A stretch of DNA of 58,693 nucleotides, from positions 1-58,693 of IMG/VR virus record IMGVR_UViG_3300035698_012504. The stretch is one strand, 5' to 3'. The translations under genes were made by a program, and so were the position numbers. The notes beneath the pieces are model-generated. The model was not told where the DNA came from, made no database searches, and saw only the letters and a program-made list of their open reading frames with translations. How positions within the stretch are numbered: position 1 is the first letter of the stretch; every line of letters begins with the position of its first letter. Source of the DNA: a virus. Shown here in pieces: positions 1 through 58,693 of this stretch.

Positions 1-18
1 AGAGGAATCTGTATATAG
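1..18 (+). CDS. 3' end (partial) of a further upstream member of the tandem-array small protein family
   Basis: aga gga atc tgt ata tag = RGICI*, the same tail as the member ending at 808 (GGICI*). AGGAGG and ATG 27 follow. Confidence 0.6.
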   Translation, partial: RGICI

Positions 19-26
19 GAGGATGT

Positions 27-389
27 ATGTTAGGATTAGACCCATATGTTATGGATCGATTAATTCCTATATTAAAAGATAATTTGTTCTTCAAGTATAT
101 AGTAGATAATATGGATTATAAGGAAATGGGGTGGGTTCATAATTCTATAACGTTTAGTTTCTCTACACTAGATGGCACCCTTGACATACTTATGGGAGTT
201 CATGATGAGGCAATAAGAATTGTAATCTATATGACATATTTGGATACTTTTTTAATAAAAGAAAACAATATACATTATGAAATTAGTATAAAATTCGCTG
301 ATGAGCATATGCCTGAAACAGGATTTACAATTGCTACTAATGGGTATATACATATATTAGACATTATAAGAAAAGGGATATCAATATGA
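27..389 (+). CDS. tandem-array small protein family member (120 aa), tail LDIIRKGISI
   Basis: AGGAGG upstream of the ATG. The stop overlaps the next start as ATGA. Family C-terminal tail present. Confidence 0.85.
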   Translation: MLGLDPYVMDRLIPILKDNLFFKYIVDNMDYKEMGWVHNSITFSFSTLDGTLDILMGVHDEAIRIVIYMTYLDTFLIKENNIHYEISIKFADEHMPETGFTIATNGYIHILDIIRKGISI

Positions 390-808
390 TAATGGATATG
401 ATTGATACTGAAGTTAATAATGGATACCTTATTAGGCGTACATTAAATCAAACCTTAACGAAGAGTCAGATATTTAAATGGATAGCAACATATATAGAGG
501 TTGAATCGACTAGAAGTGTAAAAGTATATACTTCATTTAATAATATAGATATTATATTAACCGGCATGAAAGGACTTCATCACATAACAGTGAGTATTAC
601 TGGGAAAACTTATATAGTCGATAGATATAATCACCCTAGATTTGCACCAGATAAGATTAATCCTATTAATATTATTATGGAGTTTTATTATACAAGCCCC
701 CCTCATAAATTATTTGTTGTTAGAGATAGATGGTTTAAATACGATGTGACCCCTTCTCAACATTCAATAAATTTAACTGATATGTTAATGGGAGGAATCT
801 GTATATGA
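386..808 (+). CDS. tandem-array small protein family member (140 aa), tail DMLMGGICI
   Basis: ATGA overlaps at both ends. Acidic N-terminus MIMDMIDTE. Confidence 0.85.
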   Translation: MIMDMIDTEVNNGYLIRRTLNQTLTKSQIFKWIATYIEVESTRSVKVYTSFNNIDIILTGMKGLHHITVSITGKTYIVDRYNHPRFAPDKINPINIIMEFYYTSPPHKLFVVRDRWFKYDVTPSQHSINLTDMLMGGICI

Positions 809-1116
809 TAGTTGATATGTTGACAATCGATTCATCGATGTTTGTATCCACTATGACAGAACACAGCTATAGTCTATACTTAGATAACTTAATTATATCG
901 TTTAGACCAGATAATCCTAGATATCCCCACCACCTCGTATTATCCCTCTGTTCATATGATTATGACGGAATAGATATAGAATTAATCAAATATGCAAACT
1001 TTCACTATGTTTATGAGGTAGATGTATTTGATAATATTACATTTGAACATGTAAATAATATATGTAAATCTATAATATGTACGTTGGATATTATCAGGAG
1101 AGGGATATCAGTATGA
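805..1116 (+). CDS. tandem-array small protein family member (103 aa), tail LDIIRRGISV
   Basis: ATGA overlaps at both ends. GGGAGGA lies 9 nt upstream of the ATG. Confidence 0.85.
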   Translation: MIVDMLTIDSSMFVSTMTEHSYSLYLDNLIISFRPDNPRYPHHLVLSLCSYDYDGIDIELIKYANFHYVYEVDVFDNITFEHVNNICKSIICTLDIIRRGISV

Positions 1117-1535
1117 TGGGTTATGTCGGACCTATGTCAAAACAAGATAGGAAATATTTAAGCTCTTTCCCACATGATCTAAGAACTAATTTTATAGCAA
1201 GTACGCTAATACGATTTGGATTTAAAAGGAAAACAATTGAAGATATGGATAGGACTGTTTTAAATCTATCTAGTAGTTTTTATGTACCTGGATCAACATA
1301 TAGTAGAATTGTATCGATTCGTATTAATGGTAGAATGTGGAACGGATACACATATAGCCCTATACCTGAAGGGTATCATGCTAGAATAAAAATAACACTT
1401 AATGATGATGTCATGTATATAACGAGGCGAGATAGCCCGTATGTATACATATTTAGTGCTCCTCCGTGGCCTAAGAAAGGAAAAGATAAACAAATTCATT
1501 TGTTAAATATACTAAAGTTAGGAATCTGCATATGA
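1113..1535 (+). CDS. tandem-array small protein family member (140 aa), tail LNILKLGICI
   Basis: Start moved from ORF-track 1077 to ATG 1113, which forms ATGA with the upstream stop. AGGAGAGGGA lies upstream. Confidence 0.8.
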   Translation: MMGYVGPMSKQDRKYLSSFPHDLRTNFIASTLIRFGFKRKTIEDMDRTVLNLSSSFYVPGSTYSRIVSIRINGRMWNGYTYSPIPEGYHARIKITLNDDVMYITRRDSPYVYIFSAPPWPKKGKDKQIHLLNILKLGICI

Positions 1536-1759
1536 ATTACCCATCTATGAGGGAACTAAGTAGATATATAATGGATAATATAGCGATTGATGGATATAGA
1601 ATATCTAGCAATAGTAAAAATGGAATAATAGTTAATATGAATGAAACTAAGATCTCTATTTTAGATAGTGAACATTATTGGATTAGACTAGAGGATTATA
1701 ATAATAAACCTAAAAGAGTCTATCTCTTGGATATATTATCCCAAGGAGTAGTGATATGA
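1532..1759 (+). CDS. tandem-array small protein family member (75 aa), tail LDILSQGVVI
   Basis: ATGA overlaps at both ends. Confidence 0.8.
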   Translation: MNYPSMRELSRYIMDNIAIDGYRISSNSKNGIIVNMNETKISILDSEHYWIRLEDYNNKPKRVYLLDILSQGVVI

Positions 1760-2126
1760 AGCTTGCTCTGTTACGTGCTCTATATAATATTAATTTCACT
1801 GAGCACCTAATGGAGAATGGTGGTAATGATGTAATCTTTAAATATACAAAACCAGAAATTGATGATGATAGTAAACCATGTAGAGTATATGTTAGTGTCA
1901 CTGAGCCAAGCTATACTGGATTAGGTGGGATAAAGTGGCATTGGGACCACCAATTGATAGAGTAGTTGTAGAACTATATCGAGATTGGGATCTATTAAGA
2001 TGTTCGTATATGTCTCTTGTAGGTATGAGTAAATTTGGATATATTTATCAGGTTACAGATGTTGATTTTAAAATCACTAAAGATATATTCATTATGGACG
2101 TCCTAAAGAGAGGAATAGTAATATGA
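1756..2126 (+). pseudogene. tandem-array family member interrupted by a frameshift (1756-1965 plus 1935-2126), tail MDVLKRGIVI
   Basis: The 5' part has an ATGA-coupled start but no family tail. The 3' part has the tail and an ATGA junction but no coupled start. The frames differ by -1 and the joined length is about 124 codons. The -1 frame is open from 1905. Confidence 0.6.
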
Positions 2127-2329
2127 TCTTTGATAACGATAATAAGATACCATTTGAACATCAATCAAGAGTATATGAAGTTTATTTAGATGTCTATGAT
2201 ATGTTTCATGGTGGGCACGCAGTTCATCCCCTAATTATAGCAGGACTCCCATTTCATATTAACCCTTCCCACTTCAACTTTGGAAGAATAGCGAATTGGA
2301 TATATCATACAGGAGGAGTTGTAATATGA
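2123..2329 (+). CDS. tandem-array family, MIFDN subfamily member (68 aa), tail ANWIYHTGGVVI
   Basis: N-terminus MIFDNDNKIPFE. His/Pro-rich centre. ATGA overlaps at both ends. Confidence 0.85.
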   Translation: MIFDNDNKIPFEHQSRVYEVYLDVYDMFHGGHAVHPLIIAGLPFHINPSHFNFGRIANWIYHTGGVVI

Positions 2330-2688
2330 GCGTCCAGCAAAGAGAAGAAGAACTATTCGATTTATTACAACGTTCAGGATTTAAGAAAAGAAGTCATCGC
2401 ACATCTATGATGGATTTTAGAGAAGAATCGTTTGATTTTGGTAACTATGTAGTAATTACTCTAAATGAAAATGGGTATATTGATGTGGAGATAGTAGATA
2501 AATTAGATATAGATAAATCGAGATACTACTATGTTAAAAGAATGGATAAAAGTAGTTTTAAAATGAGAATATATGCGAGTACTTATCCCGTGGCACCAGA
2601 ACGTATATTCGAATTTAAAATAGGAATAGATAAATTAGGAAAATTAATAAATACGTTTGATGTATTTAAACAAGGAGCAATATTATGA
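2326..2688 (+). CDS. tandem-array small protein family member (120 aa), tail FDVFKQGAIL
   Basis: Start moved from 2296 to ATG 2326 (ATGA overlap, AGGAGGAG upstream). Confidence 0.8.
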   Translation: MSVQQREEELFDLLQRSGFKKRSHRTSMMDFREESFDFGNYVVITLNENGYIDVEIVDKLDIDKSRYYYVKRMDKSSFKMRIYASTYPVAPERIFEFKIGIDKLGKLINTFDVFKQGAIL

Positions 2689-2906
2689 TATACATAGATA
2701 CTATGGATCGTTATATAATTAAGAATTATGATGAGTATGTTAGTAAAATACATACAGACATACTTACCACAATCCAACATAAACTTAATAAAGGTTATGA
2801 TGAGTGGACACACTATGAATACTTTCTTAGTCGTCATCTTATAAGATCTATTAATAGCTCGAACATATGTAGTTGAATATTTGCAAAACAAGGAGTTGTG
2901 GTATGA
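2685..2906 (+). pseudogene. tandem-array family member with an in-frame TGA at 2874-2876; the family tail IFAKQGVVV* continues in the same frame
   Basis: The ORF 2685-2876 lacks the tail. Ten codons further on in the same frame come QGVVV and the ATGA junction to the next gene (2903). Confidence 0.6.
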
Positions 2907-3361
2907 CTGAAAGAGGTATAATTAATGTATTAGATTCTTTACAATTCAACAACTCTAAAATATCTGGATCTTTTGCTGCCCCTATTAATGGAAGGGGATT
3001 TGCTCATATGAATCCAGGTCCTCCAACAGCACGATTTACATTCAGAGATAAAAATAGAATATCACTATCAACTACAATTTCAAAACCACAGATGATTGAT
3101 GTAGTATCAAGAAGAACCCATTTACTCGGAGGAATATCAAGACGTGGCCTAGTTGTAGAATGTTGGTTATACATACACTCTGATATAAATGATTATTATC
3201 TTTACTTTGTCGTACCATTTAATGAATCGACATTCACTGTTTATTTCACTCATAAATATAATGAGAAGGATAAAGATCATATTGATAGGGTTGGAACATT
3301 GTTTAGTAGATCAAAACCTATATTCATTCTAGATGTATTGAAGCGAGGAGTCGTGATATGA
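2903..3361 (+). CDS. tandem-array small protein family member (152 aa), tail LDVLKRGVVI
   Basis: Start moved from 2873 to ATG 2903 (CAAGGAG upstream, ATGA motif). Confidence 0.8.
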   Translation: MTERGIINVLDSLQFNNSKISGSFAAPINGRGFAHMNPGPPTARFTFRDKNRISLSTTISKPQMIDVVSRRTHLLGGISRRGLVVECWLYIHSDINDYYLYFVVPFNESTFTVYFTHKYNEKDKDHIDRVGTLFSRSKPIFILDVLKRGVVI

Positions 3362-3687
3362 TGTATACAGATGGATCAGATATGCTATATACATTTACAT
3401 TATCTGACGTAATAACTGGTGTAAAGGGTAGATCGTTTGATTTCATTATAAAAATAGATGAATACCCAGACTTTGTTAACAAAGGGCATACAAGATTAAA
3501 AAAAGTATCTCTTTATTTCTCAGTGTTTGGTAAAACATGTACTATTGATTGTATGTTAAACTCTAAATTCCCAAATATATTCTTATTTAATAATCTCCAT
3601 TATATTGTGTTAGTATATAACAATGGAGTTACTATGCCAACTTCAGTTAACACATTTAATATAATATCTCATGGTATCGTAATATGA
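3358..3687 (+). CDS. tandem-array small protein family member (109 aa), tail FNIISHGIVI
   Basis: ATGA overlaps at both ends. N-terminus MMYTDGSD. Confidence 0.85.
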   Translation: MMYTDGSDMLYTFTLSDVITGVKGRSFDFIIKIDEYPDFVNKGHTRLKKVSLYFSVFGKTCTIDCMLNSKFPNIFLFNNLHYIVLVYNNGVTMPTSVNTFNIISHGIVI

Positions 3688-3965
3688 TTGTAGATACTAC
3701 TGATATGAAAGAGCTAGGTATTGGTGTATGTATCTCAGAAGGGTTATGGGTAGATACATTTCACACCAAAGATATAATGCTAACTTTATACCGTTATATA
3801 GATGGAGGATCAATTACATCCATAACTAGAGATCAGGCTGAATTGGTCAGACATCATGGTAGAGTATATACATTTGATTTATTTGATACGCATATTATAT
3901 CATCTGCTCATCATAATGGATTAATTACTCCACTCAACATGATAAAGAGAGGGATTGTAATATGA
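3684..3965 (+). CDS. tandem-array small protein family member (93 aa), tail LNMIKRGIVI
   Basis: ATGA overlaps at both ends. N-terminus MIVDTTDM. Confidence 0.85.
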   Translation: MIVDTTDMKELGIGVCISEGLWVDTFHTKDIMLTLYRYIDGGSITSITRDQAELVRHHGRVYTFDLFDTHIISSAHHNGLITPLNMIKRGIVI

Positions 3966-4189
3966 TATTTGACAACGGCAACGAGTTATTATTTGAAGAT
4001 TGTCTACCAGTGTATGATGTGTATTTTAAAATATCTGATGTTTTTGGTATACCCCTCCGTATTAAATTTCCCCTTCCAAAAAATAAATATGGAAATCCCA
4101 AAGTTTTATATTACCTTCCGACGCTCCCTAGAATACATATCTCAATAATATTTAAGTTGATATATTATAGTAAAGGAATTAATATATGA
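3962..4189 (+). CDS. tandem-array family, MIFDN subfamily member (75 aa), tail LIYYSKGINI
   Basis: N-terminus MIFDNGNELLFEDC. Pro-rich centre. ATGA overlaps at both ends. Confidence 0.85.
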   Translation: MIFDNGNELLFEDCLPVYDVYFKISDVFGIPLRIKFPLPKNKYGNPKVLYYLPTLPRIHISIIFKLIYYSKGINI

Positions 4190-4488
4190 TATATGAAGAT
4201 ACTACAGATGCCCTAATGGGGGTGGAATATAATCCCGCAGAAGAATGTATTAAACTTAGCTATGGTAAGGAATCATTTTCACATGTAGATGTTGCTCTTT
4301 ATAGTGATGGTGGATTCGGATTTAGAATATCTAGATACCATTATATGAATATGTTGTCGTGTGTTACAGTAAAACGATCATACCGACAAAGGTTCGAATA
4401 TATATTTAAGACTGGATGCCATGAGCAATTTAGAAAGAAGCGATATGTTAATCTGATGGATATCTTCAACAGAGGAGTTCCTATATAG
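4186..4488 (+). CDS. tandem-array small protein family member (100 aa), tail MDIFNRGVPI
   Basis: ATGA overlap at the start. N-terminus MIYEDTTD. The TAG stop overlaps the next GTG start (TAGTG). Confidence 0.85.
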   Translation: MIYEDTTDALMGVEYNPAEECIKLSYGKESFSHVDVALYSDGGFGFRISRYHYMNMLSCVTVKRSYRQRFEYIFKTGCHEQFRKKRYVNLMDIFNRGVPI

Positions 4489-4712
4489 TGTATGTAGATG
4501 TAAAAGTTAATATGATGCTTAGTGCCGTAATGTACAAAGATGCTGGAGATTTTCGCGACTTGTGTGTTCATAATTATACTAGACCACTAGCCATTAAACC
4601 AATTAGATATAGTGGATATGGTAGGGATATGGGTTATACAGCATACATTAGAGGTTTTAGATTTAAGGACGTATTTAACCAAGTAATGAAGAGAGGAATA
4701 GTATGGAAATAG
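4488..4712 (+). CDS. tandem-array small protein family member (74 aa), tail FNQVMKRGIVWK
   Basis: GTG start overlaps the upstream TAG. The junction reads ATGG instead of ATGA, so the tail runs 2 codons past the thyX ATG. Confidence 0.7.
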   Translation: MYVDVKVNMMLSAVMYKDAGDFRDLCVHNYTRPLAIKPIRYSGYGRDMGYTAYIRGFRFKDVFNQVMKRGIVWK

Positions 4713-5485
4713 TAGAACCGAAAGTATTTTTAATAGCAGAAACTAAATTAGATAATGAGGGCCTTCTTGAATATCTCAAGGATCTTAACGTATTAGATTA
4801 TAGCTGGAGTGCCCCGTCTGATTCAGAGGCGCTATGTGAGATGATGGGAAGATTGTGTTATAGATCATTCAAGCCTGGTCTTAATCCCAATGTTACAAAA
4901 GTAAGGACCGGTAATGATGTATACTTAAAGAACATTATAAACACTGGGCATGGGTCAGTTTTAGAACATGCTAGTGTAAGTTTTATATTCAAAGACGTAT
5001 CTCGAGTATTCACGCATGAGCTTGTTCGACATAGATCAGGGGTAGCTATATCTCAAGAGTCTCTTAGATTCGTTAGGTTAGATAAGCTTAGTGCGTATGT
5101 CCCGATACAGATAGAAGAGAATGAAGAAGCAATGTCTTTGTTCATGGATACGTTTGATAAACTTGAAGAGGTGCAAAAACAACTCGCTGACATTTACGAT
5201 ATAGAGAACACTGATGACTTTGCTAGGAAGAAAGAATTAACCTCTGCATTCAGGAGAGTTGCCCCTATTGGATTAGCAACTACCATAGGGTGGACATGTA
5301 ATATGCGAGCACTAAGACACATAATCGAATTAAGAACTAGCCCACATGCAGAGATAGAACTTAGAGTAGTATTCGCAAAAGTATTTGATATAGTGAAAGA
5401 TAAATACCCTAATATATTTGGAGATTATAAAGTAGAGATGGTAGATGGTATACCGTGGGTGCATACTACGGAGGAGAAGATCTAA
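4703..5485 (+). CDS. thyX: flavin-dependent thymidylate synthase ThyX
   Basis: ThyX signature RHRSGVAISQESLR plus GHGSVLEH. AGAGAGGAA RBS lies inside the upstream tail codons. Confidence 0.9.
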   Translation: MEIVEPKVFLIAETKLDNEGLLEYLKDLNVLDYSWSAPSDSEALCEMMGRLCYRSFKPGLNPNVTKVRTGNDVYLKNIINTGHGSVLEHASVSFIFKDVSRVFTHELVRHRSGVAISQESLRFVRLDKLSAYVPIQIEENEEAMSLFMDTFDKLEEVQKQLADIYDIENTDDFARKKELTSAFRRVAPIGLATTIGWTCNMRALRHIIELRTSPHAEIELRVVFAKVFDIVKDKYPNIFGDYKVEMVDGIPWVHTTEEKI

Positions 5486-5501
5486 CATAAGGTAGTGAAT
5501 T

Positions 5502-5818
5502 ATGATATATGTTACTGGATGTATAAACTCAACGTTTTCTGAAAAGTTGATACATGAATCATTTAATAACATCTTAATATTATTAGACTTCATAGATGAT
5601 GATGATTATATGAATTATATCCTTGAGTATGGTATTAAGATTTATCCAATTTGTCCCATTCGATTTGAACTCTATTTAATTATAGACACTCCCCTCAGAT
5701 AGATATTCATTTCACACAAAGTCCAAAAATATCTGTAGTGTATACTAGTAAAGGTATACGTGTACCAGTCATTAGCTTTCATTTAATTGATATATTTAAG
5801 AGAGGGATAGCCATATAA
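5502..5818 (+). pseudogene. tandem-array family member interrupted by a frameshift (5502-5702 plus 5669-5818), tail IDIFKRGIAI
   Basis: The N-terminus MIYVTG is in one frame. The -1 frame is open from 5669 and ends with the family tail FKRGIAI* at 5816-5818. Confidence 0.55.
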
Positions 5819-5828
5819 AGGAGATAGT

Positions 5829-6077
5829 ATGCACATAGATGAAGACGGATTATACAATGAAGTTGCTCGTTATATTAGAACAAGGAATGATTTATCATTA
5901 GGACTTACTGTTATGAATATAACAAATGGTAAATTATTAATAGTAGTAGTTAATGACCCATCTAATAGAGGAACGCGGTTTAATCATGTAGATAATCTTA
6001 AAGAAATACTACCCAAAGTAATTCATTATTTCATATTAGTGTATATGGATGTTATGAAGGAAGGAATAAATATCTAA
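5829..6077 (+). CDS. tandem-array small protein family member (82 aa), tail MDVMKEGINI
   Basis: AAAGGAG RBS. The stop overlaps the next start as TAATG. Confidence 0.8.
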   Translation: MHIDEDGLYNEVARYIRTRNDLSLGLTVMNITNGKLLIVVVNDPSNRGTRFNHVDNLKEILPKVIHYFILVYMDVMKEGINI

Positions 6078-6451
6078 TGGATATGTATATGAGAACTCCT
6101 TTAATAAGACCATGTAGAGAAGAATATGATCATAGTTTTAGTACGAGAATATGTCACGCATGGATAAGAACTAAAACTAATTCATTTATTCACTTCCAAG
6201 TATCTGTTTCTCCAACTAACTCTACAGACAAATTCAAGCTGATGATGTTTTTGACAACAGATGATAAAATCAATGAAATAGGGACACGGGCATGGGTAGA
6301 AGAAAAACAAATATTAAGTATAGGAGCATCTAGGATGTTTGAATTATACTATGGGACCAGACTACAAAATCCTCTTATCATTCAGGGAATTTTTAAAAAA
6401 GGGGTATGTATCAATTCGAATGATTTTTTAAACGGAGGAATCGATATATGA
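6077..6451 (+). CDS. tandem-array small protein family member (124 aa), tail DFLNGGIDI
   Basis: TAATG overlap at the start and ATGA overlap at the end. Confidence 0.8.
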   Translation: MDMYMRTPLIRPCREEYDHSFSTRICHAWIRTKTNSFIHFQVSVSPTNSTDKFKLMMFLTTDDKINEIGTRAWVEEKQILSIGASRMFELYYGTRLQNPLIIQGIFKKGVCINSNDFLNGGIDI

Positions 6452-6810
6452 TATTTATATCTCCACCAGAAGATGGATTATATTCAGACTCAATTGTTAG
6501 GATAGAGCTTGTACCACACTCATCTAATCGCAGATATAAATTTATTGCTAATATTCCATCTAAACTAGATGATGTTTTATGTTCAATTTACGTCAGAAAA
6601 AAATCCCCATGGTGCCGAGACGATATAATAATAATATCATTCAAGCATCATAGATGTTATTTTCAAATATCTACTTTTAGTGGGTATGAACCAACTAAAG
6701 TATTTACTAAACCTAAAGTACAAACACTAATAACTAAACAGGGATGCAAATCAGAAGAAACTTATAGGGATATGGGTAGAATGTTTAGATGTGGAGGAAT
6801 CTCAATATGA
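6448..6810 (+). CDS. tandem-array small protein family member (120 aa), tail MFRCGGISI
   Basis: ATGA overlaps at both ends. ACGGAGGA upstream. Confidence 0.85.
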   Translation: MIFISPPEDGLYSDSIVRIELVPHSSNRRYKFIANIPSKLDDVLCSIYVRKKSPWCRDDIIIISFKHHRCYFQISTFSGYEPTKVFTKPKVQTLITKQGCKSEETYRDMGRMFRCGGISI

Positions 6811-7037
6811 TATTCGACAACGGTAATAAATTGTTATTTAAAGATTGCTCGTTAGTATATGACTATCTTAAATTATATAATTACATTCACCTTCACCCTC
6901 ACCTTCACCCTCACCTTCACCTTCACCCTCACCCTCACCCTCACCTTCGCCCTCACTCCCGCCTTCCCCTTCACCCTCACCTTCAACCCGAAAAATTATT
7001 TAACTGGGTGTATAATAAAGGAGGAGTTGTGATATGA
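6807..7037 (+). CDS. MIFDN subfamily member with a (His-Leu/His-Pro)n repeat core (76 aa), tail FNWVYNKGGVVI
   Basis: Start moved from 6789 to ATG 6807 (ATGA overlap). Near-identical paralogue at 8556-8786. Confidence 0.85.
   Translation: MIFDNGNKLLFKDCSLVYDYLKLYNYIHLHPHLHPHLHLHPHPHPHLRPHSRLPLHPHLQPEKLFNWVYNKGGVVI
6888..6983 (+). repeat. in-frame hexanucleotide repeat CACCYT (16 units, degenerating at the 3' end) encoding HLHPHLHP...
   Basis: Read directly: cac ctt cac cct cac ctt cac cct ... inside CDS 6807-7037. Confidence 0.9.
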
Positions 7038-7432
7038 TATTTGATACGACGTGTGAATATAACATGTATCAGTATGCATATGGAATGACTACACGTAAGA
7101 ATACAGTGACTAGAGAACATACTAGAATTACTATCCGTTCTCTTAGAGGTTATTGTTTCACATTCGAAAATCTAAGACATCCTCCGAAAGAATATGAAGG
7201 GCATTTTATATCGAGGGACGTTGAAGAGTTTTTAATAATTTATAAAGTAGATAGGATTACAGATGTTTATTACGATTTTATAAGAATAGGGAAAGTAGTG
7301 AGAGGGAAGAATCATTTAGTACGAAATGGAAAGAGAGAAATAATAATAACAACTGGTGTAAATCATACTACATCTGTTCCCAATGTATGTACAATTATAT
7401 TGGCGCTTTGTAGGAAAGGAACAGTCATATGA
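7034..7432 (+). CDS. tandem-array small protein family member (132 aa), tail ILALCRKGTVI
   Basis: ATGA overlaps at both ends. AAAGGAGGAG upstream. Confidence 0.85.
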   Translation: MIFDTTCEYNMYQYAYGMTTRKNTVTREHTRITIRSLRGYCFTFENLRHPPKEYEGHFISRDVEEFLIIYKVDRITDVYYDFIRIGKVVRGKNHLVRNGKREIIITTGVNHTTSVPNVCTIILALCRKGTVI

Positions 7433-7647
7433 TATTTGATAATGATAATAAAATGTTGATCGGAGATCCTACTAAAGCTTATAATACATATTGTTATATT
7501 AATACTCACACATGGGCAATTCAATATCTTAGTATGCATCTTCATACTAAATATCTTAATCTTACTCTTTTCCCACATTCTCGATTCCATCCTAGATTAG
7601 GAACCACATACAAATGGATAATTGAAAATAAAGGGGTCGTGATATGA
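7429..7647 (+). CDS. MIFDN subfamily member (72 aa), tail KWIIENKGVVI
   Basis: N-terminus MIFDNDNKMLIGD. His-rich centre. ATGA overlaps at both ends. Confidence 0.85.
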   Translation: MIFDNDNKMLIGDPTKAYNTYCYINTHTWAIQYLSMHLHTKYLNLTLFPHSRFHPRLGTTYKWIIENKGVVI

Positions 7648-8006
7648 TATTTGAATCGGTTAACATTGATTTGTTTTGGAGAGATGGATTACATTTGAGA
7701 ACATTAAAACATGGTTATACCCACTTCTTTAGAGAAACTTACGTTGATAAAATATTTATGCATGATACATTTATAGGAGATTTATTACTCGAATGTATCC
7801 TTGTCAACCATATAGATTATATAAGAATACGAATTCCAACATTTCCATATAGATCCATGACATATAAATTTGATATGGGTACCGAGATACTCATTCGATT
7901 TGGATCTGGTAATATATTCTGTACGCAGACAAGTAAAAAAGAAGAAAAAATTAAGTGGTTTCAATTTGGAACTTTAGATATCATGACTAGAGGGGTAGTT
8001 ATATGA
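7644..8006 (+). CDS. tandem-array small protein family member (120 aa), tail LDIMTRGVVI
   Basis: ATGA overlaps at both ends. The N-terminus MIFESV is shared with the member at 9960. Confidence 0.85.
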   Translation: MIFESVNIDLFWRDGLHLRTLKHGYTHFFRETYVDKIFMHDTFIGDLLLECILVNHIDYIRIRIPTFPYRSMTYKFDMGTEILIRFGSGNIFCTQTSKKEEKIKWFQFGTLDIMTRGVVI

Positions 8007-8251
8007 TTTATGTATATGATGCATCAGATTCATTACAAGGTATAAGATTAGATGATATTGAATTTTATATATCATCGGATGCAGTATGTGATATGTGTAA
8101 GAGAACAGATATTATGTGTGATAATCAATGTGCTATTTACTTTAATTCATGGCCATTTACAGAGGTGACCAAAGAGTTTTATGTTCCACCACGACCAACC
8201 ATCCCTCTTATGTATAATTGGGTGAGGAGACAGATAGGAGCTGTTGTATGA
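8003..8251 (+). CDS. tandem-array small protein family member (82 aa), tail YNWVRRQIGAVV
   Basis: ATGA overlaps at both ends. The NW tail resembles the MIFDN subfamily. Confidence 0.8.
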   Translation: MIYVYDASDSLQGIRLDDIEFYISSDAVCDMCKRTDIMCDNQCAIYFNSWPFTEVTKEFYVPPRPTIPLMYNWVRRQIGAVV

Positions 8252-8559
8252 TATATTTTACAAATGACACCCAGGGCGGGATGCAACAACATAATATAGA
8301 TGTCTACGTTAAAGATGTGTTACAGTTTTATAGACAAATCTATGATTTTGAACCTTACTATAATATACTAGATCCTATATTAAAGTATGCCCCAATATGT
8401 AGATATACTAGAGATGCTATATTATTTACACAAGAGGTATCCCCTGGTCTTTTTGGGGTTGTGATTAAAGAAGAACATCAAGAATTTCATGGAGTTAAAG
8501 TTACATTGTCTTTTATATGTGGATGGGTAATGCATCAACAACAAGGAGTAATTATATGA
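8248..8559 (+). CDS. tandem-array small protein family member (103 aa), tail VMHQQQGVII
   Basis: Start moved from 8218 to ATG 8248 (ATGA overlap, TAGGAG upstream). Confidence 0.8.
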   Translation: MIYFTNDTQGGMQQHNIDVYVKDVLQFYRQIYDFEPYYNILDPILKYAPICRYTRDAILFTQEVSPGLFGVVIKEEHQEFHGVKVTLSFICGWVMHQQQGVII

Positions 8560-8786
8560 TGTTTGATAACGGTAATAAATTGTTATTTAAAGATTGCTCG
8601 TTAGTATATGACTATCTTAAATTATATGATTACATTCACCTTCACCTTCACCTTCACCCTCACCTTCACCCTCACCTTCACCTTCTCCCTCACCTTCTCC
8701 CTCACCCCCGCCTTTCCCTTCACCCTCACCTTCAACCCGAAAAATTATTTAACTGGGTGTATAATAGAGGAGGAGTAATAATATAA
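8556..8786 (+). CDS. MIFDN subfamily member with a (His-Leu/His-Pro)n repeat core (76 aa), tail FNWVYNRGGVII
   Basis: Start moved from 8517 to ATG 8556 (ATGA overlap). Near-identical to 6807-7037. Confidence 0.85.
   Translation: MMFDNGNKLLFKDCSLVYDYLKLYDYIHLHLHLHPHLHPHLHLLPHLLPHPRLSLHPHLQPEKLFNWVYNRGGVII
8637..8732 (+). repeat. in-frame hexanucleotide repeat CACCYT (second copy)
   Basis: cac ctt cac ctt cac ctt cac cct ... Same length and register as 6888-6983. Confidence 0.9.
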
Positions 8787-9139
8787 TGTATGTAGATTGT
8801 ATGGATAAGGATATTTATCCAGAAGCCATTTAATTAGGATGTTCAAATACATATGATAAGAGTGGAGATACATGCGATCTAATGTTTTGCAACTTCAGTG
8901 AAAAACATCCATATGAATTTCTTATGAAATTAGGAATATCTGATATAAGAATAAAAATATCATATCCAGTTGGAGAGCGAAGAGTAGTTAATTTAATGAT
9001 ACTTGGACTAAAGAGCGGTGATGGAATATATGTAAAGTTCAGCGCACTGAAGACAATAACAATTATGTCTGAAGATGGGGAACGCAAATGGAATGATTAC
9101 ATGGGTTGGTTTTTACAGCAAGGTATATATATTAAATAG
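8786..9139 (+). pseudogene. tandem-array family member with an in-frame TAA at 8831-8833, tail WFLQQGIYIK
   Basis: The TAATG-coupled start gives MYVDCMDKDIYPEAI*. The same frame then continues without further stops into ORF 8882-9139. Total length is 118 codons, typical of the family. Confidence 0.55.
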
Positions 9140-9182
9140 TGACAGAAGGAATCTATTTCACACAACCAAAAAGGAGAGAAGT

Positions 9183-9692
9183 GTGAAGAATATTCATTGG
9201 CCCAAGGCGTGCATCTATATTTTTCTTTTACTGTTTTTATTACTTGCTAATGGGGAAATTGTAGGCGAGTTGAAAAGACCTATAATAGAATCCCAATTGA
9301 GTGCTGCGATAACAATTCCAGTTGTTATATTAGGTTTAAGTCAGAGCATATTCTTGGGATGGCTCATCGGGGCCATCGTCTGCTCATCTATAGGATTTAT
9401 GAATAATCCAATTGAACGTGTAATTGAAGAATTTGATAAAAAAGGAATACGAGCATATTATACAAATATGATATCTTTTTACGGGCTCATTATATTAACA
9501 CCATATAATTTATTTCTGTACTTTTGGCCAGTAGACGCAACTACTACGTTTATATTTGGAAACATTATGTTTTGGGCTGTATCTAGTATTATAATTTATA
9601 AGAATCTATGGGAGAACGTGAAGATTGACAACTTGGTTAAGGAGTGGTTCTTATGCAAGCCCTATCAGATATGTTTAAAATCTCAAAGCTAG
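9183..9692 (+). CDS. multi-pass membrane protein (169 aa) embedded in the array
   Basis: GTG start 9183 preceded by AAAAGGAGAG. Several hydrophobic segments (IYIFLLLFLLLA, ITIPVVILGLSQSIFLGWLIGAIV, GLIILTPYNLFLYFW, IMFWAVSSIIIY). ORF-track start 9075 rejected. Confidence 0.65.
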   Translation: MKNIHWPKACIYIFLLLFLLLANGEIVGELKRPIIESQLSAAITIPVVILGLSQSIFLGWLIGAIVCSSIGFMNNPIERVIEEFDKKGIRAYYTNMISFYGLIILTPYNLFLYFWPVDATTTFIFGNIMFWAVSSIIIYKNLWENVKIDNLVKEWFLCKPYQICLKSQS

Positions 9693-9949
9693 CAGTCGCT
9701 GTATTCATTCTAATAAATGTACTACATGTATTGATGTTTGTTGTAGCTATACCTATAGTAGTTATGTTGTACACTAAACTTAAGCTTATGGGAACTATCC
9801 CAGAGGATGGGATTATACCACTTATAGTATTATTTGGGGGTGGTGCTACTGTTGGCTTAGCATTTTCGTCTATGAAAAAGAAAATTTTAGAGTGTGTGGT
9901 ACCTGAATCTATGCATAATGAAAATAACCCGATAGTGGATGAACTATAA
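9653..9949 (+). CDS. small membrane protein (98 aa), two predicted TM helices
   Basis: ATG 9653 lies 8 nt after AAGGAG. Hydrophobic stretches LAVAVFILINVLHVLMFVVAIPIVVML and IIPLIVLFGGGATVGLAF. Confidence 0.65.
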   Translation: MQALSDMFKISKLAVAVFILINVLHVLMFVVAIPIVVMLYTKLKLMGTIPEDGIIPLIVLFGGGATVGLAFSSMKKKILECVVPESMHNENNPIVDEL

Positions 9950-9959
9950 GGATAAATCC

Positions 9960-10289
9960 ATGATATTTGAATCTGTTAAATCTATTAGCCCATTTAATAG
10001 TAGTAATATAACTAAATACCCATTTGGAGAATCTTTAGTAACATGTCAAGTAGATTATAATCTTAGAAAGAAGTTTAGGATAGGGATAACTGTAATAAAT
10101 CATAACACATATTATAAAGAAAAGGTAATTGTGATTTCCTATTTCCAAACAGATGGTAAGATTAGAAGTGCTGAAATAGGGCCTATACAAAAATCATCAT
10201 TTAGATCCTATTTTACCACTAAAATTATTACACATGGTGAAATCATTAATGCTTTTCTTAAACTGACGGGTAATGGAATAAGTATATGA
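9960..10289 (+). CDS. tandem-array small protein family member (109 aa), tail FLKLTGNGISI
   Basis: Start moved from 9939 to ATG 9960 (MIFESV, as in member 7644). ATGA overlap at the 3' end. Confidence 0.8.
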   Translation: MIFESVKSISPFNSSNITKYPFGESLVTCQVDYNLRKKFRIGITVINHNTYYKEKVIVISYFQTDGKIRSAEIGPIQKSSFRSYFTTKIITHGEIINAFLKLTGNGISI

Positions 10290-10611
10290 TAGTAGATGGG
10301 TTAATCATGGGATCCAACTCATCAGAAGTTAGACTTCAAAAAATGATAATATCTGGTAGCCTCAAACCAGGACAAGAATATATATCTATTATTGATCTTA
10401 CAAAAAAAGAGTAGTATTTTTCATTAGATTTTATGGTGCGCTGGTCTCAGGGCCATTTGATCCACATCAATCCTATATCTCGGTGAGCAGATACATAGAG
10501 ATCGTAGATGTAGACGGTGGATTTAAATTAAAATATATACGAGAAAAATTTAAAACACTATTGATTGGAAATCTATACATTATGATATCGAAACGAGGGA
10601 TTCTAATATAA
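10286..10611 (+). pseudogene. last array member, split at an A7 tract: 10286-10414 (42 codons) plus the -1 frame 10396-10611 ending in the family tail YIMISKRGILI
   Basis: ATGA-coupled start MIVDGL. The 0-frame stops at TAG 10412. The -1 frame is open from 10396 and carries the tail. The joined length is about 108 codons. Confidence 0.6.
10402..10408 (+). other. A AAA AAA slippery heptamer / homopolymer (candidate -1 frameshift or indel site)
   Basis: The 0-frame reads aca aaa aaa gag tag. Phasing fits X XXY YYZ, with a 0-frame stop 1 codon downstream. Confidence 0.5.
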
Positions 10612-10621
10612 AGGAGAGAAA

Positions 10622-11548
10622 ATGACAGGCCGTAATGTAGATATCGCGGAACTATTATCTAGAGTAAAATCAACACTCTCTACTAATGTAGATGAGACTA
10701 TTGACATTCCTACCATTGCTGAACCAGAACCACCGAGGGCAAAGAAGTCTACAATTTCTAGAATTAAAGATAGTGGGTTATCCATAATATTAAATCCAAA
10801 GAATATATTGGGTCGATATAGAGTTAGACCAAATCATAGATTGTCTGCTTTGGGAGTAGATGCCGAGGATATACCATCTGTTAATAAATTTGAAAGAATA
10901 GATAGTATTTTTAGAAATGATAATGAGCACGATAGAATTGATATTGAGCTACTTCAATTAAAGATGGATCTCGCAGCAGGTACAGTAAAAGCAGTTGAAC
11001 CCAAATCATCAGAGAAGGTGATATATTTATCCCCTACTGTCCCTAGTGAACTTGATAGCTCATTATACTCATATGATGATCAAGAAGATCAATTAATGGA
11101 ATTTTCAAAATACTATTGCGAATGCGCCATTGAGAATGGATGGAAGATATTATTAAATACATCAAGTGCTGATCCAATAATATGGAGAAAACTTAGAGAT
11201 ATGTTTGGAGATAATATAATCCTAGCAGATGGTAATAGTCTGCGTCAAAGTGTAGTAGATAATGGATGTAAAATATTATTCATTGCAGGAGGAAGTACAG
11301 GAGCAGTTAACGATATTGAACGGATATATGATGAATGGAATACATATCAGTGTGGAAGCACAATTATATATCATGCCGTTTCATTTGGCGGAGTATATGA
11401 TGTGAATGGCGAAATAATTTATTCTCTTGGAGGAGAAGGAGTAGAATATATAAGGGACATTACAGATTCTCGTCATAGATCTCCAATGAGTAGAGCTATT
11501 ATGAGTAAGTTTTTTGAATTTGTCACAGAAAGATACTCTAGGTTTTAG
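10622..11548 (+). CDS. hypothetical protein (308 aa)
   Basis: AAAGGAGAG RBS. Long ORF with no recognisable motif. Confidence 0.75.
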   Translation: MTGRNVDIAELLSRVKSTLSTNVDETIDIPTIAEPEPPRAKKSTISRIKDSGLSIILNPKNILGRYRVRPNHRLSALGVDAEDIPSVNKFERIDSIFRNDNEHDRIDIELLQLKMDLAAGTVKAVEPKSSEKVIYLSPTVPSELDSSLYSYDDQEDQLMEFSKYYCECAIENGWKILLNTSSADPIIWRKLRDMFGDNIILADGNSLRQSVVDNGCKILFIAGGSTGAVNDIERIYDEWNTYQCGSTIIYHAVSFGGVYDVNGEIIYSLGGEGVEYIRDITDSRHRSPMSRAIMSKFFEFVTERYSRF

Positions 11549-11560
11549 GAGAGAAACGCA

Positions 11561-12328
11561 ATGAGAAGGAAAGAAGTGTTTGTCATAGGGCTTGGAAATC
11601 CTGGGAACGCGGCCTCAATAGATTCTAGGCATAACGTTGGACAACTTGCCGTCGGTAGAGCACTTGCAATATATGGTGACTTACGTCCTCCAGGATCTGA
11701 GTCTCATAGGGACCGAATACAAAATGAAGATATTAAATTAAAATTGAGAAGAGCACCTATGTCAGTAAAAGATACAAGTATATTAAAATTTGGAGAGAAT
11801 CGAAGATCATATAAATATTACAGATCAACCGTGCTGCTCTATGGAATGACCATCAATTTTATAGAACCGGTTAATGTATATATGAACAGTTCTGGAAGAT
11901 TTATACGTGCGCTTAGATTAGATACAGATGAGTTTCTAGAAAATTTACTTATTATTCATGATGATATAGATTTACCAATTGGACGAGTGAGATTCCGTAC
12001 TGGGGGAGGGGACGGGGGACACAATGGAATAAAGAATATACGAGTAAATTTAGGAGATGATTTCTCTAGATTAAAAGTAGGAGTTGGAAGACCAACAGAT
12101 GATACAGTAGAACAATATCTAACTAGAGAAATGTCACTTAAACATAGGAAGCATATTAATAAGGTAATAGATACTATATTGAAAAAGTGTATGCTCGATT
12201 GGGCATTATATGGAACAGCGCATTGTTCTGTTAAGTACAACAAACTATTTGTTAATGGAAGTGGTAATGTTACTACATGGAAGAAACATCAAAAGGAGCT
12301 TGAAGAACTTGTGCGAAAAGAAGTCTGA
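11561..12328 (+). CDS. pth: peptidyl-tRNA hydrolase (255 aa, with an insertion and a C-terminal extension)
   Basis: Pth motifs VIGLGNPG..SRHNVG and HDDIDLPIGRVRFRTGGGDGGHNGIKNI. Confidence 0.85.
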   Translation: MRRKEVFVIGLGNPGNAASIDSRHNVGQLAVGRALAIYGDLRPPGSESHRDRIQNEDIKLKLRRAPMSVKDTSILKFGENRRSYKYYRSTVLLYGMTINFIEPVNVYMNSSGRFIRALRLDTDEFLENLLIIHDDIDLPIGRVRFRTGGGDGGHNGIKNIRVNLGDDFSRLKVGVGRPTDDTVEQYLTREMSLKHRKHINKVIDTILKKCMLDWALYGTAHCSVKYNKLFVNGSGNVTTWKKHQKELEELVRKEV

Positions 12329-12356
12329 AGACACACCAACTAATGCATTAAAAGAA

Positions 12357-12839
12357 ATGATTGAAAAACGCGGGGAGATATCTGGAATGGCCCAAAAGAG
12401 CTCCAATGTAATAAGAATAATGATGTCTCTATTGGCATCAAGAGCATTGGATGTTTCAAATTCTATGGCAGCCCTTCATGCAGTGAATGATTTGTATGAC
12501 GGCGACACAGAAGAAGCTATGAAAAGTAGACGGAATGAGTATGTGAAACAATATCTATTAGCAGTTAAGTCATTTAAATCATTAGAAAGAAAAATACATG
12601 ACGATGTTGCTCCAACATTTTTTGATAATGTTGCAGTGCTTTTTCCAGATGAAATATTCACGTTGTTCCGAGATGAGATGTTAGTATATAAGGAAAGAGA
12701 ATTAGGGTTACCTGTTGACCCATCAGAAGTCCCATCACTTGATGAAATGAGAGCATTCTTTAATGTATTTCCAGAAGAGTCATTACGAAGTAGTATAAAT
12801 GATAGTTTTAGTCCACTTACTGGATCAGATGAAGATTAA
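12357..12839 (+). CDS. hypothetical protein; start uncertain (12357 or 12387)
   Basis: ORF-track start 12210 would overlap pth by 119 nt. ATG 12387 has GGGGAG upstream. Confidence 0.6.
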   Translation: MIEKRGEISGMAQKSSNVIRIMMSLLASRALDVSNSMAALHAVNDLYDGDTEEAMKSRRNEYVKQYLLAVKSFKSLERKIHDDVAPTFFDNVAVLFPDEIFTLFRDEMLVYKERELGLPVDPSEVPSLDEMRAFFNVFPEESLRSSINDSFSPLTGSDED

Positions 12840-12854
12840 GAAGTAATTATTCGT

Positions 12855-12886
12855 GTCTGGGGCTCTCTAGTTAGAGGGTCCCAGAC
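12855..12886 (+). terminator. stem-loop (14 bp including 2 G-U pairs, 4-nt loop) after a stop codon
   Basis: GTCTGGGGCTCTCT agtt AGAGGGTCCCAGAC. No clear U-tract. Confidence 0.45.
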
Positions 12887-12900
12887 ATAATTAGCAGTAT

Positions 12901-12930
12901 CAACAATAAATATATTATTTTTTATTGTTG
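12901..12930 (+). terminator. perfect 10-bp inverted repeat CAACAATAAA/TTTATTGTTG with a 10-nt T-rich loop
   Basis: Read directly. AT-rich stem, so it may be a terminator or an operator. Confidence 0.35.
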
Positions 12931-12939
12931 AAAATATAA

Positions 12940-12949
12940 TGAGGACAAA
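12940..12949 (+). promoter_or_regulatory. TGAGGACAAA motif, site 1 (47 nt upstream of ATG 12996)
   Basis: Identical 10-mer at 37518, 43814 and 56005. Three of the four sites are in the rare intergenic gaps. Confidence 0.45.
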
Positions 12950-12995
12950 CTATTAGATGTATGATAGTTCGAAGTTACAATGTGAGGAGAGTAAA

Positions 12996-13595
12996 ATGAA
13001 AAGAATCTTAGCAAGTTTTCTTATTGTAATCGCCAGTATATTTATACTATCTGGTTGCAAAACGCCATCAGCGGTCCAAGATGCGAATCAGGTATCGATA
13101 ATGTATCTACATTTAATTCAAGAGGATGTAAATATTACAATTGATGCATTGTCTGAAGCAGCTAAAGAAGAATCTACAAGATATTATGATTTATGGTTAG
13201 AGGGTACTGAGAAATTAATTATCAGCAATTCAATGACTCCACAAGAAGCCATAGATGATTATAAAACAGCATTAGAGAGCGCAGCCACTCAGGTAGATGC
13301 CGCCAGTGACACGTATGACGATCTATCAAGAGAAATAAAGAGCGAAATTCAGAATAAAATAGTTAGAGCACAGAAATTAGCAGAGAAAATAGCAGAATAT
13401 CATCAAAGTGGTAGCATTTCGGCTGAAGATTTTGATGAAATTCTAAATGAAAGTGCAGAATTTGCAATTGAGATGGCAGAAGTAAGAAAAAATAGAGAAA
13501 AAGCCGTTGAATCTGCAAATGATGGCAAAGGTAGTGATTTATTGAATATTATTAAAAATAATGTGCTAAAAGGAATGGTTCCTAAAGAAAAATAG
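12996..13595 (+). CDS. lipoprotein (signal peptide with lipobox LSGC), helical and acidic
   Basis: MKRILASFLIVIASIFILSG|C. GAGGAGAG RBS. ORF-track start 12957 rejected. Confidence 0.75.
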   Translation: MKRILASFLIVIASIFILSGCKTPSAVQDANQVSIMYLHLIQEDVNITIDALSEAAKEESTRYYDLWLEGTEKLIISNSMTPQEAIDDYKTALESAATQVDAASDTYDDLSREIKSEIQNKIVRAQKLAEKIAEYHQSGSISAEDFDEILNESAEFAIEMAEVRKNREKAVESANDGKGSDLLNIIKNNVLKGMVPKEK

Positions 13596-13611
13596 GAAAA
13601 AGGAGTAGAAA

Positions 13612-13911
13612 ATGGATGAAAGTTTAGTTGATTTAATTGCTGAATCTCTTATTGCAGTGGCCAAGGGCGTCGCCGTAGAAGAAAAGAAGGTAGTAGCTGA
13701 TAAGAGCTATCTAAATGCTCCTGAGTGGACTCCACCGGCCTCTGTGGTGAACGTAAAGCTAACAGAAGACCCTTTGTCAAAAGAGGAATACCAGGGATTA
13801 CTAGATAGGGTGGACGTTGCTATCGAACAAGAGACAGCACTGAAGGAAGGTCTATCAATCGCTGCTGAAGTACTAAATAAATTAAAAACAGTACTCCCAT
13901 TATTTATATAA
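13612..13911 (+). CDS. hypothetical protein (99 aa)
   Basis: AAAGGAG RBS. Confidence 0.7.
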   Translation: MDESLVDLIAESLIAVAKGVAVEEKKVVADKSYLNAPEWTPPASVVNVKLTEDPLSKEEYQGLLDRVDVAIEQETALKEGLSIAAEVLNKLKTVLPLFI

Positions 13912-13925
13912 CTGAGGTAAGTAAT

Positions 13926-14189
13926 ATGTATGTATCCGAACAATTCATAAATAATTTACAAGAGAAGGGGCGCTTTGTTAGGGTTGCTAAGAAGCTATTC
14001 AAAAAGAAAAAACCTGAAGCACCACCTCCACCAAAAGGCATTAAAGAAAAACTTCAGCGTAAGTTTGCATCAATGAAAAATAATGCTGCTGAAAAAGCGA
14101 AAAAGAAAAAGAGAAAAAATACTATGCATGCGACAGCTGGAGTCGGAGTAGTTGGGATGGCTGCATTAGGAGCCCAAGACAGGCACTAA
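13926..14189 (+). CDS. MY[IV]SE-family small protein: Lys-rich with a Gly-rich hydrophobic C-terminus (87 aa)
   Basis: N-terminus MYVSEQFINNL is shared with 43963, 49862 and 53000. C-terminus ATAGVGVVGMAALGA. Confidence 0.7.
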   Translation: MYVSEQFINNLQEKGRFVRVAKKLFKKKKPEAPPPPKGIKEKLQRKFASMKNNAAEKAKKKKRKNTMHATAGVGVVGMAALGAQDRH

Positions 14190-14211
14190 AATATTAAGGT
14201 AGGATTTTAAA

Positions 14212-15132
14212 ATGAGTAATGATTATAGAATATTTATTCACGTTGATGGAAATAGTCCTGGAGAATATACATATGGAGATTTATATTTTGAATATAAACC
14301 ATATTATATAGAGCGGACTAATAATGGTAAAACATTATTTGCACAAACCGCATCAGTAGAAGGAAAGTCTGCTTACTTAGATCCAGGCCATCCTGATAGA
14401 TCGTCTATTACAAATTATACAATTGAAGATAGAAGCTCTGTTAAAACCCTACGAGTTAGAGCATCTAGATCAGATGATGGATTGAGGTTGGAAAAACATA
14501 TCACAATACATCCCCCAAAATCCAGCAGTCTCGATAAAGGACAATATCATCGAGGTGCTCATGTAAAAGTATCTATAAATTATGACAATACAAAATATTC
14601 ATTAGTTGGTTGGAAAAAAGATGGAATTTTATGGTTAGAAACAACTGGGGATTCATCTAGTGTATACACTAACGACAATATCAAAATAGAGATGAATAGT
14701 AATATAACATTAGAGGCCTTATTTGTAGAGCAACCGGAAGCGGTGTTAAATAATAATGGGTCAATTACACAGACAGACACCCACTCTACAAGCGGTGTCT
14801 TAAATAAATTAGGTACGTTTGATTCTGGAGGAGTAGTTGTAGATCAACTGATGGCATCAGTGTCATCAAATGTGTTTGATCATCCTGGAACAGTAATTAG
14901 AAGTCCGTTAGTTCTAAACTATCAAGGTCCATATACTGCACTCGAATCATTAAGTATAAAAGAAGAAATAGTTCAAACGATAGGTAGAAAAAATAGTACA
15001 GCTGGTGGACCACTAATTAATAGGGGCGATCTAACTGTACTTGAAACAAGAGAACAATCTTGTAGACTGCTATATCCCGCTAGTGAAAGTGAATTTAGAT
15101 CCTGTATGGGTGACTTATACAATCAACTTTAG
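14212..15132 (+). CDS. hypothetical protein (306 aa)
   Basis: AAGGTAGGA RBS. Long ORF. Confidence 0.75.
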   Translation: MSNDYRIFIHVDGNSPGEYTYGDLYFEYKPYYIERTNNGKTLFAQTASVEGKSAYLDPGHPDRSSITNYTIEDRSSVKTLRVRASRSDDGLRLEKHITIHPPKSSSLDKGQYHRGAHVKVSINYDNTKYSLVGWKKDGILWLETTGDSSSVYTNDNIKIEMNSNITLEALFVEQPEAVLNNNGSITQTDTHSTSGVLNKLGTFDSGGVVVDQLMASVSSNVFDHPGTVIRSPLVLNYQGPYTALESLSIKEEIVQTIGRKNSTAGGPLINRGDLTVLETREQSCRLLYPASESEFRSCMGDLYNQL

Positions 15133-15142
15133 GAGGAATTTA

Positions 15143-16684
15143 ATGAGTTGGGTTTCACATAGACTAATTATGCATAATGACCCTAATACGTCCTTATCGC
15201 TCAATGTCTATCTCGAATCAGGAGTATTTGTTGAGAACGTTGGATACGAAAAGAAAAACTATGTTCCTGTTCGGTTAATGTTTCAAATAGTAGAATTTAA
15301 GAAAGAAACTAATTACTCTAAAATAGAACTTAATTATCCTGAACTAGTAGAATTGAATAGTAAAATTAGTAGGGCGTTGAGAAAACTTGACATCCTCTAC
15401 GATAATAAAGAAAAAATAACTATTGCGAAGTATACAGCGAAAGCTAAAAAACTTTTAACATTCACATTTAAAAGAAATCAAAATAAAGAGGGTGGAATAT
15501 CTATTAAGATAGATGACCAGAATGGTTCATTTGAAATAATGTTATCATTCACTACATTCCTGACTATAACTGAAGCGTTATCATCCATGGTAAGCAACTT
15601 CCCAGTTGTCTCTACAAATATGATGATAATTTCAAATCAAGAAAGAATACTAGAGTCGTTAGATAGGTTAGGATCCATACAACCAATCGCTACACCTCGA
15701 CCCGAACGACAACAAGAAAAAGTAATAGCAACCTCTAGTGCTGATGACTTCGATATAGTTAAAGAAGAGCCTAAAGTTGCAGCATCCTCTGGATTTGATG
15801 TGGAGGGGTTAGACCTCGACGCACTTAAAACTCAAATCACTGACGGGATAACCGATGGGATAGAGGACGAAGTATCTGATGACCGGTTTTTTCGGGTAGT
15901 ACTTAAAAATGATTTAACTAATCTAAAAAGTTGGACGACTTCTGTGCTCTGTACAGGAAAAGACACAGAAGCTATCATGTTTAGTCCATTATATGCATTA
16001 TTACGCAGTTCAATGAGTTTTAAAGATTTTAGTGAGCTTGAATTTAGAAAATCCTTCTTTAGTTATCAAGCAACACTACTAAAAGAAATTAAAGATCGTT
16101 CATTAAAGTATGTTTCGGGGGAATCTAAAGGATTTGGTATAATTCCCAACTATTCATTGAATTTTACAACTTCAGAATCGAAAAAAGTTTTTAGAACTGC
16201 ATTAGAATTATTCACTACCTTAGTAATTTATAGTAAAATAGCAATAGAAATATCTAGAATTAACAACTATGAAGTTAAAAATGATGCAGATGGTTATATC
16301 ATCGCACAATTTATACTAAATTCGACATTATCCCCACTAATAAAATCAATTTCAGAGAATTATAGAGATAAATTCTTAATGGATGCACTAAATCAGTTCA
16401 TTAGCATAAATGAATCAAGTATCATGACTAAAATTAGTACCGAATTTAATCAAATAACTGGTAAAAATTTATCAATTTCTGTCAAAGAATTCGAAATTAT
16501 GGCTGAAAAGCTAATCAATTCAGCTGAAAATAACAAAGATATAGAAGTTTTTCAAGAAAATATAACAAATATCGAAGATGTAAGGGATTTCTTTAATTCT
16601 ATTGAAGAAATAGAAGAAGATGATGTCCCTGAAGAAGAATTTCAAGTAGATACAATGGAAATTTTAAAAATAATGGATGAATAA
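15143..16684 (+). CDS. hypothetical protein (513 aa) with an acidic central linker
   Basis: ATG 15143 lies 5 nt after TAGGAGGA. ORF-track start 15041 overlaps the upstream gene. Confidence 0.75.
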   Translation: MSWVSHRLIMHNDPNTSLSLNVYLESGVFVENVGYEKKNYVPVRLMFQIVEFKKETNYSKIELNYPELVELNSKISRALRKLDILYDNKEKITIAKYTAKAKKLLTFTFKRNQNKEGGISIKIDDQNGSFEIMLSFTTFLTITEALSSMVSNFPVVSTNMMIISNQERILESLDRLGSIQPIATPRPERQQEKVIATSSADDFDIVKEEPKVAASSGFDVEGLDLDALKTQITDGITDGIEDEVSDDRFFRVVLKNDLTNLKSWTTSVLCTGKDTEAIMFSPLYALLRSSMSFKDFSELEFRKSFFSYQATLLKEIKDRSLKYVSGESKGFGIIPNYSLNFTTSESKKVFRTALELFTTLVIYSKIAIEISRINNYEVKNDADGYIIAQFILNSTLSPLIKSISENYRDKFLMDALNQFISINESSIMTKISTEFNQITGKNLSISVKEFEIMAEKLINSAENNKDIEVFQENITNIEDVRDFFNSIEEIEEDDVPEEEFQVDTMEILKIMDE

Positions 16685-16690
16685 TTACAA

Positions 16691-17314
16691 ATGTCTTTCA
16701 AATCGAAAATATTAAACATAAAGTTATCCCCAATGTGTAACAGGTCTCTTGTTTATACTACGTACCCTGCTGGTGTTCCAGTACATTTCTCTGTTAAGTT
16801 TCACAAAACTAACCCAGGGATTCAATTTGACGTTGGGAATAAAAACAAGGTTATAGAATCAGGAGAGGCAGTTGTTCGGATGTTTAGAAATCTGAACAAC
16901 TGTCTGTTCTGTAACATATTCTTAGATCTTGAGACTATACAGACAGGTAAACATGACTATAAAAATAGGTTTTCTTCGGTAAGGAAGCACTATAAAGATA
17001 AAGTCTTTAGATTCATAAATGAAAGATTAGATTTACATAGTAGTAATAATGGAAAAAATAGTTATCATAATAGTATAGGTGTATCGGGATGGAAAATCCA
17101 TGGGCTGGAGGATGACCTACTTTTTTATTTCGTTCAAAGAAACTTTTTCAATAAGATAACTGCAACAAATATAATAAGAACTGCAGGATTACAGTTCTCC
17201 ACGGCTAGAGGATTGAAATCTTTAGAAAATTATAAAGATGACTCTGAAAACTTCTTTAGAAAAGTTAATGAAAGTGATAATATGCAATTTCTTAATGAGG
17301 CTTTCAAAGAATAG
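16691..17314 (+). CDS. hypothetical protein (207 aa)
   Basis: Long ORF packed tightly against its neighbours. Confidence 0.7.
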   Translation: MSFKSKILNIKLSPMCNRSLVYTTYPAGVPVHFSVKFHKTNPGIQFDVGNKNKVIESGEAVVRMFRNLNNCLFCNIFLDLETIQTGKHDYKNRFSSVRKHYKDKVFRFINERLDLHSSNNGKNSYHNSIGVSGWKIHGLEDDLLFYFVQRNFFNKITATNIIRTAGLQFSTARGLKSLENYKDDSENFFRKVNESDNMQFLNEAFKE

Positions 17315-17323
17315 GAGAATATA

Positions 17324-18589
17324 ATGGCAGAAGAACCACTAAATCACCACATATCACCAAACATGGCGCATCACTATTATATTAATAATGTATTTAGTGC
17401 TTTTATACGTGGGATCGCAGATTATTTTAAAACAGAATGGTTTGATGGTAGAAATAAAGATATTGTAATATCTACATATGAAAAAGCAGTAGAACATTTT
17501 AGAAACCGTCAGAACTTTGGAGGAGAGAAATTTTCTCCCAAATATCCATTTATAACATTCAATCCAGAGATTGACTTCGAGCCAGATGACCCTATGGGGA
17601 AATTCTTTCACAATTATCCAATATACAAAGGTTATTCTTCACAAATAGCTGCTAATTTATATAGTCCTTATATTTTTGAAGATGATAATGTGACTATTTC
17701 TGCAGTTATGAATAGATATAAAGGAAACTTTGAAATGATATTGTGGGCTAGTTCTGTATATGAGCTAATAGATTTTAAGGCGTATACATATCAGTTTTTT
17801 GGTGGTATGAATCGCCCAATATATCCTGCTATAATCGAATCATACCTTACTCTACCAGATGAATTTATATATTATACATATGATAACCCATATACAGCAG
17901 AAAAATACAATCTAGATTGGGAAAAATCAACTGGAGAAATAAATCTATTTAAAAACATCAACCAGAACAAGATGGTGTTTCCCTTTGTTCTGAGACCTTG
18001 GATTAAACTAACTGGTGCCAGCGATGGTTCAGAAAAGTATGGTGGTTCTGGAGATGAAATCGGAGATCATAGATTAGTTATTAATATGGAATGGGAAGTA
18101 ACATTACCGACCCATATGATAATGAGAGCAAGGAAGTTTCCAGATAGGTGTCATAAATTTCAGATGGATATACAAGTATCATCAAGATATATTCCACTAG
18201 CAAATGATTCAAGTACCCAGTATCCTGTAGCAGATGAAGTGACCGTTGTTTATGATGACATGATTGATTCGACTGCATCAGCTGAAGAAGCAATGGTATC
18301 AGTTGACCTAATTTATCACGATGCATATCAGTATGTTTGGACACAAGAGGATTACGATCTAGCAAATTCAACTACAGTGGCCGACAAGGATAAAAAGATC
18401 TCTTTAGATATTCCGAGAGAACCAACGGACTGTGTGTATCTAAAAGTGTATGGTAAGTATGGGGAGCTAGTTCGAGACTTCTATTGGAATGTGGTATCAC
18501 AAAACCAATTAGAATTGGTAGCATTTAATTTAAATTCATTAGAAGTAGATGATATATTAATGATTGTATATTATACAGAAAATGATTAG
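17324..18589 (+). CDS. hypothetical protein (421 aa)
   Basis: TAGGAGAA RBS. Long ORF. Confidence 0.75.
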   Translation: MAEEPLNHHISPNMAHHYYINNVFSAFIRGIADYFKTEWFDGRNKDIVISTYEKAVEHFRNRQNFGGEKFSPKYPFITFNPEIDFEPDDPMGKFFHNYPIYKGYSSQIAANLYSPYIFEDDNVTISAVMNRYKGNFEMILWASSVYELIDFKAYTYQFFGGMNRPIYPAIIESYLTLPDEFIYYTYDNPYTAEKYNLDWEKSTGEINLFKNINQNKMVFPFVLRPWIKLTGASDGSEKYGGSGDEIGDHRLVINMEWEVTLPTHMIMRARKFPDRCHKFQMDIQVSSRYIPLANDSSTQYPVADEVTVVYDDMIDSTASAEEAMVSVDLIYHDAYQYVWTQEDYDLANSTTVADKDKKISLDIPREPTDCVYLKVYGKYGELVRDFYWNVVSQNQLELVAFNLNSLEVDDILMIVYYTEND

Positions 18590-18610
18590 GAGAGATTTGG
18601 AGAATAAATA

Positions 18611-19177
18611 ATGTCTAAAAAACTTTCATATGAATATGTAAAGCAATATTTTGAAGAAAATAGTTGCGAATTATTAGAAAGGGAATATGATAATTGTATG
18701 ATTAAAATGAAATATAAATGTTCTTGTGGAAGAATAAGTAAAATAAGTTTTAATAATTTTAAAAGTAAACATAGATGTAGTGATTGTGGTGGGAATGAAA
18801 AACATTCTTATGAATATATAAAACAATATTTTAAAGATAATAATTGTGAATTATTAGAAAAAGAATATATTAATAATAAAACTAACATGAAATATAAATG
18901 TGAATGTGAAATATTACTAGGATATTCTAGAAAAGATATTTTAGAGTATCTTAAGAAGGATCCAAATTTTGATAACTGGGTAAAGAATTCATCCAGCTGG
19001 CACATAGATCATATTATTCCAATAAAAGCATTTGTAGAAAATGAAATAACTAATCCGAAAATAATAAACGCTTTAGATAATTTAAGAATTATACACTGGA
19101 AAGAAAATTTACAAAAAGGTGCTACATTTAATAAGAATGAACTTCAAAGTTATGTGCAATCGAAAGGTATATTATGA
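18611..19177 (+). CDS. HNH homing-endonuclease-like protein, family copy 1 (188 aa, internally shortened)
   Basis: Two N-terminal YEY[VI]KQYF..CELLE..MKYKC.C modules. C-terminal HNH core WHIDHIIPIKAF...NLRIIHWKENLQKG. Confidence 0.75.
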   Translation: MSKKLSYEYVKQYFEENSCELLEREYDNCMIKMKYKCSCGRISKISFNNFKSKHRCSDCGGNEKHSYEYIKQYFKDNNCELLEKEYINNKTNMKYKCECEILLGYSRKDILEYLKKDPNFDNWVKNSSSWHIDHIIPIKAFVENEITNPKIINALDNLRIIHWKENLQKGATFNKNELQSYVQSKGIL

Positions 19178-19704
19178 TAAAATATGTCAAAGGTGATTTG
19201 TTCCTAACAGACTGCAATTCTATTTGCCATGGCGTGTCGTGCGCTGGTGTGATGGGAGTCGGGGTTGCTAAGAGAATGAAAGAAAGATACCCTGCTAATT
19301 TCAAATACTATCATAACCAATATAAATTTAAAAAATTGAAACCAGGTGAAGTATATATCTTTGCAGGATATCCTAGAAAAATTATAAATCTTACAACTCA
19401 AAGTCAATATGGTAGAAAGAGAATTAAGTATGCGACATTGGAAAATATTAAATCTTGTTTTTTGAAACTTAAATTATTACTACCAGAATATAATAAGGTG
19501 ATAGTTAAAAAGGGAAGCGGACCCATACAAAGTATTGCTCTTCCTAGAATAGGATCTGGATATGGCGGACTTAATTGGAAAGATGTTAAAAATCTTATAG
19601 ATACTCATCTCTCTGATACAGTACCCATAGTAGTATTTGAAGATTTTAAATATGGAATGAAGGCAGAAGAAGAAAATGAATTTCTGTCAAAGGAGCTGAA
19701 TTAA
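19174..19704 (+). CDS. macrodomain (ADP-ribose binding/hydrolase) protein
   Basis: VKGDLF...CHGVSCAGVMGVGVAKRMKERYP and IALPRIGSGYGGLNW, the typical macro-domain motifs. ATGA overlap with the upstream HNH. Confidence 0.65.
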   Translation: MIKYVKGDLFLTDCNSICHGVSCAGVMGVGVAKRMKERYPANFKYYHNQYKFKKLKPGEVYIFAGYPRKIINLTTQSQYGRKRIKYATLENIKSCFLKLKLLLPEYNKVIVKKGSGPIQSIALPRIGSGYGGLNWKDVKNLIDTHLSDTVPIVVFEDFKYGMKAEEENEFLSKELN

Positions 19705-19708
19705 AAAA

Positions 19709-20176
19709 ATGGGTGCAAGTAAAAGAATAGTTCAGATTTTAGAGGAAGCATTTAAGGCAGCAGTAGTTGATGCTATTGTATGCGATGAGACTGAAACCAA
19801 AGGTAGTTCTTGGATAAGGATCACCCTAAAAGATAGTGGGCCTTTCTTTATATTATGTAGAGCACTAGGCATTAATGATAACATGCGATCTAAAAAGGGT
19901 GGAATTCTTCATATTTATGTATCTCATAATCCGTGTCAAGAACAAAATAGAGCATATGCAAAAGCTTTTACCAAGATTTTAAATGATCATGATATTACTG
20001 CAACTGTAGAAGATCCAGAATCTGGATCAATTCCAGAAGAAGTAAAGAAGCAGTTAAAGAAAAAAATACAAGAGGCTCAGGAAATACATAAGAGACTCGG
20101 AAAAATAAAAGACGAGGACCTGGAAGATTTTCAAGAGGACGAGTGTTATGAAGATACAGAAGAGGACGATGAATAG
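19709..20176 (+). CDS. hypothetical protein with an acidic C-terminal tail (155 aa)
   Basis: ORF only 4 nt downstream of the macro-domain gene stop. No recognisable motif. Confidence 0.7.
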   Translation: MGASKRIVQILEEAFKAAVVDAIVCDETETKGSSWIRITLKDSGPFFILCRALGINDNMRSKKGGILHIYVSHNPCQEQNRAYAKAFTKILNDHDITATVEDPESGSIPEEVKKQLKKKIQEAQEIHKRLGKIKDEDLEDFQEDECYEDTEEDDE

Positions 20177-20185
20177 AAAGGACGA

Positions 20186-20374
20186 ATGATGGTTACTCAA
20201 AGTGTACAAGAAATTCTTGATGCGATGGAGAAAGTCAAAGACGTAGATTTTAGACCATTAGGTCCGCCACTTGACGCAGAGGAACGTAGGAAGCGTGTAC
20301 TGGATCTATGTGAGAGATGGAAAGATGCGCCATATATTGGTGAAGATGAATTTTTAAAGTTGGAAGGAAGATAA
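20186..20374 (+). CDS. hypothetical protein (62 aa)
   Basis: GAAAGGA RBS. TAATG overlap with the next gene. Confidence 0.6.
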   Translation: MMVTQSVQEILDAMEKVKDVDFRPLGPPLDAEERRKRVLDLCERWKDAPYIGEDEFLKLEGR

Positions 20375-20727
20375 TGAACAGGGAAGAACTCAATAAAATA
20401 TTTGAGGAGACAGTACAAGAATGCCGGGAAATTTTATTTTCTAAGAATATGGAATATAGTAGAGATTCGAATGCTCTTGAAAACTTTGATGTTACATCGG
20501 CTGCGGCTGGTATAACAGAACTTCAGGCTCTGTACGTTTTCCTCAGAAAGCATATAAATAGTATAGAAACATATATAAGAGAAGGTGAAACATATTCAGA
20601 TGAAACTATACAAGGTAGAGTGTACGATTGTATCAATTACCTAATTTTATTCAATGCACTTCTTAAAAGAGAAGAATTAAGAAATAAAACTGAGAAAGTA
20701 GAGAAGGATAAGATATTATTAGAATAA
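20374..20727 (+). CDS. all-helical protein, possibly DUF1599-like (nucleotide-modification-associated domain 1)
   Basis: The KNMEYSRD...NF...LRKHINSIE...DCINYLILF pattern resembles that family. From memory only. Confidence 0.35.
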   Translation: MNREELNKIFEETVQECREILFSKNMEYSRDSNALENFDVTSAAAGITELQALYVFLRKHINSIETYIREGETYSDETIQGRVYDCINYLILFNALLKREELRNKTEKVEKDKILLE

Positions 20728-20746
20728 ATAATATTAATTAAAAATT

Positions 20747-21434
20747 ATGGGTAAAAAATTAACTTATGAATATGTTAAACAATACTTTAAAGATAATAAT
20801 TGTGAATTGTTAGAAGATGAATATATTAATTCTAGGACTAAAATGAAATATAAGTGTTCATGTGGGAATACATCTGAGATTAGATTTAGTGATTTTAAAA
20901 ACGGTCATAGATGTAATAAATGTGGGACTAAAAGGACCCGTGATAAATTAAGTCATAGTTATAAATATATAAAGCAATTATTTAAAGATCAGGGGTGTGA
21001 ATTATTAGAAAAAGATTATGTTGATAATCATACTAATATGAAATATATATGTTCTTGCGGTAACTCTGCAGAAATAACTTTTAACAGATTTCAATATGGA
21101 CATAGATGTATGAGATGTGGAAATGATAAGATATCAGGTCATAATCATCATAATTGGAACCCTGATAGAAATGTTGTTAGGAAGACAAAAGAGATACACA
21201 ACTTAAGTGCGTCATATAAAAATAACTACAGAAAGAAACATAACATCTAAAGACGTGCATATAGATCATATAATTCCGGTAAAAGCATTTGTGGAAAATG
21301 GGATATTTGATTTAGATATAATCAATGATGATAAAAATTTACAGTTGCTTTCCAGTAGGGAAAATTTAAGTAAAAGTGGTAAATATAATCAGGAAGATCT
21401 TGTAATATTTTTAAAGGAAAGGGTATCGGTATAA
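20747..21434 (+). pseudogene. HNH homing-endonuclease family copy 2, split by a frameshift (20747-21250 / 21207-21434) and internally deleted
   Basis: The N-terminal modules and NWNPDR are in one frame. The HNH core VHIDHIIPVKAF...NLQLLSSRENLSKSG is in the +1 frame. The linker present in copies 3 and 4 is missing. Confidence 0.6.
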
Positions 21435-22388
21435 ATGAGAGTTGAGAATACATTATTTGTTGAGAAGTATAGACCTAAATCATTAGATGAAATGATTCTT
21501 AGTGATGATTATAGAAAAATATTTGAAGAGTTTATAAATAAGAAAGAAATTCCAAATCTACTTTTATTTGGTCCGCCGGGCGGCGGAAAAACTACGATTG
21601 CTAGAATTTTAATTCATGAGATAATGCCAGATAATATTGACGTTCTATTTTTAAACGGGAGTGTCACCACTGGAGTGGACGTGCAGAGAGACCTTGTGGA
21701 AGAATTTCTTTCCGTTGCGAGTATAAGCGGATGCAATTATAAAATAGTATTTATAGATGAGGCTGAGATGCTCAGTATAAATGCACAAAAAGCATTGAAG
21801 AGTATCACGGAAGAATTTACGGCGTATGGACGTTTTATATTCACTACAAATGACCCATCAAAAATAATAGACCCGCTACATTCACGATTCCAAGCATTTC
21901 AATTCAATAGTTTGAATAAAGAGTTTGTAAAATATCATGTGTTTACTGTATTATCTGCAGAAGAAATTACATATGATGTAGAGGTAGTAGAAAAAACAAT
22001 AAACACATTTTATCCTGATGTTAGAAAAATTCTAGGGACAATACAATCTAGAATAGTTAATAAAGAATTAATTATAAATAAAGAAGATTTAAATTCCACA
22101 GAATTATTAATTGTAGAAAAAGTTAAAGTCATGGTAGATCGAATCTTGAATGGGAATAGTGCAAGTGAGTCAGCTATACAAAAAATAATTTCTGAAGAAG
22201 ATGTTGATTTCTTTAATTTGTATAGAGAGTTGTTTAAATCACCCGATATTCCTCCGTATATAAAAATTGTTGTAAATAAATATGCAATTTCTCATATGAA
22301 TGCTATGATATCAGAGATGAATTTTATGTCTTTTGTTTATGAAACTATGAAAATCGCGTCTCACGTAAAATCACTGAAAGGGAAGTAG
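21435..22388 (+). CDS. clamp-loader ATPase subunit (RFC small subunit / T4 gp44-like)
   Basis: FVEKYRPKSLDEM, Walker A GPPGGGKTT, DEAE box FIDEAEML, and the SRF motif in LHSRFQAFQF. Confidence 0.9.
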   Translation: MRVENTLFVEKYRPKSLDEMILSDDYRKIFEEFINKKEIPNLLLFGPPGGGKTTIARILIHEIMPDNIDVLFLNGSVTTGVDVQRDLVEEFLSVASISGCNYKIVFIDEAEMLSINAQKALKSITEEFTAYGRFIFTTNDPSKIIDPLHSRFQAFQFNSLNKEFVKYHVFTVLSAEEITYDVEVVEKTINTFYPDVRKILGTIQSRIVNKELIINKEDLNSTELLIVEKVKVMVDRILNGNSASESAIQKIISEEDVDFFNLYRELFKSPDIPPYIKIVVNKYAISHMNAMISEMNFMSFVYETMKIASHVKSLKGK

Positions 22389-23380
22389 TGGTATATAAGA
22401 ATCTGGAAAAGTTAAGGTCTTTTTTAGACAAGAAGACCGGCTTAGCATATTTTAATGGATCGCATAGTGAATTAATTTGTAGATGTCCTTCTTGCGAACC
22501 AGATTCTAAAAGAAGACATGGACATTTATATATTAGTACACACGAACCACTTTTTAACTGTTTTAAATGTAATTATAAGGGGCTTGTAACCAAATTATTA
22601 AGACTTTTGGACGAAAATCCAGAAGATTACCTATATTTAGACAAAATTAAGATAAAAAATAGTGAATTTTCATTAAATCGCCCCATTTTTGAAGTAAAAA
22701 CTTATGATATTCCAGAAGACACTAAGCTATCTAAAATAAAACGGGCGTATTTAAAGACGAGATTAGGGGTTGATTTAGATGAGGCGAAGGTGCCGAATCT
22801 AATAATTGATCTTGAGCGGTTCATAAACATTAACAATCTTAGTATACCTGATTCGGTATTGGGACTATATCCATACTTATGTGAGAACTTTATTGGATTC
22901 TTATGCAATAGAGGTACACTAATAATATTAAGAAATGTAGACTGTAATGCTAAAATATCCCATTTTCGGTTAAAAATAGGAGAAATTGGTATTTTTAGTG
23001 ACTTTTATGGGTTAAAAATAGGACCAAGGCGACCAAATCTTAATAAAATCGTACTTTGTGAAGGAATCTTTGATGTTTTATCGTCGAAGTCAAGGACTGA
23101 ACTTGATAATATACTTGGTGGTACTCATTTCCTTTCTGCGGTATTAGGAAGACATTATTATAATACCTTCACATCTATTTTAGATTATTGCAAATTAACG
23201 ATGGCGGACGTAGTTATTCTTGGGGATAATGATGTCCCAATAAAAGAATACGATTTTATAAGAAATCATCCATCTGTAGTAGGATTTAATCTATATATAA
23301 ATAAAATTGGTCATGATTTTGCAACTAAAAATATAGAACCATTGAAAGTAGTTACTGGAAAACCAAATAGGAGAGTGTAA
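22388..23380 (+). CDS. DNA primase-like protein (zinc ribbon + Toprim)
   Basis: CRCPSC...H.H...CFKC zinc motif. Toprim-like CEGIFDVLS and ILGDNDVP. GTG start overlaps the upstream TAG. Confidence 0.5.
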   Translation: MVYKNLEKLRSFLDKKTGLAYFNGSHSELICRCPSCEPDSKRRHGHLYISTHEPLFNCFKCNYKGLVTKLLRLLDENPEDYLYLDKIKIKNSEFSLNRPIFEVKTYDIPEDTKLSKIKRAYLKTRLGVDLDEAKVPNLIIDLERFININNLSIPDSVLGLYPYLCENFIGFLCNRGTLIILRNVDCNAKISHFRLKIGEIGIFSDFYGLKIGPRRPNLNKIVLCEGIFDVLSSKSRTELDNILGGTHFLSAVLGRHYYNTFTSILDYCKLTMADVVILGDNDVPIKEYDFIRNHPSVVGFNLYINKIGHDFATKNIEPLKVVTGKPNRRV

Positions 23381-23781
23381 TGAGTAGTGGACCAAATCTA
23401 CATAAGATTATAAATGTCTTTACCCAAACGAAAGTTGATGGTAAAGAAGTGGAGTTTGAGAAAACTCCTATCGAACTTGTTAAGTTTGCAAAGGAGAACG
23501 ATGAATTATATAGATTTAAAAAAGATATATGGTTTTGTTGTTACCTCACCAAATATAACAAAGAACCGTCTGTAGTACTTCTATTTACTATGAAACTACC
23601 AGGATCCCTATCTGGATCTAGCAGTTCAAGTGAAATTGTTATGAACCTAGTACATATACTAGAAAACTTTCTAACCCCGATAGATGAATTTCATTTTGAA
23701 AGGAGCATAGATGAGAACAAAAAAGAAAATATTGCTATTTTAAGAATTACTAAGATAATAAGAGAAGATAATATAATTTAA
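23380..23781 (+). CDS. hypothetical protein (133 aa)
   Basis: TAATG overlap with the primase gene. Confidence 0.7.
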   Translation: MSSGPNLHKIINVFTQTKVDGKEVEFEKTPIELVKFAKENDELYRFKKDIWFCCYLTKYNKEPSVVLLFTMKLPGSLSGSSSSSEIVMNLVHILENFLTPIDEFHFERSIDENKKENIAILRITKIIREDNII

Positions 23782-23792
23782 TAGGTAATATA

Positions 23793-24305
23793 ATGGAAAC
23801 AAAAAATATTAATGGCAATCAAACTCCGAACGGTTGGACAGAATGGGGCAAGTATGTTCTCAAAACACTTGAGAGTATTACTAATAGATTAGATGATCTG
23901 CAAAAGGAATTGCAGGAGAATAGACTTGAACTAAATGATTATGGACATAAAGTAAAAGAAGAGATTAAAAAAGAAGTAGAAGGTTTTTATAAGAATTGTG
24001 ATTTAAAATGTGGCGGACTCTCAAAAGATATATTATCAATCACATCAACTGTTACTGAGAAAATAGCAGGAGATATTGAAAAATCAAATATGGTTTTTGA
24101 AGAAAAGATTAATATTACATCTAAAAAAATAGATAAATTTATTGCAGAAACTAATACTTTAGACGACAAGGTCGCTGCCGTCGATAAAGAAGTCACAATA
24201 TTAAAAGTTAAAGCTGGATTTATAGGAGGAATTGCTGCGCTTATAACCTCTGCTTTGGTATCTATTGTGCTCATGCTTTTAAAAGGATACTTCTTTGGAG
24301 GTTAA
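23793..24305 (+). CDS. coiled-coil protein with a C-terminal transmembrane anchor (170 aa)
   Basis: Heptad-rich centre. C-terminus GFIGGIAALITSALVSIVLMLL. Confidence 0.7.
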   Translation: METKNINGNQTPNGWTEWGKYVLKTLESITNRLDDLQKELQENRLELNDYGHKVKEEIKKEVEGFYKNCDLKCGGLSKDILSITSTVTEKIAGDIEKSNMVFEEKINITSKKIDKFIAETNTLDDKVAAVDKEVTILKVKAGFIGGIAALITSALVSIVLMLLKGYFFGG

Positions 24306-24308
24306 TAT

Positions 24309-24476
24309 ATGCTTACCAAAGCCGACACCACCCGAAGTATGATTAAAGATAGGATTGAATTCTTAGTCTCAGGAGAAACTAAGATTGTTAGTATTAGAGA
24401 TACTGTCGCAGGAATAATAGATACTGTAAAAATATTTAACGATTCAGATTTTTTAAAAAATTTATCAGACGAATAA
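24309..24476 (+). CDS. small hypothetical protein (55 aa; below the ORF-track cutoff)
   Basis: ATG 24309 lies 3 nt after the upstream stop. The open frame fills the gap. Confidence 0.4.
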   Translation: MLTKADTTRSMIKDRIEFLVSGETKIVSIRDTVAGIIDTVKIFNDSDFLKNLSDE

Positions 24477-24499
24477 TAAATATTTGGGAGGGTGACACC

Positions 24500-24640
24500 G
24501 TGAAAGATTTTGAGTGTTCGTCTTGTGGTTGGTGGGATATAGCTATGAAATATTCTCCCACTGTTATTAAATGTACCAAATGTGGATGTGTACTCCTAAA
24601 AAAGAAATTACAATATGTAGTTAAAATAAAGTGGCATTAA
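24500..24640 (+). CDS. small zinc-ribbon protein (46 aa; below the ORF-track cutoff)
   Basis: GTG start 7 nt after GGGAGGG. CSSC...CTKCGC motif. Confidence 0.5.
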   Translation: MKDFECSSCGWWDIAMKYSPTVIKCTKCGCVLLKKKLQYVVKIKWH

Positions 24641-24653
24641 AAAGGAAGATAGT

Positions 24654-26315
24654 ATGACGTATAAACCATCATTTAGAAAATACAAAGCCCTTAAAGTTAA
24701 AAAACCAAAAAGAAATATTAGGGCCACTGATAAGCGAGGGCAAGTAACTATAAAAGGAAAATCTATATCAATTACTGAAGTTGAGAAGCTACATCAAAAT
24801 AAAAAGGTAAGGAAACCTAAAACTATATATAGAAATAGAACAAGATCTGATGAACACAGACATTATCCATTAAATATAGTGGTTGTTGCATATAATGAAT
24901 TAGAATATACTATGAAATGTGTAGAATCTATCAGAAAGAATACAAAAGGATCATATGCCCTCTATTTAGTAGACAATGGGTCAGATGATAAAACATATAA
25001 ATACTTTAGGACTGTTAAAAATGCAAATATTATAAGGATTGATAAGAATCGGGGATATGCATATGGATGCAATGAAGCATTGCGTAAGATATTTCGTGGT
25101 GATGTGATTATATTAAATAGCAATATAATTGTTCCAAAAAATTGGACCACCCACCTTTTAAATGTTTTAAATTCTAATGAAAATATAGGTATGGTTGGTC
25201 CAGTGTCCAATGATATTAAAGGGGCACAGAATATAAATGTAGATATTAATTGTTCGCCTCAGGAGATTAATAAATTATCTGATAAGATTCAGATGAGTGC
25301 AGGAACTGCCAAAATTAAAGTAGATAATATTTGTGGACATTGTGTTGTTATACGTGGAGATGTATTTAAACAAATTGGATTATTTGATCCCGTATTTGTA
25401 TGTGATACCTTCGGAAATAATGATTACTGTAAGAGAGTAAAACTAATGGGGAAAGAGATAGTAATTTCAAAGGGATCGTTTGTTTACCATTGCACCAACG
25501 AATCACCTATTAGTATTGATGAAAAAGAATATACAAAACGGTTCGAATTTAACACAGGATTAACTCAAAAGAAATGGAATAATAAAGGAGTTGATCTTGA
25601 TAGTACGTTAATATTAGATATGGATGAATACGAGGACCTTGTATCTATTATAACACCATGCTTCAATAGTCATAACTTTATAGAAGCATGTGTAAATTCT
25701 GTCCTTACCCAAACTCATAAAAATATTGAAATGATAATAGTTGATGATGGATCTAATGCAGAGACAAAAAGAAAACTAAAGATGTGTGTTGATAAAAGCG
25801 AGCGTATTAAGTTAATAACTAATCCTATAAATAAGGGGAGATCGTTCTCTAGGAATAGAGCTATAGAAAATGCTAAAGGAAAATATATCCTCCCTCTTGA
25901 TTCTGATGATCTTATACATAGACAGTGTGTTGCAATATTAGTGAAGCATATGAAAGAAAATGATGATGCGAAAATTTGTTATCCTTTAACAAAGGAATTT
26001 GGAAATTGTAATAAAATATGGTTTTATCCTTATAGAAAAGATTTACTAGTTCAACAAAATTTATTACCATGCACCTCTATGTTCTTAAAGGATGCTTGGA
26101 TAAACTGTGGTGGGTATGATATAAGGGTGGATGGATACGAAGACTGGGACTTTTGGTTGAGAATGTATGATAGTAATACAAGGGCAATTGGTGTACCAGA
26201 ACCAATATTTTTTTATAGAAAACACAATACTAATTCTGCCAATGGTATAGATAGAAAACATGGGCACGATATAGTAACCAAAATTAAATCATTCCACCCT
26301 AAATTATTTGGATAG
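24654..26315 (+). CDS. bifunctional glycosyltransferase with two GT2 domains and a ~70-aa Lys/Arg-rich N-terminal extension
   Basis: Domain 1: VVVAYNE..LVDNGSDD...NRGYAYGCN. Domain 2: IITPCFN..IIVDDGS...LDSDD...YEDWDFW. Confidence 0.8.
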   Translation: MTYKPSFRKYKALKVKKPKRNIRATDKRGQVTIKGKSISITEVEKLHQNKKVRKPKTIYRNRTRSDEHRHYPLNIVVVAYNELEYTMKCVESIRKNTKGSYALYLVDNGSDDKTYKYFRTVKNANIIRIDKNRGYAYGCNEALRKIFRGDVIILNSNIIVPKNWTTHLLNVLNSNENIGMVGPVSNDIKGAQNINVDINCSPQEINKLSDKIQMSAGTAKIKVDNICGHCVVIRGDVFKQIGLFDPVFVCDTFGNNDYCKRVKLMGKEIVISKGSFVYHCTNESPISIDEKEYTKRFEFNTGLTQKKWNNKGVDLDSTLILDMDEYEDLVSIITPCFNSHNFIEACVNSVLTQTHKNIEMIIVDDGSNAETKRKLKMCVDKSERIKLITNPINKGRSFSRNRAIENAKGKYILPLDSDDLIHRQCVAILVKHMKENDDAKICYPLTKEFGNCNKIWFYPYRKDLLVQQNLLPCTSMFLKDAWINCGGYDIRVDGYEDWDFWLRMYDSNTRAIGVPEPIFFYRKHNTNSANGIDRKHGHDIVTKIKSFHPKLFG

Positions 26316-26319
26316 TAAA

Positions 26320-27300
26320 ATGAAAATTTTATTCTGTACATATGAAATGTCTGATTATGGATTAGATCTATTATATGATGGATTGTGTAAATTATTAGGA
26401 CCTGATAAAATATTCGAGTATCCAGTAAAACCATATTATCATGGCACAAGAGACGGAAGGTTTGCAAGATACCCTCAGTTTTTCAAATACCCATTAAAAC
26501 ATTCAAATGCTGATATAGATCGTAAACTAAGAAGAGATTTTTTCGATGTTATATTAGTAGGGTGTAGATCAAAAAATGATTTCACATATCCCGATGCGGT
26601 TAATGTAAATCATGAATATGTAATGATCAAAGAATTAATAAAACTGAAGTCAAAAAAGATACCTACTTTCTTAGTAGATCAAGATGACTTCCCACCAATT
26701 AATAACACTCTCTTTAAAAAAGAGATACCTAATTCTCTTGCTTATTTTAAGCGAGAGTATAGAAAGGATGTACACCATCCTAATAACATACACCCCCTCC
26801 CATTTTCTTTTTCTACAGATTTTATGCCAAACAGTAGATCTAAAATAAAAAATAGGATTTTGTTCTGGGCAGGGGATATAAATACAGATCATAGACGACA
26901 ATATATTGAGAGAATGAAACAAGAACTCAAGTTAGATTACAATAAGAAGTTTCCCCCTAATGAGTTCCATTCAATTTTAAGTAAATCTAGAATGGCTTTA
27001 AATCTTTTTGGATTTGGAAACGATACTGTTAGATATTATGAGATACCAGTATATGGTGCTATGTTATTCTCTATGAAATCAAACAACTTAATTCAACATG
27101 ATTTTATTAACAATAAATCTGCTATTCTTTTTTCGTCCCCTCAAGAAATGGTGGATAAATTTAAATTTTATAGGAAGAAGCATCTTCTTATAGAGAAGAT
27201 ATCAACTGAAGGGTTTAAACATGTTAGAAGATATCATAATAGTAAAACAAGGGCTGAACAGTTTATGAAAATAGTTAGGAATTATAATGGAAAGAAATAA
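26320..27300 (+). CDS. CgeB-like / GT-B-type glycosyltransferase (putative)
   Basis: The C-terminal RYYEIPVYGAMLFS pattern resembles the CgeB/Glyco_trans_1_2 family. ATG 26320 preferred to TTG 26308. Confidence 0.4.
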   Translation: MKILFCTYEMSDYGLDLLYDGLCKLLGPDKIFEYPVKPYYHGTRDGRFARYPQFFKYPLKHSNADIDRKLRRDFFDVILVGCRSKNDFTYPDAVNVNHEYVMIKELIKLKSKKIPTFLVDQDDFPPINNTLFKKEIPNSLAYFKREYRKDVHHPNNIHPLPFSFSTDFMPNSRSKIKNRILFWAGDINTDHRRQYIERMKQELKLDYNKKFPPNEFHSILSKSRMALNLFGFGNDTVRYYEIPVYGAMLFSMKSNNLIQHDFINNKSAILFSSPQEMVDKFKFYRKKHLLIEKISTEGFKHVRRYHNSKTRAEQFMKIVRNYNGKK

Positions 27301-28108
27301 AATATCAGTAGTTATACCTTGTTATAATTATGGGAGATTTATTGTTAGGTGTGTTAACTCAGTATTAATGCAGACATATAAAAATTATGAAATTATTATC
27401 GTGGATGATTACTCAGATGAGAAAACACGAACACTAATAAAACAACAAAGAGCTAAGAACAAAAAAATAATAAAAACTATTTTTAATTCTAAAAATTTAG
27501 GAACAGCTACATCTAGAAATAAAGGAATTGAACGAGCATCTGGTGATTATATTTTGCTATTAGATGCAGATGATTACCTTCTTACAAGATGCTTAGAAAA
27601 ATTAATAGTTGCTCATAAAAAGTATGAAGAAGACATAATATACTCTAAAAATATTAGATTATCTGCTACAGGTACTAGAACTGGTGTGGAGGGACAAAGC
27701 TATTCAATTGAGAGATTAAAAAATTATGAATGTGTTATGTTCGTAACATCATTATTTAAGAAAGAGCATTGGAACGAGGTCGGTAGATTTGATACATCTA
27801 TGGTAGCATGTGAAGATTGGGAATTCTGGATTAATATGGCGAAACATAGTCATTATGGTAAGTTGATAGACGATATACTATGGTGTAGAACAGATCATAA
27901 AACTTCTAAATTTGAAACAACTGATTCACATCGTATGGATGAGGTAGTAAGACAACTCAGAGAAAAACATCATCCTGGTTTTTTAAATGAGCAACGAAAT
28001 TGGAAAAAGAAAAATAGAAGAACTATAAGTACACCTATCAATAAACAACGAAGTTTATTGATCAAAAAATATGAAATAACTTCTAGAAATAAAGAAAGGG
28101 TAAAATAG
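27287..28108 (+). CDS. GT2 family glycosyltransferase
   Basis: VVIPCYN..IIIVDDYSDE...LLDADDYL...CEDWEFW. Confidence 0.8.
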   Translation: MERNKISVVIPCYNYGRFIVRCVNSVLMQTYKNYEIIIVDDYSDEKTRTLIKQQRAKNKKIIKTIFNSKNLGTATSRNKGIERASGDYILLLDADDYLLTRCLEKLIVAHKKYEEDIIYSKNIRLSATGTRTGVEGQSYSIERLKNYECVMFVTSLFKKEHWNEVGRFDTSMVACEDWEFWINMAKHSHYGKLIDDILWCRTDHKTSKFETTDSHRMDEVVRQLREKHHPGFLNEQRNWKKKNRRTISTPINKQRSLLIKKYEITSRNKERVK

Positions 28109-28962
28109 TGTTTGATAAAAAATATTCATCTTTGAAAAAAAGACATCTACAATTAAGAGAACATCTTGGAATAAGAACAGGAGTAGTTAAAAAAATAGAG
28201 AAAAACTCAACTAATACAGTAGGTATTATTATTCCTGCATTTAATCAATTAGCTTATTGTAAGAAATGTATTAACTCTGTGATTCACAATACTAAACAAT
28301 CATATAAATTAATTTTGGTAAATAATGGGTCTACCGATGGGATAGCACATTATTTTGATACAATAGAAGATGCAGAGGTAATACATTCATCTAAGAATCT
28401 AGGGTTTCCTGCAGGAGTTAACCTAGGTATAAAAAGACATCTTGCTCTAGGCTTAGGGCACTGTGTATTATTAAATACTGATACAGTTGTAACTCCTGGA
28501 TGGCTGAAGCGGTTAACTAGCTACTTCCCTTCTGATCCAAAGTTAGGAATGATTGGCCCTAGAACAAATTGTGCTGGATCAAAGCAACAATTACATGGTA
28601 TTGGGGAGTTAAACAAACCTAAAGAAATTAATGATTTTGGAAAACAATTAAGATTAAATCATGCTGGGCAATTAGAAGATATAAATGTTCTTATAGGATT
28701 TTGTGTAGTAATAAGAAAAAATGTATTGAGAGAAGTTGGACTACTTGATGAAAGATTTGGGTTAGGTAACTGTGATGATGACGATTATTGTAAAAGAGTA
28801 AAGATGGCAGGATATGACCTCAAAATGGCTAAGGATGTATATGTTCATCATTATGGAAGTAAAACATTTCAAGCAATGAAAGTAGATCGTGGGACTTTGA
28901 TTAAAGAAAATAGAAAGAAATTTCAAGAGAAGTGGAAAAAAGGAATGAAGAATGAAAAATAG
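28108..28962 (+). CDS. GT2 family glycosyltransferase (rhamnosyltransferase-like)
   Basis: IIIPAFNQ..LVNNGSTDG...NLGFPAGVN..LLNTDTVV...DDDDYC. GTG start overlaps the upstream TAG. Confidence 0.75.
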   Translation: MFDKKYSSLKKRHLQLREHLGIRTGVVKKIEKNSTNTVGIIIPAFNQLAYCKKCINSVIHNTKQSYKLILVNNGSTDGIAHYFDTIEDAEVIHSSKNLGFPAGVNLGIKRHLALGLGHCVLLNTDTVVTPGWLKRLTSYFPSDPKLGMIGPRTNCAGSKQQLHGIGELNKPKEINDFGKQLRLNHAGQLEDINVLIGFCVVIRKNVLREVGLLDERFGLGNCDDDDYCKRVKMAGYDLKMAKDVYVHHYGSKTFQAMKVDRGTLIKENRKKFQEKWKKGMKNEK

Positions 28963-29773
28963 AGCAATAGTAACTGTTACAGGAGGCGAGCCGTCATATA
29001 ATGAGTTAGCAACAATAACCCATTTTTTCATGAAACTTTATGCTAAAAAAGTTAATGCTGATTTTATTGTTTGGAATAATGTAGAGCAGCATAAATTTCC
29101 TCATTATAAAAAATTATTTATAGGGGATTTATTAGAACATTATAATCGGGTATTATATTTAGATACAGATATACTAGTTAAACTAGATTCGCCAGATATA
29201 TTTAATATAGTTCCCCCAGAAAAATTGGGGATGTATAATGAAGGTAGAGAATATAACGATCTTATCTCACAAAAAAGAATAGGGTCCTTTACGCAAGAAT
29301 ACAATAAAGTATTACTGGCGCATGGATTCCCTCCTGCAGACATTAGTAATTGGAGTGGAAAAAGTGAATTTAATACTGGGGTAATCGTTGCATCAAAAAA
29401 ACACATAACTTTATTTAGAGCACCCCTTAAAGAAATGATGGTTAAGGGTCTAAGAGATCAATCATATATTAACATGCGAGTAATATCTAGGAAGGTTCCT
29501 ATGATGGATATAGGGATCGATTTTAATTGTAAGTTCAATCATAAGAAGCCTGCTGAAAAGGCACACTTTATACATTTTATACATGTTATTGGGTATAAAG
29601 CAAGACAAGAAGAATTAGAGAAATTTGTTAAGGTCCAATATGGGGAAAAAAGGGTCCGCGAAATATACTGTGGAAAAATCGGTCAACCCCTAAAGGAAAT
29701 CGCTCCACCAAAAGAAGAAGAAGAGAAAAATATAGAAGAAGGAAATTCATCGGAAGAAAAAGATAATGAATAA
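28952..29773 (+). CDS. nucleotide-diphospho-sugar transferase, GT8-like (putative), with an acidic C-terminal tail
   Basis: VLYLDTDILV DxD motif in a GT-A-like context. Confidence 0.4.
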   Translation: MKNRAIVTVTGGEPSYNELATITHFFMKLYAKKVNADFIVWNNVEQHKFPHYKKLFIGDLLEHYNRVLYLDTDILVKLDSPDIFNIVPPEKLGMYNEGREYNDLISQKRIGSFTQEYNKVLLAHGFPPADISNWSGKSEFNTGVIVASKKHITLFRAPLKEMMVKGLRDQSYINMRVISRKVPMMDIGIDFNCKFNHKKPAEKAHFIHFIHVIGYKARQEELEKFVKVQYGEKRVREIYCGKIGQPLKEIAPPKEEEEKNIEEGNSSEEKDNE

Positions 29774-30293
29774 ACTTTTTTGTATTGGGCTCTCTAGAAC
29801 AGGAACAACCAGTATTCATAAAGCTTTAAATATATTAGGAATAAATAGCTTTCATTTTCCTACTAACAATAGGCAAATAAAATCTCATAAAGCATTATCA
29901 GATATTACAATTTCATATAGATTTGAACAGTTAGATAAAAAATATCCAAATTCTAAGTTTATATTTACGACAAGGGATATAGAAGGTTGGTTAAAATCAT
30001 GTAAATATCACTTCGAAGTAAGATCAAGTATGTCTAATATAAAATCTGGAAAATGGAAAAAAATATTATCAAAAGCAAGGAAGGATATGTATGGGATAGA
30101 TTTTTATAATGAAAAAGTTTGGAGAGATGTATGTATCAGGCATACTGATTATGTTAAAGAATATTTTAAAAATAGAGGCGATGATTTATTAATTATAGAT
30201 ATATGCTCTGGTGAAGGATGGAAAAAAATCTGCCCATTTTTGAATTGTAGCATACCAAATAAGGAGTTTCCGCATGCCTTCAGAACAAAATAA
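29766..30293 (+). CDS. sulfotransferase-family protein (Sulfotransfer_4-like)
   Basis: N-terminal PAPS-loop-like IGLSRTGTTSIHKALNILG. Paralogue at 33584. Confidence 0.55.
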   Translation: MNKLFCIGLSRTGTTSIHKALNILGINSFHFPTNNRQIKSHKALSDITISYRFEQLDKKYPNSKFIFTTRDIEGWLKSCKYHFEVRSSMSNIKSGKWKKILSKARKDMYGIDFYNEKVWRDVCIRHTDYVKEYFKNRGDDLLIIDICSGEGWKKICPFLNCSIPNKEFPHAFRTK

Positions 30294-31056
30294 GAATTTT
30301 GCTATAATCTTTCCCGGAAGGACAGGATGCACGTTTACTATGCACTCTATAAATAAAAATAAAAATGTATCTATTCTATTAGAACCATTGCCAAATAATG
30401 CTAGAGAAATAATAGAGCAATATAATAAGGAATCAAATACTGATTACAAGTTGATAAACATTAAGCGTGCTGTGGAGAGCAACACCGTACCATATGGTAT
30501 GTCTCTTCTTATGAAACTAATAGCCAAGAGTCAAGAAAATATACTGAGAGATTTCTACTCTAGAAAAAGACCCACGACCGAAGTATGTGGAACAAACATT
30601 CAACTAGCAGATGTAATGGACCATGATAAATTTATAAAAATGATGCAAGAATATAATGTACAAATTATAGTATATACTCGTCAAAATATTATTAAACATT
30701 ATGTATCGTGGAGAAATCTTAGAATAAGAATAAAACACGGAAACAAACAAGTTGAACCATATACTGTGGATATAGATCACTTAAAATTATACTTAGCTAA
30801 AGAAAACGTTAATGATAAACATGTTAACTTTGTTAAAAAAATAGGTAACCCGTATATGGTTACTAGTTACGAAGAATTTTTAGAGAACAAGAAAAGAAAT
30901 ATACGAAATATATGTAATTTTGTAGGATTTAAACACTGTGGCGAACTATCTAAAATGACAAAGAAAACTAATGATGATTTAAAAAAATCAATTAAAAATT
31001 ACGAAGAAGTTGCACAAGTATTAAAAAATACTAAATTTGAATGGATGCTAAAATAG
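30274..31056 (+). CDS. sulfotransferase-like protein (Stf0-like, putative)
   Basis: IIFPGRTGCTF P-loop-like motif near the N-terminus. Size is consistent. Confidence 0.35.
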   Translation: MPSEQNKNFAIIFPGRTGCTFTMHSINKNKNVSILLEPLPNNAREIIEQYNKESNTDYKLINIKRAVESNTVPYGMSLLMKLIAKSQENILRDFYSRKRPTTEVCGTNIQLADVMDHDKFIKMMQEYNVQIIVYTRQNIIKHYVSWRNLRIRIKHGNKQVEPYTVDIDHLKLYLAKENVNDKHVNFVKKIGNPYMVTSYEEFLENKKRNIRNICNFVGFKHCGELSKMTKKTNDDLKKSIKNYEEVAQVLKNTKFEWMLK

Positions 31057-31082
31057 AAAGGCTAGGGATAGAGAAATATTAA

Positions 31083-31970
31083 ATGAATATAGAAAAACAT
31101 TTGAGTGAACATACAAAAATAATGTTTGGACCATTCTTTGGAGAGTTTGGATGGGAAGTACTAAAATGGGCACCATTTATAAAATGGTATCGTAATAAGT
31201 ACCAATCTAAAAAAATAGCAGTTTCCACTAGAGGAGACCGATTTGACTTATATTATAATTCAGCTGATTTTATCCACACATTCAAGATAAAAGGAGACTA
31301 TAAACGATTCAAACCCACTGGAGTCGAATGTAATTTACCAGGTGAGATAAGAAAAAATATTATGAATGATATAAGAAATAAATATCCAAATTGGTATATA
31401 TTTAATCCATCATGGAGTATTTCCCCAGGTAAGTCTATCAATAAACATAATTCATTATATCATTTCGAACCTAGGCCATCGAACTCTAAAAAAATATTGG
31501 ATAGACTAGATGGTAAAATTCCAATAGTTATTAGCTCAAGACATAGACTAGATAATAATCTTCGCAATTGGGGAAGGAAGCGTTGGATAAATCTTTTTAG
31601 ATTAATCGAAAAAGAAGACAAGTATGTAGTTTTTGTGGCCGGTAAATCTCCATCATACATCAAATCTTCAAATAATAATTTTTACAACCTAGAAAGTCTT
31701 GTGGATGAACAAACATCAGAGGTAGGATTATCTATAGCAGCAATCAACGCATCTCGACTTGTAGTGTCCTCCCAATCAGGAATAGTATTATTGACAAATA
31801 TATTAAAGACCCCTATTATATTTTGGGGGGATCAAATAAGGAGACATAGTTGTAAGGATAATCCTCTAAATAATAATGTAATTGGAATAGAAGATCTAAA
31901 CTATAATATTCGTCCGAAGGTAATATTAGAAGAGATCTCTAAGTTTTTTAAGGAGTTAACACATGAATAA
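31083..31970 (+). CDS. hypothetical protein in the glycan island (possible glycosyltransferase)
   Basis: Long ORF. The function guess rests on context alone. Confidence 0.3.
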   Translation: MNIEKHLSEHTKIMFGPFFGEFGWEVLKWAPFIKWYRNKYQSKKIAVSTRGDRFDLYYNSADFIHTFKIKGDYKRFKPTGVECNLPGEIRKNIMNDIRNKYPNWYIFNPSWSISPGKSINKHNSLYHFEPRPSNSKKILDRLDGKIPIVISSRHRLDNNLRNWGRKRWINLFRLIEKEDKYVVFVAGKSPSYIKSSNNNFYNLESLVDEQTSEVGLSIAAINASRLVVSSQSGIVLLTNILKTPIIFWGDQIRRHSCKDNPLNNNVIGIEDLNYNIRPKVILEEISKFFKELTHE

Positions 31971-32628
31971 TTTTTCAGTAGTTTCTGTGCCAAGAAGTGG
32001 TTCCCATTTCTTGGCAAAAATGTTAAATAAAAGTCCAAGTTGGACAGTTATCCCAGAGCACGACGATGACTTCGGAAGAGAGATCGGAAAGGGATTTTCT
32101 AAAAAAGAGAAATGGCTTAGAAGGATAAATAAAAGGCTTCAACAAGACTTTTATGGGGAAGTGTCTCCACAACATATATTTCATCTTGATGAAATTAATG
32201 CAAATAAAAAAGTATGTTTGTACCGACACCCATATGATTTTATGCTGTCTACTTTCAATAGAAAAAACCAATATATTACTCAGTTCCCAATGGCATATGG
32301 CCTCTGGTATATCCCATTCTATTTTACAATAGATAGATATATTAGAGAAGGTATATACTCTATGAAATTTGAGAAGATGATTAATAATAAAAAAGTTATA
32401 TTAAATTTGTGTGATTATTTAGGAATAAATGATATCGATTCAGATAAAATTAATATGAATAAAAAAATAAACAGTTCGGAGTCTCATAATCAAAAAAAAC
32501 AGTGGAAATCCTTATCAATGTTAACCCCGATTCAATTTGAAAAATTAAAAGCTATGGATTGGTTTTGTAAGAAGTATTACGGAGACACAATGCAAAAACA
32601 CCATAATAAAAGATTAGAAGTTGAGTAA
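31963..32628 (+). CDS. sulfotransferase-like protein
   Basis: VVSVPRSGSHFLAKML resembles the 5'-PSB loop (P[KR]SG[ST]). Confidence 0.45.
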   Translation: MNNFSVVSVPRSGSHFLAKMLNKSPSWTVIPEHDDDFGREIGKGFSKKEKWLRRINKRLQQDFYGEVSPQHIFHLDEINANKKVCLYRHPYDFMLSTFNRKNQYITQFPMAYGLWYIPFYFTIDRYIREGIYSMKFEKMINNKKVILNLCDYLGINDIDSDKINMNKKINSSESHNQKKQWKSLSMLTPIQFEKLKAMDWFCKKYYGDTMQKHHNKRLEVE

Positions 32629-32629
32629 T

Positions 32630-33085
32630 ATGTTAGATGTAAATATGAAAGATCTTGTAGAAAAAGTAAAGGATGCGTTGTATCGTACCCATTTTGTTTT
32701 TGGACCTTCTGATAAAAGATTACATATTGGTAAAAATGTAAAGGTTTGGAATACTCTTTTCAATGTAGTATCTGGGCATGTTTATATAGGAAATAATTCA
32801 TTTTTTGGACATAATTGTATGGTTCTTACTGGTAGACATAAATGGGTTGATGGTAAACGTGCAAGATTATCTGGTAAAGATGAAATTCCTAAAAAAGGAT
32901 TTGATATAAATATAGGTAAAGGGTGTTGGATTGCATCAGGCGCTATAATTTTAGGAGGGGTTAGTATTGGAGACCACTCAATTGTAGCAGCAGGTTCAGT
33001 AGTTACTAAGGATGTCCCATCCGGAATGGTTGTGGCTGGAAACCCCGCTAGAATTATAAAATCAGTAAATGAGTTGAGTGTATAA
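32630..33085 (+). CDS. hexapeptide-repeat (left-handed beta-helix) acyltransferase
   Basis: IGKGCWIASGAIILGGVSIGDHSIVAAGSVVTKDVPSGMVVAGNPARIIK. Confidence 0.75.
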   Translation: MLDVNMKDLVEKVKDALYRTHFVFGPSDKRLHIGKNVKVWNTLFNVVSGHVYIGNNSFFGHNCMVLTGRHKWVDGKRARLSGKDEIPKKGFDINIGKGCWIASGAIILGGVSIGDHSIVAAGSVVTKDVPSGMVVAGNPARIIKSVNELSV

Positions 33086-33087
33086 AT

Positions 33088-33573
33088 ATGATAAAATTAA
33101 ATGTTGGTTGCGGCACAGATATAAAGGAAGGGTATGTTAATATTGATGTTCGTAAAACTCATCCAAGTGTTAAAATAGCAGATGTATGTAAATTACCATA
33201 TAAAAATGGTACTGTAGATGAGATAGTTGCAAAAGATGTGTTTGAACATATATCGTTTCATGACACTCAGAAGCTTTTGAAACATTGGGTTTCTAAATTG
33301 AAGAAAGGGGGAAAATTATTCATTAAATGTCCTTCGATTAATATGATTGCAAAAACGATTATAAAGAACAATAATAACCTAGAAGAAATGGAGGATATGA
33401 TAAGAAGAATTTTTGGTGGTCAAAATTACCCAGAAAACACTCATTTGACAATAGGCCATCCAAAGTTAATGAGAAAATATTTGAAGGGTTTGGGCATTAA
33501 ACATAAAAACATTAAAATACAAAATGGTGGATTCGGAAACGGTACTAATATGAAAGTTTGGGTTGTAAAATAA
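33088..33573 (+). CDS. class I SAM-dependent methyltransferase
   Basis: LNVGCG motif I, then VDEIVAKDVFEHI and GGKLFI. Confidence 0.7.
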   Translation: MIKLNVGCGTDIKEGYVNIDVRKTHPSVKIADVCKLPYKNGTVDEIVAKDVFEHISFHDTQKLLKHWVSKLKKGGKLFIKCPSINMIAKTIIKNNNNLEEMEDMIRRIFGGQNYPENTHLTIGHPKLMRKYLKGLGIKHKNIKIQNGGFGNGTNMKVWVVK

Positions 33574-33583
33574 GGATATAGTT

Positions 33584-34114
33584 ATGAAAATATTTGGATT
33601 AGGGTTAGCAAAAACAGGGTCAAATAGTTTAAACAATGCTTTAAAAGTATTGGGATATTCTTCTATACATGGTCCAAAAAATTGGAAACAAATAGATGAT
33701 CATGAAGGAGTGACAGATGTCGTAATATTATTTCCATTTGAAGATATTTATAAACGATATCCACATGACAAATATATCTTAATGGTTAGGGATAATGATA
33801 AATGGATAGATTCATTAGAGTACCAATATTTTAAGAATTTGGGAGGACGTCCACAAATTCAGATAGATAGAATGATTGAATTTTATGGAACATATAACTT
33901 TAATCGAACCACATGGATAAATAGAAAGATTAAACATGAACACGATGTGAAAGAATCTTTTAAAGGTAATCCTAATTTTATAACTATGGATATATGTGGG
34001 GGAGTTGATGGATGGGACATTCTTTGTAATTTTTTAGATAAGGATGTTCCGGATATAATATTTCCTCATTCAAATAAAAGAAAAGTAAATAGGAAGAAAA
34101 AACTGACAGCATAG
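33584..34114 (+). CDS. sulfotransferase-family protein (Sulfotransfer_4-like), paralogue of 29766
   Basis: FGLGLAKTGSNSLNNALKVLG. Collinear with 29766-30293 through to ...FPH... Confidence 0.55.
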   Translation: MKIFGLGLAKTGSNSLNNALKVLGYSSIHGPKNWKQIDDHEGVTDVVILFPFEDIYKRYPHDKYILMVRDNDKWIDSLEYQYFKNLGGRPQIQIDRMIEFYGTYNFNRTTWINRKIKHEHDVKESFKGNPNFITMDICGGVDGWDILCNFLDKDVPDIIFPHSNKRKVNRKKKLTA

Positions 34115-34128
34115 GAGTATTAGAGGAT

Positions 34129-34914
34129 ATGAAAATAAACTACTACATAATGTCAGCATTTAATGTATGGTTTGATTATTTCAATTTAGCAATTCCTACA
34201 AATGAATGGACTAAAAGAAGATTAGATATTTTTGAGAAAACTACTTTAAGGTCTATTGGAAATCAGACTAATAAGAACTTTAAATATATTGTTTTCTTTT
34301 ACAAACCTGCATGTGACGAAGATGATATAGTAAGAATAGACGGCTATAGTGATATAACTCCTATCTTTTTAGATGAACCATTTAACTCTAAGATTCATTT
34401 GAAGCCCATACTTGAGAAAGATACAAAAGATGGTGATGTTGTAGTAGTGACAAAAATTGATTCTGATGATATATTATATCCTACGTTTGTTGATGTAGTA
34501 TATGGGTTGGTTGATACTGACTTTCTGGATAGAAATAAAGCATTTTATTGTTTTCCAAAAGGGTATCGTTATAGATTGTATGATTATTCTCTTTGGAAAG
34601 AAAAATGGACAACATGTTCTATTTTTACGATTGTTGAAAGAATAATTGATGGTGAATTACAATCTGCTTTTAGAGGATATGACTATAAGCATACTGAAGT
34701 GTCTAGAATGTTTAAATCTCAAAAACTTCAAAGACCAGTTAAGGGTATTGGAGCTATGTGGTTAAAATATGATAGTGAAGTATCTATGAATGTAAGAAAT
34801 AAAGATAAAATGTTAGCCAATAAGATTAAGCATAAATTTATAAAACTAGTTGATGATGATTTAGCTAGGCGCGTGTGTGATGATTTTAATATTCCTATAG
34901 ATAGTTTAAAATAG
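34129..34914 (+). CDS. putative rhamnosyl-transferase-like glycosyltransferase
   Basis: W..RRLDIFEKTTLRSIGNQTNKNF and TKIDSDDILYPTF. Paralogue at 48960. Confidence 0.4.
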   Translation: MKINYYIMSAFNVWFDYFNLAIPTNEWTKRRLDIFEKTTLRSIGNQTNKNFKYIVFFYKPACDEDDIVRIDGYSDITPIFLDEPFNSKIHLKPILEKDTKDGDVVVVTKIDSDDILYPTFVDVVYGLVDTDFLDRNKAFYCFPKGYRYRLYDYSLWKEKWTTCSIFTIVERIIDGELQSAFRGYDYKHTEVSRMFKSQKLQRPVKGIGAMWLKYDSEVSMNVRNKDKMLANKIKHKFIKLVDDDLARRVCDDFNIPIDSLK

Positions 34915-34924
34915 AGGATTCAAT

Positions 34925-35473
34925 ATGAAACAGAAAATGTCTGGTCGAGGTCGTAAAGATAGTAGAATTGCTTTACGAAAATATATAGAAGTGCTTCCTG
35001 GTGGAGTAATGGTGGAGGTTGGTAGTTGTAAAGGAGAGTCAACTGTACTGTTTGCAAAGAAGTTTAAGTTAGTGTTTGCAATTGACCCATGGGAAGGATT
35101 TTATCAATATGGAGATAAGAAAGATCAATTTCTAGATGCAGGAATGTTAAAAGAGGAAAGAGATTTTGATAAAGCTGTACATGGGGTTAGCAATATAGCT
35201 AAGATATGTTCTAAGAGTAATTTAGTTGTAGATAAGTTTGATGATAAATCTTTGGACTTTGTTTATATAGATGGATGCCACACCTATGAATCAGTTCGTG
35301 AAGATATATCCATTTGGCTTCCAAAAATTAAACCAACTGGTATGATTGGTGGACATGATTATAATCTTAAGGGTTGGCCTTTGGTTGTGAAAGCTATACA
35401 TGAATCTTTTGGAAAACCACCAGATATACGAATGAATGGGGCAAACTGGGCATATAGGAAGGTGGAATTATGA
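34925..35473 (+). CDS. class I SAM-dependent methyltransferase (Methyltransf_24/CmcI-like)
   Basis: MVEVGSCKGEST...AIDPW...YIDGCHTYESV...GGHDY. Confidence 0.55.
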   Translation: MKQKMSGRGRKDSRIALRKYIEVLPGGVMVEVGSCKGESTVLFAKKFKLVFAIDPWEGFYQYGDKKDQFLDAGMLKEERDFDKAVHGVSNIAKICSKSNLVVDKFDDKSLDFVYIDGCHTYESVREDISIWLPKIKPTGMIGGHDYNLKGWPLVVKAIHESFGKPPDIRMNGANWAYRKVEL

Positions 35474-36213
35474 ATGAAGTAGATTTTTTAGAAGAGGTAT
35501 CCCATACATATGTATCCCCAGATGATCCACAATATGAAAAAATGGATGAATTATCTGTTGCAACATTTAAACCATTCCTAAAAAAAGATTATAATGGATT
35601 AATGCTAGGATATTTTAATGGTAGAGATACTGATAAATTGTATCCTCTTTTGAAAAGACTTGATGTGGTAGAAGGGTGTAAAGAGTTTATTGGAAGAGGA
35701 CTTGCTAAAGGATATCCTAATGTGTACTTCTTCAATTCCTTATTCGAAGACTTTGAGCTACCTGAAGACACTAAACCATATGATTGTGTATTTGCTTTAT
35801 ATGTAATGGAACATGTATTAGATGTTGATAAGTTTTTGGATATGATTAGTAGAGTAATATCTAAAGATGGATTACTTTTTATTGTTGTTCCAAATTCTAG
35901 ATCGTTATCTAGACAATTGGCAAAGCATATGGAATTAATTGATGACTTAAAAACATTGACTGAGAATGATCTCAATCATGGCCACCGACGAGTATATGAT
36001 AGAGTTGAATTGAATAGAGATTTAGAGAGAAATGGATTTGAAGTTATTTCACAAGGTGGAATAATGCTGAAGATACTTGCAGATTTTCAAATGAGTAAGA
36101 TGATTGAATTAGGCATTTTAGGTGATGCTCAGTTGGAAGGGTTGTATAAATTGGGACTTGAATATCCAGATCTATGCGGATCTTTGTTTTCCATATGTAA
36201 ACAAAAGGATTAG
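35470..36213 (+). CDS. SAM-dependent methyltransferase-like protein
   Basis: YDCVFALYVMEHV..DKFL..ISKDGLLFIVVPN. Motif I is atypical. ATGA overlap. Confidence 0.5.
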   Translation: MNEVDFLEEVSHTYVSPDDPQYEKMDELSVATFKPFLKKDYNGLMLGYFNGRDTDKLYPLLKRLDVVEGCKEFIGRGLAKGYPNVYFFNSLFEDFELPEDTKPYDCVFALYVMEHVLDVDKFLDMISRVISKDGLLFIVVPNSRSLSRQLAKHMELIDDLKTLTENDLNHGHRRVYDRVELNRDLERNGFEVISQGGIMLKILADFQMSKMIELGILGDAQLEGLYKLGLEYPDLCGSLFSICKQKD

Positions 36214-36215
36214 TT

Positions 36216-37487
36216 ATGACAAACGTTTTAGTATTTCCGTGTGGTAGTGAAATTGGATTAGAGATACATCGCGCACTTCAATATGAAAAAGATATAAGTC
36301 TATATGGGTTATCTAGTGTTGATGATCATGGAAAATATGTTTACGCTAATTATATCGATGGGATACCTTATGTATCAGATGAAGAATTTATACCAAAAAT
36401 AGTAGAAGTTATTAAAAAATATAAAATAGATGTTATTTTTCCTGCACATGATAGTGTCCTTTTAGAATTATCTAATCACGATCTACCATGTGAACTTATA
36501 GGGTCGTCATATAACACAAATTATATATGTAGAAGAAAAAGTGTATCTTATAATACATTCGAATATATGATGAATGTCCCAAAAATGTATAGTAGGGATT
36601 ATGTAAATTATAATGATTTCCCTATATTTTTAAAACCAGATATAGGGCAAGGATCAGTAGGCACGGTTCTAGTTAATAATAGGAAAGAATTGAATGCTGA
36701 ATTATATAAAGACTCATCTCTATTAATATTAGAGTATTTACCTGGAAAAGAATATACTGTAGATTGTTTCTCAGATAAAGATGGGGTATTGAAATTTTGT
36801 GGCTCCAGGGAAAGAAAGAGAATAAAGAATGGTATATCTGTTAACTCTTCTCCAGTACATAACGAAGAGTTTCAAAATATAGCAAAAATTATTCAAGAGA
36901 AATTAAAATTCATAGGGCCTTGGTTCTTTCAATTGAAAGAGAATAAGGATGGGTATTTATCTTTACTTGAGATTGCTTCGAGAATAAGCGGAACAATGGG
37001 ACTGAATAGAAATCTGGGTGTTAATTTTCCATTGTTAAGCATCCACGTTGCCCTTGGGCGGGATATAGATATTATTCCAAACACATATGATATTGAAGTA
37101 GATAGGGCATTGATTAGTAGATACGATATAGATATTGATTATGAAAATGTTTATGTGGATCTTGACGATACGTTAATAATCGATAAGAAAATAAATGAAT
37201 TCCTATTAGCTTTTTTATATCAATGTCAAAACAAAAATAAAAATATTTATTTAATATCAAAACATATTAAAGATCCATATATAACTCTTATGAATAAACA
37301 TATAGATTATAAATTCTTTAAAACAATCATTCATATAGAAACGACTGACAACAAATACAAATATATTAAACCCAATTCTATTTTTATAGATGATTCATTT
37401 GCAGAAAGAAGAGATGTGTATGAAAACTGCAATATTCCCACATTCTCTACAGATGGGGTAGAAGGGTTATTTGATTGGAGAAGATAA
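36216..37487 (+). CDS. ATP-grasp enzyme fused to a C-terminal HAD-like phosphatase domain
   Basis: ATP-grasp pattern FPIFLKPDIGQGSVG...ILEYLPGKEYTVD. HAD motifs VDLDDTLI and FIDDS. Confidence 0.6.
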   Translation: MTNVLVFPCGSEIGLEIHRALQYEKDISLYGLSSVDDHGKYVYANYIDGIPYVSDEEFIPKIVEVIKKYKIDVIFPAHDSVLLELSNHDLPCELIGSSYNTNYICRRKSVSYNTFEYMMNVPKMYSRDYVNYNDFPIFLKPDIGQGSVGTVLVNNRKELNAELYKDSSLLILEYLPGKEYTVDCFSDKDGVLKFCGSRERKRIKNGISVNSSPVHNEEFQNIAKIIQEKLKFIGPWFFQLKENKDGYLSLLEIASRISGTMGLNRNLGVNFPLLSIHVALGRDIDIIPNTYDIEVDRALISRYDIDIDYENVYVDLDDTLIIDKKINEFLLAFLYQCQNKNKNIYLISKHIKDPYITLMNKHIDYKFFKTIIHIETTDNKYKYIKPNSIFIDDSFAERRDVYENCNIPTFSTDGVEGLFDWRR

Positions 37488-37517
37488 TATGAATTATTTA
37501 TATTTGGTCTAAAAGCT

Positions 37518-37527
37518 TGAGGACAAA
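37518..37527 (+). promoter_or_regulatory. TGAGGACAAA motif, site 2 (intergenic, 133 nt upstream of ATG 37660)
   Basis: Identical 10-mer. Flanked by the imperfect inverted repeat AAGCTTGAG / CTCAGCTT. Confidence 0.4.
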
Positions 37528-37659
37528 GTTTTAAACTATAACAATACTCAGCTTAAAAATTTAACAAAAACTGACATTAAAACAATTAACTCAGTTTTTA
37601 ATAATTATAAAAATGAGATGGATTTTTTTGGATATGTTAAAATATAATAGGAGAAGTAA

Positions 37660-38478
37660 ATGAAATCGATTAGCGACAAGTTATTAGAAAATTATTTTAA
37701 TAGTGGTGGTCTAGCTATACCCCAAAAACATTGGTTGAGAAATAAACCAATTGCACATAAAGGTTTATGGACACCAGATAATCCAAGTAATATTCCAGAG
37801 AATAGTCTTCCTGCAGTAGAAAATGCGATTAGACATAAATATGCAGTTGAAGTAGATATACAGTTATCATTAGATGGAGAATTAGTAGTATTTCATGACT
37901 TATTTTTAAATAAACTATGTGGAATAGGTGGGACAATTTCTCAATATACTCTGAAGCAATTAAAAGAATTCAAACTTTCAGAAACAGAATATACAATTCC
38001 AACATTAGAAGAAGTATTAGAACTTACATCTAAAAAAACACCCGTTCTTGTAGACATTAAAGGAGATGTTATGGGGAAGCAAGGAACTGCAAAATTATTG
38101 GCGCACGAGTTAAAAAATTATAAAGGGCATGCTGCCATGCATTCTTTTAACTTTAGTGACTTAAATTACTTCAAACGAGTTGCCCCCAATATTCTTAGGG
38201 GACAAATAATATCTGACTTCAATAAACAAGATGTATCGTTCATTCTTAAATTATTATTAAGAGGAGCAGCCAATTTATTTGAGGCCAAAGGAGATCCTCA
38301 TTTTATTTCATTGGATGTAAGGTCTAAAGTGCAAAGAATCATTAAGTCAGTATGGGCTAATAAAAGAGGCGGAGTAATATTGGCCTGGTTGGTTGATACT
38401 AAAACAATGGAAGCAGTATCAAGGGGATTTGCAGATAACATTATATTTGAAAGAATTAATCCCAAACAACCGTGGTAA
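37660..38478 (+). CDS. glycerophosphodiester phosphodiesterase (GDPD) family protein
   Basis: IAHKG....PENSLPAVENAI..KYAVEVDIQLSLDGELVVFHD, the GDPD catalytic signature. Confidence 0.8.
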   Translation: MKSISDKLLENYFNSGGLAIPQKHWLRNKPIAHKGLWTPDNPSNIPENSLPAVENAIRHKYAVEVDIQLSLDGELVVFHDLFLNKLCGIGGTISQYTLKQLKEFKLSETEYTIPTLEEVLELTSKKTPVLVDIKGDVMGKQGTAKLLAHELKNYKGHAAMHSFNFSDLNYFKRVAPNILRGQIISDFNKQDVSFILKLLLRGAANLFEAKGDPHFISLDVRSKVQRIIKSVWANKRGGVILAWLVDTKTMEAVSRGFADNIIFERINPKQPW

Positions 38479-38495
38479 TAAAAACGAAAGGAACG

Positions 38496-39032
38496 ATGAT
38501 GTCAGTAGATTATAAAATGTTTGTAGCGATGGATGAAAATAATTTAATAGGAAAGAATGGACGCGCTCCATGGAATCTTGGGAAACATACGAAAAGATTC
38601 AAAGGCCTTACTGAAGGTAAAGCAATATTGATGGGAAGAAAAACTTTTGAATGTTTGGGAAATAAGCCCTTGGCAAAACGTGTTAACATAGTCATGTCTC
38701 GTGATCCAAATTACAAAGCACCTCAATATGTATATGTCGTTCACTCCCTAGAGGAAGTGGATGAGTTAGCTGAAAAAAACAATATAGGCGAAATTTTTGT
38801 TATTGGCGGTGCGGAGCTATATAGGTTATATTTTATGAAAGTGTCTAGATTATATATAACTAAAGTAAAAGATAAAATTGAACCAGGAAAAGATAGTGCC
38901 TACTTCGATTGGAATGCTGGAGCAGATGTATATAAGCATAGAATGTGGATAGAACTTAATAAGGATGAGTACGAAAAAGATGAAGAAAATACTCACGATT
39001 TTGAGCTTTTGGAAATGGAACCTTACGAGTAG
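38496..39032 (+). CDS. folA: dihydrofolate reductase
   Basis: IGKNGRAPW...F..LT.GKAILMGRKTFE...PL..RVNIVMSR...VIGGAELY. ATG 38496 follows GAAAGGA. ORF-track start 38472 rejected. Confidence 0.9.
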   Translation: MMSVDYKMFVAMDENNLIGKNGRAPWNLGKHTKRFKGLTEGKAILMGRKTFECLGNKPLAKRVNIVMSRDPNYKAPQYVYVVHSLEEVDELAEKNNIGEIFVIGGAELYRLYFMKVSRLYITKVKDKIEPGKDSAYFDWNAGADVYKHRMWIELNKDEYEKDEENTHDFELLEMEPYE

Positions 39033-39558
39033 AATTCTAAATAAAATTTTATATAGTGTGCTCGATATTATCAAATATGTGTTTATTAACAAACACAAAA
39101 AAATTGATTACTCTCAGCAACGATGGGATAGACACTATCTGAAGATGGCTAATTTTGTTGCAAGTAAGTCTAAAGATAATAGTACTCAAGTTGGTTGTGT
39201 TATTGTCGGCCCCTCGCATGAAGTAAGATCGACTGGGTATAATGGTATGCCTAGAGGCGTAGAAGATTCTATTAGTAAAGTTCCAAAAAGATTTGAGAGA
39301 CCAGAAAAGTATAAATGGTTTGAACATGCTGAACGAAATGCTGTTTATAATGCAGCTCGTTGTGGTACACCCCTCGAAGGATGTATAGCATACATAGAAT
39401 ATTTTCCTTGTACAGACTGTGCCAGATCATTAATTCAATCAGGTATAATTAGAATAGTGGTTACTCATCATCCAGACTTTGAAGAAAGATATGCTGAGGA
39501 AATGAAAACGTCTAAGGTAATGTTATATGAAGCAGGAGTAATTATAGATGTCTATTAG
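38965..39558 (+). CDS. dCMP deaminase (zinc-dependent); start uncertain
   Basis: HAERNA and PCTDCA zinc motifs. The conserved WDRHYLKMA N-terminal helix needs a start upstream of 39130. Candidates are ATG 38965/38980 (overlapping DHFR) or GTG 39058. Confidence 0.85.
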   Translation: MSTKKMKKILTILSFWKWNLTSRILNKILYSVLDIIKYVFINKHKKIDYSQQRWDRHYLKMANFVASKSKDNSTQVGCVIVGPSHEVRSTGYNGMPRGVEDSISKVPKRFERPEKYKWFEHAERNAVYNAARCGTPLEGCIAYIEYFPCTDCARSLIQSGIIRIVVTHHPDFEERYAEEMKTSKVMLYEAGVIIDVY

Positions 39559-40033
39559 TAATCAGTTTTTAAATGAGTTAAGCACCTCTGATTTCAGAGT
39601 TCTACCTGCCACAGAAGAACTAGTCAAAAAAGTATTTGATAATAAAATACATGCTGAAGATTATGTGAATATGTTGAAAGAGGGAGATACTGGAAAGTTT
39701 GTATTCAGTAATAAGAATGATGATTATATAGGACATATAATGGTTAAGGTTAATGAACACAAACACAGAGAATTATCAGTACTATTTATACAAAAGAAAT
39801 ATAGAAGAAGTGGATACGCCCAGTTCCTTATAAATCTATACCCAAAACTTCAAGTGTTATATACAGAGGTAGATAATAAAGAATCTCAACGATTGTATAC
39901 CAAACTCGGGTGGGTGAATAGTGGAATAAAAGGACATTTTGATTCTAAAAATTATGATCATATATGGATCTTATTTTATAAAAAGAAATATATAAAGATA
40001 AAAGAATTAGATGTGTATGAAAAAGGAGTTTAA
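39548..40033 (+). CDS. GNAT-family N-acetyltransferase (putative)
   Basis: LSVLFIQKKYRRSGYAQFLI acetyl-CoA-binding-like motif. Confidence 0.5.
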   Translation: MSISNQFLNELSTSDFRVLPATEELVKKVFDNKIHAEDYVNMLKEGDTGKFVFSNKNDDYIGHIMVKVNEHKHRELSVLFIQKKYRRSGYAQFLINLYPKLQVLYTEVDNKESQRLYTKLGWVNSGIKGHFDSKNYDHIWILFYKKKYIKIKELDVYEKGV

Positions 40034-40554
40034 TGATGAAGCGGGATGTAATTGTTTTGAATAGCAACTATATGCCAATAAATTGTGTCGGTTGGAAAGA
40101 CGCAGTGAATTTGATTTTTAGAGGTATAGTTGAGCCAGTAGGAAACGCGGTATATAATATAAGAACCGTAGCTGAAGACTATCTACTTCCTAAGGTTGTG
40201 AGGTTGGTGAAGTTTGTGAATGTCATTTATAAACATAATTTACCATACTCTAAAAAACACGTATTAGTGAGAGATGGATTTAAGTGTCAGTATTGTGGAA
40301 GAAAGCATAAGAATTTGACTATCGATCATGTTCTGCCAAAGAGTAGAGGAGGCAAAGATGAATTCTTAAATACAGTTGCCGCATGTAGCCAATGTAATAG
40401 CTATAAAGGTGACAAGTTACCAGAAGAGATTAATTTACCTTTGATTAAGAAACCAACAGAACCAACGATAGCAGATTTTATTTTTTTGCGTTTAAAAAAC
40501 GCTGGAACATTAGAAGTACTTAGAGATGTTTTTGAACAAGTCTCAAACTCTTAA
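40033..40554 (+). CDS. HNH endonuclease (McrA-like)
   Basis: CQYCG...LTIDHVLPKSRGG...NTVAACSQCNSYKG. Confidence 0.85.
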   Translation: MMKRDVIVLNSNYMPINCVGWKDAVNLIFRGIVEPVGNAVYNIRTVAEDYLLPKVVRLVKFVNVIYKHNLPYSKKHVLVRDGFKCQYCGRKHKNLTIDHVLPKSRGGKDEFLNTVAACSQCNSYKGDKLPEEINLPLIKKPTEPTIADFIFLRLKNAGTLEVLRDVFEQVSNS

Positions 40555-40572
40555 AGATAACCAGGAGAAAAT

Positions 40573-43500
40573 ATGACAAAAGTTGACATGAGTGATTGGG
40601 TTTTTCCAATCAGGGAAAAGTTTAATTTGACAGAGAATTTTTTAGATCAATATACAAACGAGCAACCTAATTGGGGACCAGTTGGAGCTATTACATATAA
40701 AAGAACGTATAGTCGATATATTGAAAAAGAAGATAGATATGAAGAATTTTGGGAGACTCTCAAACGAGTAGTGGAAGGATGTTATACAATTCAACTAAAT
40801 CATTGTAAAAATTTAAGATTGTATTGGAATGCACATAAAGCACAGAAATCTGCTCAAAAAATGTTTGAGTTGATGTGGAATTTTAAATTTCTTCCTCCAG
40901 GGAGAATGTTGTGGACCCTTGGAGAAGATGTTGTTTGGAAAAAAGGAGTAGCTGTTTTATTAAATTGTGGATTTTGTTCCACTGAAGATCTACATTATGA
41001 TTTTAGTGGACCTTTTTGTTGGTTAATGGACGTTGCTTTATTGGGGGTAGGGTGCGGATTCGATCTAAAAGGGGCAGGAAAAGTTAAAATTCAAGAACCT
41101 AAGGTTGGAGATTATGTTTTTACTATAGATGATAGTAGAGAAGGTTGGAGAGATGCTGTGGAAGTAGTATTAAACTCTTATGTTCATAAATCAAAAATGC
41201 CCAGAGAATTTGATTTTAGTAAAATAAGACCTAACGGAAGTTTTATAAAAACATTTGGAGGCATTGCTCCCGGACCAGGTCCATTAAAATTATGTATAGA
41301 AGAGATAAAACTGGTTCTTAATAAATGTGTAGATAAATATATTACATCTGTAAATATAGTTGATATTTTCAATATAGTTGGGAAATGTGTAGTAAGCGGT
41401 GGACAAAGAAGGTCTAGTGAAATAGCAATAGGAGAATATGATGATATTGATTTTTTGAATATGAAAAATCCTGAGAAATATGAAAAGGAATTAAAGGATT
41501 GGAGATGGAATTCAAACAATTCAGTATTTGCTGAAGTTGGTGCAGATTATACACAATTAACCAAGCACATTATTAATAACGGTGAACCAGGAATAGTGTA
41601 TTTAGATAATATGAGAAAGTATGGGAGGATAAAAGATGGAGAGAAATGGGAAGATGAGGGAGTTTGTGGATTAAATCCCTGTGCTGAAATGTCACTATCA
41701 AAATATGAAATGTGTTTATTGTGTGAAACATTTCCAGCTAATCATGAAAACGAAGAAGAATTTTTAGAAACTCTTAAATATGCTTATCTTTTAGCTAAAA
41801 GTGTTACATTAGTACCATCTCATGATGAACGCACAAATCAAGTTATGCTTAGAAATAGAAGAATTGGGTTATCTATGTCAGGAATAACAGATGCTATTTA
41901 TAAATTTGGTAGACGTAGGTTTCTTAATGAGTTTTGTGATTCTGGATATAATAATATTAGAAAACTGGATAAATTATATTCTAGGTGGTTATGTGTACCG
42001 AAAAGTATAAAAGTAACTACGACAAAACCGAGTGGTTGTAGACCGGGTAGATCGTTAACTTCGACAGATAGAGGGATTTTATCTCTAGATGAATTATTAG
42101 AAGAACATCCTGAAGATTTGGAGTGGAACAACGATCACAGTGATAGTTATGTATACCAGAAAAATAGTAAAAATAAAATATTAAGAACATATAGAAATAG
42201 TACTTCTAAAATAATTAAAATTAAAATGAACTACAATTTAGATTTTGAATGCACCCCGAATCATATGGTGTTTGTTAGTGAACATATGAATGCTAGTAGT
42301 GAAAAAGGAGGATATAAGAGAATAGACGTCAACAAATGGATATGTGCCAATGATGTTCGAGCTGGCGATATTATTCATATTAGTATGAATTCTTATAGAA
42401 AAAATATTTGTTCAAAACTATCCCATTCAGCAATACCAGATACTTTTATTGGTGCTCGTGGAAATATTATAACTCAACCTGAATATATGAATAATGATCT
42501 TGCTTGGATTATAGGATATTTATATGGAGACGGTTGTTTGAGTAGACATAAATTTAGAACTAGATTTATAGATGAGAATAAATATAATCTGGAAAAAGCA
42601 AAAAAAATAATATATGATTTATTTGGATTAGACTCTAATATAAAACCTGCAAGTCAAGATAGAAACGCGTTTGTGCTTGAAATTGGGTCTCGGCATCTTT
42701 GGGACTTTTGGAATATTAATGGAATAACTAAATATGATGAACAGGGCAATATATCGGTAATTCCAAGAATTGTAAGAGAATCATCTAAAGAAAATATTTT
42801 AGCATTTATTTCGGGATTAATTGATTCGGATGGTTGTGTATTTGTTCGTGACGGCGATGTGGGAATATGTATTTCAACCGCCTATGATAATTTTGCAAAA
42901 AATATACAAGAAGTTGGATTTTCTGTTGGATTATGTTTTGGAAGATCTTTGAATACAGAAGGGGAGAACAAACAAGAAATTAAACATATATGGAATTTAA
43001 CATTAAATTCCCACACAGATATTAATTCTCTCCATGTATTATTAAAAACATCCAATAAATTAATAAAAATAAATGACATGCGAAATCCACCACATGATAT
43101 ATCATTTAAGTGTCTGACTGAATCTCAAAATGTTTTAATTTTAGGTAAAGTAGTAAGTGTACATGAATTAGAAGGGTATGAAGAAACGTATGATTTAGAA
43201 GTCGATAAAGATCATTGGTATTATTCCGGAGGTATAAAAAGTCATAATACTGTATCATTATTACCAGGAAGTAATCCGGGTATTCATTTTCCACACTCAG
43301 AATATTATATTCGAAGAATAGAATTTCAAAAAAACTCTCCTTTTATTAAACCACTAGAAATTGCCGGATATAAAAAAGAGCAGTCTTATTATAAAAAAAA
43401 TTCGTGGATTTTTGAATTTCCAATAAGAACTAAAAATTTCTTTAAATCCAAGAGAGATATTACTATATGGGAACAAATGGCTCTTCACGCAGATATACAA

Positions 43501-43803
43501 CACTATTGGTCTGATAATGGTGTATCACAGACTGTAACATTTAACGAAAATGAATCTAATTCGATTAAAGATGTGTTAGAAGTATATGAAGACAAAATAA
43601 AAGCTGTATCATTTTTACCTCTTGATGTGAAATCATATAAACAAATGCCATATGAAGAAATTACAAAAGAAAAATATGAATTATATATATCAACCCTAAA
43701 ACCTTTAAAATTATCGAAGATAAAAATGACTAAAGAAGAAGAGATAGAATCAAAAGAAACGCTAAAATTCTGCGATAATGGTAGTTGTGAAATTAAAAAA
43801 TAG
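40573..43803 (+). CDS. ribonucleotide reductase catalytic subunit (NrdJ-like; class not resolvable by eye) interrupted by an intein
   Basis: Active-site GLNPCAE, YKRTYSR, and TTKPSG|..|TVSLLPG re-joined across the intein. C-terminal Cys pair CDNGSC. Confidence 0.8.
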   Translation: MTKVDMSDWVFPIREKFNLTENFLDQYTNEQPNWGPVGAITYKRTYSRYIEKEDRYEEFWETLKRVVEGCYTIQLNHCKNLRLYWNAHKAQKSAQKMFELMWNFKFLPPGRMLWTLGEDVVWKKGVAVLLNCGFCSTEDLHYDFSGPFCWLMDVALLGVGCGFDLKGAGKVKIQEPKVGDYVFTIDDSREGWRDAVEVVLNSYVHKSKMPREFDFSKIRPNGSFIKTFGGIAPGPGPLKLCIEEIKLVLNKCVDKYITSVNIVDIFNIVGKCVVSGGQRRSSEIAIGEYDDIDFLNMKNPEKYEKELKDWRWNSNNSVFAEVGADYTQLTKHIINNGEPGIVYLDNMRKYGRIKDGEKWEDEGVCGLNPCAEMSLSKYEMCLLCETFPANHENEEEFLETLKYAYLLAKSVTLVPSHDERTNQVMLRNRRIGLSMSGITDAIYKFGRRRFLNEFCDSGYNNIRKLDKLYSRWLCVPKSIKVTTTKPSGCRPGRSLTSTDRGILSLDELLEEHPEDLEWNNDHSDSYVYQKNSKNKILRTYRNSTSKIIKIKMNYNLDFECTPNHMVFVSEHMNASSEKGGYKRIDVNKWICANDVRAGDIIHISMNSYRKNICSKLSHSAIPDTFIGARGNIITQPEYMNNDLAWIIGYLYGDGCLSRHKFRTRFIDENKYNLEKAKKIIYDLFGLDSNIKPASQDRNAFVLEIGSRHLWDFWNINGITKYDEQGNISVIPRIVRESSKENILAFISGLIDSDGCVFVRDGDVGICISTAYDNFAKNIQEVGFSVGLCFGRSLNTEGENKQEIKHIWNLTLNSHTDINSLHVLLKTSNKLIKINDMRNPPHDISFKCLTESQNVLILGKVVSVHELEGYEETYDLEVDKDHWYYSGGIKSHNTVSLLPGSNPGIHFPHSEYYIRRIEFQKNSPFIKPLEIAGYKKEQSYYKKNSWIFEFPIRTKNFFKSKRDITIWEQMALHADIQHYWSDNGVSQTVTFNENESNSIKDVLEVYEDKIKAVSFLPLDVKSYKQMPYEEITKEKYELYISTLKPLKLSKIKMTKEEEIESKETLKFCDNGSCEIKK
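42037..43248 (+). mobile_element. intein (404 aa) with a LAGLIDADG homing-endonuclease domain
   Basis: Starts with Cys (CRPGRSL..) and ends SHN with +1 Thr. Block B TPNH. Two LAGLIDADG motifs, LAWIIGYLYGDGCL and LAFISGLIDSDGCV. In frame, 1212 nt. Confidence 0.85.
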
Positions 43804-43813
43804 TTTTTTTTAG

Positions 43814-43823
43814 TGAGGACAAA
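43814..43823 (+). promoter_or_regulatory. TGAGGACAAA motif, site 3 (intergenic, 52 nt upstream of ATG 43875)
   Basis: Identical 10-mer. The match extends to 13 nt (TGAGGACAAATTA) with site 4. Confidence 0.45.
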
Positions 43824-43874
43824 TTAGTATAAGATAGTACCTCGTGTACAAATTAATTAAAAAGGAGAGAAACC

Positions 43875-43961
43875 ATGAGTGTTTTAGAAATTATCACAGC
43901 GATTATTAACTTTTTGTCAATGATACTGTCAATTCTAGCTGGGTTGGACATATCTATTTAA
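43875..43961 (+). CDS. 28-aa hydrophobic peptide (below the ORF-track cutoff)
   Basis: AAAGGAGAG 5 nt upstream. MSVLEIITAIINFLSMILSILAGLDISI. The stop lies 1 nt before the next ATG. Confidence 0.45.
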   Translation: MSVLEIITAIINFLSMILSILAGLDISI

Positions 43962-43962
43962 T

Positions 43963-44340
43963 ATGAACAGTTCTAAATCCTTTATAGAAGCGAATCTACG
44001 CAAGGTCGCAGCTGCTGAAGATAAGATGGGTGGGTTTAATAAAACTACTCAGTCTGATCAAATTACTATGAATATTAAGACGGCTATCAATCGACAATCT
44101 GATAGATTAAAAGTATGTAGTGGTAGAAGTAATCCTATTGCTAAACTAGAATGTGAGGTCAAGATATATAGACGGCTTGTCGGATTCATAGGAGGCCTAT
44201 CTGGGAAGTGTAATAGAGACGCTAATCCAGATAGATGTAAAGAAAAAGTTTTAAAGTTTAGAGATAATTATCAAGAAACTTTGAAACAACGTGAGTTGAA
44301 ATTAAATACTTTAAAAGAAAAGGCAAGGAAAGGTAACTAA
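43963..44340 (+). CDS. small basic Cys4-domain protein (125 aa), MxxS[EK]xF[IL] family
   Basis: N-terminus MNSSKSFIEANL. C-x11-C-x18-C-x8-C pattern shared with 49862 and 53000. Confidence 0.7.
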   Translation: MNSSKSFIEANLRKVAAAEDKMGGFNKTTQSDQITMNIKTAINRQSDRLKVCSGRSNPIAKLECEVKIYRRLVGFIGGLSGKCNRDANPDRCKEKVLKFRDNYQETLKQRELKLNTLKEKARKGN

Positions 44341-44344
44341 CTTA

Positions 44345-45505
44345 ATGCCAGACCCTAAAAATATTCTCTCATTCAAACCACCTGGTGAGCTTGAAAAGAG
44401 AATAGATGAACAATGTCCAGACGAATTAAATGTTTATATCGATTTTAAAAATATTGCAACAGCTCTATACGTAGAGGACGTTGCAAAAGATATAGTCTTC
44501 AATTCTACAGGAACTAAATTTTTAGATAGCACTATATTTCAAGCAGTATTATATACTATTTCATGGTGGAAGAAGTATTCTAAGGAAAGAGGTCTAAAAT
44601 GTAATCTATATTTTTTCTCCGATTTTGGTAAATCGGCGTATCATAGAGAGATACATACAGGATATAAAGAAAATAGAGCTATCGCTAACCTCAAAGATCC
44701 AGAACTATATGAAGATTTATTTAAGATCAGAATGAAAAATTCTGAATTATCTGAGAAGGTAATTAATAAAATACCAGGATGTCATTTCTTTTATTTAAGC
44801 TATCTAGAATCTGATTTCGTACCATACTATCTGATAACTAGAAAGATAACTAATAAAAATGCTATAAATGTAATTTGTTCTAATGATAAGGATATGTTTC
44901 AAATTTTAGAAGAAGATAATATTGTTCAGATATATACCATGAGAGGCAATAGGCATTTAGTAGATAAAGATAATTGCCTAATTTCATATACGAAGCTCAG
45001 CAAATCGTCTGAGAAGATTCAACAAGATCTAATATATCAAATATCTAAATTGGAAATAGCTGATATACCTATGGTTATGGCACTCGTTGGAGATAAGAGT
45101 GATGACATTCCTGGCGTAAAAGGCATAGGTCCTAAGAATGCTGTTAGAATGATATCTGAATCAGATACAGTTGAAAAAACGATAGGATCTGGGCTTATAG
45201 ATAGAGTAGCAAGCGGAGGAAATGTATTTATAGATACAGACCCAGAGCATGCTACTTCTAAAAAATGGGAAGCAGCTTTAGAATCTAACGAAACTGTTAC
45301 TAAAGCTTATAAAATGATATCATATGAATGCTTATCTCGATGGTTGGAACTTAAAAATTCAATTGAGAAAATAAATTGGATTAAGTACATGGATGATATA
45401 CTGAATAAAAAAGATGACATTAATAAGAATTCATTTATAGACGCATTATCTAAGTTAGATGATATATATCTTGAGTTAGAAGATGTTGAAAATATTTTTA
45501 TATAG
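44345..45505 (+). CDS. 5'-3' exonuclease / flap endonuclease (T4 RNase H-like)
   Basis: H3TH motif LVGDKSDDIPGVKGIGPKNAVRMI. Acidic N-terminal nuclease residues. Confidence 0.8.
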   Translation: MPDPKNILSFKPPGELEKRIDEQCPDELNVYIDFKNIATALYVEDVAKDIVFNSTGTKFLDSTIFQAVLYTISWWKKYSKERGLKCNLYFFSDFGKSAYHREIHTGYKENRAIANLKDPELYEDLFKIRMKNSELSEKVINKIPGCHFFYLSYLESDFVPYYLITRKITNKNAINVICSNDKDMFQILEEDNIVQIYTMRGNRHLVDKDNCLISYTKLSKSSEKIQQDLIYQISKLEIADIPMVMALVGDKSDDIPGVKGIGPKNAVRMISESDTVEKTIGSGLIDRVASGGNVFIDTDPEHATSKKWEAALESNETVTKAYKMISYECLSRWLELKNSIEKINWIKYMDDILNKKDDINKNSFIDALSKLDDIYLELEDVENIFI

Positions 45506-45515
45506 GAGGATTATT

Positions 45516-45842
45516 ATGACTGGAAGAGATCTGTTGAATCAGTTACAAACTCATCCAGAGCTTCTTGACCAAGAAATAGATGGAATCTGGATCAAGCCTA
45601 AGTGTTACGAACGAGAAGGGTATAGAAGTAATACTTGTGTCTGCACAGGATATAAACTTTCTTATAATATTGGGGATCACCCTCTTGCTAGTATTTTCAA
45701 CTTCCGTCCGAGAATAATCGAGTTATTTAATACTCCTATTTTCGCTACACCTAAAACAGAAAACTCTATTGTAATAGGAGTAGATATCATTAGCCCATTG
45801 GACGAACCATCAGACTGGTTTGACGAACAAATAGGAACGTAA
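45516..45842 (+). CDS. hypothetical protein (108 aa)
   Basis: ATG 45516 follows TAGGAGGA. ORF-track start 45483 rejected. Confidence 0.7.
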   Translation: MTGRDLLNQLQTHPELLDQEIDGIWIKPKCYEREGYRSNTCVCTGYKLSYNIGDHPLASIFNFRPRIIELFNTPIFATPKTENSIVIGVDIISPLDEPSDWFDEQIGT

Positions 45843-45844
45843 AA

Positions 45845-46570
45845 ATGCTAACCTGGAATCAAGTTTTAACATATGTAAAAGGTAGATTGGCTCTTCCATC
45901 ATCCTTCATAGAGAAGACAGATGAAGAGATCAAAGATTGGTGTAAGCTCACATCTCTTAAAGAGTTTAGTCAATACTATCCAGATTCAGAACGTACAAGT
46001 GTACTTCCTCATATAGCAGAGTATCAACACGATACTAGAAATAGTTGGTATTATTTCTTCGATGAAGAAAACAGTGAGATTCTGGGGATTAAAGAATGCT
46101 ATTGGCCATGCACTGATAATTTTATCTCAGGCCACCCACCTACAGGAGCAACTAGTTTTGAAGGTATGAAATGGTGGTCTTTGTCTGTATTTAAAGCAAG
46201 ATTTTTTTCACCTTTCTCTGCATGGAGTAAGACATATAGATTTAGAGCTCCTAATATTGTAGAGGTATTAGGAGACGATAGTATAAGTACATTAGCTACT
46301 AATTTTGTTGTTGAATATGAAAGAGTTCATCCCGATGATCTTAGAAAGATCCCAGTATCTCTTCATAGAGTGTTTATGGATCTTTGCCTAGCTGATACAA
46401 TGATTATGATAGGAAGTATTCGCAGAGGATATACTGAGATTAATACCCCATTTGGTCAAATTCCATTAAATGCTGACGCTCTCCTAAGTGAGGGACAAGA
46501 AATGCGAAGAGATTTGATAGAAAAAATGGAAAGAGGTAGTTTGCCAGCCGTTATAATCGATATTGGATAA
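45845..46570 (+). CDS. possible neck / head-completion protein (T4 gp13-like N-terminus)
   Basis: VKGRLALPSSFIEKTDEEIKDWCKLTSLKEFSQYYP resembles the gp13-type pattern RLG.P...VELT..QI......AL..F..Y. From memory only. Confidence 0.3.
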   Translation: MLTWNQVLTYVKGRLALPSSFIEKTDEEIKDWCKLTSLKEFSQYYPDSERTSVLPHIAEYQHDTRNSWYYFFDEENSEILGIKECYWPCTDNFISGHPPTGATSFEGMKWWSLSVFKARFFSPFSAWSKTYRFRAPNIVEVLGDDSISTLATNFVVEYERVHPDDLRKIPVSLHRVFMDLCLADTMIMIGSIRRGYTEINTPFGQIPLNADALLSEGQEMRRDLIEKMERGSLPAVIIDIG

Positions 46571-46573
46571 GTT

Positions 46574-48415
46574 ATGATAAACTGTAAAATATGTGATAAA
46601 GAATTTAAGAATTTAGTTCAACTATCAGGACATATCCGTAGTTTTCATAAAATAAATATTATGATATACTATTTAAAATATATTAATTCTAATAATAAAT
46701 GTCCTATATGTGGCCAGTTATGTAACTTTAAAGGACTTGGCAAAGGATTTACTAAAACTTGTTCGGCGTCGTGCGGCGGAAAACACGGGGTAGAAAAACG
46801 AAAACGAAGCAGTCTTGAACGATATGGTGTTGAATGCACATTGCAAGCTGAAGAGACTAAAATTAAAACTAAAAAAACATTTCAAAAAAGGTATGGTGTA
46901 GATCATGTATCGAGATCTAAAAAAATCAGAGATCGTGCTAAACATACTATGATAGAAAAATATGGTGTAGAATATTCCGGCCAGTCATCAGAGATAAGAA
47001 CTAAAATGAAACAAACTAACCTGAAACGATATGGTGTTGAAAATCCACTACAATCTAAGGAAATAAGAGATAAGATTAAGAAAACTAATTTAGAACTATA
47101 TGGTGTTGAAAATGTTGGTCAGAATAAAGATATTAAATCTAAGATTAAAAAAACTAATTTGAACCGACATGGTGTTGAATGTGTTTTCCAATCTGAAAAA
47201 GTGAAAGAAAAAATTAAAAATACAAATCTAAAAAAATATGGTGTAGAACACGCTTCTAACTCTAAAGAAATTAGAGACAAAATTGAGAAAACTAATTTAA
47301 AGAAATATGGTGTAAAAACAATTCTGCAATTAGATGAAATAATATATAATACTACACAAAAAAGAAGAAGCAAATTTTTCACTAATCTTATTAATTCTGA
47401 TCGACTTAAAAATAAATGCGCTCCAAATTTCACAGAGAATGATTTTCAAGGGGTTGATTTTGAATATTCTTGGAACTGCATTAAATGTGGAAATGATTTT
47501 AACGATAGTGTAGACAATGGCAAAATCCCAAGATGCTCAAATTGTTATCCTAAATTGAATAGTTGTTCCAAAGGTGAGAAAGAGATTTTTGATTTTTGTA
47601 GATCAATCTTAACCGACGATATTGAAATAATAGAGAATGACCGCTCTGTATTAATCGGTAAGGAACTCGACGTCTACATACTATCCAATAACCTTGCTAT
47701 CGAATATAATGGTTTATACTGGCATTCGGATCTTAATGGTAAAAATAAAGATTATCACTTGGATAAAACTTATAAATGTAAAGAAAAAGGAATAAATCTT
47801 TTACATGTCTTCGAAGATGAATGGATTGATAAGCTAGAAATTGTTAAGTCTATAATCAAAAATAAACTAGGGTTAACTAAATATCGGGTATTTGCTCGTA
47901 AATGTACTATTAAAGAAGTTGCAAATGATAATGCCCAATTATTTTTATTTGATAACCACATTCAGGGTTCTATCAAAGGAACACAATATGGACTATATTT
48001 CGAAGACGAATTAGTTTCTATTTTAACCATTGGTAAATCCAGATATAATAAAAAATACGAATATGAAATATTAAGATTTTGTAATAAGATTAATACTAGT
48101 GTTGTTGGTGGGTTCTCTAAATTATTAAAGTATTTTAAAACTAAATATAATCCTAAATCAATTATCACATATTGTGATTTAAGATATGGAACTGGTGAAG
48201 TTTATTTAAAGAATGGATTTAGTTTTACTTCTAAATCTAAGCCTTCTTATTATTATGTTAAGAATGGAGATAGATCCTCTAGAATTAAATTTCAGAAGCA
48301 TAAATTAAAAAATTTATTAGAATCATTTGATTCAAATTTAACTGAGTGGCAGAATATGCAACTCAATGGGTATGATCGTATTTGGGACTGTGGTTGTAAT
48401 GTGTACACATTATAA
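46574..48415 (+). CDS. Hef-like homing endonuclease candidate: C2H2 zinc finger, 8 x 23-aa repeats, and a PD-(D/E)XK/Vsr-like nuclease-like region
   Basis: CKICDKEF..H...FH. Repeats of [KR]YGVE.....[KE]I[RK].K.K.TN. ELDVYILSNNLAIEYNGLYWHS...H.FEDEW. Confidence 0.5.
   Translation: MINCKICDKEFKNLVQLSGHIRSFHKINIMIYYLKYINSNNKCPICGQLCNFKGLGKGFTKTCSASCGGKHGVEKRKRSSLERYGVECTLQAEETKIKTKKTFQKRYGVDHVSRSKKIRDRAKHTMIEKYGVEYSGQSSEIRTKMKQTNLKRYGVENPLQSKEIRDKIKKTNLELYGVENVGQNKDIKSKIKKTNLNRHGVECVFQSEKVKEKIKNTNLKKYGVEHASNSKEIRDKIEKTNLKKYGVKTILQLDEIIYNTTQKRRSKFFTNLINSDRLKNKCAPNFTENDFQGVDFEYSWNCIKCGNDFNDSVDNGKIPRCSNCYPKLNSCSKGEKEIFDFCRSILTDDIEIIENDRSVLIGKELDVYILSNNLAIEYNGLYWHSDLNGKNKDYHLDKTYKCKEKGINLLHVFEDEWIDKLEIVKSIIKNKLGLTKYRVFARKCTIKEVANDNAQLFLFDNHIQGSIKGTQYGLYFEDELVSILTIGKSRYNKKYEYEILRFCNKINTSVVGGFSKLLKYFKTKYNPKSIITYCDLRYGTGEVYLKNGFSFTSKSKPSYYYVKNGDRSSRIKFQKHKLKNLLESFDSNLTEWQNMQLNGYDRIWDCGCNVYTL
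46823..47374 (+). repeat. eight tandem 69-nt (23-codon) coding repeats, YGVExxxQSKEIRDKIKKTNLxx
   Basis: The Tyr codon of YGV recurs at 46823, 46892 ... 47306 with a 69-nt period. The last unit is degenerate. Confidence 0.8.
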
Positions 48416-48421
48416 ATATAT

Positions 48422-48449
48422 GAGAAGTAGCAATGGAGAAGTAGCAATG
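48422..48449 (+). repeat. perfect 14-nt tandem duplication GAGAAGTAGCAATG x2 spanning a start codon
   Basis: Read directly. The junction creates GGAG 8 nt upstream of ATG 48447. Confidence 0.9.
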
Positions 48450-48947
48450 GAAAAGAAAACATATGTAAGTGAACGGAAAATTGAAGAACTTCTAAGTCCA
48501 GAAGTTTTAAAAGAAGGTAGTTATTATGGAGGGGGTACTATCATTCAGGCAGAAGATAGATCAAAAAAAGTAGGTTGGCAGCTGTTGGCTGGTGCTGCTA
48601 CATCGTATATGCTTTTTGATTCAGGATTACCTAAAAAGAAGGGAGAAATGTTAGGGGCAAACATAGCACTTTTTCCAAAGGGTGGGCTCTCAAGTAAGGT
48701 GGTCGCCGATGCAAAAGGAGTTAAAAATATAGATTGTAATGTTAGATGGAATTCTGGTTCCAATCCATATCATAAGTTTACCGTAGAAGTTAAAGGGGCA
48801 ACATATGAAATAGTTGCTGATGCAGATGCAGGGAATGCTATGAAATTTTGGGGGCCAATATTTACTGGGATGTTTCTCACCTTGTTTTGGAGCATTCCAT
48901 TAGCAGCATTTCTATCGTACACTGGAACTATAACAAGAATAAAATAG
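48447..48947 (+). CDS. hypothetical protein with a C-terminal transmembrane helix (166 aa); start 48447 or 48420
   Basis: C-terminus FWGPIFTGMFLTLFWSIPLAAFL. GGAG lies 8 nt upstream of 48447. Confidence 0.6.
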   Translation: MEKKTYVSERKIEELLSPEVLKEGSYYGGGTIIQAEDRSKKVGWQLLAGAATSYMLFDSGLPKKKGEMLGANIALFPKGGLSSKVVADAKGVKNIDCNVRWNSGSNPYHKFTVEVKGATYEIVADADAGNAMKFWGPIFTGMFLTLFWSIPLAAFLSYTGTITRIK

Positions 48948-48959
48948 AAAGATACATAA

Positions 48960-49862
48960 ATGAATCCAGTCTGGTTTGAGAACAATAAAAAATATCAGGA
49001 CGAACTAAAGTCCCTTAGAAAGTTTAGAATAAATCCAAACGATATATGTCATATTGTCATAACCCATTTCAATATTAATCTAAGTAAAAACGTAGGGCAT
49101 ACTGGAAGAGAATATAAACGAAATTGGCAAAAGCCAATTCTTAAACAAGGAATTGGTAAAAAATGGATGCAACAAAGAACAGAATTATTTGATCAAATTT
49201 GTTATCCATCTATGTTAAATCAAACGAATCAGAATTTCGAATGGTTTACTTTTTTTGATAAGGATACAACTGATATAAAATCATACAGAAAATATAATCG
49301 AATGCATCCAATGCTTATACCATATAAGGATCCATTTAGATATCAGACACACATAATACAAAATCTCCTTATTGATCGAGGCATTAAAAAGAAGTGGTTT
49401 ATATTCACAAAGTTAGATAATGATGATGCTCTTAACAAAACATTTATAGATAGACTACAAAACATTTGGCTTCCGTATTGTATAAAACATAATAGAGAAT
49501 TTTCTATGGTTTGTTTTACAAGTGGCGTAATGGCCCTAAAGAGACCCGATGGAAAAAGTAAACTCATGACCAAAGAAGATAGATATGGACCATTCGTAAA
49601 TACAATAGAGAAATTTAATAAAGATTACAAGAAGTTTAAAACATGTTGGCATAGCTATCATACTACTATGCATGACAAAGCTTTTCCAGAGAGTGTAGTT
49701 AGATACACAGATAAGAGTGATCCTATGTGGTTTATATACGATCACGAATTTAATTTGTGTGATAGAGATCCAAGATTAAAGGAAAAGACCGATTATACTG
49801 GGACAGAGAAAGACCTAATAGAAAGGTTTAATATTAATCCTAAATACGTGAGGTTAAAATAA
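48960..49862 (+). CDS. putative rhamnosyl-transferase-like glycosyltransferase, paralogue of 34129
   Basis: WMQQRTELFDQICYPSMLNQTNQNFEW and TKLDNDDALNKTF. Confidence 0.4.
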   Translation: MNPVWFENNKKYQDELKSLRKFRINPNDICHIVITHFNINLSKNVGHTGREYKRNWQKPILKQGIGKKWMQQRTELFDQICYPSMLNQTNQNFEWFTFFDKDTTDIKSYRKYNRMHPMLIPYKDPFRYQTHIIQNLLIDRGIKKKWFIFTKLDNDDALNKTFIDRLQNIWLPYCIKHNREFSMVCFTSGVMALKRPDGKSKLMTKEDRYGPFVNTIEKFNKDYKKFKTCWHSYHTTMHDKAFPESVVRYTDKSDPMWFIYDHEFNLCDRDPRLKEKTDYTGTEKDLIERFNINPKYVRLK

Positions 49863-50158
49863 TGTATATATCTGAGAAGTTTATAGAGAACACAGTAAAT
49901 TCTTATTTTTCTTGGAGGTATGTCGGAACCTCTGTAAGAAAGGCGAAGTCTGTTTGTAATAAATATAAAAGTAATCCCTCAAAGTATAACTCATGTATGG
50001 TAAGAGGATTGAGCCATTATAGACGTACAGTTAAATCCAATGTGAGTAAACATTGTGGTAAAGGAAAAACTCCCCAACATAAAAGAAGCTGTATAAACGT
50101 GGCTAATAAAATCATCTCTAGTTTTACCAATAAAATTGAAAAATATAAAGGTAGATAA
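49862..50158 (+). CDS. MY[IV]SE-family small basic Cys4-domain protein (98 aa)
   Basis: N-terminus MYISEKFIENT. C-x12-C-x19-C-x11-C. TAATG overlap. Confidence 0.7.
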   Translation: MYISEKFIENTVNSYFSWRYVGTSVRKAKSVCNKYKSNPSKYNSCMVRGLSHYRRTVKSNVSKHCGKGKTPQHKRSCINVANKIISSFTNKIEKYKGR

Positions 50159-50159
50159 A

Positions 50160-50720
50160 ATGAACTCTAAGGAAAAAGGTGGACGGTTTGAACGAAAAGT
50201 TGCTAGAGACCTTTCTAAGCTTTGGAGTGATGGGAAGCGGGATGATCTTTTTTGGCGTTCTCAATCTAGCGGTGGAAGACATACTATCAGAGCTAAGAAA
50301 GGGTTAGTTACTGAAGGGCAAGCTGTAGATATAGCATCCACATCTAAAGAGACAGCTATTTTTTCTGAAAAAGTAATTGTAGAGTGTAAACATTACAAAG
50401 AAATTAATTTATGGGACCTCATTACTGGTAGTGAGGAGACAGGGCTTCGGGGATGGTGGAATGGGACTAAAGAGATAGGATTGTCAGAACGTAAACATCC
50501 TATACTTATTGCAAAACAAAATTATAGACCAGAATTGTTTATATGTGAAAGTACTCTCACTTGTAATCTAAAAGAATATATTACTCTTGATATAAAAGCG
50601 ATGTTTTTAGATAAATGGAAAGACACAGTAGATATATATTTATTTGAAGATATCCTTAAGTGTAGTTCAGAAAGTTTTAAAGATATGATTAATATCATAG
50701 GAGAAAATAACAATGCATGA
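50160..50720 (+). CDS. Hjc-like PD-(D/E)XK nuclease (Holliday-junction-resolvase-like)
   Basis: KGGRFERKVARDL ... VDIAS ... VECKHYK, i.e. the KG..FER / D / E.K arrangement. ATG 50160 follows the upstream stop. Confidence 0.5.
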   Translation: MNSKEKGGRFERKVARDLSKLWSDGKRDDLFWRSQSSGGRHTIRAKKGLVTEGQAVDIASTSKETAIFSEKVIVECKHYKEINLWDLITGSEETGLRGWWNGTKEIGLSERKHPILIAKQNYRPELFICESTLTCNLKEYITLDIKAMFLDKWKDTVDIYLFEDILKCSSESFKDMINIIGENNNA

Positions 50721-50859
50721 ATCTAATATGTTTATAGATTATTTAGAAGAGAAATCGGCGGTAATAGTAGGAGTGGGAGGGGCGGCAGTGGCGGCAGGTG
50801 GTGCTGGATATCTAGCATATAGAAGTATGAAAAAGAAACAAGCAGCGAAAAAGAAATAA
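50713..50859 (+). CDS. 48-aa Gly/Ala-rich membrane peptide with a basic tail (below the ORF-track cutoff)
   Basis: ATGCATGA overlap with the upstream stop. SAVIVGVGGAAVAAGGAGYLAY then RSMKKKQAAKKK. Confidence 0.45.
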   Translation: MHESNMFIDYLEEKSAVIVGVGGAAVAAGGAGYLAYRSMKKKQAAKKK

Positions 50860-50870
50860 GGAGTATATTT

Positions 50871-51131
50871 ATGTTTGGGTTTCCAACTACTAGAGTCGGT
50901 AATGGACTTCAAGTTAAGAATGGAATTATTGTTAAAACCGGTAGGTATAATATACTTAATCTTAGAGAAGAAGGGGTTAATGTTGAGTTAGGAGATGTTA
51001 AAATTGAAGACGGGTTTCTTATAATCAATAATATTCCGATTGTTCCCCCGATTCCATTAGCGATATTACCACCAGGTACTATATATGCTCTTCCGTCTGG
51101 TGTAGTGATGGTTAAACTTCCGTCATCATAA
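50871..51131 (+). CDS. hypothetical protein (86 aa)
   Basis: AAGGAG RBS. The competing minus-strand ORF 50909-51430 is rejected. Confidence 0.6.
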   Translation: MFGFPTTRVGNGLQVKNGIIVKTGRYNILNLREEGVNVELGDVKIEDGFLIINNIPIVPPIPLAILPPGTIYALPSGVVMVKLPSS

Positions 51132-51155
51132 TTATTAAAATAGAGGAATATAAAA

Positions 51156-51482
51156 ATGAAAAGATCTATTTCGGATATATTTTTAAATGAAGGATTACAG
51201 ACTTCAAAAGTATCAATAGAGTTAGCAGAATTTGATAACATCTCAAAGGCTGTTAGTAAATTAAAAAAAGTTGCAGATAAATATACAAAGCAAGAAGAGC
51301 AGTTAAATTCTGGTGGGGCTGATGATTTACCAGAATTTGAATTACAAATCAGTAAGCCTATGTTTAAAACTAAATATAAAGGTAATAATGAACTATTAAT
51401 AACTTTAGTTCGGTTAGTAGATATTACCAATCATAAATTAGTTTATGAGGAAAGAGTTATTACGAAAATAAAGGTAATATAG
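51156..51482 (+). CDS. hypothetical protein (108 aa)
   Basis: TAGAGGAA RBS. Confidence 0.6.
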   Translation: MKRSISDIFLNEGLQTSKVSIELAEFDNISKAVSKLKKVADKYTKQEEQLNSGGADDLPEFELQISKPMFKTKYKGNNELLITLVRLVDITNHKLVYEERVITKIKVI

Positions 51483-51493
51483 AAGGGGTAATA

Positions 51494-51940
51494 ATGGCTA
51501 GATTTTTACCATATATTTTACACGATCATTATAGTATGGGACGAGCAAAGCATCACTATGATCTTAGAATTAAATATCCTAATAGATTAAGTGTAGCTTC
51601 TTGGGCACTTCCTAAACATAGAATTCCTGACGTTCATGAAAAAACTTTAGCTATGCAAGGACACGACCATGATATGTGGTGGCTTAAAGCTGACCACTAT
51701 GTAATTCCTAAAGGGGAGTTTGGAGAGGGAATAGTTAAGGTACTACAGAAGGGAATGATTGAGCTTAGGGGATGGGGAAAGTTTCATATTACATTTGTAG
51801 TAGAAGGTCCTATTATGGATGGAAAATTTACTTTAATACGGCCTCCGGCTTTTGTTAGTCAAGATAGAAAAAGAATAAAGAAGAATCCGAGGTCGGGGAA
51901 GTCCTGGTTATTTATAAAAGCAAGACCAGAGAAAGATTAG
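51494..51940 (+). CDS. LigD 3'-phosphoesterase (PE) domain-like protein
   Basis: HHYDLRI, SWALPK, GHDHDMWW and IPKGEFGEGIVKV are collinear with the LigD-PE motifs HYDFRLE, SWAVPKG, EDHPL.Y and IP.G.YGAG.V. Confidence 0.65.
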   Translation: MARFLPYILHDHYSMGRAKHHYDLRIKYPNRLSVASWALPKHRIPDVHEKTLAMQGHDHDMWWLKADHYVIPKGEFGEGIVKVLQKGMIELRGWGKFHITFVVEGPIMDGKFTLIRPPAFVSQDRKRIKKNPRSGKSWLFIKARPEKD

Positions 51941-51941
51941 T

Positions 51942-52190
51942 ATGCATAAACGTATAAGAGAAATTAAAAGAGTTATTCATGGCGCAACTGGAGTTACTAA
52001 ATCCGTTACGGGAATAAGTCTTGCATCTGAAGAAGAAATTAAAAGAAGAAGAAAAATTTGTTCAAACTGTGAATTTGCTTTAAAATATAAACAAAGTACA
52101 ACTAGAGTACATAAATGTAGTGCATGCGGGTGTATTTTGCGCCACAAGACGAGACTGAAGAATGAATCGTGCCCAAAAAATAAGTGGTAG
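51942..52190 (+). CDS. small Cys-rich (zinc-ribbon-like) protein (82 aa)
   Basis: CSNC...CSACGC...C motif. Confidence 0.55.
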   Translation: MHKRIREIKRVIHGATGVTKSVTGISLASEEEIKRRRKICSNCEFALKYKQSTTRVHKCSACGCILRHKTRLKNESCPKNKW

Positions 52191-52199
52191 AGAGAATAT

Positions 52200-53009
52200 A
52201 TGAATAGAAAATATAATCAAAAATATGTTGAAGAATATTTTAAAAAATATGAATGTAAACTAATTGATACCTATAGAAGTACTAAATATCCGATAAAATT
52301 TAGGTGTTCCTGTGGAAATATATCATTTATAAAATTTCTTCATTTTAAAAAGAAACATAAATGTAAAAAATGTAATTATGCAGAAACTAATAAATATAAA
52401 AAACATACTCAGGATTATGTTGAAGGGTATTTTAAAGAAAATGGGTGCGAATTATTAGATAACTACAGGAATGATAAATCTACATTAATTTACATCTGTT
52501 CTTGTGGAAACACTTCAAATATAAGATTTTCAGATTTTAAGAAAGGTCAGAGATGTATGAAATGTGCTATAAAAAAGAGATCGGGAAAGAATCATTATAA
52601 TTGGAATCCAGATAGGCAAAAAATAGAAGTAAGGAGAAAAGTAGACGTAGCATGCAGGTCTCTAATATATTGTACATTAAAAGCAACAGGTCATAAAAAA
52701 ACATGCAAAACAGAAAACATGCTTGGATATTCTAGAGGTGACTTTTTAAATAAACTCAAAAGAGATCCATTATTTGAGAATTGGAAGAATAACTCTTATA
52801 ATTATCATATAGATCATATATTTCCAATAAAATCATTTATAGATGAAAAAATATATGATCCTAAAATAATAAATGCCCTTGATAATTTACGCATATTACC
52901 AAGTCATAGTAATTGGAAAAAGAGTTCAAAATGCGATAAACTTTTGTTTAATAAATATTTAAAAAATACCACCACAGATTATATCGAGGAGGAAATCATA
53001 TGTACATAA
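52200..53009 (+). CDS. HNH homing-endonuclease-like protein, family copy 3 (269 aa, full length)
   Basis: Two zinc-ribbon modules, NWNPDR linker, and HNH core YHIDHIFPIKSF...NLRILPSHSNWKK. Confidence 0.75.
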   Translation: MNRKYNQKYVEEYFKKYECKLIDTYRSTKYPIKFRCSCGNISFIKFLHFKKKHKCKKCNYAETNKYKKHTQDYVEGYFKENGCELLDNYRNDKSTLIYICSCGNTSNIRFSDFKKGQRCMKCAIKKRSGKNHYNWNPDRQKIEVRRKVDVACRSLIYCTLKATGHKKTCKTENMLGYSRGDFLNKLKRDPLFENWKNNSYNYHIDHIFPIKSFIDEKIYDPKIINALDNLRILPSHSNWKKSSKCDKLLFNKYLKNTTTDYIEEEIICT

Positions 53010-53728
53010 GTGAAAGTTTTTTGATGAGCGTAGAATTTAAACGCGCTCTAGGAGATCTTATGGAAGCTCTAGTCGGAGAAGAACTAGATGAGCCAGGATC
53101 CATTCAAGAAATTTATGAGATTAGCATAAATAAAATTGTAACAGATGATACAGTTAGTACAGAAGAAATGATAGATAGATTAAACATCTGTGAAAATTTA
53201 TTTGATACCTTTACCGAACACATTCAAGAACTATTATTAACAGAGACATCTAGAGAGGGGTTAATGAGTAGAATTGATGATAGGCAATCTCAGATAGATG
53301 TTCTAAGTGGTCCTTCTAAAGGTAAGATAAGAGATATTCCTAGGATGGGTACAAAATTTGTTGATACAATGGATCTAGTCATGGCAAAAGTTAATGATAT
53401 AAGTAAAAGAGCAAAAGAAATTCACGGGGATTGGAAACATATTAAAGGTACTGCTGCACTAGTATCTTCTATAGCAGTAATTGGTATTATAGCATTAGTA
53501 ACTAGAAAATTATATAGGAAGCATGTACATGGTGAGTGCCAGAAATATAGTGGTAAGGATTTATATATTTGTAAAATACAAAGATCAAAAGAAATAGAAG
53601 AAGCATTATTATCTCAGATGTCAAAATGCGATAAAACAGATAAGCCTAAATTATGTAAACGTAAAATAGAAGACACAATGAAGAAAATCAGAAAAGATAG
53701 AGATAAATGGGAAAAGAAGTTATTATAA
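53000..53728 (+). CDS. MY[IV]SE-family protein with a central TM helix and a C-terminal Cys4 domain (242 aa)
   Basis: N-terminus MYISESFLMS. TM helix AALVSSIAVIGIIALV. C-x10-C-x18-C-x8-C. Confidence 0.7.
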   Translation: MYISESFLMSVEFKRALGDLMEALVGEELDEPGSIQEIYEISINKIVTDDTVSTEEMIDRLNICENLFDTFTEHIQELLLTETSREGLMSRIDDRQSQIDVLSGPSKGKIRDIPRMGTKFVDTMDLVMAKVNDISKRAKEIHGDWKHIKGTAALVSSIAVIGIIALVTRKLYRKHVHGECQKYSGKDLYICKIQRSKEIEEALLSQMSKCDKTDKPKLCKRKIEDTMKKIRKDRDKWEKKLL

Positions 53729-53729
53729 A

Positions 53730-54476
53730 ATGATTAGACATTTAGTTTCTGTTATAATTCCCTGCTTTAATCATGGTAAATTTTTAGGGGAATGTATAAA
53801 ATCAGTATTAGCACAAAAATATCAAAATTTTGAAATCATTATTATAAATGATGGGTCCACTGATAATACAAGTGATGTAATTTCTAAATGGAAAAAAATA
53901 GATAAAAGAATACGATCAATAAATAATAAAGATACTAAGGGTCCCGCCATATCTAGAAATAAAGCAATTAGACAATCGCGGGGGAAATATATTTTACCAC
54001 TAGATGCGGATGATAAAATAGATGCAAGATTTATTTCAAAATGTTATCCGTTTATAACTCCAATGGGAAGACATGATATAGTATATACCGATGTACAATT
54101 TTTTGGAGCATTTAATGAGATAAAAATAATGGGTAAATATAATTATAAAAATTATGCTGCTAAAAATCAATTTGTAAATACAGCACTATATCATAAAAAA
54201 GATTTTAGGGAAGTAAAAGGATATAATACAACACTGGAAGGGTATGAAGACTGGGAGTTCGGTATAAAACTAGGGGAAGCAGGACACTATGGAATAAGGG
54301 TCCCAGGCCCGTTGTTTTACTATAGGAGGACAAGAGGATCTAGGAACGATCAGGCTCACAAGAAAGAGTTTGAGATATGGAATAAAATATCAGAGTTACA
54401 TCCTCAATTCCAACGGTTTGATAAAAATAAAAAAAGAATTGACAAGTATATAAAAGAGAATGATAGAAGAAAATGA
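53730..54476 (+). CDS. GT2 family glycosyltransferase
   Basis: VIIPCFN..IIIINDGSTD...LPLDADD...YEDWEFG. Confidence 0.8.
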   Translation: MIRHLVSVIIPCFNHGKFLGECIKSVLAQKYQNFEIIIINDGSTDNTSDVISKWKKIDKRIRSINNKDTKGPAISRNKAIRQSRGKYILPLDADDKIDARFISKCYPFITPMGRHDIVYTDVQFFGAFNEIKIMGKYNYKNYAAKNQFVNTALYHKKDFREVKGYNTTLEGYEDWEFGIKLGEAGHYGIRVPGPLFYYRRTRGSRNDQAHKKEFEIWNKISELHPQFQRFDKNKKRIDKYIKENDRRK

Positions 54477-55291
54477 ATAAAAAATATACAATAGAATATA
54501 TACGAAAATATTTAGAGGATAAGGGATGCAAATTATTAGAAGAAATTTATGTTAATCCGCATACTAAAATAAAATGCATTTGTTCTTGCGGAAAAGAAAA
54601 AAATAGTTCTTGGAATACATTACGACGGTCTCCTTATTGTAGAAGTTGTTCTGCTAAAAATAGAAAAGATTTACATAAGTTTAATTATGAGGATATTAAA
54701 AAGATTTTTTTCGATAAGGGTTGTGAACTCCTTGAAAAAGAATATATTAATAATAAAACAAAAATGAAATATAGATGTAGATGTGGGAATATATCATCTA
54801 TAACTCTATCTCATTTTATCAGCAAAAGAAGAAATAATGGAAAAGGTAGTTTGTGTAAACAATGTAGAAAAGAAAGAACAAGCGGTAAAAATAGTAAATC
54901 GTGGAATCCAAATAGGGAAGAAGTCGAAGATAAACTACGGATTCATATATTATGTAAATCTCTTTTATTTTGTACCACGAAGGCAACAGGAAAAAGAAAG
55001 TCTCGAAGTACAGAAAAAACTTTGGGTTATTCTCGACAAGATTTACTAAAACATTTAAAGAAGTGTAAAAATTATAATCTTTGGAAAGAAGATACAACCA
55101 ATTATCATATTGATCATATTATTCCAATAAAATCTTTTGTTGAAAATGGAATAGATGATCCTAAAGTTATAAATTCTTTAGATAACTTACAAATATTATC
55201 AGCTGAGGAAAATCTAAAGAAAAGTGGAGTATATGAAAAACAAGCATTAGAGAATTTTTTAGAAAAGAAAGGTATTATTTTATGCGTATAG
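54473..55291 (+). CDS. HNH homing-endonuclease-like protein, family copy 4 (272 aa, full length)
   Basis: Two zinc-ribbon modules, SWNPNR linker, and YHIDHIIPIKSF...NLQILSAEENLKKSG. ATGA overlap with the GT2 gene. Confidence 0.75.
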   Translation: MNKKYTIEYIRKYLEDKGCKLLEEIYVNPHTKIKCICSCGKEKNSSWNTLRRSPYCRSCSAKNRKDLHKFNYEDIKKIFFDKGCELLEKEYINNKTKMKYRCRCGNISSITLSHFISKRRNNGKGSLCKQCRKERTSGKNSKSWNPNREEVEDKLRIHILCKSLLFCTTKATGKRKSRSTEKTLGYSRQDLLKHLKKCKNYNLWKEDTTNYHIDHIIPIKSFVENGIDDPKVINSLDNLQILSAEENLKKSGVYEKQALENFLEKKGIILCV

Positions 55292-55788
55292 CATTTTCGG
55301 GTTCACATTCGGTTGGGAAAACCACATCTGTATTAGAAAAAGCACATGAGATGAAAATGATACACCCTACTAAATCTGTAGGTATTTTTATGGAGAACGC
55401 TAGACACTCCCCATTTAAAATTAATAAAGATGGAAACTCAAAAAGTCAAATGTGGATATTTTGTTCACAACTACAACATGAATTATTTTTAGAAGCAAAT
55501 TATGATATTGTTATATGTGATAGAACTATCATTGATTCAATAGCATATACTAGAATAAATGGTGGTGGAGATGATGAATTAGCGTTGGCTATGATAGAGA
55601 TGGCCAAACATCATATTGAGTCATATGACAAAATTTATTTTAAAACAATAATAAATAATGATTATTTGGTAGAAGATGGGGTTAGAGATGGAGTAGATAG
55701 GTCATATAGGATGACTGTAGAGCACCATATGGTAAATATTTACGATGAACTATTAAAGTGTAGAGAAGTCAACATAGAGTATATTTAA
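55282..55788 (+). CDS. P-loop NTPase, AAA_28/NadR-kinase-like (possible nucleoside/nucleotide kinase)
   Basis: Walker A GSHSVGKTT at the N-terminus. ICDRTIIDSIAY. Confidence 0.45.
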   Translation: MRIAFSGSHSVGKTTSVLEKAHEMKMIHPTKSVGIFMENARHSPFKINKDGNSKSQMWIFCSQLQHELFLEANYDIVICDRTIIDSIAYTRINGGGDDELALAMIEMAKHHIESYDKIYFKTIINNDYLVEDGVRDGVDRSYRMTVEHHMVNIYDELLKCREVNIEYI

Positions 55789-55789
55789 A

Positions 55790-56155
55790 ATGACACTAAG
55801 ACATCAAGAAGACGTAAGACACATAAAGAGTAGGTTGCGAATCTTAGAAAAAGATAAACACCCACCTATATCTGTTAGTACATTTGACGCTGGCGATATA
55901 ATGGATCAGTTAACATTAATAAATAATAGATTAATGGAAATAGTAGGAATAATGAAAGATCCATCAGTAACATACACATCTACTGGAAAAGGAAATGAAA
56001 AAAATGAGGACAAATTAAAGAAGGGCTCTAGTCCTACGTATATACCTGAGCCAGATATATCAGATATTACTTCACGTACAAACAAAGTTAGTAAACGAAC
56101 AAAGACTGTTGATATTGCATCACAATTAGATAAACTAGGAGAATTAGAAAGGTAA
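55790..56155 (+). CDS. hypothetical protein (121 aa) upstream of the actin-like gene
   Basis: ORF starts 1 nt after the upstream stop. Contains TGAGGACAAA site 4. Confidence 0.65.
   Translation: MTLRHQEDVRHIKSRLRILEKDKHPPISVSTFDAGDIMDQLTLINNRLMEIVGIMKDPSVTYTSTGKGNEKNEDKLKKGSSPTYIPEPDISDITSRTNKVSKRTKTVDIASQLDKLGELER
56005..56014 (+). promoter_or_regulatory. TGAGGACAAA motif, site 4 (inside a CDS, 144 nt upstream of the actin-like gene ATG)
   Basis: Identical 10-mer. 13-nt identity with site 3. Confidence 0.3.
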
Positions 56156-56157
56156 GC

Positions 56158-57222
56158 ATGGATATAAAACATTATTATGGGTATGATTTAGGTACAATGA
56201 ATCAAGTTTCCGCCTGTCAGGCAACTGAAGGTAAAATTACTATAAATACAGTAAGAAATATGTTCTCAGAGATTGATACTGATGTTATAGCAATAGAAGA
56301 ATTAGAAAATACAGATTTAGATTACATAGTTAGTAATGAGGACGATGTGGAAAGAGTCTTTATTATTGGTGAAGATTGTTTTAGATTTTCCCAGATATTT
56401 GGTATTACTCCAAGACGTCCTATGGAAGGAGGCGTCATCTCCAGCAAGGACATAGATGCTATAGATATACTCACTGTGATGGCTAAGAAGCTAGTCAAAA
56501 CGCCTCCTAAGGGACAAAGAGGCTATTGTGTATACTCAGTGCCAGCAGACACAGTAGACGCTGACAATCCTCCTGTGCTGTATCATGAACAGGTGTTCTC
56601 AAAGGTTTTAGATTCTATCGGATATGATGCTAAACCTTTAAATGAAGGAATGGGGATAATTTTTTCAGAGTGTGCAGATACGAACTTTAGCGGAATAGGG
56701 ATCAGTTGTGGATGTGGTTTAATTAATGTAGCGTTTTCTTACAGAGGAATTATGAGTCTAGCATTTGCTATCAAGAGAGGAGGAGACTGGATTGATAAAC
56801 AAGTGTCTGATTCTATTAATGTTCCTGTAAGTAGAGTTACAAGATTAAAAGAGAGTAAATTAGATTTAGATAATCCTATTATATCAAAGAAAAAAGCAGA
56901 GAAACGAGCATTAGAGTGTCTGGTTTTCTTCTATAAAGATATGATAGAATATATATTAAAAACATTTTGTAAAGAATTTGAAAAATCTTCTGATGCTCTC
57001 GAAATAGGAGAAGATATTCCGATCATTGTATCGGGTGGAACATCTTTACCCAATGGGTTTATAGAATGTTTTACAAAAGTTTTCGATGAAAACTATAGAG
57101 ATATATTCCCATATAATGTCTCTGATATAAGAAGAGCAAAAGACCCATTAGCGGCTGTAGCAACAGGAAATTTAATTTATGCCCTCCACTCCAAAAAACA
57201 AAAAGAAAAAAAATCAAAATAA
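56158..57222 (+). CDS. MreB-like actin-fold ATPase
   Basis: Phosphate-1 YGYDLGTMNQV, RRPMEGGVISS (MreB RPM.DGVI), phosphate-2 GIGISCGCGLINVA, adenosine motif IIVSGGTSLPNGF. Confidence 0.7.
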   Translation: MDIKHYYGYDLGTMNQVSACQATEGKITINTVRNMFSEIDTDVIAIEELENTDLDYIVSNEDDVERVFIIGEDCFRFSQIFGITPRRPMEGGVISSKDIDAIDILTVMAKKLVKTPPKGQRGYCVYSVPADTVDADNPPVLYHEQVFSKVLDSIGYDAKPLNEGMGIIFSECADTNFSGIGISCGCGLINVAFSYRGIMSLAFAIKRGGDWIDKQVSDSINVPVSRVTRLKESKLDLDNPIISKKKAEKRALECLVFFYKDMIEYILKTFCKEFEKSSDALEIGEDIPIIVSGGTSLPNGFIECFTKVFDENYRDIFPYNVSDIRRAKDPLAAVATGNLIYALHSKKQKEKKSK

Positions 57223-58075
57223 TTATTATGTATATATTTATCTAGATCCCCGAAAACCTGGAAAATATGTTTATCCTAATTTGGGATTTGGATTATTATA
57301 TGAACCATTTTATGTTGGCGCAGGTCATGGTCGGAGATATAAATCCCATCTATCTGAAGCAAGTCGATGTTTTTCTAAAAGAAACCAATTAAAACTTAAC
57401 AAAATTAGAAAGATTTTTAGGTATGATCTTGAACCTATTATAATTAAATTAAAAATTGAGATGAATAAATTAAATGCATTTAATGAAGAAAAACATATAA
57501 TAAAAAATATAGGCAGATATGATTTAGGAAATGGTCCTCTCACAAATTTAACAGATGGTGGAGAGACACCAATAAATCAAAAATGGTCAAAAGAGAGAAG
57601 AAAAAACCATAGTAAAATTTTTACTGAGTTAAATAAAAACAAAGAATATAAAGAAAAAGTTTCTAGAGGTTTAAAGAATTTTTGGTCTATTGAAGAAAAT
57701 AGAAGTAAAAGAATAAAAGAAATTACTGATTCTCTAAATAGACCTGAAGTAAAGAAAAAGATATCCAAAATACAGACAGAAATTTGGAAAAATAGAAGTG
57801 ATGAAAAGAGATTAGAACACAAAAACAAGATAAAATCTGCATGGAATAATGATGAGTTAAGGAACAAAATATCTGATATTAATAAAGGAAATACATATGG
57901 AACAAAAAATAAATATAAAATAATTGATCCAACTGGAAAAATATATATTGTAGATAACTTATCTAAATTTTGTGAAGAAAATAATTTAAACGTAGTTGGA
58001 ATGAATCATGTGGCATTCGGTCGACAGAAAAGCCATAAAAATGGTTGGAAATGTTCTAAAATAGGAAAGAAATAA
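57179..58075 (+). CDS. GIY-YIG homing endonuclease with NUMOD-like repeats
   Basis: YVYIYLDP...PFYVGAGHGRRYKSH...N..E. Lys-rich repeats (KNHSKIFTELNK, RSKRIKEITDSLN...). C-terminal DNA-binding-like IDPTGKIYIV. Overlaps the upstream gene by 44 nt. Confidence 0.7.
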   Translation: MPSTPKNKKKKNQNNYYVYIYLDPRKPGKYVYPNLGFGLLYEPFYVGAGHGRRYKSHLSEASRCFSKRNQLKLNKIRKIFRYDLEPIIIKLKIEMNKLNAFNEEKHIIKNIGRYDLGNGPLTNLTDGGETPINQKWSKERRKNHSKIFTELNKNKEYKEKVSRGLKNFWSIEENRSKRIKEITDSLNRPEVKKKISKIQTEIWKNRSDEKRLEHKNKIKSAWNNDELRNKISDINKGNTYGTKNKYKIIDPTGKIYIVDNLSKFCEENNLNVVGMNHVAFGRQKSHKNGWKCSKIGKK

Positions 58076-58089
58076 AAGGAGGATGTGTC

Positions 58090-58230
58090 ATGGCACTATT
58101 CGTAGACGGAAATGGAAATGAAGTAGGAATTAACTTTATTGATGGTATGTTTTATGTAAACGGTGGAACTACATACAATAACCTTAGTGAAGTTCAAGAA
58201 TATCTCACAGCAAGAGCAGAACCTGCGTAA
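58090..58230 (+). CDS. small protein (46 aa; below the ORF-track cutoff), paralogue of 58285
   Basis: AAAGGAGGA RBS. Shares G.T[YF]NN[LI][ST]EV.[ET]Y with the next gene. Confidence 0.5.
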   Translation: MALFVDGNGNEVGINFIDGMFYVNGGTTYNNLSEVQEYLTARAEPA

Positions 58231-58284
58231 AGAATATAATTATATAATTATACAAAGTACTTAACATTTAGGAGGAAATACATC

Positions 58285-58497
58285 ATGATGATTATAGCTG
58301 CTAGTACAGGATTAGCATTAAATATAACATGGGCCGATGGCTTATGGCAAGATTGTTATGGAAATACATTTAACAATATTACTGAAGTAGAGACTTATGC
58401 TGCTACATATACCCACGATGGATATATGACACCAGACATTCATGTCTCAAGTTTAGAACTAACTGATATTGTTGGTGATTTTATAGCACATAGTTAA
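58285..58497 (+). CDS. small hypothetical protein (70 aa)
   Basis: TAGGAGGAA RBS. Confidence 0.65.
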   Translation: MMIIAASTGLALNITWADGLWQDCYGNTFNNITEVETYAATYTHDGYMTPDIHVSSLELTDIVGDFIAHS

Positions 58498-58510
58498 TCT
58501 AGTTAAAATA

Positions 58511-58557
58511 AACGACTATTAGCTAGCGCGGCTTGTCTGCGTTAGCTATTAGTTGTT
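58511..58557 (+). terminator. long imperfect hairpin (19 pairs, 1 mismatch, 2 G-U, 9-nt loop) after a stop codon
   Basis: AACGACTATTAGCTAGCGC ggcttgtct GCGTTAGCTATTAGTTGTT, followed by a short T-containing stretch. Confidence 0.5.
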
Positions 58558-58609
58558 TACAGAGAAATAAAGGAAGTGGAAGTAGTGTTGGTTATAATAG
58601 GAGAGAAAA

Positions 58610-58693
58610 ATGGAAGAAGATAAAAAAGGTAAAGTAAATAGACCGTTTGGTGGATGTGATCATGCAGTAGATCCATATATAACTGGATTCTTT
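58610..58693 (+). CDS. 5' end of a gene running off the window (partial)
   Basis: ATG 58610 follows TAGGAGAG. Open to the window end (MEEDKKGKVNRPFGGCDHAVDPYITGFF). Confidence 0.45.
   Translation, partial: MEEDKKGKVNRPFGGCDHAVDPYITGFF

What the first reader, a model, noticed from the sequence alone, without database searches (positions are those of the whole stretch)
29766..34114. Four sulfotransferase-like genes of at least two types in one phage locus
29766-30293 and 33584-34114 are clear paralogues with [IG]-G-L-[SA]-[RK]-T-G-[TS]-x-S-[IL]-x2-A-L-x-[IV]-L-G at the N-terminus (Sulfotransfer_4-like). 31963-32628 has PRSGSHFL, and 30274-31056 has PGRTGCTF at the equivalent position (5'-PSB-loop-like).

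Established knowledge: PAPS-dependent sulfotransferases are uncommon in bacteria. Known cases include Nod factors, mycobacterial sulfolipids and some sulfated exopolysaccharides.

I know of no characterised case in phages, so multi-site sulfation of a glycan by a phage would be new biology. The calls rest on short N-terminal motifs only.
Basis: partly seen in the sequence, partly recalled or inferred. Interest (0 to 1): 0.65.

Follow-up and report, generated by a model that had tools for sequence, protein, structure and literature searches.

The report
Four sulfotransferase genes in phage glycan locus
An uncultivated large phage carries a 14-kb sugar-chain-building gene block that includes four predicted sulfate-adding enzymes of three different types, which suggests (but does not prove) that a bacterial virus makes a heavily sulfated glycan, something never shown experimentally.

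Summary
All four ORFs exist as given, and all four are sulfotransferase-like beyond the N-terminal motifs.

- **29766-30293 and 33584-34114:** true paralogues (35% identity, E 8e-36). Both are solid Pfam Sulfotransfer_4 members (E 2e-33 and 5.5e-26).
- **30274-31056:** has no direct Pfam hit. An exhaustive search found 364 relatives. 47 of 50 sampled hit Sulfotransfer_3, and their profile hits the solved NodH structure (E 1e-15) and Stf0.
- **31963-32628:** a divergent family, with only 13 relatives found. It matches the NodH/Stf0-type profile at 96% probability (E 2e-9) and keeps an invariant R88...S96 pair.

The genes lie in a co-directional block of 17 soluble enzymes (24654-38478): glycosyltransferases, methyltransferases and an acetyltransferase. 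The block has no flippase, polymerase or PAPS-synthesis gene. The genome looks like a T4-like or jumbo phage.

The core of the locus recurs in at least two related metagenomic phages. Short Sulfotransfer_4 genes occur in at least 72 IMG/VR contigs but in none of 50,697 deposited phage genomes.

Single phage sulfotransferase genes have been listed before as auxiliary genes, and none has been characterised. The acceptor of the sulfate is inferred, not shown. Verdict: real, moderately interesting, a new variant of a known kind.

The parts
24654..26315 (+). Two-domain GT2 glycosyltransferase (fusion); first gene of the glycan block
   Evidence: PF00535 E 1.1e-49 in two stretches, PF13641; PHROG GtrB-like/glycosyltransferase; homologue in L001-L003
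26308..27300 (+). GT1-like (GT-B) glycosyltransferase
   Evidence: PF13524 Glyco_trans_1_2 E 5.2e-14
27287..28108 (+). GT2 glycosyltransferase
   Evidence: PF00535 E 9.5e-35
28108..28962 (+). GT2 glycosyltransferase
   Evidence: PF00535 E 3.9e-20
28952..29773 (+). GT8 glycosyltransferase
   Evidence: PF01501 E 8.2e-7; homologues in L001, L007
29766..30293 (+). ST4a: short (175 aa) Sulfotransfer_4 sulfotransferase. 5'-PSB loop G8-L-S-R11-T-G-T-T-S16; 3'-PB R70-D-x3-W-x2-S78
   Evidence: PF17784 E 2.1e-33; PDB SgdX2 8y9p E 1.4e-8 and Schistosoma SULT 5tiv/4mua E 4e-7 to 1e-6, with both motifs aligned
30274..31056 (+). NodH/Stf0-type sulfotransferase (Sulfotransfer_3 clan). 5'-PSB P14-G-R16-T-G18-C-T; 3'-PB R136-x-N138-x2-K141-x3-S145
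31083..31970 (+). Conserved 295-aa protein, tentatively a GT9-like (GT-B) glycosyltransferase; always adjacent to the 31963-type gene
   Evidence: No direct Pfam/PHROG hit. Family profile vs heptosyltransferase 2gt1/6dfe E 0.004; one member hits PF01075 at 0.0014. Adjacency in window, L001, L007, L167
31963..32628 (+). Divergent Sulfotransfer_3-like protein, probable sulfotransferase. 5'-PSB P10-R-S-G-S14; 3'-PB R88-H-P-Y-D-F-M-L-S96; invariant D62-x-Y-G-E66
   Evidence: PF13469 25.2 bits (cut-off 27), E 2.2e-5; 7/13 family members hit PF13469 and no other family; hhalign of 13-member family vs NodH-type family 96.2%, E 2.1e-9, 178 columns; R88 and S96 invariant
32621..33085 (+). Hexapeptide-repeat acyl/acetyltransferase
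   Evidence: PF00132 E 2.7e-15
33088..33573 (+). SAM-dependent methyltransferase (Methyltransf_11)
   Evidence: PF08241 E 3.9e-8
33584..34114 (+). ST4b: short (176 aa) Sulfotransfer_4 sulfotransferase, paralogue of ST4a. 5'-PSB G7-L-A-K10-T-G-S-N-S15; 3'-PB R69-D-x3-W-x2-S77
   Evidence: PF17784 E 5.5e-26; 35% identical to ST4a, E 8e-36
34129..34914 (+). Rhamno_transf-family putative glycosyltransferase
   Evidence: PF11316 E 4.8e-9
34925..35473 (+). Methyltransf_24 methyltransferase
   Evidence: PF13578 E 7.7e-18
35470..36213 (+). Methyltransf_23 methyltransferase
   Evidence: PF13489 E 2.6e-16
36216..37487 (+). ATP-grasp ligase with unassigned C-terminal extension
   Evidence: PF15632 E 3.2e-21, PF02655; NCBIfam carbamoyl-phosphate-synthase-like, below cut-off
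37660..38478 (+). Glycerophosphodiester phosphodiesterase (GDPD); last gene before the nucleotide-metabolism genes; membership in the block uncertain
   Evidence: PF03009 E 3.3e-18; PHROG tail-fibre/phosphodiesterase
48960..49862 (+). Satellite Rhamno_transf-family glycosyltransferase outside the main block
   Evidence: PF11316 E 8.5e-18
53730..54476 (+). Satellite GT2 glycosyltransferase outside the main block
   Evidence: PF00535 E 3e-33

Best explanation
Positions 24654-38478 are a glycan assembly and tailoring block of a large, uncultivated T4-like or jumbo phage.

**Proposed mechanism**
- Seven to nine soluble glycosyltransferases (GT2, GT1-like, GT8, Rhamno_transf, probably GT9-like) build an oligo- or polysaccharide in the host cytoplasm.
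- Three or four SAM methyltransferases, a hexapeptide acetyltransferase and four PAPS-dependent sulfotransferases decorate it.
- The sulfotransferases belong to three families: two short Sulfotransfer_4 paralogues, one NodH/Stf0-type, and one divergent Sulfotransfer_3-like.
- Each sulfotransferase would bind 3'-phosphoadenosine-5'-phosphosulfate through its N-terminal strand-loop-helix (5'-PSB) and its R...S strand-helix motif (3'-PB), and transfer SO3 to a different hydroxyl or sugar. The result would be a multiply sulfated, polyanionic glycan.
- PAPS must come from the host or from phage genes outside the window.

**Shown:** family membership, motifs, synteny, and absence of membrane, export and PAPS-synthesis genes in the window.

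**Inferred:** that the enzymes are active, that the substrate is a glycan, and what carries that glycan.

**Ranking of acceptors:** glycan on phage virion proteins about 0.4; host envelope polysaccharide remodelled during infection about 0.3; small molecule or other about 0.15; DNA-linked glycan about 0.05.
For: **Sulfotransferase identity**
- PF17784 E 2e-33 and 5.5e-26, with PDB hits to PAPS-dependent enzymes and both motifs aligned.
- 30274 family: 47/50 members hit PF13469; the profile hits NodH at E 1.2e-15; model pLDDT 93.6; sulfotransferases are the top fold hits.
- 31963 family: hhalign 96.2%, E 2.1e-9 against the NodH-type family; R88 and S96 invariant.

**Glycan context**
- Contiguous, co-directional genes, often overlapping, with GT2, GT8, GT1-like, Rhamno_transf, methyltransferase and hexapeptide domains.
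- The core (GT9-like unknown, 31963-type, ST4, GT8, Rhamno_transf, MT24, MT11) is conserved in related contigs L001-L004 and L007-L008, at 45-57% identity for the 31963-type protein.
- In cellular genomes the same short ST4 sits beside NodH-type sulfotransferases in 26 of 78 loci and beside GT2 or hexapeptide genes in at least 27 of 80. This mirrors sulfated-polysaccharide clusters such as synechan xss (PMC8205485).

**Cytoplasmic assembly**
- None of the 17 proteins has a hydrophobic segment of TM strength.
- No Wzx, Wzy, ABC-transporter or priming-transferase domain was found.

**Phage identity:**
Against: - There is no biochemical evidence of any kind.
- Characterised Sulfotransfer_4 members (Schistosoma SULT-OR, SgdX2) act on small molecules, not glycans (own knowledge).
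- ORF 31963 is below the Pfam gathering score (25.2 vs 27 bits). Its family gives no significant HMM hit to any solved structure, its AF2 model failed (pLDDT 42.8), and its loop arginine is replaced in two distant relatives.
- No PAPS-synthesis gene is in the window. Many bacteria assimilate sulfate through APS and keep little PAPS.
- No nucleotide-sugar synthesis gene and no identified acceptor protein is in the window.
- No capsid, portal or terminase gene is in the window, so 'phage' rests on replication genes and one PHROG virion protein.
Confidence: 0.65

Rival explanations
1. The block remodels a host cell-envelope polysaccharide (O-antigen, capsule, teichoic-acid-like polymer or EPS) during infection, for example to block superinfection or change surface charge. 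Host lipid-carrier and export machinery would be used, and the sulfotransferases would act on host-made repeat units.
For: T4-like cyanophages carry large LPS/cell-wall gene sets that have been interpreted this way: 22 genes and 13 glycosyltransferases in S-SCSM2R (PMC12801897). The closest cellular ST4 relatives are in cyanobacteria, which make sulfated EPS. PHROG assigns the first glycosyltransferase to GtrB-like O-antigen conversion families. A GDPD phosphodiesterase lies at the end of the block.
Against: The locus has no membrane protein, flippase, polymerase or priming transferase. Classical seroconversion modules have 1-3 genes and belong to temperate phages, and no integrase or repressor was seen in the window.
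Confidence: 0.3
2. The glycosyltransferases and sulfotransferases hypermodify phage DNA. A glycan would be built on a modified base, as with glucosyl- or arabinosyl-hmC, and then sulfated, methylated or acetylated to evade restriction and CRISPR.
For: The block is embedded between replication genes (clamp loader, primase) and nucleotide-metabolism genes (DHFR, dCMP deaminase, RNR, ThyX). In L007 it abuts DNA polymerase B and DnaB. Virus-encoded glycosyltransferases that build diverse glycans on DNA are known (Pyle et al. 2024, cited in PMC12619734).
Against: No dCMP/dUMP hydroxymethylase or other base-hypermodification enzyme was detected in the window; ThyX, DHFR and dCMP deaminase are ordinary dTMP supply. 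No precedent exists for 7-9 glycosyltransferases or for any sulfate on DNA. GT2, GT8 and Rhamno_transf are typical polysaccharide or glycoprotein families.
Confidence: 0.05
3. Some of the four are not active sulfotransferases. ORF 31963 and/or ORF 30274 would be P-loop-fold proteins with another activity (kinase or nucleotide-binding scaffold) or degenerate paralogues, and only the Sulfotransfer_4 pair sulfates anything, possibly a small molecule rather than a glycan.
Against: Neither protein has a Walker-A GxxxxGK[ST] motif. Both have the sulfotransferase-type loop plus an in-register R...S 3'-PB motif, invariant in 50 and in 13 sequences respectively. The only Pfam families hit by their relatives are sulfotransferase families. 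The 31963 type is conserved and syntenic across phages at 45-57% identity, which argues for purifying selection.
Confidence: 0.2
4. The window is not from a phage but from a cellular genome, plasmid or eukaryotic giant virus, so the 'phage' framing is wrong.
For: No capsid, portal, terminase or tail gene was identified in the window or reachable flanks. The large ORFs 15041-16684 and 17324-18589 have no match in 50,697 phage records. The 31963-type gene is absent from IMG/VR.
Against: - All ORFs of 100 aa or more that are not nested in a longer + strand ORF are on one strand, and many overlap.
- The T4 gp44-type clamp loader hits phrog_168 at E 1e-61, with best tblastn hits all phages.
- There are also a phage primase, a RusA-like resolvase, PDDEXK_15, many HNH and GIY-YIG homing endonucleases, and phrog_18911 virion structural protein at E 5e-20.
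- A relative carries a UvsX-like RecA.
- There is no ribosomal or other cellular core gene and no tRNA.
Confidence: 0.07

Closest known systems
Synechan (xss) sulfated exopolysaccharide cluster of Synechocystis sp. PCC 6803, and similar cyanobacterial EPS clusters (PMC8205485)
   Same: It is one gene cluster combining several glycosyltransferases (8) with more than one sulfotransferase (2) from distinct bacterial subfamilies, and the sugar-to-sulfate stoichiometry matches the gene numbers. The nearest cellular relatives of the window's ST4 genes are cyanobacterial (47-48% identity). Cellular ST4 loci often hold a second, NodH-type sulfotransferase.
   Different: xss has Wzx flippase, Wzy polymerase, PCP and regulators, and acts on a lipid-linked repeat unit. 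The window's block has none of these and no membrane protein. It has four sulfotransferases including Sulfotransfer_4 (the synechan paper surveyed PF00685, PF03567 and PF13469), adds methyl- and acetyltransferases, and sits in a phage genome.
Giant-virus fibril glycosylation clusters with a predicted sulfotransferase (Moumouvirus australiensis ma457-ma468; Cotonvirus) (PMC10117803)
   Same: A virus-encoded, host-independent cytoplasmic glycan cluster of glycosyltransferases, acetyltransferase and methyltransferases plus a predicted sulfotransferase. Sulfation of virion glycans is proposed but not validated.
   Different: Those are eukaryote-infecting Nucleocytoviricota with one sulfotransferase and their own bifunctional ATP sulfurylase/APS kinase and nucleotide-sugar pathways. 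Here it is a tailed-phage-like genome with four sulfotransferases of three families and no PAPS or nucleotide-sugar synthesis gene in the window.
Mycobacteriophage virion glycosylation (Freeman et al. 2023, Cell Host Microbe; cited)
   Same: Phage-encoded soluble glycosyltransferases (with methyltransferases in some phages) build glycans on capsid and tail-tube proteins in the cytoplasm. This is the only demonstrated phage virion glycosylation and is the model for my preferred acceptor.
   Different: Those phages have one to a few glycosyltransferases located beside structural genes and no sulfotransferases. Here the block lies among replication and nucleotide-metabolism genes and is far larger.
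NodH (Nod-factor/LPS sulfotransferase, PDB 9vki) and Stf0 (mycobacterial trehalose 2-sulfotransferase, PDB 1tex)
   Same: These are the closest solved relatives of the 30274 family (E 1.2e-15 and 2e-7). They share the same R-[ST]-G-S-T loop, R..N..K...S block and YEDL...FLG block, and both sulfate carbohydrates using PAPS.
   Different: ORF 30274 is only distantly related (24-32% identity to its own nearest family members), carries an extra ~50-residue helical insert after the first strand-helix, and its acceptor is unknown.
Sulfotransfer_4 (PF17784; IPR040632 'S. mansoni-type'): Schistosoma oxamniquine sulfotransferase (4mua, 5tiv) and SgdX2 (8y9p)
   Same: Significant sequence matches with the G-L-x-[RK]-T-G-T loop, the R-D-x3-W-x2-S block and the C-terminal G-W-x2-[LI]-C-x-F-L...P...FPH block aligned.
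   Different: The phage proteins are about 175 aa against about 250-260 aa. They lack roughly profile positions 30-65. The characterised members sulfate small molecules, while here the context is a glycan locus.
Sulfotransferase genes previously listed as phage auxiliary metabolic genes (OM43 phage MVGs, Synechococcus phage S-SRM01, glacier-ice viruses) (PMC10580990, PMC8290583)
   Same: Predicted PAPS-dependent sulfotransferases (PF13469/PF00685) encoded by phage genomes, with function unknown.
   Different: Those are single genes with no described glycan-locus context. None of the four window proteins has a tblastn match at E <= 0.01 (ST4a: E <= 0.001) in 50,697 deposited phage records, so those genes are not close relatives.

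Membership tests
Pfam Sulfotransfer_4 (PF17784), tested for ST4a 29766-30293 and ST4b 33584-34114 | Whole-protein score above the curated gathering cut-off (22.8 bits) | tested here: met
   116.4 and 92.2 bits, E 2.1e-33 and 5.5e-26
Pfam Sulfotransfer_4 (PF17784), tested for ST4a and ST4b | 5'-PSB strand-loop-helix motif and 3'-PB R...S motif in register with solved PAP-bound members | tested here: met
   G-L-S-R-T-G-T-T-S aligns with G-L-P-R-T-G-T-N-S of 5tiv and G-F-G-R-T-G-T-A-S of 8y9p. T-T-R-D-I-E-G-W-L-K-S aligns with T-I-R-D-K-Y-D-W-L-Y-S and T-V-R-D-P-V-Q-W-H-R-S. R70 is invariant in the 5-sequence phage alignment.
Pfam Sulfotransfer_4 (PF17784), tested for ST4a and ST4b | Full-length domain architecture (about 215 profile positions) | tested here: inconclusive
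   The match is split in two stretches, the best covering profile 66-209. About 35 profile positions between the loop helix and the next strand are missing. The short form is itself widespread: 72 viral loci, and 546 cellular relatives by tblastn, although in 21 of the 78 cellular loci checked the ST4 match lies in a mechanically called ORF of about 1.4 kb. It is therefore probably a functional subfamily, but no short member is characterised.
NodH/Stf0-type sulfotransferases (Pfam Sulfotransfer_3 PF13469 / Sulphotransf PF09037), tested for ORF 30274-31056 | Significant direct match to the family model | tested here: not met
   No Pfam family at E <= 0.01; only PF00685 at E 0.024 over residues 193-238
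NodH/Stf0-type sulfotransferases, tested for ORF 30274-31056 | Transitive homology: significant match to proteins that are themselves family members | tested here: met
   phmmer E 1.7e-22 to 1e-10 to 30 relatives. 47 of 50 aligned relatives hit PF13469, 31 hit PF00685, 14 hit PF09037. The profile hits NodH 9vki at E 1.2e-15 and Stf0 1tex at E 2.3e-7.
NodH/Stf0-type sulfotransferases, tested for ORF 30274-31056 | Sulfotransferase fold (P-loop-like alpha/beta core) with 5'-PSB and 3'-PB residues conserved | tested here: met
Sulfotransfer_3-like sulfotransferases, tested for ORF 31963-32628 | Score above the Pfam gathering cut-off (27 bits) | tested here: not met
   25.2 bits, E 2.2e-5, N-terminal 50 residues only. 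7 of 13 relatives hit PF13469 at E <= 0.01, best 1.5e-5.
Sulfotransfer_3-like sulfotransferases, tested for ORF 31963-32628 | Profile-level homology over the whole domain to a bona fide sulfotransferase family | tested here: met
   hhalign of the 13-sequence family vs the NodH-type family: 96.2%, E 2.1e-9, 178 columns. With only 2 or 4 sequences it was 80-84%, E 1e-5. The A1 HMM hits all four close members at 15-21 bits.
Sulfotransfer_3-like sulfotransferases, tested for ORF 31963-32628 | 5'-PSB and 3'-PB motifs | tested here: met
   P10-R-S-G-S14 is present, and G13 is near-invariant. R88-H-P-Y-D-F-M-L-S96 fits R-x-P-x-D-x3-S, with R88 and S96 invariant in 13 sequences. Caveat: R11 is G or C in two distant members.
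Sulfotransfer_3-like sulfotransferases, tested for ORF 31963-32628 | Sulfotransferase fold | tested here: inconclusive
   The AF2 run with 2 sequences gave pLDDT 42.8 and is unusable. No further prediction jobs were available. HMM vs PDB was not significant.
PAPS-dependent sulfotransferase (enzyme class EC 2.8.2.-), all four proteins | Binding of PAPS and transfer of the sulfuryl group to an acceptor | not testable with these tools
   Needs biochemistry (PAPS/PAP binding, [35S]PAPS transfer)
PAPS-dependent sulfotransferase (enzyme class), all four proteins | Catalytic base (His, Glu or Asp) positioned next to the acceptor hydroxyl | tested here: inconclusive
   Candidates only: D46/D45 in ST4a/ST4b (replaced by G in L007); E37 near-invariant in the 30274 family; E66 invariant in the 31963 family. 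No ligand-bound model was examined.
Wzx/Wzy- or ABC-dependent polysaccharide biosynthesis cluster | Priming phosphoglycosyl transferase, flippase or ABC transporter, polymerase or co-polymerase | tested here: not met
   No such Pfam domain in any window ORF scanned. No TM-strength segment in the 17 block proteins.
Tailed bacteriophage genome | Major capsid protein, portal, large terminase | tested here: not met
   None detected in the window or reachable flanks. The source contig is longer than the window (80 kb), so absence is uninformative.
Tailed bacteriophage genome | Phage-type replication and accessory genes and gene organisation | tested here: met
   phrog_168 clamp loader E 1e-61, primase, RNR, homing endonucleases. 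Best tblastn hits are jumbo and T4-like phages at 33-36%. phrog_18911 virion structural protein E 5e-20 and a RusA-like resolvase. All 79 ORFs of 100 aa or more that are not nested are on the + strand.

The most novel reading that the evidence does not exclude
The phage coats its own virion (capsid, tail or fibres) with a multiply sulfated, methylated and acetylated glycan. The glycan would be assembled entirely in the cytoplasm without a lipid carrier, forming a glycosaminoglycan- or mucin-like polyanionic shell. This would be the first sulfated glycoconjugate made by a bacterial virus. Three unrelated sulfotransferase families would give position-specific sulfation, and the short Sulfotransfer_4 form would be a previously unrecognised carbohydrate sulfotransferase class. 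An even more radical reading, a sulfated glycan on phage DNA, is not excluded; I put it at about 0.05.
Probability: 0.3. Interest if true: 0.8.

Novelty: new variant of a known kind. Interest (0 to 1): 0.55.

Why it matters
- **No demonstrated precedent.** Sulfated glycans are central to eukaryotic cell-surface biology and are rare and poorly understood in prokaryotes. No virus of bacteria has been shown to make one.
- **A compact test system.** A phage block with four sulfotransferases of three families, free of export machinery, would be a compact soluble toolkit for position-specific glycan sulfation, of interest for enzymatic synthesis of sulfated oligosaccharides.
- **Possible biology.** If the product decorates virions, it bears on phage adhesion to mucus or EPS, on charge-based host recognition and on immune shielding.
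- **A hint about an understudied family.** The short Sulfotransfer_4 form is widespread in bacteria, archaea and viral contigs. Its context here suggests it acts on carbohydrates, whereas all characterised members act on small molecules.

Tried and rejected
- **Direct nucleotide similarity.** Megablast of 26000-38000 against phages gave no match.
- **Protein search of deposited phages.** tblastn of each of the four proteins against 50,697 phage records gave no match. No annotated phage homologue could be used.
- **PHROGs and NCBIfam.** Neither had a family for any of the four.
- **Word-indexed protein search.** It found only self for ORF 30274 and one relative for ORF 31963. The exhaustive HMMER search and the metagenome scan were needed.
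- **Structure of ORF 31963.** Prediction from a 2-sequence alignment failed (pLDDT 42.8).
- **31963 family against solved structures.** HMM searches were never significant; the best was the 4gox PKS sulfotransferase domain at E 0.038 with the single sequence.
- **Viral-contig scans.** Scans for the 31963 type found nothing.
- **PAPS supply genes.** I looked for APS kinase, ATP sulfurylase and PAPS reductase across nearly all window ORFs of 70 aa or more and found none. 'Serglycin' hits are artefacts of my GS spacers.
- **Virion genes beyond the window ends.** The flanks hold only small unknown ORFs.
- **Kinase reading rejected.** I considered that 30274 and 31963 are P-loop kinases. There is no Walker A, an R...S 3'-PB motif is present, and their relatives hit only sulfotransferase families.
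- **Classical seroconversion module rejected as the primary reading.** The block is too large, has no membrane components and shows no lysogeny genes.

Full report
**1. Observation**

The four ORFs are in the sequence exactly as described, all on the + strand: 29766-30293 (175 aa), 30274-31056 (260 aa), 31963-32628 (221 aa) and 33584-34114 (176 aa). The quoted N-terminal motifs are present. The only slip is that the first residue of the pattern in the 33584 product is L rather than [IG]. The 29766 and 33584 products are 35% identical over 170 residues (E 8e-36), so they are real paralogues. HMMs built from the three families find exactly these four ORFs in the window and no other.

**2. The Sulfotransfer_4 pair**

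Both proteins score far above the gathering cut-off of Pfam PF17784: 116 and 92 bits against 22.8, E 2.1e-33 and 5.5e-26.

Against solved structures, ST4a hits SgdX2 (8y9p, E 1.4e-8), the Schistosoma oxamniquine-activating sulfotransferases (5tiv, 4mua and others, E 4e-7 to 1e-6) and 9kf1. Three blocks align:
- the G-L-x-[RK]-T-G-T loop (5'-phosphosulfate-binding, 5'-PSB);
- the R-D-x3-W-x2-S block (3'-phosphate-binding, 3'-PB);
- the C-terminal G-W-x2-[LI]-C-x-F-L...FPH block.

The proteins are a short form, about 175 aa against about 250, and lack roughly 35 profile positions after the first helix.

That short form is common:
- A two-pattern scan found 72 IMG/VR viral contigs encoding it.
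- A one-pattern scan of species-representative genomes found 546 cellular relatives. The best are in filamentous cyanobacteria (Nostoc 48%, Hormoscilla 47%), with others in many bacterial phyla and some archaea.

**3. ORF 30274-31056**

On its own it has no credible Pfam, NCBIfam, PHROG or PDB hit, and the word-indexed search found only itself. The exhaustive HMMER search found 364 relatives at E <= 1e-3, 31 of them at E <= 1e-10, mostly about 240 aa.

In a 50-sequence alignment the invariant or near-invariant residues are R16, G18, E37, G106, R136, N138, K141, S145 and Y199. The consensus reads FV.LF.GRTGST.L ... GFKTK ... RRN.VK..VS ... YEDLL ... FLGV.
- 47 of the 50 members hit Sulfotransfer_3, 31 hit Sulfotransfer_1 and 14 hit the Stf0 family.
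- The profile hits the solved LPS sulfotransferase NodH (9vki) at E 1.2e-15, then Stf0, CurM-ST and tyrosylprotein sulfotransferases.

An AlphaFold2 model built with this alignment is confident (pLDDT 93.6, pTM 0.88).
- Foldseek against the PDB returns only sulfotransferases among the 29 hits at E <= 1e-3, but with modest TM-scores of 0.3-0.5.

The fold by itself therefore does not discriminate. The assignment rests on the sequence profile and on the motif pattern: there is no Walker-A GK[ST], and a 3'-PB R...S is present. I regard this protein as a NodH/Stf0-type sulfotransferase with high confidence (about 0.9).

**4. ORF 31963-32628**

This is the weakest of the four.
- Alone, it reaches 25.2 bits on Sulfotransfer_3 (cut-off 27), over its N-terminal 50 residues only. 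It also gives E 0.038 to the sulfotransferase domain of a cyanobacterial olefin synthase (4gox).
- Only three close relatives exist in 5.8 billion proteins. None is in IMG/VR.
- The metagenome scan added nine more distant ones at 23-30% identity.

In the 13-sequence alignment R88 and S96 are invariant. They lie in R-H-P-Y-D-F-M-L-S, which fits the canonical R-x-P-x-D-x3-S 3'-PB motif. A D-x-Y-G-E block is also invariant. The loop is G-R-S-G-T-x-F-L in most distant members, but its Arg is replaced in two of them.

The profile-profile comparison with the NodH-type family improved as the alignment deepened:

| Sequences in the 31963-family alignment | hhalign probability | E-value |
|---|---|---|
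| 2 | 84% | 8e-6 |
| 4 | 80% | 1.4e-5 |
| 13 | 96.2% | 2.1e-9 (178 columns, both motifs and the C-terminal [FY]E.[ML]...LG[IV] block in register) |

Seven of the 13 members hit Sulfotransfer_3 and no other Pfam family appears. The one structure prediction I spent on it used only two sequences and failed (pLDDT 42.8), so its fold is untested. I rate it a probable sulfotransferase (about 0.8).

**5. Context**

The four genes lie inside a contiguous, co-directional block, 24654-38478, with frequent start/stop overlaps. In order, the genes are:
1. a two-domain GT2
2. a GT1-like protein
3. GT2
4. GT2
5. GT8
6. ST4a
7. the NodH-type sulfotransferase
8. a conserved 295-aa protein
9. the 31963-type sulfotransferase
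10. a hexapeptide acyltransferase
11. Methyltransf_11
12. ST4b
13. a Rhamno_transf-family protein
14. Methyltransf_24
15. Methyltransf_23
16. an ATP-grasp ligase
17. a GDPD phosphodiesterase

Further observations on the block:
- The 295-aa protein gives a weak GT9 heptosyltransferase signal at family level: PDB profile E 0.004, and PF01075 at 0.0014 in one member.
- Two more glycosyltransferases sit downstream at 48960 and 53730.
- None of the 17 proteins has a hydrophobic stretch of transmembrane strength.
- No flippase, polymerase, ABC transporter or priming transferase is present.
- No ATP sulfurylase, APS kinase or PAPS reductase is present among the window ORFs scanned.

**6. What the genome is**
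- All non-nested ORFs of 100 aa or more are on one strand. GC is about 31% throughout, and there are no tRNAs.
- The window encodes a T4 gp44-type clamp loader (phrog_168, E 1e-61; best tblastn hits Ralstonia jumbo phage RsoM2USA and T4-like cyano- and pelagiphages at 33-36%), a phage primase, a class I RNR, ThyX, DHFR, a dCMP deaminase, a RusA-like resolvase, several HNH and GIY-YIG homing endonucleases, and a protein of PHROG 18911 'virion structural protein'.
- No capsid, portal or terminase gene is in the window or in the reachable flanks.
- Several large ORFs are novel, with no phage match.

I conclude it is a fragment of a large, deeply divergent tailed phage (about 0.9).

**7. Conservation of the locus**

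The 57%-identical relative of ORF 31963 lies on contigs from four independent datasets (L001-L004). They hold a syntenic block: a GT2 fusion, three GT8 genes, ST4, the 295-aa protein, the hexapeptide transferase, the 31963-type gene, Rhamno_transf and MT24. They also carry extra sugar-tailoring genes (radical SAM/B12, a DegT aminotransferase, WbqC), and a UvsX-like RecA and a Volactin homologue lie upstream.

A 45%-identical relative (L007, from a 70-kb contig, with another copy on a 186-kb contig) has the core next to DNA polymerase B and DnaB. The order is: 306-aa protein, 31963-type gene, MT11, MT24, GT8, ST4, Rhamno_transf.

The combination of ST4 and a 31963-type gene is therefore an ancestral feature of this phage lineage. 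The NodH-type gene and the second ST4 are additions in the window's genome. Among the 72 IMG/VR ST4 loci, only two have a second (NodH-type) sulfotransferase within 8 kb. Four in one phage locus is thus unusual.

In cellular genomes it is different. 26 of 78 ST4 loci hold more than one sulfotransferase-like ORF within 6 kb, and at least 27 of 80 have GT2 or hexapeptide-transferase neighbours. This is the pattern of sulfated-polysaccharide clusters.

**8. Mechanism**

The best-supported reading is a cytoplasmic glycan assembly line. Its product is O-methylated, O-acetylated and sulfated at several positions by enzymes of three families, using PAPS from the host.

Shown: the family assignments, the motifs, the synteny, and the absence of membrane, export and PAPS genes.

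Inferred: catalytic activity, a carbohydrate as acceptor, and the carrier of that carbohydrate. The block has no lipid-carrier machinery, and the only demonstrated phage precedents for soluble multi-enzyme glycan synthesis are virion glycoproteins (mycobacteriophages, and giant-virus fibrils among eukaryotic viruses). I therefore rank:
- a virion-protein glycan first (about 0.4);
- remodelling of a host envelope polymer second (about 0.3);
- small-molecule or other acceptors (about 0.15);
- DNA-linked glycans (about 0.05).

**9. Comparison with what is known**

| Known system | Relation to this locus | Source |
|---|---|---|
| Synechan xss cluster | Closest characterised analogue: 2 sulfotransferases and 8 glycosyltransferases, but Wzx/Wzy-dependent | PMC8205485, |
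| Moumouvirus and Cotonvirus clusters | Closest viral analogues: one predicted sulfotransferase plus their own SAT/APS kinase, unvalidated | PMC10117803, |
| Single sulfotransferase genes in phages | Reported as auxiliary genes, with the explicit statement that their function in phages is unclear | PMC10580990, PMC8290583; |
| Cyanophage S-SCSM2R | Claimed by its authors to have possibly the highest glycosyltransferase count in a marine phage genome (13); the word 'sulfotransferase' does not occur in the paper | PMC12801897, |

I found no paper describing a phage-encoded sulfotransferase as such. None of the four proteins has a detectable relative in 50,697 deposited phage genomes.

**10. Verdict**

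- Bacterial sulfotransferase genes are not rare.
- Viral sulfotransferase genes have been noticed before.
- The glycan target is an inference.

The enzymes are new members of known families, and one family is very sparsely populated. The system is an export-less phage glycan block with four sulfotransferases of three types, conserved in part across a phage lineage. I class it as a new variant of a known kind. Interest is moderate (0.55). It is not paradigm-breaking, but it is a concrete and experimentally tractable lead on the open question of what sulfotransferases do in phages.

Noticed in passing
window 27-10289: 22 of 27 consecutive small + strand ORFs (72-162 aa) end in the same C-terminal tail, roughly [DN]-[IVM]-[ILF]-x-[KRQ]-G-[IV]-x-[IV]-stop. 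Only 1 of 64 ORFs elsewhere in the window does so. They have no Pfam hit. The same array is on independent contigs L083/L084. This is a large tandem family of small paralogous proteins of unknown function.
   Followed up: partly
window 6789-7037 and 8517-8786: Two members of the small-ORF array carry a His/Leu/Pro repeat (HLHPHLHPHLHLHPHPHPH...). It could bind metal, or it could be a by-product of a DNA repeat. This was not examined.
   Followed up: no
window 56158-57222: A 354-aa protein matches Pfam Volactin (PF25216) at E 8e-61, an actin-like protein family, in a phage genome. A Volactin homologue also lies just upstream of the related glycan locus on L001. PHROGs has no family for it.
   Followed up: partly
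window 31083-31970; L001 8660-9553; L007 9076-9996; L167 1577-2413: A conserved ~295-aa protein with an invariant P-x2-G-E-F-G-W motif is always adjacent to the 31963-type sulfotransferase, even in a 25%-identical relative. It shows only a weak GT9 heptosyltransferase signal. It is possibly the glycosyltransferase that makes the sulfotransferase's substrate.
   Followed up: partly
window 36216-37487: An ATP-grasp ligase (PF15632, 'ATP-grasp in the biosynthetic pathway with Ter operon') has an unassigned C-terminal extension of about 130 residues, inside the glycan block. It might add an amino acid to a sugar carboxylate. It was not found in the related loci.
   Followed up: no
window 37660-38478: A stand-alone GDPD glycerophosphodiester phosphodiesterase resembles a domain found in a PHROG tail-fibre family (phrog_16641). 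It may hint at a glycerol-phosphate polymer (teichoic-acid-like) on the host.
   Followed up: no
window 40573-43803, 40033-40554, 46574-48415, 18611-19177, 20747-21434, 52200-53009, 54473-55291, 57179-58075: The window has an unusually high load of homing-endonuclease-like genes: HNH, GIY-YIG, and repeated Cys-rich CapR-homology/HNH paralogues. The RNR ORF is 1076 aa, but PHROG alignment covers only its first ~490 residues, so an intein or fusion is possible.
   Followed up: no
L087, L088, L105, L110, L114, L121, L135, L136, L137, L138, L142-L145, L147, L149, L150, L155, L157, L161, L163 (cellular genomes): In many bacterial and archaeal genomes the best ST4 HMM match lies in an ORF of about 1.4 kb (~465 aa; ORFs called mechanically from the first start codon, match position within the ORF not checked), frequently directly next to a NodH-type sulfotransferase. 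This may be an uncharacterised ST4 fusion architecture.
   Followed up: no
L001 13062-20383: The related phage locus carries extra sugar-tailoring genes absent from the window: a GNAT acetyltransferase, WbqC, a B12-binding radical SAM enzyme, a DegT/DnrJ aminotransferase, and further Rhamno_transf and GT2 genes. The glycan made by this phage lineage therefore appears to vary between genomes.
   Followed up: no
window 11561-12328 and 19174-19704: The phage encodes a peptidyl-tRNA hydrolase (PF01195, E 6e-34) and a Macro domain protein (PF01661, E 3e-9). These are possible counter-defence or translation-rescue functions.
   Followed up: no

What the first reader, a model, noticed from the sequence alone, without database searches (positions are those of the whole stretch)
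42037..43248. LAGLIDADG intein in the ribonucleotide reductase at the TTKPSG|TVS motif
The RNR ORF contains a 404-aa in-frame insertion beginning with Cys (CRPGRSLTSTDRGILSLDEL) and ending ...GGIKSHN, followed by Thr. It has block B TPNH and two LAGLIDADG motifs. Removing it joins KVTTTKPSG to TVSLLPGSNPG, restoring a conserved RNR motif. The intein looks intact, with splicing residues and endonuclease motifs present, so it is probably both splicing-competent and mobile. An McrA-type HNH gene lies directly upstream of the RNR gene (40033-40554), so this locus holds two selfish nucleases.
Basis: partly seen in the sequence, partly recalled or inferred. Interest (0 to 1): 0.5.

Follow-up and report, generated by a model that had tools for sequence, protein, structure and literature searches.

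The report
Self-splicing intein in phage ribonucleotide reductase
A 404-residue self-splicing protein element that carries its own DNA-cutting enzyme interrupts a conserved motif of a phage vitamin-B12-dependent ribonucleotide reductase; it is well formed and probably active, but it is an ordinary example of a known kind of selfish element.

Summary
Window 42037-43248 (+) encodes a 404-aa in-frame insertion (Cys1 ... His-Asn | Thr+1) in a 1076-aa ORF (40573-43803). Without it, the 672-aa product aligns without a gap across the junction to Lactobacillus leichmannii ribonucleoside-triphosphate reductase (RTPR, monomeric class II RNR). The insertion lies between the equivalents of Gly551 and Thr552. 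All RTPR catalytic cysteines are kept.

The insert matches the Pfam intein-splicing and LAGLIDADG models. Its AlphaFold model (pLDDT 91) matches solved intein-endonucleases (TliVMA, PI-PfuI, PI-SceI). An exhaustive search found 87 relatives below E 1e-30. About 65 full-length ones sit at the same KP(S)G|T site, in divergent RTPR-like enzymes and, more distantly, in NrdJ. The nearest relative is 53% identical.

The insert keeps 41 of 46 family-conserved endonuclease positions, including both catalytic Asp residues. A decayed relative keeps 29 of 55. Across the family, inteins are more alike than their flanking exteins, which indicates horizontal spread. No close intein-free allele was found, so mobility of this copy is inferred, not shown.

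The upstream HNH gene is real. Two more nuclease-like genes lie downstream.

Verdict: a canonical class 1 LAGLIDADG intein, a new member of a known kind, of low interest.

The parts
40573..42036 (+). N-extein of the adenosylcobalamin-dependent ribonucleoside-triphosphate reductase (RTPR), residues 1-488. It contains the equivalents of L. leichmannii Cys119 (C132), Asn406/Cys408/Glu410 (N368/C370/E372) and Cys419 (C381), and ends in TTKPSG.
   Evidence: Residue equivalences were read from the phmmer alignment to 1l1l.
42037..43248 (+). Class 1 intein of 404 aa with a nested LAGLIDADG homing endonuclease.
   Evidence: Pfam Intein_splicing and LAGLIDADG_3; 87 homologues at E<=1e-30; AF2 model with pLDDT 91.1 and pTM 0.92; Foldseek hits to 7qss (E 8.9e-25), 1dq3 and 1vde.
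42037..42039 (+). Block A nucleophile Cys1 (codon TGT).
   Evidence: Invariant in the 23-sequence family alignment; boundary codons.
42253..42264 (+). Block B TPNH (Thr73 ... His76).
   Evidence: His76 is invariant and Thr73 is at least 90% conserved; coordinates.
42469..43086 (+). Endonuclease domain, about intein residues 145-350. The model shows two alpha-beta-beta-alpha-beta-beta-alpha halves.
   Evidence: DSSP elements H153-165, E166-169, E174-179, H182-196, E202-204, E212-217, H219-227 and H251-265, E266-271, E274-281, H284-296, E301-306, E318-323, H329-338. Matches to I-DmoI and I-Tsp061I.
42499..42537 (+). LAGLIDADG motif 1, LAWIIGYLYGDGC, with catalytic Asp165.
   Evidence: Gly164 is invariant; Asp165 and Gly166 are at least 90% conserved; coordinates.
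42799..42837 (+). LAGLIDADG motif 2, LAFISGLIDSDGC, with catalytic Asp265.
   Evidence: Gly260 and Asp263 are invariant; Asp265 and Gly266 are at least 90% conserved; coordinates.
43186..43248 (+). Blocks F and G, TYDLEVDKDHWYYSG and GIKSHN, with Asp386, His393, His403 and Asn404.
   Evidence: T384, D386, E388, H393, W394, S402, H403 and N404 are invariant; coordinates.
43249..43803 (+). C-extein of RTPR (precursor residues 893-1076 plus the stop codon). It starts with the Thr+1 nucleophile (TVSLLPG...) and ends with the C-x4-C pair equivalent to Cys731/Cys736.
40033..40554 (+). Free-standing HNH endonuclease gene of 173 aa. Its start overlaps the stop of the GNAT gene, and it ends 18 nt before the RNR start codon.
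   Evidence: Pfam HNH_5 and HNH; phrog_16726; homologues in 77 phage records, with one in cyanophage S-TIM5 lying beside nrdA and nrdB.

Best explanation
The segment is a canonical class 1 intein with a nested LAGLIDADG homing endonuclease. It sits in the gene for a monomeric class II (B12-dependent) ribonucleotide reductase, RTPR, in what is probably a large uncultivated phage. The gene is translated as a 1076-aa precursor. Cys1 attacks the Gly(-1) peptide bond in an N-S acyl shift, assisted by block B Thr73/His76. Thr+1 takes over the N-extein by trans-esterification. Asn404, assisted by His403, cyclises and releases the intein. An O-N shift then leaves a native Gly-Thr peptide bond. This restores the conserved TTKPSG-TVS motif and yields a 672-aa active reductase plus a free 404-aa intein. 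The free or still-embedded endonuclease domain is predicted to cut intein-free alleles at the DNA that encodes this same motif, so that repair copies the intein in (homing). Shown here: the anatomy, boundaries, fold, family membership and shared insertion site. Inferred: splicing (about 0.9), endonuclease activity (about 0.6), and current mobility of this particular copy (about 0.4).
For: The boundaries are exact and in frame. The spliced product aligns without a gap across the junction to L. leichmannii RTPR 1l1l, with the insertion between the Gly551 and Thr552 equivalents. It keeps the equivalents of Cys119, Asn406, Cys408, Glu410, Cys419, Cys731 and Cys736. The TIGR02505 score rises to 378.7 bits with a junction-spanning match once the intein is removed. 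The Pfam intein and LAGLIDADG models pass their cut-offs. The family alignment shows C1, H76, D263, D386, H393, W394, S402, H403 and N404 invariant, and T73, D165 and D265 at least 90% conserved; all are present here. The AF2 model has pLDDT 91.1, and its top PDB matches are endonuclease-bearing inteins: TliVMA 7qss (E 8.9e-25), PhoVMA 7qst, PI-PfuI 1dq3, PI-SceI 1vde and PI-TkoII 2cw7. About 65 full-length homologous inteins occupy the same KP(S/E/A)G|(T/S) site. Their hosts are divergent RTPR-like enzymes and, more distantly, NrdJ at APTG|T. This copy keeps 41 of 46 family-conserved endonuclease positions, and its five mismatches are L->I, W->Y, W->F, A->S and H->N. A decayed member, P0031, keeps only 29 of 55 and has lost both catalytic Asp residues. 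Across 80 hosts, mean pairwise intein identity (41%) exceeds that of the flanking extein (34%), with only weak correlation (Spearman 0.24). Many pairs have inteins about 50% identical while their flanks are 21-25% identical, which indicates horizontal spread. The closest exteins (P0006, P0008, P0013, 64-66% identical) lack the intein, so its distribution is patchy. There is experimental precedent: the homing endonuclease of the Nostoc PCC7120 RNR intein cleaved its predicted target (PMC3159444).
Against: There is no experimental evidence for splicing or cleavage. No near-identical intein-free allele or recent transfer partner was found; the nearest intein is 53% identical. The intein's GC3 (0.181) equals that of the extein (0.185), so it is a long-term resident rather than a recent arrival. 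The nearest inteins sit in the nearest intein-bearing exteins (flank identity 60-66%), which fits vertical descent within the local clade. Keeping the motif residues does not prove nuclease activity.
Confidence: 0.9

Rival explanations
1. The intein splices, but its endonuclease is inactive or no longer has targets. It would then be a fixed, vertically inherited passenger in the late stage of the homing cycle, rather than a currently mobile element.
For: Its composition is indistinguishable from the host gene (GC3 0.181 against 0.185). The nearest relatives are only 47-53% identical and sit in the nearest intein-bearing exteins. No empty allele was found in close relatives. Endonuclease decay does occur in this family, as in P0031.
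Against: Both LAGLIDADG motifs and their acidic residues are intact. The copy keeps 41 of 46 conserved endonuclease positions, within the range of the other apparently intact members and far above the decayed one. A 404-codon open frame is kept in DNA of about 30% GC. The available collections hold no RTPR more than 66% identical to this one, so the absence of an empty allele says little.
Confidence: 0.3
2. Splicing is conditional (for example sensitive to redox state, temperature or nucleotides). The intein would then act as a post-translational switch on phage dNTP synthesis, and not only as a parasite.
For: This rests only on circumstance. The insertion lies in a conserved motif next to active-site elements, so the unspliced precursor should be inactive. 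Inteins cluster in replication and dNTP-supply proteins, and this has been argued to reflect function (PMC4760082). The intein contains several cysteines besides Cys1.
Against: No feature specific to a regulatory intein was found. Insertion at conserved motifs is fully explained by endonuclease target conservation. No cysteine lies near position -1 in the N-extein (KPSG), so there is no partner for a Cys1 disulfide trap.
Confidence: 0.06
3. The upstream free-standing HNH endonuclease (40033-40554), not the intein's own LAGLIDADG domain, makes the DNA break that mobilises the RNR region together with the intein. This would be trans or collaborative homing, as described for T4 mobE and I-TevIII.
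For: The HNH gene ends 18 nt upstream of the RNR start. A homologue in cyanophage S-TIM5 lies beside nrdA and nrdB. It was not found in any of the 198 fetched related loci, so its distribution is sporadic. Its GC3 of 0.30 is above the genome mean of 0.228, sd 0.04. T4 mobE promotes trans homing of a defunct intron endonuclease (PMC2790892, title and abstract).
Against: The intein's own endonuclease looks intact. In another phage, Tunturi_5, the HNH homologue is not near an RNR gene. There is no information on its target.
Confidence: 0.07
4. The segment is a native, non-splicing insertion domain of the reductase, or the gene is a disrupted pseudogene.
For: None beyond the lack of experimental data.
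Against: All the intein blocks are present at exact boundaries. The model has the Hint plus LAGLIDADG fold. Dozens of orthologues lack the segment precisely. All 1172 RTPR homologues in deposited phage genomes lack any relative of it. The frame is open, and the exteins keep every catalytic residue.
Confidence: 0.02

Closest known systems
Archaeal endonuclease-containing inteins with solved structures: TliVMA and PhoVMA (PDB 7qss, 7qsu, 7qst), PI-PfuI from the Pyrococcus furiosus RNR (1dq3), PI-SceI (1vde), PI-TkoII (2cw7)
   Same: The two-part architecture is the same: a Hint splicing domain split by a two-motif LAGLIDADG endonuclease. Foldseek gives E 8.9e-25 to 8.4e-13 with probability 1.00. 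There is direct sequence similarity to the TliVMA endonuclease region, E 1.2e-8.
   Different: Identity to these structures is only 12-20%. The host proteins or insertion sites differ. The intein in the Pyrococcus RNR profile PRK08332 ends at profile position about 1241, and the NrdJ protein P0248 matches that profile from 1237 starting at its residue 305, about 170 residues upstream of its APTG|T site at 473/474. This copy is mesophile-like, AT-rich and phage-borne.
RIR1 inteins of class II RNR (NrdJ) in bacteria and archaea, that is the InBase alleles rir1-a to rir1-m, such as the widespread rir1-b and the Nostoc PCC7120 RNR intein
   Same: The host enzyme superfamily is the same, and so is the habit of inserting in conserved catalytic motifs. 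Distant members of this intein family sit at the homologous APTG|T site of NrdJ (P0248 and P0164). The Nostoc RNR intein endonuclease was shown to cut its predicted target (PMC3159444). The rir1 alleles span bacteria and archaea (PMC4071816).
   Different: The host here is the monomeric RTPR subtype (TIGR02505), not dimeric NrdJ. I could not map the site to an InBase allele letter, because InBase is not available through these tools. In GTDB species genomes, close full-length relatives (36-40% identity) appear in only six loci, all from MAGs and none from a cultured organism.
Previously described phage RNR inteins (B. subtilis SPbeta nrdE, Corynebacterium phage P1201 RIR1, Campylobacter phage nrdA, Clostridium phage c-st nrdD)
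   Same: They are inteins in phage RNR catalytic subunits (PMC3653736).
   Different: Those are in class I or class III subunits. No relative of this intein occurs in any of 50,697 deposited phage records, although 1172 of them encode an RTPR homologue.
Free-standing phage homing endonucleases next to nrd genes (T4 mobE between nrdA and nrdB), as a comparison for the upstream HNH gene
   Same: It is a small HNH nuclease gene wedged directly beside an RNR gene. A homologue occupies the nrdB-nrdA region in cyanophage S-TIM5 (PMC2790892 and PMC3653736).
   Different: No sequence relationship to MobE was tested, and neither the target nor the mobility is known.

Membership tests
Intein (class 1, Hint superfamily) | A precise in-frame insertion that is absent from orthologues and interrupts a conserved host motif. 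| tested here: met
   The alignment of the spliced sequence to 1l1l has no gap across the junction. Intein-free orthologues P0006, P0008 and P0013 exist. The TIGR02505 match spans the junction after removal.
Intein (class 1, Hint superfamily) | An N-terminal nucleophile (Cys or Ser at position 1) and the block B TxxH motif. | tested here: met
   Cys1, and Thr73-Pro-Asn-His76. C1 and H76 are invariant in 23 homologues.
Intein (class 1, Hint superfamily) | A C-terminal His-Asn, and Ser, Thr or Cys at position +1 of the C-extein. | tested here: met
   The sequence is ...KSHN|T. S402, H403 and N404 are invariant, and +1 is Thr or Ser in all family members.
Intein (class 1, Hint superfamily) | The Hint fold of the splicing domain. 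| tested here: met
   AF2 pLDDT 91.1. Top PDB matches are inteins. Pfam Intein_splicing scores 40.0 against a cut-off of 35.8. The short TIGR01445 N-terminal model is below its cut-off (21.3 against 24.5), while the TIGR01443 C-terminal model is above it (18.6 against 15.6).
Intein (class 1, Hint superfamily) | Autocatalytic protein splicing that gives ligated exteins and a free intein. | not testable with these tools
   This needs expression followed by SDS-PAGE or MS. It is inferred from intact catalytic residues in both the intein and the extein.
LAGLIDADG homing endonuclease (two-motif, monomeric) | Two LAGLIDADG motifs, each ending in a catalytic acidic residue. | tested here: met
   The motifs are LAWIIGYLYGD165GC and LAFISGLIDSD265GC. 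Pfam LAGLIDADG_3 scores 40.8 bits.
LAGLIDADG homing endonuclease (two-motif, monomeric) | A tandem alpha-beta-beta-alpha-beta-beta-alpha fold. | tested here: met
   The DSSP element order in the model fits. Foldseek matches I-DmoI and I-Tsp061I.
LAGLIDADG homing endonuclease (two-motif, monomeric) | Site-specific cleavage of the intein-free allele, and homing. | not testable with these tools
   No close empty allele was available. The only support is at family level: a shared site in divergent hosts, and inteins more alike than their flanks.
Adenosylcobalamin-dependent ribonucleoside-triphosphate reductase (RTPR, TIGR02505; monomeric class II RNR) | A score above the curated equivalog cut-off. 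| tested here: met
   350.3 bits for the precursor and 378.7 bits for the spliced sequence, against a cut-off of 340.05.
Adenosylcobalamin-dependent ribonucleoside-triphosphate reductase (RTPR, TIGR02505; monomeric class II RNR) | The catalytic residues of L. leichmannii RTPR: Cys408 (thiyl radical), Asn406, Glu410, the redox pair Cys119/Cys419, and C-terminal Cys731/Cys736. The residue roles come from established knowledge of this enzyme. | tested here: met
   All are aligned and conserved: C132, N368, C370, E372, C381 and C663/C668 in extein numbering.
Adenosylcobalamin-dependent ribonucleoside-triphosphate reductase (RTPR, TIGR02505; monomeric class II RNR) | B12 dependence and NTP substrate. 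| not testable with these tools
   A biochemical assay is required.
InBase RIR1 allele (a lettered insertion site) | The same insertion point as a catalogued rir1-a to rir1-m allele. | not testable with these tools
The papers read name the alleles but give no site sequences. The site is homologous to APTG|T of NrdJ.

The most novel reading that the evidence does not exclude
The intein is not only a parasite but also a conditional switch. Splicing at the conserved TTKPSG|T motif would respond to the redox or nucleotide state of the infected cell, so the phage would time activation of its B12-dependent reductase after translation. The adjacent HNH nuclease might help spread the whole cassette. 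A smaller novel point is that this KPSG|T allele family in RTPR-type reductases seems confined to uncultivated phages and MAGs and may not be catalogued.
Probability: 0.05. Interest if true: 0.55.

Novelty: new member of a known kind. Interest (0 to 1): 0.2.

Why it matters
It matters little beyond correct annotation. The gene should be called as one intein-containing RTPR, not as a giant or fused protein. It adds a well-preserved, mesophile-type, AT-rich LAGLIDADG intein whose predicted roughly 40-bp target lies in a near-universal RNR motif. That could be of modest use as a new splicing or meganuclease scaffold. The survey around it shows that phage-type and MAG-type RTPR genes are an intein hot spot. 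At least six approximate insertion positions were seen, and inteins recur at the KPSG|T site across hosts whose flanks are 21-66% identical. This family is absent from all deposited phage genomes. That is a useful data point for people who study intein ecology, but it is not a surprise.

Tried and rejected
(1) A word-indexed homology search with the intein alone returned nothing, although the database holds the identical precursor P0001. This is a limit of the tool, not a biological result. The exhaustive phmmer search replaced it.
(2) I looked for a recent empty allele or transfer partner. blastn of 40000-44000 against phages gave no match. The source contig of P0001 could not be retrieved. 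In IMG/VR the extein found relatives at most 49% identical. In metagenome contigs it found at most 60%, over a partial match. Homing-site DNA from the closest intein-free locus (L001) and the closest intein-bearing locus (L002) is too diverged to be informative, with 21-28 of 36 bases matching.
(3) The scan of GTDB genomes with the intein profile found only MAGs and no cultured organism. No named reference intein could be tied to the site.
(4) Four literature searches found no paper on inteins in RTPR-type RNR and no sequence definition of the InBase rir1 sites.
(5) The composition profile and GC3 show no foreign signature for the intein.
(6) Rfam found no family in the window. The promoter and terminator scan around the locus gave fewer or no more sites than shuffled sequence. 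tRNA search found none.
(7) I rejected the idea of a native RNR insertion domain or a pseudogene; see the rival explanations.
(8) I considered whether the Pyrococcus RNR intein in the PRK08332 profile shares the site. The profile coordinates indicate a different, upstream site.
Full report
**Observation.** The ORF at 40573..43803 on the + strand encodes 1076 residues. Translating 42037-43248 gives an uninterrupted 404-residue segment that starts CRPGRSLTSTDRGILSLDEL and ends YYSGGIKSHN. It is preceded by ...KSIKVTTTKPSG and followed by TVSLLPGSNPGI.... The boundary codons are GGT|TGT and AAT|ACT. TPNH lies at intein residues 73-76. The two LAGLIDADG motifs are LAWIIGYLYGDGC (155-167) and LAFISGLIDSDGC (255-267).

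**Host protein.** NCBIfam places the precursor in TIGR02505, the adenosylcobalamin-dependent ribonucleoside-triphosphate reductase (RTPR, monomeric class II RNR). The score is 350.3 bits against a cut-off of 340.05, in three stretches. After deleting the 404 residues the score rises to 378.7 bits, and one stretch (179-671) runs across the junction.

The spliced sequence matches the Lactobacillus leichmannii RTPR crystal-structure sequence 1l1l at E 5.7e-104. The alignment is gapless through the junction: KSIKVTTTKPSGTVSLLPGSNPGIHF against ESIKHTTVKPSGTVAKLAGASEGMHF. This places the insertion between the equivalents of Gly551 and Thr552.

The same alignment shows conservation of the equivalents of Cys119, Asn406, Cys408, Glu410, Cys419 and the C-terminal Cys731/Cys736. 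Their roles (thiyl radical, redox pair, C-terminal shuttle) come from established knowledge of this enzyme. The exteins therefore look like a working enzyme, and that requires removal of the insert.

**The insert is an intein with a nested endonuclease.** Pfam Intein_splicing scores 40.0 bits (cut-off 35.8). LAGLIDADG_3 scores 40.8 bits (cut-off 22.5). Hom_end scores 21.2 bits (cut-off 21.1). The short NCBIfam N-terminal intein model is below its cut-off and the C-terminal one is above it.

Sequence search of the PDB finds the endonuclease region of the Thermococcus litoralis VMA intein at E 1.2e-8. An AlphaFold2 model built on a 23-sequence alignment has mean pLDDT 91.1 and pTM 0.92. Its secondary structure shows a beta-rich splicing domain made of residues 1-113 and 371-404. 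This domain is interrupted by two alpha-beta-beta-alpha-beta-beta-alpha units.

Foldseek against the PDB returns only endonuclease-bearing inteins at the top: TliVMA 7qss at E 8.9e-25, then PhoVMA, PI-PfuI, PI-SceI and PI-TkoII. Free LAGLIDADG enzymes such as I-Tsp061I and I-DmoI follow.

**Family and insertion site.** A word-indexed search with the intein alone gave nothing, which is a limit of that tool. The exhaustive phmmer search of 1.84 billion representatives found 1155 hits at E<=1e-3 and 87 at E<=1e-30. The nearest are 53% (P0002) and 49% (P0004) identical.

In about 65 full-length matches the intein sits at the same place...KP(S/E/A)G | C....SHN | (T/S).... Most hosts are divergent RTPR-like proteins. 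More distant intein relatives (P0248, P0164) sit at the homologous APTG|T site of dimeric NrdJ.

In a 23-member alignment C1, H76, D263, D386, H393, W394, S402, H403 and N404 are invariant. T73, D165, G166, D265 and G266 are at least 90% conserved. The window's copy has all of them.

**State of the endonuclease.** At positions conserved in at least 85% of the other family members, this copy matches 34 of 39 in the splicing domain and 41 of 46 in the endonuclease domain. The endonuclease mismatches are L->I, W->Y, W->F, A->S and H->N. This is within the range of the other apparently intact members. One member, P0031, has lost both catalytic Asp residues and matches only 29 of 55. The endonuclease here therefore belongs to the intact group, although activity is not demonstrated.

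**Mobility.** I found no direct evidence for this copy.
- Nucleotide search of deposited phages found nothing.
- The source contig could not be retrieved.
- IMG/VR holds no RTPR more than 49% identical, and metagenome contigs none more than 60% identical.
- The intein's GC (0.299) and GC3 (0.181) match the extein (0.310 and 0.185), so it is not a recent arrival from a compositionally different donor.

Family-level evidence does point to horizontal spread. The closest exteins (P0006, P0008 and P0013 at 64-66%) lack the intein, while somewhat more distant ones carry it. Over 80 hosts, mean pairwise identity is higher for the inteins (41%) than for 260 residues of flanking extein (34%), and the correlation is weak (Spearman 0.24). 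Many pairs have inteins about 50% identical while their flanks are 21-25% identical. For the window's copy, the nearest inteins also sit in the nearest intein-bearing exteins (flank identity 60-66%). That fits vertical descent within its local clade.

**Relation to what is known.** RNR is the second most frequent intein host in bacteria, with 211 inteins counted, and is a frequent host in archaea (PMC4760082). Phage RNR inteins are documented in nrdE, nrdA and nrdD (PMC3653736). Several rir1 alleles are catalogued, some spanning domains of life (PMC4071816). An RNR intein endonuclease from Nostoc has been shown to cut its predicted target (PMC3159444).

What is slightly new is the host subtype and habitat. 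None of 50,697 deposited phage records holds a relative of this intein, and the three weak hits are unrelated inteins or proteins. Yet 1172 of those records encode an RTPR homologue. In GTDB species genomes, close full-length relatives appear only in MAGs. I could not assign the site to an InBase allele letter. This is a new member of a known kind.

**Surroundings.** The window has 88 ORFs of at least 70 aa, 85 of them on the + strand. GC is about 31.6%. It has no tRNA genes and no Rfam families.

Nucleotide-metabolism and replication genes:
- ThyX
- peptidyl-tRNA hydrolase
- a clamp-loader-like AAA ATPase
- a primase-like protein
- DHFR and a dCMP-deaminase-like ORF
- a GNAT acetyltransferase
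- a flap-endonuclease-like 5'-3' exonuclease

Other genes:
- about ten glycosyltransferases
- a methyltransferase
- an ATP-grasp protein
- a GDPD-family protein
- a PHROG 'virion structural protein'
- a Volactin-family actin-like protein

The window is most likely part of a large uncultivated phage.

The ORF directly upstream of the RNR gene (40033-40554) is an HNH endonuclease. Its start overlaps the stop of the GNAT gene, and it ends 18 nt before the RNR start. Homologues occur once per genome in 77 phage records. In cyanophage S-TIM5 one lies next to nrdA and nrdB, but in phage Tunturi_5 the homologue is not near an RNR gene. It was not found in any of the 198 fetched related loci. Its GC3 of 0.30 is above the genome mean of 0.228. 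A free-standing mobile nuclease is a reasonable reading, but it is not proven.

Two more nuclease-like genes lie downstream. One is a 613-aa DUF7487-repeat protein that matches the PHROG 'homing endonuclease' phrog_3339 at 6.4e-152; it is multi-copy in jumbo phages such as RaK2 and K64-1. The other is a LEM-3-like GIY-YIG protein.

**Verdict.** It is a canonical class 1 LAGLIDADG intein in a conserved motif of a phage RTPR. It very probably splices and plausibly still has an active endonuclease. It belongs to a sizeable allele family known almost entirely from metagenomes. It is ordinary for the field, so I score interest at 0.2.

Noticed in passing
window 46574-48415 (+): A 613-aa protein with four DUF7487 repeats (Pfam 1.2e-63). 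It matches the PHROG 'homing endonuclease' phrog_3339 (6.4e-152) and 'HNH endonuclease' phrog_559. Homologues are multi-copy in jumbo phages (RaK2, K64-1, Muenster, uncultured huge phages), with up to 11 places per genome. It is a third nuclease-like gene, 2.8 kb downstream of the RNR gene.
   Followed up: partly
window 57179-58075 (+): A 298-aa protein with a LEM-3-like GIY-YIG nuclease domain (Pfam 4.7e-11). It is another possible mobile or repair nuclease.
   Followed up: no
window 56158-57222 (+): A 354-aa protein that matches Pfam Volactin (PF25216) over its full length at 1.3e-61. This is an actin-like protein in what looks like a phage genome, and it has no PHROG match.
   Followed up: no
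window 24654-35473, 48960-49862 and 53730-54476 (+): An unusually large set of about ten glycosyltransferase genes (GT2, GT8, GT1-like, rhamnosyl-transferase-like). They are accompanied by sulfotransferase-like, methyltransferase, ATP-grasp and GDPD genes, so the phage encodes an extensive glycan-modification module.
   Followed up: no
proteins P0003 (1089 aa) and P0004 (1606 aa), relatives of the window RTPR: Their exteins are 97.6-99.7% identical and both carry the KPSG|T intein (98.8% identical). They differ by an extra insert of about 517 aa in P0004, at the thiyl-radical cysteine (MTNP | CYVGNTLIAV...GIFTLQ | CGEIGL). From the sequence around the break, the insert appears to end in Gln rather than Asn. 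Pfam PF13392 (HNH_3) is on record for P0004. This is a recent presence/absence polymorphism of another intein in this clade.
   Followed up: partly
relatives P0002-P0059 and P0121-P0260: The RTPR clade is an intein hot spot. Insertions occur at about six extein positions: near LLN|C (about 131-138), GGQRR|S (280), about 312, NP(C) (about 370), about 386, and KPSG|T (488). Single proteins reach 1.4-2.7 kaa, with up to five matched intein stretches. The sites other than 488 are only approximate, taken from BLAST HSP ends.
   Followed up: partly
protein P0031, residues 1159-1537: A member of the same intein family has lost both LAGLIDADG catalytic Asp residues (GYLLGKNS and GYIDSSIY) but keeps the splicing blocks. 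It is an example of endonuclease decay in the homing cycle.
   Followed up: yes
window 40033-40554 (+); L199 (cyanophage S-TIM5): The HNH gene has a higher GC3 (0.30) than the genome mean (0.228, sd 0.04). Its S-TIM5 homologue lies about 700 bp downstream of nrdA, and a second HNH gene lies between nrdB and nrdA there.
   Followed up: partly
window 38472-39032 and 38965-39558 (+): The DHFR-like ORF and the dCMP-deaminase-like ORF overlap by 68 nt as listed mechanically. The deaminase probably starts at a later Met. Their identities were judged from the translations only, and no family search was run on these two.
   Followed up: no
tool behaviour: The word-indexed protein search with the 404-aa intein returned no hit, although the database contains the identical precursor (P0001). 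A negative result from that tool for an internal domain query should not be read as absence.
   Followed up: yes

What the first reader, a model, noticed from the sequence alone, without database searches (positions are those of the whole stretch)
49862..50158. Small basic four-cysteine domain shared by three proteins (C-x10-12-C-x18-19-C-x8-11-C)
The pattern occurs in three proteins:
- 49862-50158: C-x12-C-x19-C-x11-C
- 43963-44340: C-x11-C-x18-C-x8-C
- the C-terminus of 53000-53728: C-x10-C-x18-C-x8-C

Each is embedded in Lys/Arg-rich, probably helical sequence and followed by a basic helix. Two of the three have S-N-P between C1 and C2. The spacing is too long for a classical zinc knuckle and looks more like a pair of disulfide- or metal-stapled helices. 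I do not recognise the domain. In 53000 it sits after a TM helix, so it would be anchored at a membrane.
Basis: seen in the sequence. Interest (0 to 1): 0.5.

Follow-up and report, generated by a model that had tools for sequence, protein, structure and literature searches.

The report
New two-cysteine-pair domain in jumbo phages
Three proteins of an uncultivated giant phage share a previously undescribed small basic helical domain held by two cysteine pairs, and they also share a short N-terminal tag with five other proteins that looks like a sorting signal.

Summary
ORFs A (49862-50158), B (43963-44340) and C (53000-53728) carry C-x10-12-C-x18-19-C-x8-11-C. Shuffling gives 0.03 such ORFs, against 3 observed.

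C has 21 distant homologues on metagenomic contigs, several of jumbo-phage size (183-306 kb). All match its hydrophobic helix plus the Cys domain. The four Cys are invariant, with gapless C-x10-C-x18-C-x8-C spacing.

A profile built only from those outside homologues picks C, B and A, and nothing else, from all 389 window ORFs. So the three are paralogues of one new family. Pfam, PHROGs, NCBIfam, PDB and BFVD give no match.

AlphaFold predicts three helices. C1/C2 flank the first turn and C3/C4 the second, at opposite ends of the middle helix. One homologue keeps only C3/C4. The cysteines therefore act as two staples, not as one Zn(Cys)4 site.

All three proteins, five other window proteins and most homologues begin with a leader, M-Y-I-S-E-x-F-I-x-E/N. 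It resembles the T4 capsid-targeting sequence MKTYQEFIAE.

The function is inferred, not shown. My best guess is virion-delivered membrane- or DNA-binding proteins. The domain itself is moderately interesting and the leader is the better lead.

The parts
53000..53728 (+). ORF C, 242 aa. This is the canonical family member: N-terminal leader, acidic helical region, hydrophobic helix, then the basic four-Cys domain.
   Evidence: 21 homologues (E from 3e-16 to 5e-4) all match aa ~130-241. Public gene calls give the same ORF.
53447..53503 (+). Predicted transmembrane or hydrophobic helix of C, aa 150-168 (GTAALVSSIAVIGIIALVT). It is rich in Gly, Ala and Ser and has basic residues on both flanks.
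   Evidence: mean Kyte-Doolittle 2.77 over the best 15-residue window. An equivalent 15-24 residue uncharged run is present in the homologues tabulated there; it is part of helix 152-182.
53504..53725 (+). Four-Cys domain of C, aa 169-242, net charge about +9. Cys at 180, 191, 210, 219 (core nt 53537-53656). Gly185 and Pro216 are conserved in at least 90% of the family.
   Evidence: the four Cys are invariant and the spacing is gapless in 22 sequences; pLDDT 95-98; helices 185-212 and 216-241.
43963..44340 (+). ORF B, 125 aa. A soluble paralogue with the leader, a 40-aa linker and the four-Cys domain (Cys 52, 64, 83, 92; core nt 44116-44238). It has no hydrophobic helix.
   Evidence: Outside-only HMM E=7e-8. 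hhalign 90.7%, E=1.3e-6. 0 of 1000 Cys-fixed shuffles reach its score.
49862..50158 (+). ORF A, 98 aa, 22 K+R against 3 D+E. This is the most divergent paralogue: the leader followed directly by the three-helix four-Cys domain (Cys 32, 45, 65, 77; core nt 49955-50092).
   Evidence: Outside-only HMM E=2.4e-4, third of 389 ORFs. hhalign P=0.0055 with all four Cys aligned. 0 of 1000 shuffles reach its score. AlphaFold helices 5-15, 18-35, 39-66, 71-96.
49862..49891 (+). N-terminal leader of A: MYISEKFIEN.
43963..43995 (+). N-terminal leader of B: MNSSKSFIEAN.
53000..53035 (+). N-terminal leader of C: MYISESFLMSVE.
   Evidence: Homologues in other phages carry the same leader.
13926..14189 (+). 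Leader-bearing ORF without Cys, 87 aa. It starts MYVSEQFINNLQE, is very basic (23 K+R), and has a C-terminal Gly/Ala-rich hydrophobic stretch.
37660..38478 (+). Leader-bearing enzyme: a GDPD phosphodiesterase starting MKSISDKLLEN. The catalytic domain starts near aa 31.
39548..40033 (+). Leader-bearing enzyme: a GNAT acetyltransferase starting MSISNQFLNE. The domain starts near aa 21.
50713..50859 (+). Leader-bearing 48-aa ORF. It starts MHESNMFIDYLEE, then has a Gly/Ala-rich hydrophobic helix and a KKK tail.
   Evidence: Called as a gene in public assemblies.
51156..51482 (+). Leader-bearing 108-aa ORF starting MKRSISDIFLNE.

Best explanation
SHOWN. A, B and C are paralogues that carry one previously undescribed domain of about 60-65 aa. 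It is strongly basic (net +4 to +14) and is predicted to form three antiparallel helices. C1 sits at the end of helix 1 and C2 in the first turns of helix 2. C3 sits at the end of helix 2 and C4 in the first turn of helix 3. The four cysteines therefore form two separate pairs, each clamping one helix-turn-helix corner. The pairs lie at opposite ends of a straight middle helix of 27-28 residues, about 28 Angstrom apart.

The ancestral architecture is conserved in at least 21 proteins on AT-rich metagenomic contigs, several of jumbo-phage size (183-306 kb). These contigs carry multisubunit RNA polymerase genes or a UDG-fused family B DNA polymerase, and one carries a tail sheath gene. The architecture is: N-terminal leader, variable region, hydrophobic Gly/Ala-rich helix, Cys domain. 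C is the canonical copy. A and B are shortened soluble copies without the hydrophobic helix.

All three share an extreme N-terminal leader, M-(Y)-I-S-E-x-F-I-x-E/N. So do five unrelated window proteins and most homologues.

INFERRED. The leader is a sorting tag analogous to the T4 capsid-targeting sequence MKTYQEFIAE. It would bring these proteins, together with a phosphodiesterase and an acetyltransferase, into the prohead, possibly with cleavage after Glu by a head protease. The proteins would then travel in the virion and be ejected into the host. The cysteine pairs would oxidise to disulfides in the extracellular virion and stabilise a very small domain. After entry, the basic helices would bind DNA or acidic membrane lipid, and the hydrophobic helix of C would insert into the host membrane.

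My confidence in the 'shown' part is about 0.9. My confidence in the virion-delivery function is about 0.3-0.35.
For: Family and paralogy:
- Exhaustive phmmer with C gives 21 hits, all on aa ~130-241.
- The four Cys are invariant and gapless in the alignment.
- The outside-only HMM picks exactly C, B and A. hhalign results are, and the Cys-fixed shuffles.

Fold:
- One search gives pLDDT 95-98 over the domain of C. One search gives the same layout for A.

Cysteines act in pairs:
- L016 7121-8347 keeps the hydrophobic helix, C3-x8-C4 and helix 3, but has lost both C1 and C2.
- C2 and C3 are 19 residues apart on one helix. That puts them about 100 degrees apart on the helical wheel, as expected for the two interfaces of the middle helix of a bundle (inference).

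Leader:
- S[ENDK]xF[IL] occurs 8 times in about 19,000 aa, and 7 of these start within the first 9 residues (0.05 expected).
- The Ser codons differ between copies (TCT, AGT, TCC), so conservation is at the peptide level.
- The same leader starts P0013, P0019, P0020, P0014, P0015, P0016, P0021 and P0024 from other phages.
- A Glu in an [LI]xE or F[IL]E context ends at residue 8-13 in 7 of 8 leader ORFs, against 9 of 95 other ORFs.

T4 and giant-phage precedent:
- T4 internal proteins are nonessential and highly basic, and are cut once next to the roughly 10-aa CTS MKTYQEFIAE (PMC8442874).
- The CTS is the only feature conserved among the diverse internal proteins (PMC3012670).
- The head proteases of T4, phiKZ, 201phi2-1 and SPN3US all cut after Glu. 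The giant-phage paralogues SPN3US gp53 and gp54 share an identical 15-aa N-terminus (PMC5694885).

Context:
- The window encodes a virion structural protein related to phiR1-37 g333 and to Listeria phage LPJP1.
- phiR1-37 has an annotated head maturation protease.
- In L016 three paralogues lie upstream, on the same strand, of a tail-fibre-like gene, a virion structural protein and the tail sheath.
Against: - There is no proteomic or experimental evidence that any of these proteins is in a virion or is cleaved.
- No head protease was found in the window, and the rest of the genome could not be fetched.
- The leader differs in register from the T4 CTS (F-I-E against F-I-A-E). phiR1-37 structural proteins in its first 50 kb show no such leader.
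- In three contigs the family gene follows the RNA polymerase beta' N-fragment gene. In two it lies next to the DNA polymerase gene. These are not classical structural neighbourhoods.
- In the window, A, B and C lie among nucleotide-metabolism, repair, glycosyltransferase and homing-endonuclease genes.
- The only similarity to a head-core protein (C aa 45-119 against gp68 of T4-like Aeromonas phages) has E=1 database-wide and is not shared by other members.
- No model coordinates were available, so Cys-Cys distances were not measured. Disulfide versus metal is undecided.
- A's membership rests on modest scores.
Confidence: 0.45

Rival explanations
1. An intracellular membrane-tethered factor. 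The hydrophobic helix anchors C in the host inner membrane with the basic Cys domain on the cytoplasmic side. There it binds nucleic acid, acidic lipid or a phage enzyme such as RNA or DNA polymerase. A and B are soluble competitors or regulators. The Cys stay reduced or bridge a metal between subunits. The leader is a protein-protein interaction or turnover motif, not a packaging tag.
For: - The domain has net charge +4 to +14, which favours a cytoplasmic location by the positive-inside rule.
- The family gene lies directly after the RNA polymerase beta' N-fragment gene in three contigs.
- It lies next to the UDG-fused DNA polymerase gene in two contigs.
- A and B have no export signal.
- The pre-helix regions of some members resemble apolipoprotein or YtxH-type amphipathic repeats that bind lipid surfaces.
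Against: - Four Cys that are invariant across sequences only 24-41% identical are hard to explain if they are merely reduced thiols in the cytoplasm.
- The three RNA-polymerase-linked members form one closely related subgroup, so that synteny may simply be inherited.
- This model does not explain why a phosphodiesterase and an acetyltransferase carry the same leader.
Confidence: 0.25
2. A periplasm-facing lysis or exclusion protein. C would be a single-pass membrane protein whose C-terminal domain is exported and oxidised by DsbA. It would act as a holin, antiholin, spanin-like or superinfection-exclusion protein. T4 holin T, which from memory has a disulfide-bonded periplasmic domain, would be the analogue.
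For: - Small proteins with one hydrophobic helix and a highly charged C-terminus are typical of holins (general knowledge).
- Cys pairs placed to form disulfides fit an oxidising compartment.
- Both flanks of the hydrophobic helix are basic, so topology is not fixed by sequence.
Against: - A and B lack any hydrophobic helix or signal peptide yet keep the domain.
- No endolysin, or spanin partner beside the gene, was found next to any of the members examined.
- Exporting a domain with net charge up to +14 is unfavourable.
- Up to three paralogues per genome is unusual for holins.
Confidence: 0.12
3. A single-site zinc module, in which the four cysteines of one chain jointly bind one Zn2+ as an unusual long-spaced zinc finger used for nucleic-acid binding.
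For: - Four invariant Cys in a basic domain of proteins that, for A and B, should be cytoplasmic.
- B and A have Gly in the C2-C3 segment, which might allow a bend.
Against: - There are no CxxC or CxxH knuckles.
- In the confident model the C2-C3 segment is one straight helix of 27-28 residues, which places the pairs about 28 Angstrom apart.
- Across the family this segment is a clean amphipathic helix without conserved Gly or Pro.
- One homologue keeps only C3/C4.
- No zinc-finger family matches.
- An intermolecular metal bridge cannot be excluded.
Confidence: 0.07
4. Chance or compositional coincidence: three unrelated Lys-rich small ORFs that happen to have four similarly spaced Cys.
For: Pairwise BLASTP among A, B and C is not significant, with E between 0.04 and 0.06. 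None of the three has any hit by word-indexed search apart from itself.
Against: The shuffle expectation is 0.03 against 3 observed. The outside-only profile finds exactly these three. Cys-fixed shuffles never reach the real scores. All three also share the N-terminal leader.
Confidence: 0.02

Closest known systems
T4 internal proteins (IPI, IPII, IPIII, Alt) with the capsid-targeting sequence MKTYQEFIAE
   Same: - In both cases a leader of about 10 aa at the extreme N-terminus is the only thing shared by otherwise unrelated proteins of one phage.
- In both cases the carriers include small, highly basic proteins and enzymes.
- The leader here has an aromatic residue, then Glu, then F-I, then Glu or Asn, often as (L/I)-x-E near residue 10. 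That matches the site type cut by T4-like head proteases.
- The carrier genes are scattered and the proteins are hypervariable or orphan.
   Different: - There is no sequence homology to any T4 internal protein.
- The register differs by one residue (F-I-E against F-I-A-E).
- Packaging, cleavage and a protease are all unshown here.
- T4 internal proteins are not known to have this Cys domain or a hydrophobic helix.
Giant-phage ejection and inner-body proteins (phiKZ gp93 family; SPN3US gp53, gp54 and gp47)
   Same: - These are paralogous families in jumbo phages whose members share N-terminal propeptides cut after Glu.
- SPN3US gp47 has a transmembrane segment in its mature part (PMC5694885).
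- Several paralogues occur per genome.
   Different: - Those propeptides are mostly longer than 100 aa, with S/A/G-x-E sites.
- There is no sequence or profile similarity.
- No member of the present family was found in any isolate phage by tblastn.
CHCH (twin Cx9C) domains and other disulfide-stapled helical hairpins
   Same: Small all-helical domain with four invariant Cys that act as two pairs linking neighbouring antiparallel helices.
   Different: - In CHCH each Cx9C lies within one helix, and both disulfides link the same two helices.
- Here each C-x8-12-C spans a turn, with Gly or Pro in the middle, and the two pairs staple two different corners of a three-helix zigzag.
- The compartment differs and there is no sequence relation.
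Generic elongated three-helix bundles (ribosome recycling factor domain I, spectrin repeat, designed bundles)
   Different: Sequence identity is 5-15%, there are no conserved Cys, and no functional link is implied. This fold is too common to be informative.

Membership tests
New family defined here (hydrophobic helix plus C-x10-C-x18-C-x8-C domain of uncultivated jumbo phages) | Significant match to a profile built from members outside this window | tested here: met
   C scores 5e-25, B 7e-8 and A 2.4e-4. The next ORF is at 0.19.
New family defined here | Four invariant Cys with the family spacing, Gly in loop 1 and Pro in loop 2 | tested here: met
   C fits exactly. B has one extra residue in loop 1 and has the N-P. 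A has +2, +1 and +3 residues and has S-N-P and T-P.
New family defined here | Hydrophobic helix immediately upstream of the domain | tested here: not met
   This is met for C only. A and B lack it, so they are derived soluble paralogues rather than canonical members.
T4-type capsid-targeted internal proteins | A short N-terminal leader shared by otherwise unrelated proteins of the same phage | tested here: met
   Eight window ORFs carry it. Seven of the 8 occurrences of the motif in the proteome are N-terminal, against 0.05 expected.
T4-type capsid-targeted internal proteins | The leader ends at a head-protease site, (L/I)-x-E | tested here: inconclusive
   A Glu in an [LI]xE or F[IL]E context ends at residue 8-13 in 7 of 8 leader ORFs and 12 of 20 homologues. 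The motif is partly built into the leader definition, and cleavage has not been shown.
T4-type capsid-targeted internal proteins | The genome encodes a gp21-type prohead protease | tested here: inconclusive
   No protease was found among the window ORFs that were scanned. The genome extends beyond the window and could not be fetched. The distant relative phiR1-37 has one.
T4-type capsid-targeted internal proteins | The protein is present in virions and N-terminally processed | not testable with these tools
   This needs virion mass spectrometry, and the phage is uncultivated.
CHCH / twin Cx9C | Two Cx9C motifs, each inside a helix, with disulfides C1-C4 and C2-C3 | tested here: not met
   The spacings are x10-12 and x8-11 with a conserved Gly or Pro inside. 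The predicted turns fall between C1 and C2 and between C3 and C4.
Zinc ribbon, zinc knuckle or other Zn(Cys)4 fingers | Paired CxxC or CxxH knuckles that bring four ligands to one site | tested here: not met
   There are no knuckles. The Cys pairs lie at opposite ends of a straight helix of 27-28 residues. A homologue with only half the domain exists. There are no Pfam, NCBIfam or PDB hits.
Holin or spanin lysis proteins | Gene next to an endolysin or spanin partner, with every member membrane-bound | tested here: not met
   No endolysin or spanin partner was found beside the gene in any of the seven contexts examined. A and B have no hydrophobic helix.

The most novel reading that the evidence does not exclude
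The leader M-Y-I-S-E-x-F-I-x-E would be the portable capsid-targeting or ejection-sorting signal of a whole uncultivated clade of AT-rich jumbo phages. The two-Cys-pair domain would be a redox-switched clamp. It would be oxidised and rigid inside the extracellular virion, then reduced in the host cytoplasm after ejection. Reduction would release basic helices, and in C a hydrophobic helix, that tether the incoming genome to the membrane or protect it. The three paralogues would be a diversifying set of injected proteins comparable to the T4 internal-protein arsenal.
Probability: 0.15. Interest if true: 0.75.

Novelty: new variant of a known kind. Interest (0 to 1): 0.55.

Why it matters
How giant phages choose the dozens of proteins they pack into the head and inject is largely unknown, apart from the T4 capsid-targeting sequence and the long propeptides of phiKZ and SPN3US. 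A 10-residue leader shared by eight unrelated proteins of one phage, and conserved in relatives, would be a simple and testable sorting code. It would also allow candidate injected proteins to be predicted from sequence in uncultivated jumbo phages.

Separately, the domain is a clean new family for the databases. It has four invariant Cys, a confident three-helix model and at least 25 members, and it currently has no annotation at all. It is a compact example of turn-stapling cysteine pairs.

If the function turns out to be mundane, the result still stands as a correct paralogue and domain assignment for three orphan genes.

Tried and rejected
- Pfam, PHROGs and NCBIfam scans on A, B, C and on all 22 family members found nothing above noise.
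- Megablast of 43000-54000 against phages gave no match. tblastn of A, B, C and the family consensus against 50,697 phage records gave nothing significant.
- C aa 45-119 matches gp68 prohead core protein of T4-like Aeromonas phages with E=1, including GLMSRIDDRQS against GIVSRIKDRQT. I checked this with phmmer against the whole family. Only C matches, so I treat it as chance.
- The search for related loci in IMG/VR with single proteins and with a 5-sequence alignment found no relatives. The alignments were too variable for the genome and metagenome scans.
- The first 50 kb of phiR1-37 contain no family member and no leader on annotated structural proteins. I did not fetch the rest of that genome or LPJP1.
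- Internal duplication of the two Cys loops is only weakly suggested, with hhalign P=0.03.
- TGAGGACAAA looked like a possible shared promoter and has 4 exact copies. Its contexts are not consistent, so I dropped it.
- MAFFT alone misaligns the Cys of the three window domains.
Full report
**1. The observation**

The window is AT-rich (about 31% GC) with essentially all genes on the + strand.

| ORF | Coordinates | Length | Cys positions | Spacing |
|---|---|---|---|---|
| A | 49862-50158 | 98 aa | 32, 45, 65, 77 | x12, x19, x11 |
| B | 43963-44340 | 125 aa | 52, 64, 83, 92 | x11, x18, x8 |
| C | 53000-53728 | 242 aa | 180, 191, 210, 219 (plus Cys64) | x10, x18, x8 |

- A and B have no other Cys.
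- A is extremely basic, with 22 K+R against 3 D+E.
- C has an uncharged hydrophobic run at aa 150-168 directly before the domain.
- A, C and the leader ORFs at 13926, 37660, 39548, 50713 and 51156 have Shine-Dalgarno-like sequences upstream.
- B has none. It starts one base after the stop of a 28-aa hydrophobic mini-ORF that does have one.
- Public gene calls agree with the coordinates of A and C.

**2. Is it more than chance?**

I shuffled each of 98 likely genes 2000 times. The strict pattern appeared in 0.03 ORFs on average, never in more than one, against 3 observed. A relaxed pattern gave 0.66 against 4 observed (P=0.0015). The fourth relaxed hit is a 553-aa glycosyltransferase and is unrelated (see section 3). 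Because the pattern was written after seeing the data, I give more weight to the independent profile test in section 3.

**3. Are the three regions one domain?**

Direct comparison cannot tell. Pairwise BLASTP E-values are 0.04-0.06. Pfam and PHROGs find nothing. Each protein found only itself in the word-indexed search of 5.8 billion clusters.

The exhaustive HMMER search with C changed the picture.
- It found 21 representatives (E from 3e-16 to 5e-4, 24-41% identity). Every one aligns to C aa ~130-241, which is the hydrophobic helix plus the Cys domain.
- In the alignment the four Cys are invariant and the spacing C-x10-C-x18-C-x8-C is gapless in all 22 sequences.
- Gly185 in loop 1 and Pro216 in loop 2 are at least 90% conserved.
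- The consensus is YR...(H/Y)G.C.K.SG.EL..CKI..., then 17 further residues, then C.KT.(D/N)P..CK.KI.

I then built an HMM from the 21 outside sequences only and searched all 389 six-frame ORFs of the window.

| ORF | E-value |
|---|---|
| C | 5e-25 |
| B | 7e-8 |
| A | 2.4e-4 |
| next best | 0.19 |

- hhalign gives B 90.7% probability (E=1.3e-6). It gives A only 6.7% (P=0.0055), although all four Cys align in both.
- When Cys positions and composition are held fixed and the rest of the domain is shuffled, 0 of 1000 shuffles reach the real scores. A scores 15.1 bits against 0.3+-2.1, with the highest shuffle at 14.8. B scores 26.5 against 1.3+-3.2.
- The similarity therefore goes beyond Cys spacing and lysine richness.

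Conclusion: B is a clear paralogue and A is a real but strongly diverged one.

**4. Structure**

With the 22-sequence alignment, AlphaFold2 models the C-terminal 60 residues of C at pLDDT 95-98.

| Helix | Residues | Cys |
|---|---|---|
| 1 | 152-182 (hydrophobic helix running on) | C180, two residues before the end |
| turn 1 | two residues, at the conserved Ser-Gly | none |
| 2 | 185-212 | C191 near the start, C210 near the end |
| turn 2 | three residues, before the conserved Pro | none |
| 3 | 216-241 | C219 in the first turn |

- The single-sequence model of A (pLDDT 72) has the same plan: helices 18-35, 39-66 and 71-96, with C32/C45 around turn 1 and C65/C77 around turn 2.
- C1/C2 and C3/C4 therefore sit at opposite ends of a straight middle helix of 27-28 residues. 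C2 and C3 are 19 residues apart on it, about 28 Angstrom. A single intramolecular Zn(Cys)4 site is not compatible with this model.
- C2 and C3 are about 100 degrees apart on the helical wheel. That is what the two interfaces of the middle helix of a three-helix bundle require (my inference).
- An evolutionary argument agrees. In contig L016 a 408-aa paralogue keeps the hydrophobic helix, C3-x8-C4 and helix 3 (E=2.4e-8) but has lost both C1 and C2 together.
- The two Cys-bracketed loops may be an old internal duplication, but the evidence is weak (hhalign P=0.03).
- I could not obtain coordinates. Sulfur-sulfur distances, and therefore disulfide versus intersubunit metal bridge, remain open.
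- A profile search of PDB sequences gave nothing below E=0.01.

**5. Where the family lives**

The homologues are all from metagenomes.
- Several sit on contigs of jumbo-phage size: 306 kb (P0021), 183-201 kb (P0019) and 189 kb (P0014). P0020 sits on a 62-kb contig binned as a Peribacteraceae MAG.
- The contigs have 27-32% GC. Between them they encode split multisubunit RNA polymerase subunits, a UDG-fused family B DNA polymerase, radical SAM and QueC proteins and, in L016, a myovirus tail sheath.
- The window itself encodes a virion structural protein (phrog_18911). Its only relatives in isolate phages are in Listeria jumbo phage LPJP1 (27% identity) and Yersinia jumbo phage phiR1-37 g333 (24%), which is annotated as a structural protein.
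- No family member is detectable in any of 50,697 isolate phage records by tblastn.

Gene neighbourhoods are conserved only within subgroups.

| Contigs | Neighbourhood |
|---|---|
| L011, L012, L017 | directly after the RNA polymerase beta' N-fragment gene |
| L008, L013 | lone gene divergent from the DNA polymerase gene |
| L016 | three paralogues, upstream on the same strand of a tail-fibre-like gene, a virion structural protein (phrog_19418) and the sheath |

Having several paralogues per genome is therefore not peculiar to this window.

**6. The N-terminal leader (not in the finding)**

All three proteins start alike.

| ORF | Product | N-terminus |
|---|---|---|
| A, 49862 | four-Cys paralogue | MYISEKFIEN |
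| B, 43963 | four-Cys paralogue | MNSSKSFIEAN |
| C, 53000 | four-Cys canonical member | MYISESFLMS |
| 13926 | 87-aa very basic protein | MYVSEQFINN |
| 37660 | GDPD phosphodiesterase | MKSISDKLLEN |
| 39548 | GNAT acetyltransferase | MSISNQFLNE |
| 50713 | 48-aa hydrophobic peptide | MHESNMFIDYLEE |
| 51156 | 108-aa protein | MKRSISDIFLNE |

- The motif S[ENDK]xF[IL] occurs 8 times in about 19,000 aa of window proteins, and 7 of these start within the first 9 residues, against 0.05 expected.
- The codons differ between copies, for example Ser as TCT, AGT or TCC. Selection is therefore on the peptide, not on the DNA.
- In the two enzymes the leader is an extension ahead of the catalytic domain.
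- The same leader begins most outside homologues: MYISEKYLIE, MYISEKYIGE, MKYISEFYINE, MDYISESYY, MSYVTESYIEE, MNLSEEYY and MTQYISEQFILE. An M48 peptidase in L012 has it too.
- No leader-bearing ORF occurs in the 10 kb of small early-type genes upstream of the window.
- A Glu in an [LI]-x-E or F-[IL]-E context ends at residue 8-13 in 7 of 8 leader ORFs, against 9 of 95 other window ORFs, and in 12 of 20 homologues. This statistic is partly circular, because F-[IL] is part of the leader definition.

**7. What it most likely does**

The closest functional analogue is the T4 capsid-targeting sequence.
- T4 internal proteins are nonessential and highly basic. They are cut once next to the roughly 10-aa leader MKTYQEFIAE, and any protein fused to that leader is packaged (PMC8442874).
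- The leader is the only feature conserved among the otherwise diverse internal proteins (PMC3012670).
- T4 Alt is targeted the same way (PMC5694885). Alt is an ADP-ribosyltransferase (my own knowledge).
- The head proteases of T4, phiKZ, 201phi2-1 and SPN3US all cut after Glu.
- Giant-phage head paralogues such as SPN3US gp53 and gp54 share identical N-termini.
- The SPN3US ejection protein gp47 has a transmembrane segment (PMC5694885).
- phiR1-37 has an annotated head maturation protease.

The present case matches in several ways: a short leader with aromatic, Glu, F-I, Glu; small basic proteins and enzymes as carriers; paralogous expansion; orphan-like divergence; and a hydrophobic helix in the canonical member.

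I therefore favour this model, as an inference at about 0.3-0.35. The leader sorts these proteins into the prohead. The Cys pairs become disulfides in the oxidising extracellular virion and stabilise a domain too small to have much of a core. After ejection, the basic helices bind DNA or acidic lipid, and the hydrophobic helix of C inserts into the membrane.

None of the packaging, cleavage or redox steps has been shown.

**8. Rivals**

- **Cytoplasmic-face membrane tether for nucleic acid or polymerase (0.25).** The strong positive charge of the domain and the RNA and DNA polymerase neighbourhoods support it. It explains poorly why four Cys are invariant and why enzymes carry the leader.
- **Exported, DsbA-oxidised lysis or exclusion protein (0.12).** It fits disulfides. 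A and B, which have no hydrophobic helix or signal peptide, contradict it, as does the absence of an endolysin or spanin partner beside the gene in any context examined.
- **Single-site zinc finger (0.07).** The straight C2-C3 helix and the half-domain homologue contradict it.
- **Coincidence (0.02).** refute it.

**9. Comparison with known families, and novelty**

This is not a CHCH twin-Cx9C domain, because the turns fall inside the C-x-C segments rather than between them. It is not a zinc ribbon or knuckle, and it is not a holin or spanin (see the membership table). It has no entry in Pfam, PHROGs, NCBIfam or the PDB.

I class it as a new variant of a known kind. It is a new disulfide-type stapled helical domain, and its carriers look like a jumbo-phage counterpart of leader-tagged internal or ejection proteins. 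The domain family and the leader are new. The concept they fit is not.

**10. Verdict**

The domain alone is of moderate interest. The N-terminal leader shared by eight proteins and conserved across related giant phages is the more valuable lead, because it offers a testable sorting code. Interest is 0.55.

Noticed in passing
window 13926-14189, 37660-38478, 39548-40033, 43963-44340, 49862-50158, 50713-50859, 51156-51482, 53000-53728: Eight otherwise unrelated ORFs begin with the same leader, consensus M-Y-I-S-E-x-F-I-x-E/N. Seven of the 8 proteome-wide occurrences of S[ENDK]xF[IL] are N-terminal. The leader is also conserved at the N-terminus of homologues in other jumbo-phage contigs and resembles the T4 capsid-targeting sequence MKTYQEFIAE.
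   Followed up: yes
window 43875-43961: A 28-aa hydrophobic mini-ORF (MSVLEIITAIINFLSMILSILAGLDISI) with a strong ribosome-binding site ends one base before the start of B. B has no Shine-Dalgarno sequence of its own, so the two are probably translationally coupled. The soluble paralogue B may therefore be co-made with a separate membrane peptide.
   Followed up: partly
L016 7121-8347, 9413-9982, 10001-10681 (JGI 3300037067): Another phage contig also has three family paralogues close together. One is a 408-aa protein with only the second Cys pair (C3-x8-C4). They lie upstream of tail-fibre-like, virion structural and tail sheath genes.
   Followed up: yes
L011 9056-15429, L012 9076-12840, L017 5798-7590: In three jumbo-phage contigs the family gene sits immediately after the gene for the N-terminal fragment of RNA polymerase beta'. 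In two of them it lies between the beta' N and beta' C fragment genes.
   Followed up: partly
window 386-10289 (for example 2123, 3962, 7034, 7429, 7644): Many small ORFs in the left 10 kb begin with a different shared N-terminus, MI(F/Y/V)(D/E), as in MIFDNDNK and MIFDNGNE. This suggests a large paralogous family of small early proteins.
   Followed up: no
window 12940, 37518, 43814, 56005: The 10-mer TGAGGACAAA occurs four times exactly, all on the + strand. Three copies are in intergenic regions upstream of 12957, 37660 and the mini-ORF before B. Its role is unclear: the contexts do not align as a promoter.
   Followed up: partly
window 40573-43803: A 1076-aa ORF that, from its length and sequence, looks like a ribonucleotide reductase subunit interrupted by an intein with an endonuclease domain. 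It lies directly upstream of B. I judged this by reading the sequence only.
   Followed up: no
window 18611-19177, 20747-21250, 52200-53009, 54473-55291, 46574-48415, 40033-40554, 57179-58075: There is an unusually high load of homing-endonuclease-like genes. These include paralogous pairs with Cys-rich repeats (MSKKLSYEYVKQYFEE and MGKKLTYEYVKQYFKD; 52200 and 54473), HNH endonucleases, and a GIY-YIG. Two of them flank C and its neighbouring glycosyltransferase.
   Followed up: partly
window 24654-37487: A 13-kb block of at least 12 glycosyltransferase, sulfotransferase, methyltransferase, hexapeptide acyltransferase and ATP-grasp genes. This is a large glycan-modification module for a phage.
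   Followed up: no
window 12957-13595: A 212-aa acidic protein with an internal start followed by a typical lipoprotein signal and lipobox (MKRILASFLIVIASIFILSGC). It lies next to the leader-bearing basic ORF at 13926.
   Followed up: no
window 56158-57222: A 354-aa protein matching Pfam Volactin (PF25216), i.e. an actin-like protein encoded by the phage.
   Followed up: no
window about 18840: The window spans two separate ENA assembly contigs of the same sample, ERZ27315536 k141_424224 (74.8 kb) and k141_105526 (80.3 kb, starting near window position 18842). The genome is therefore at least about 135 kb, and about 40 kb lie beyond the right end of the window.
   Followed up: partly
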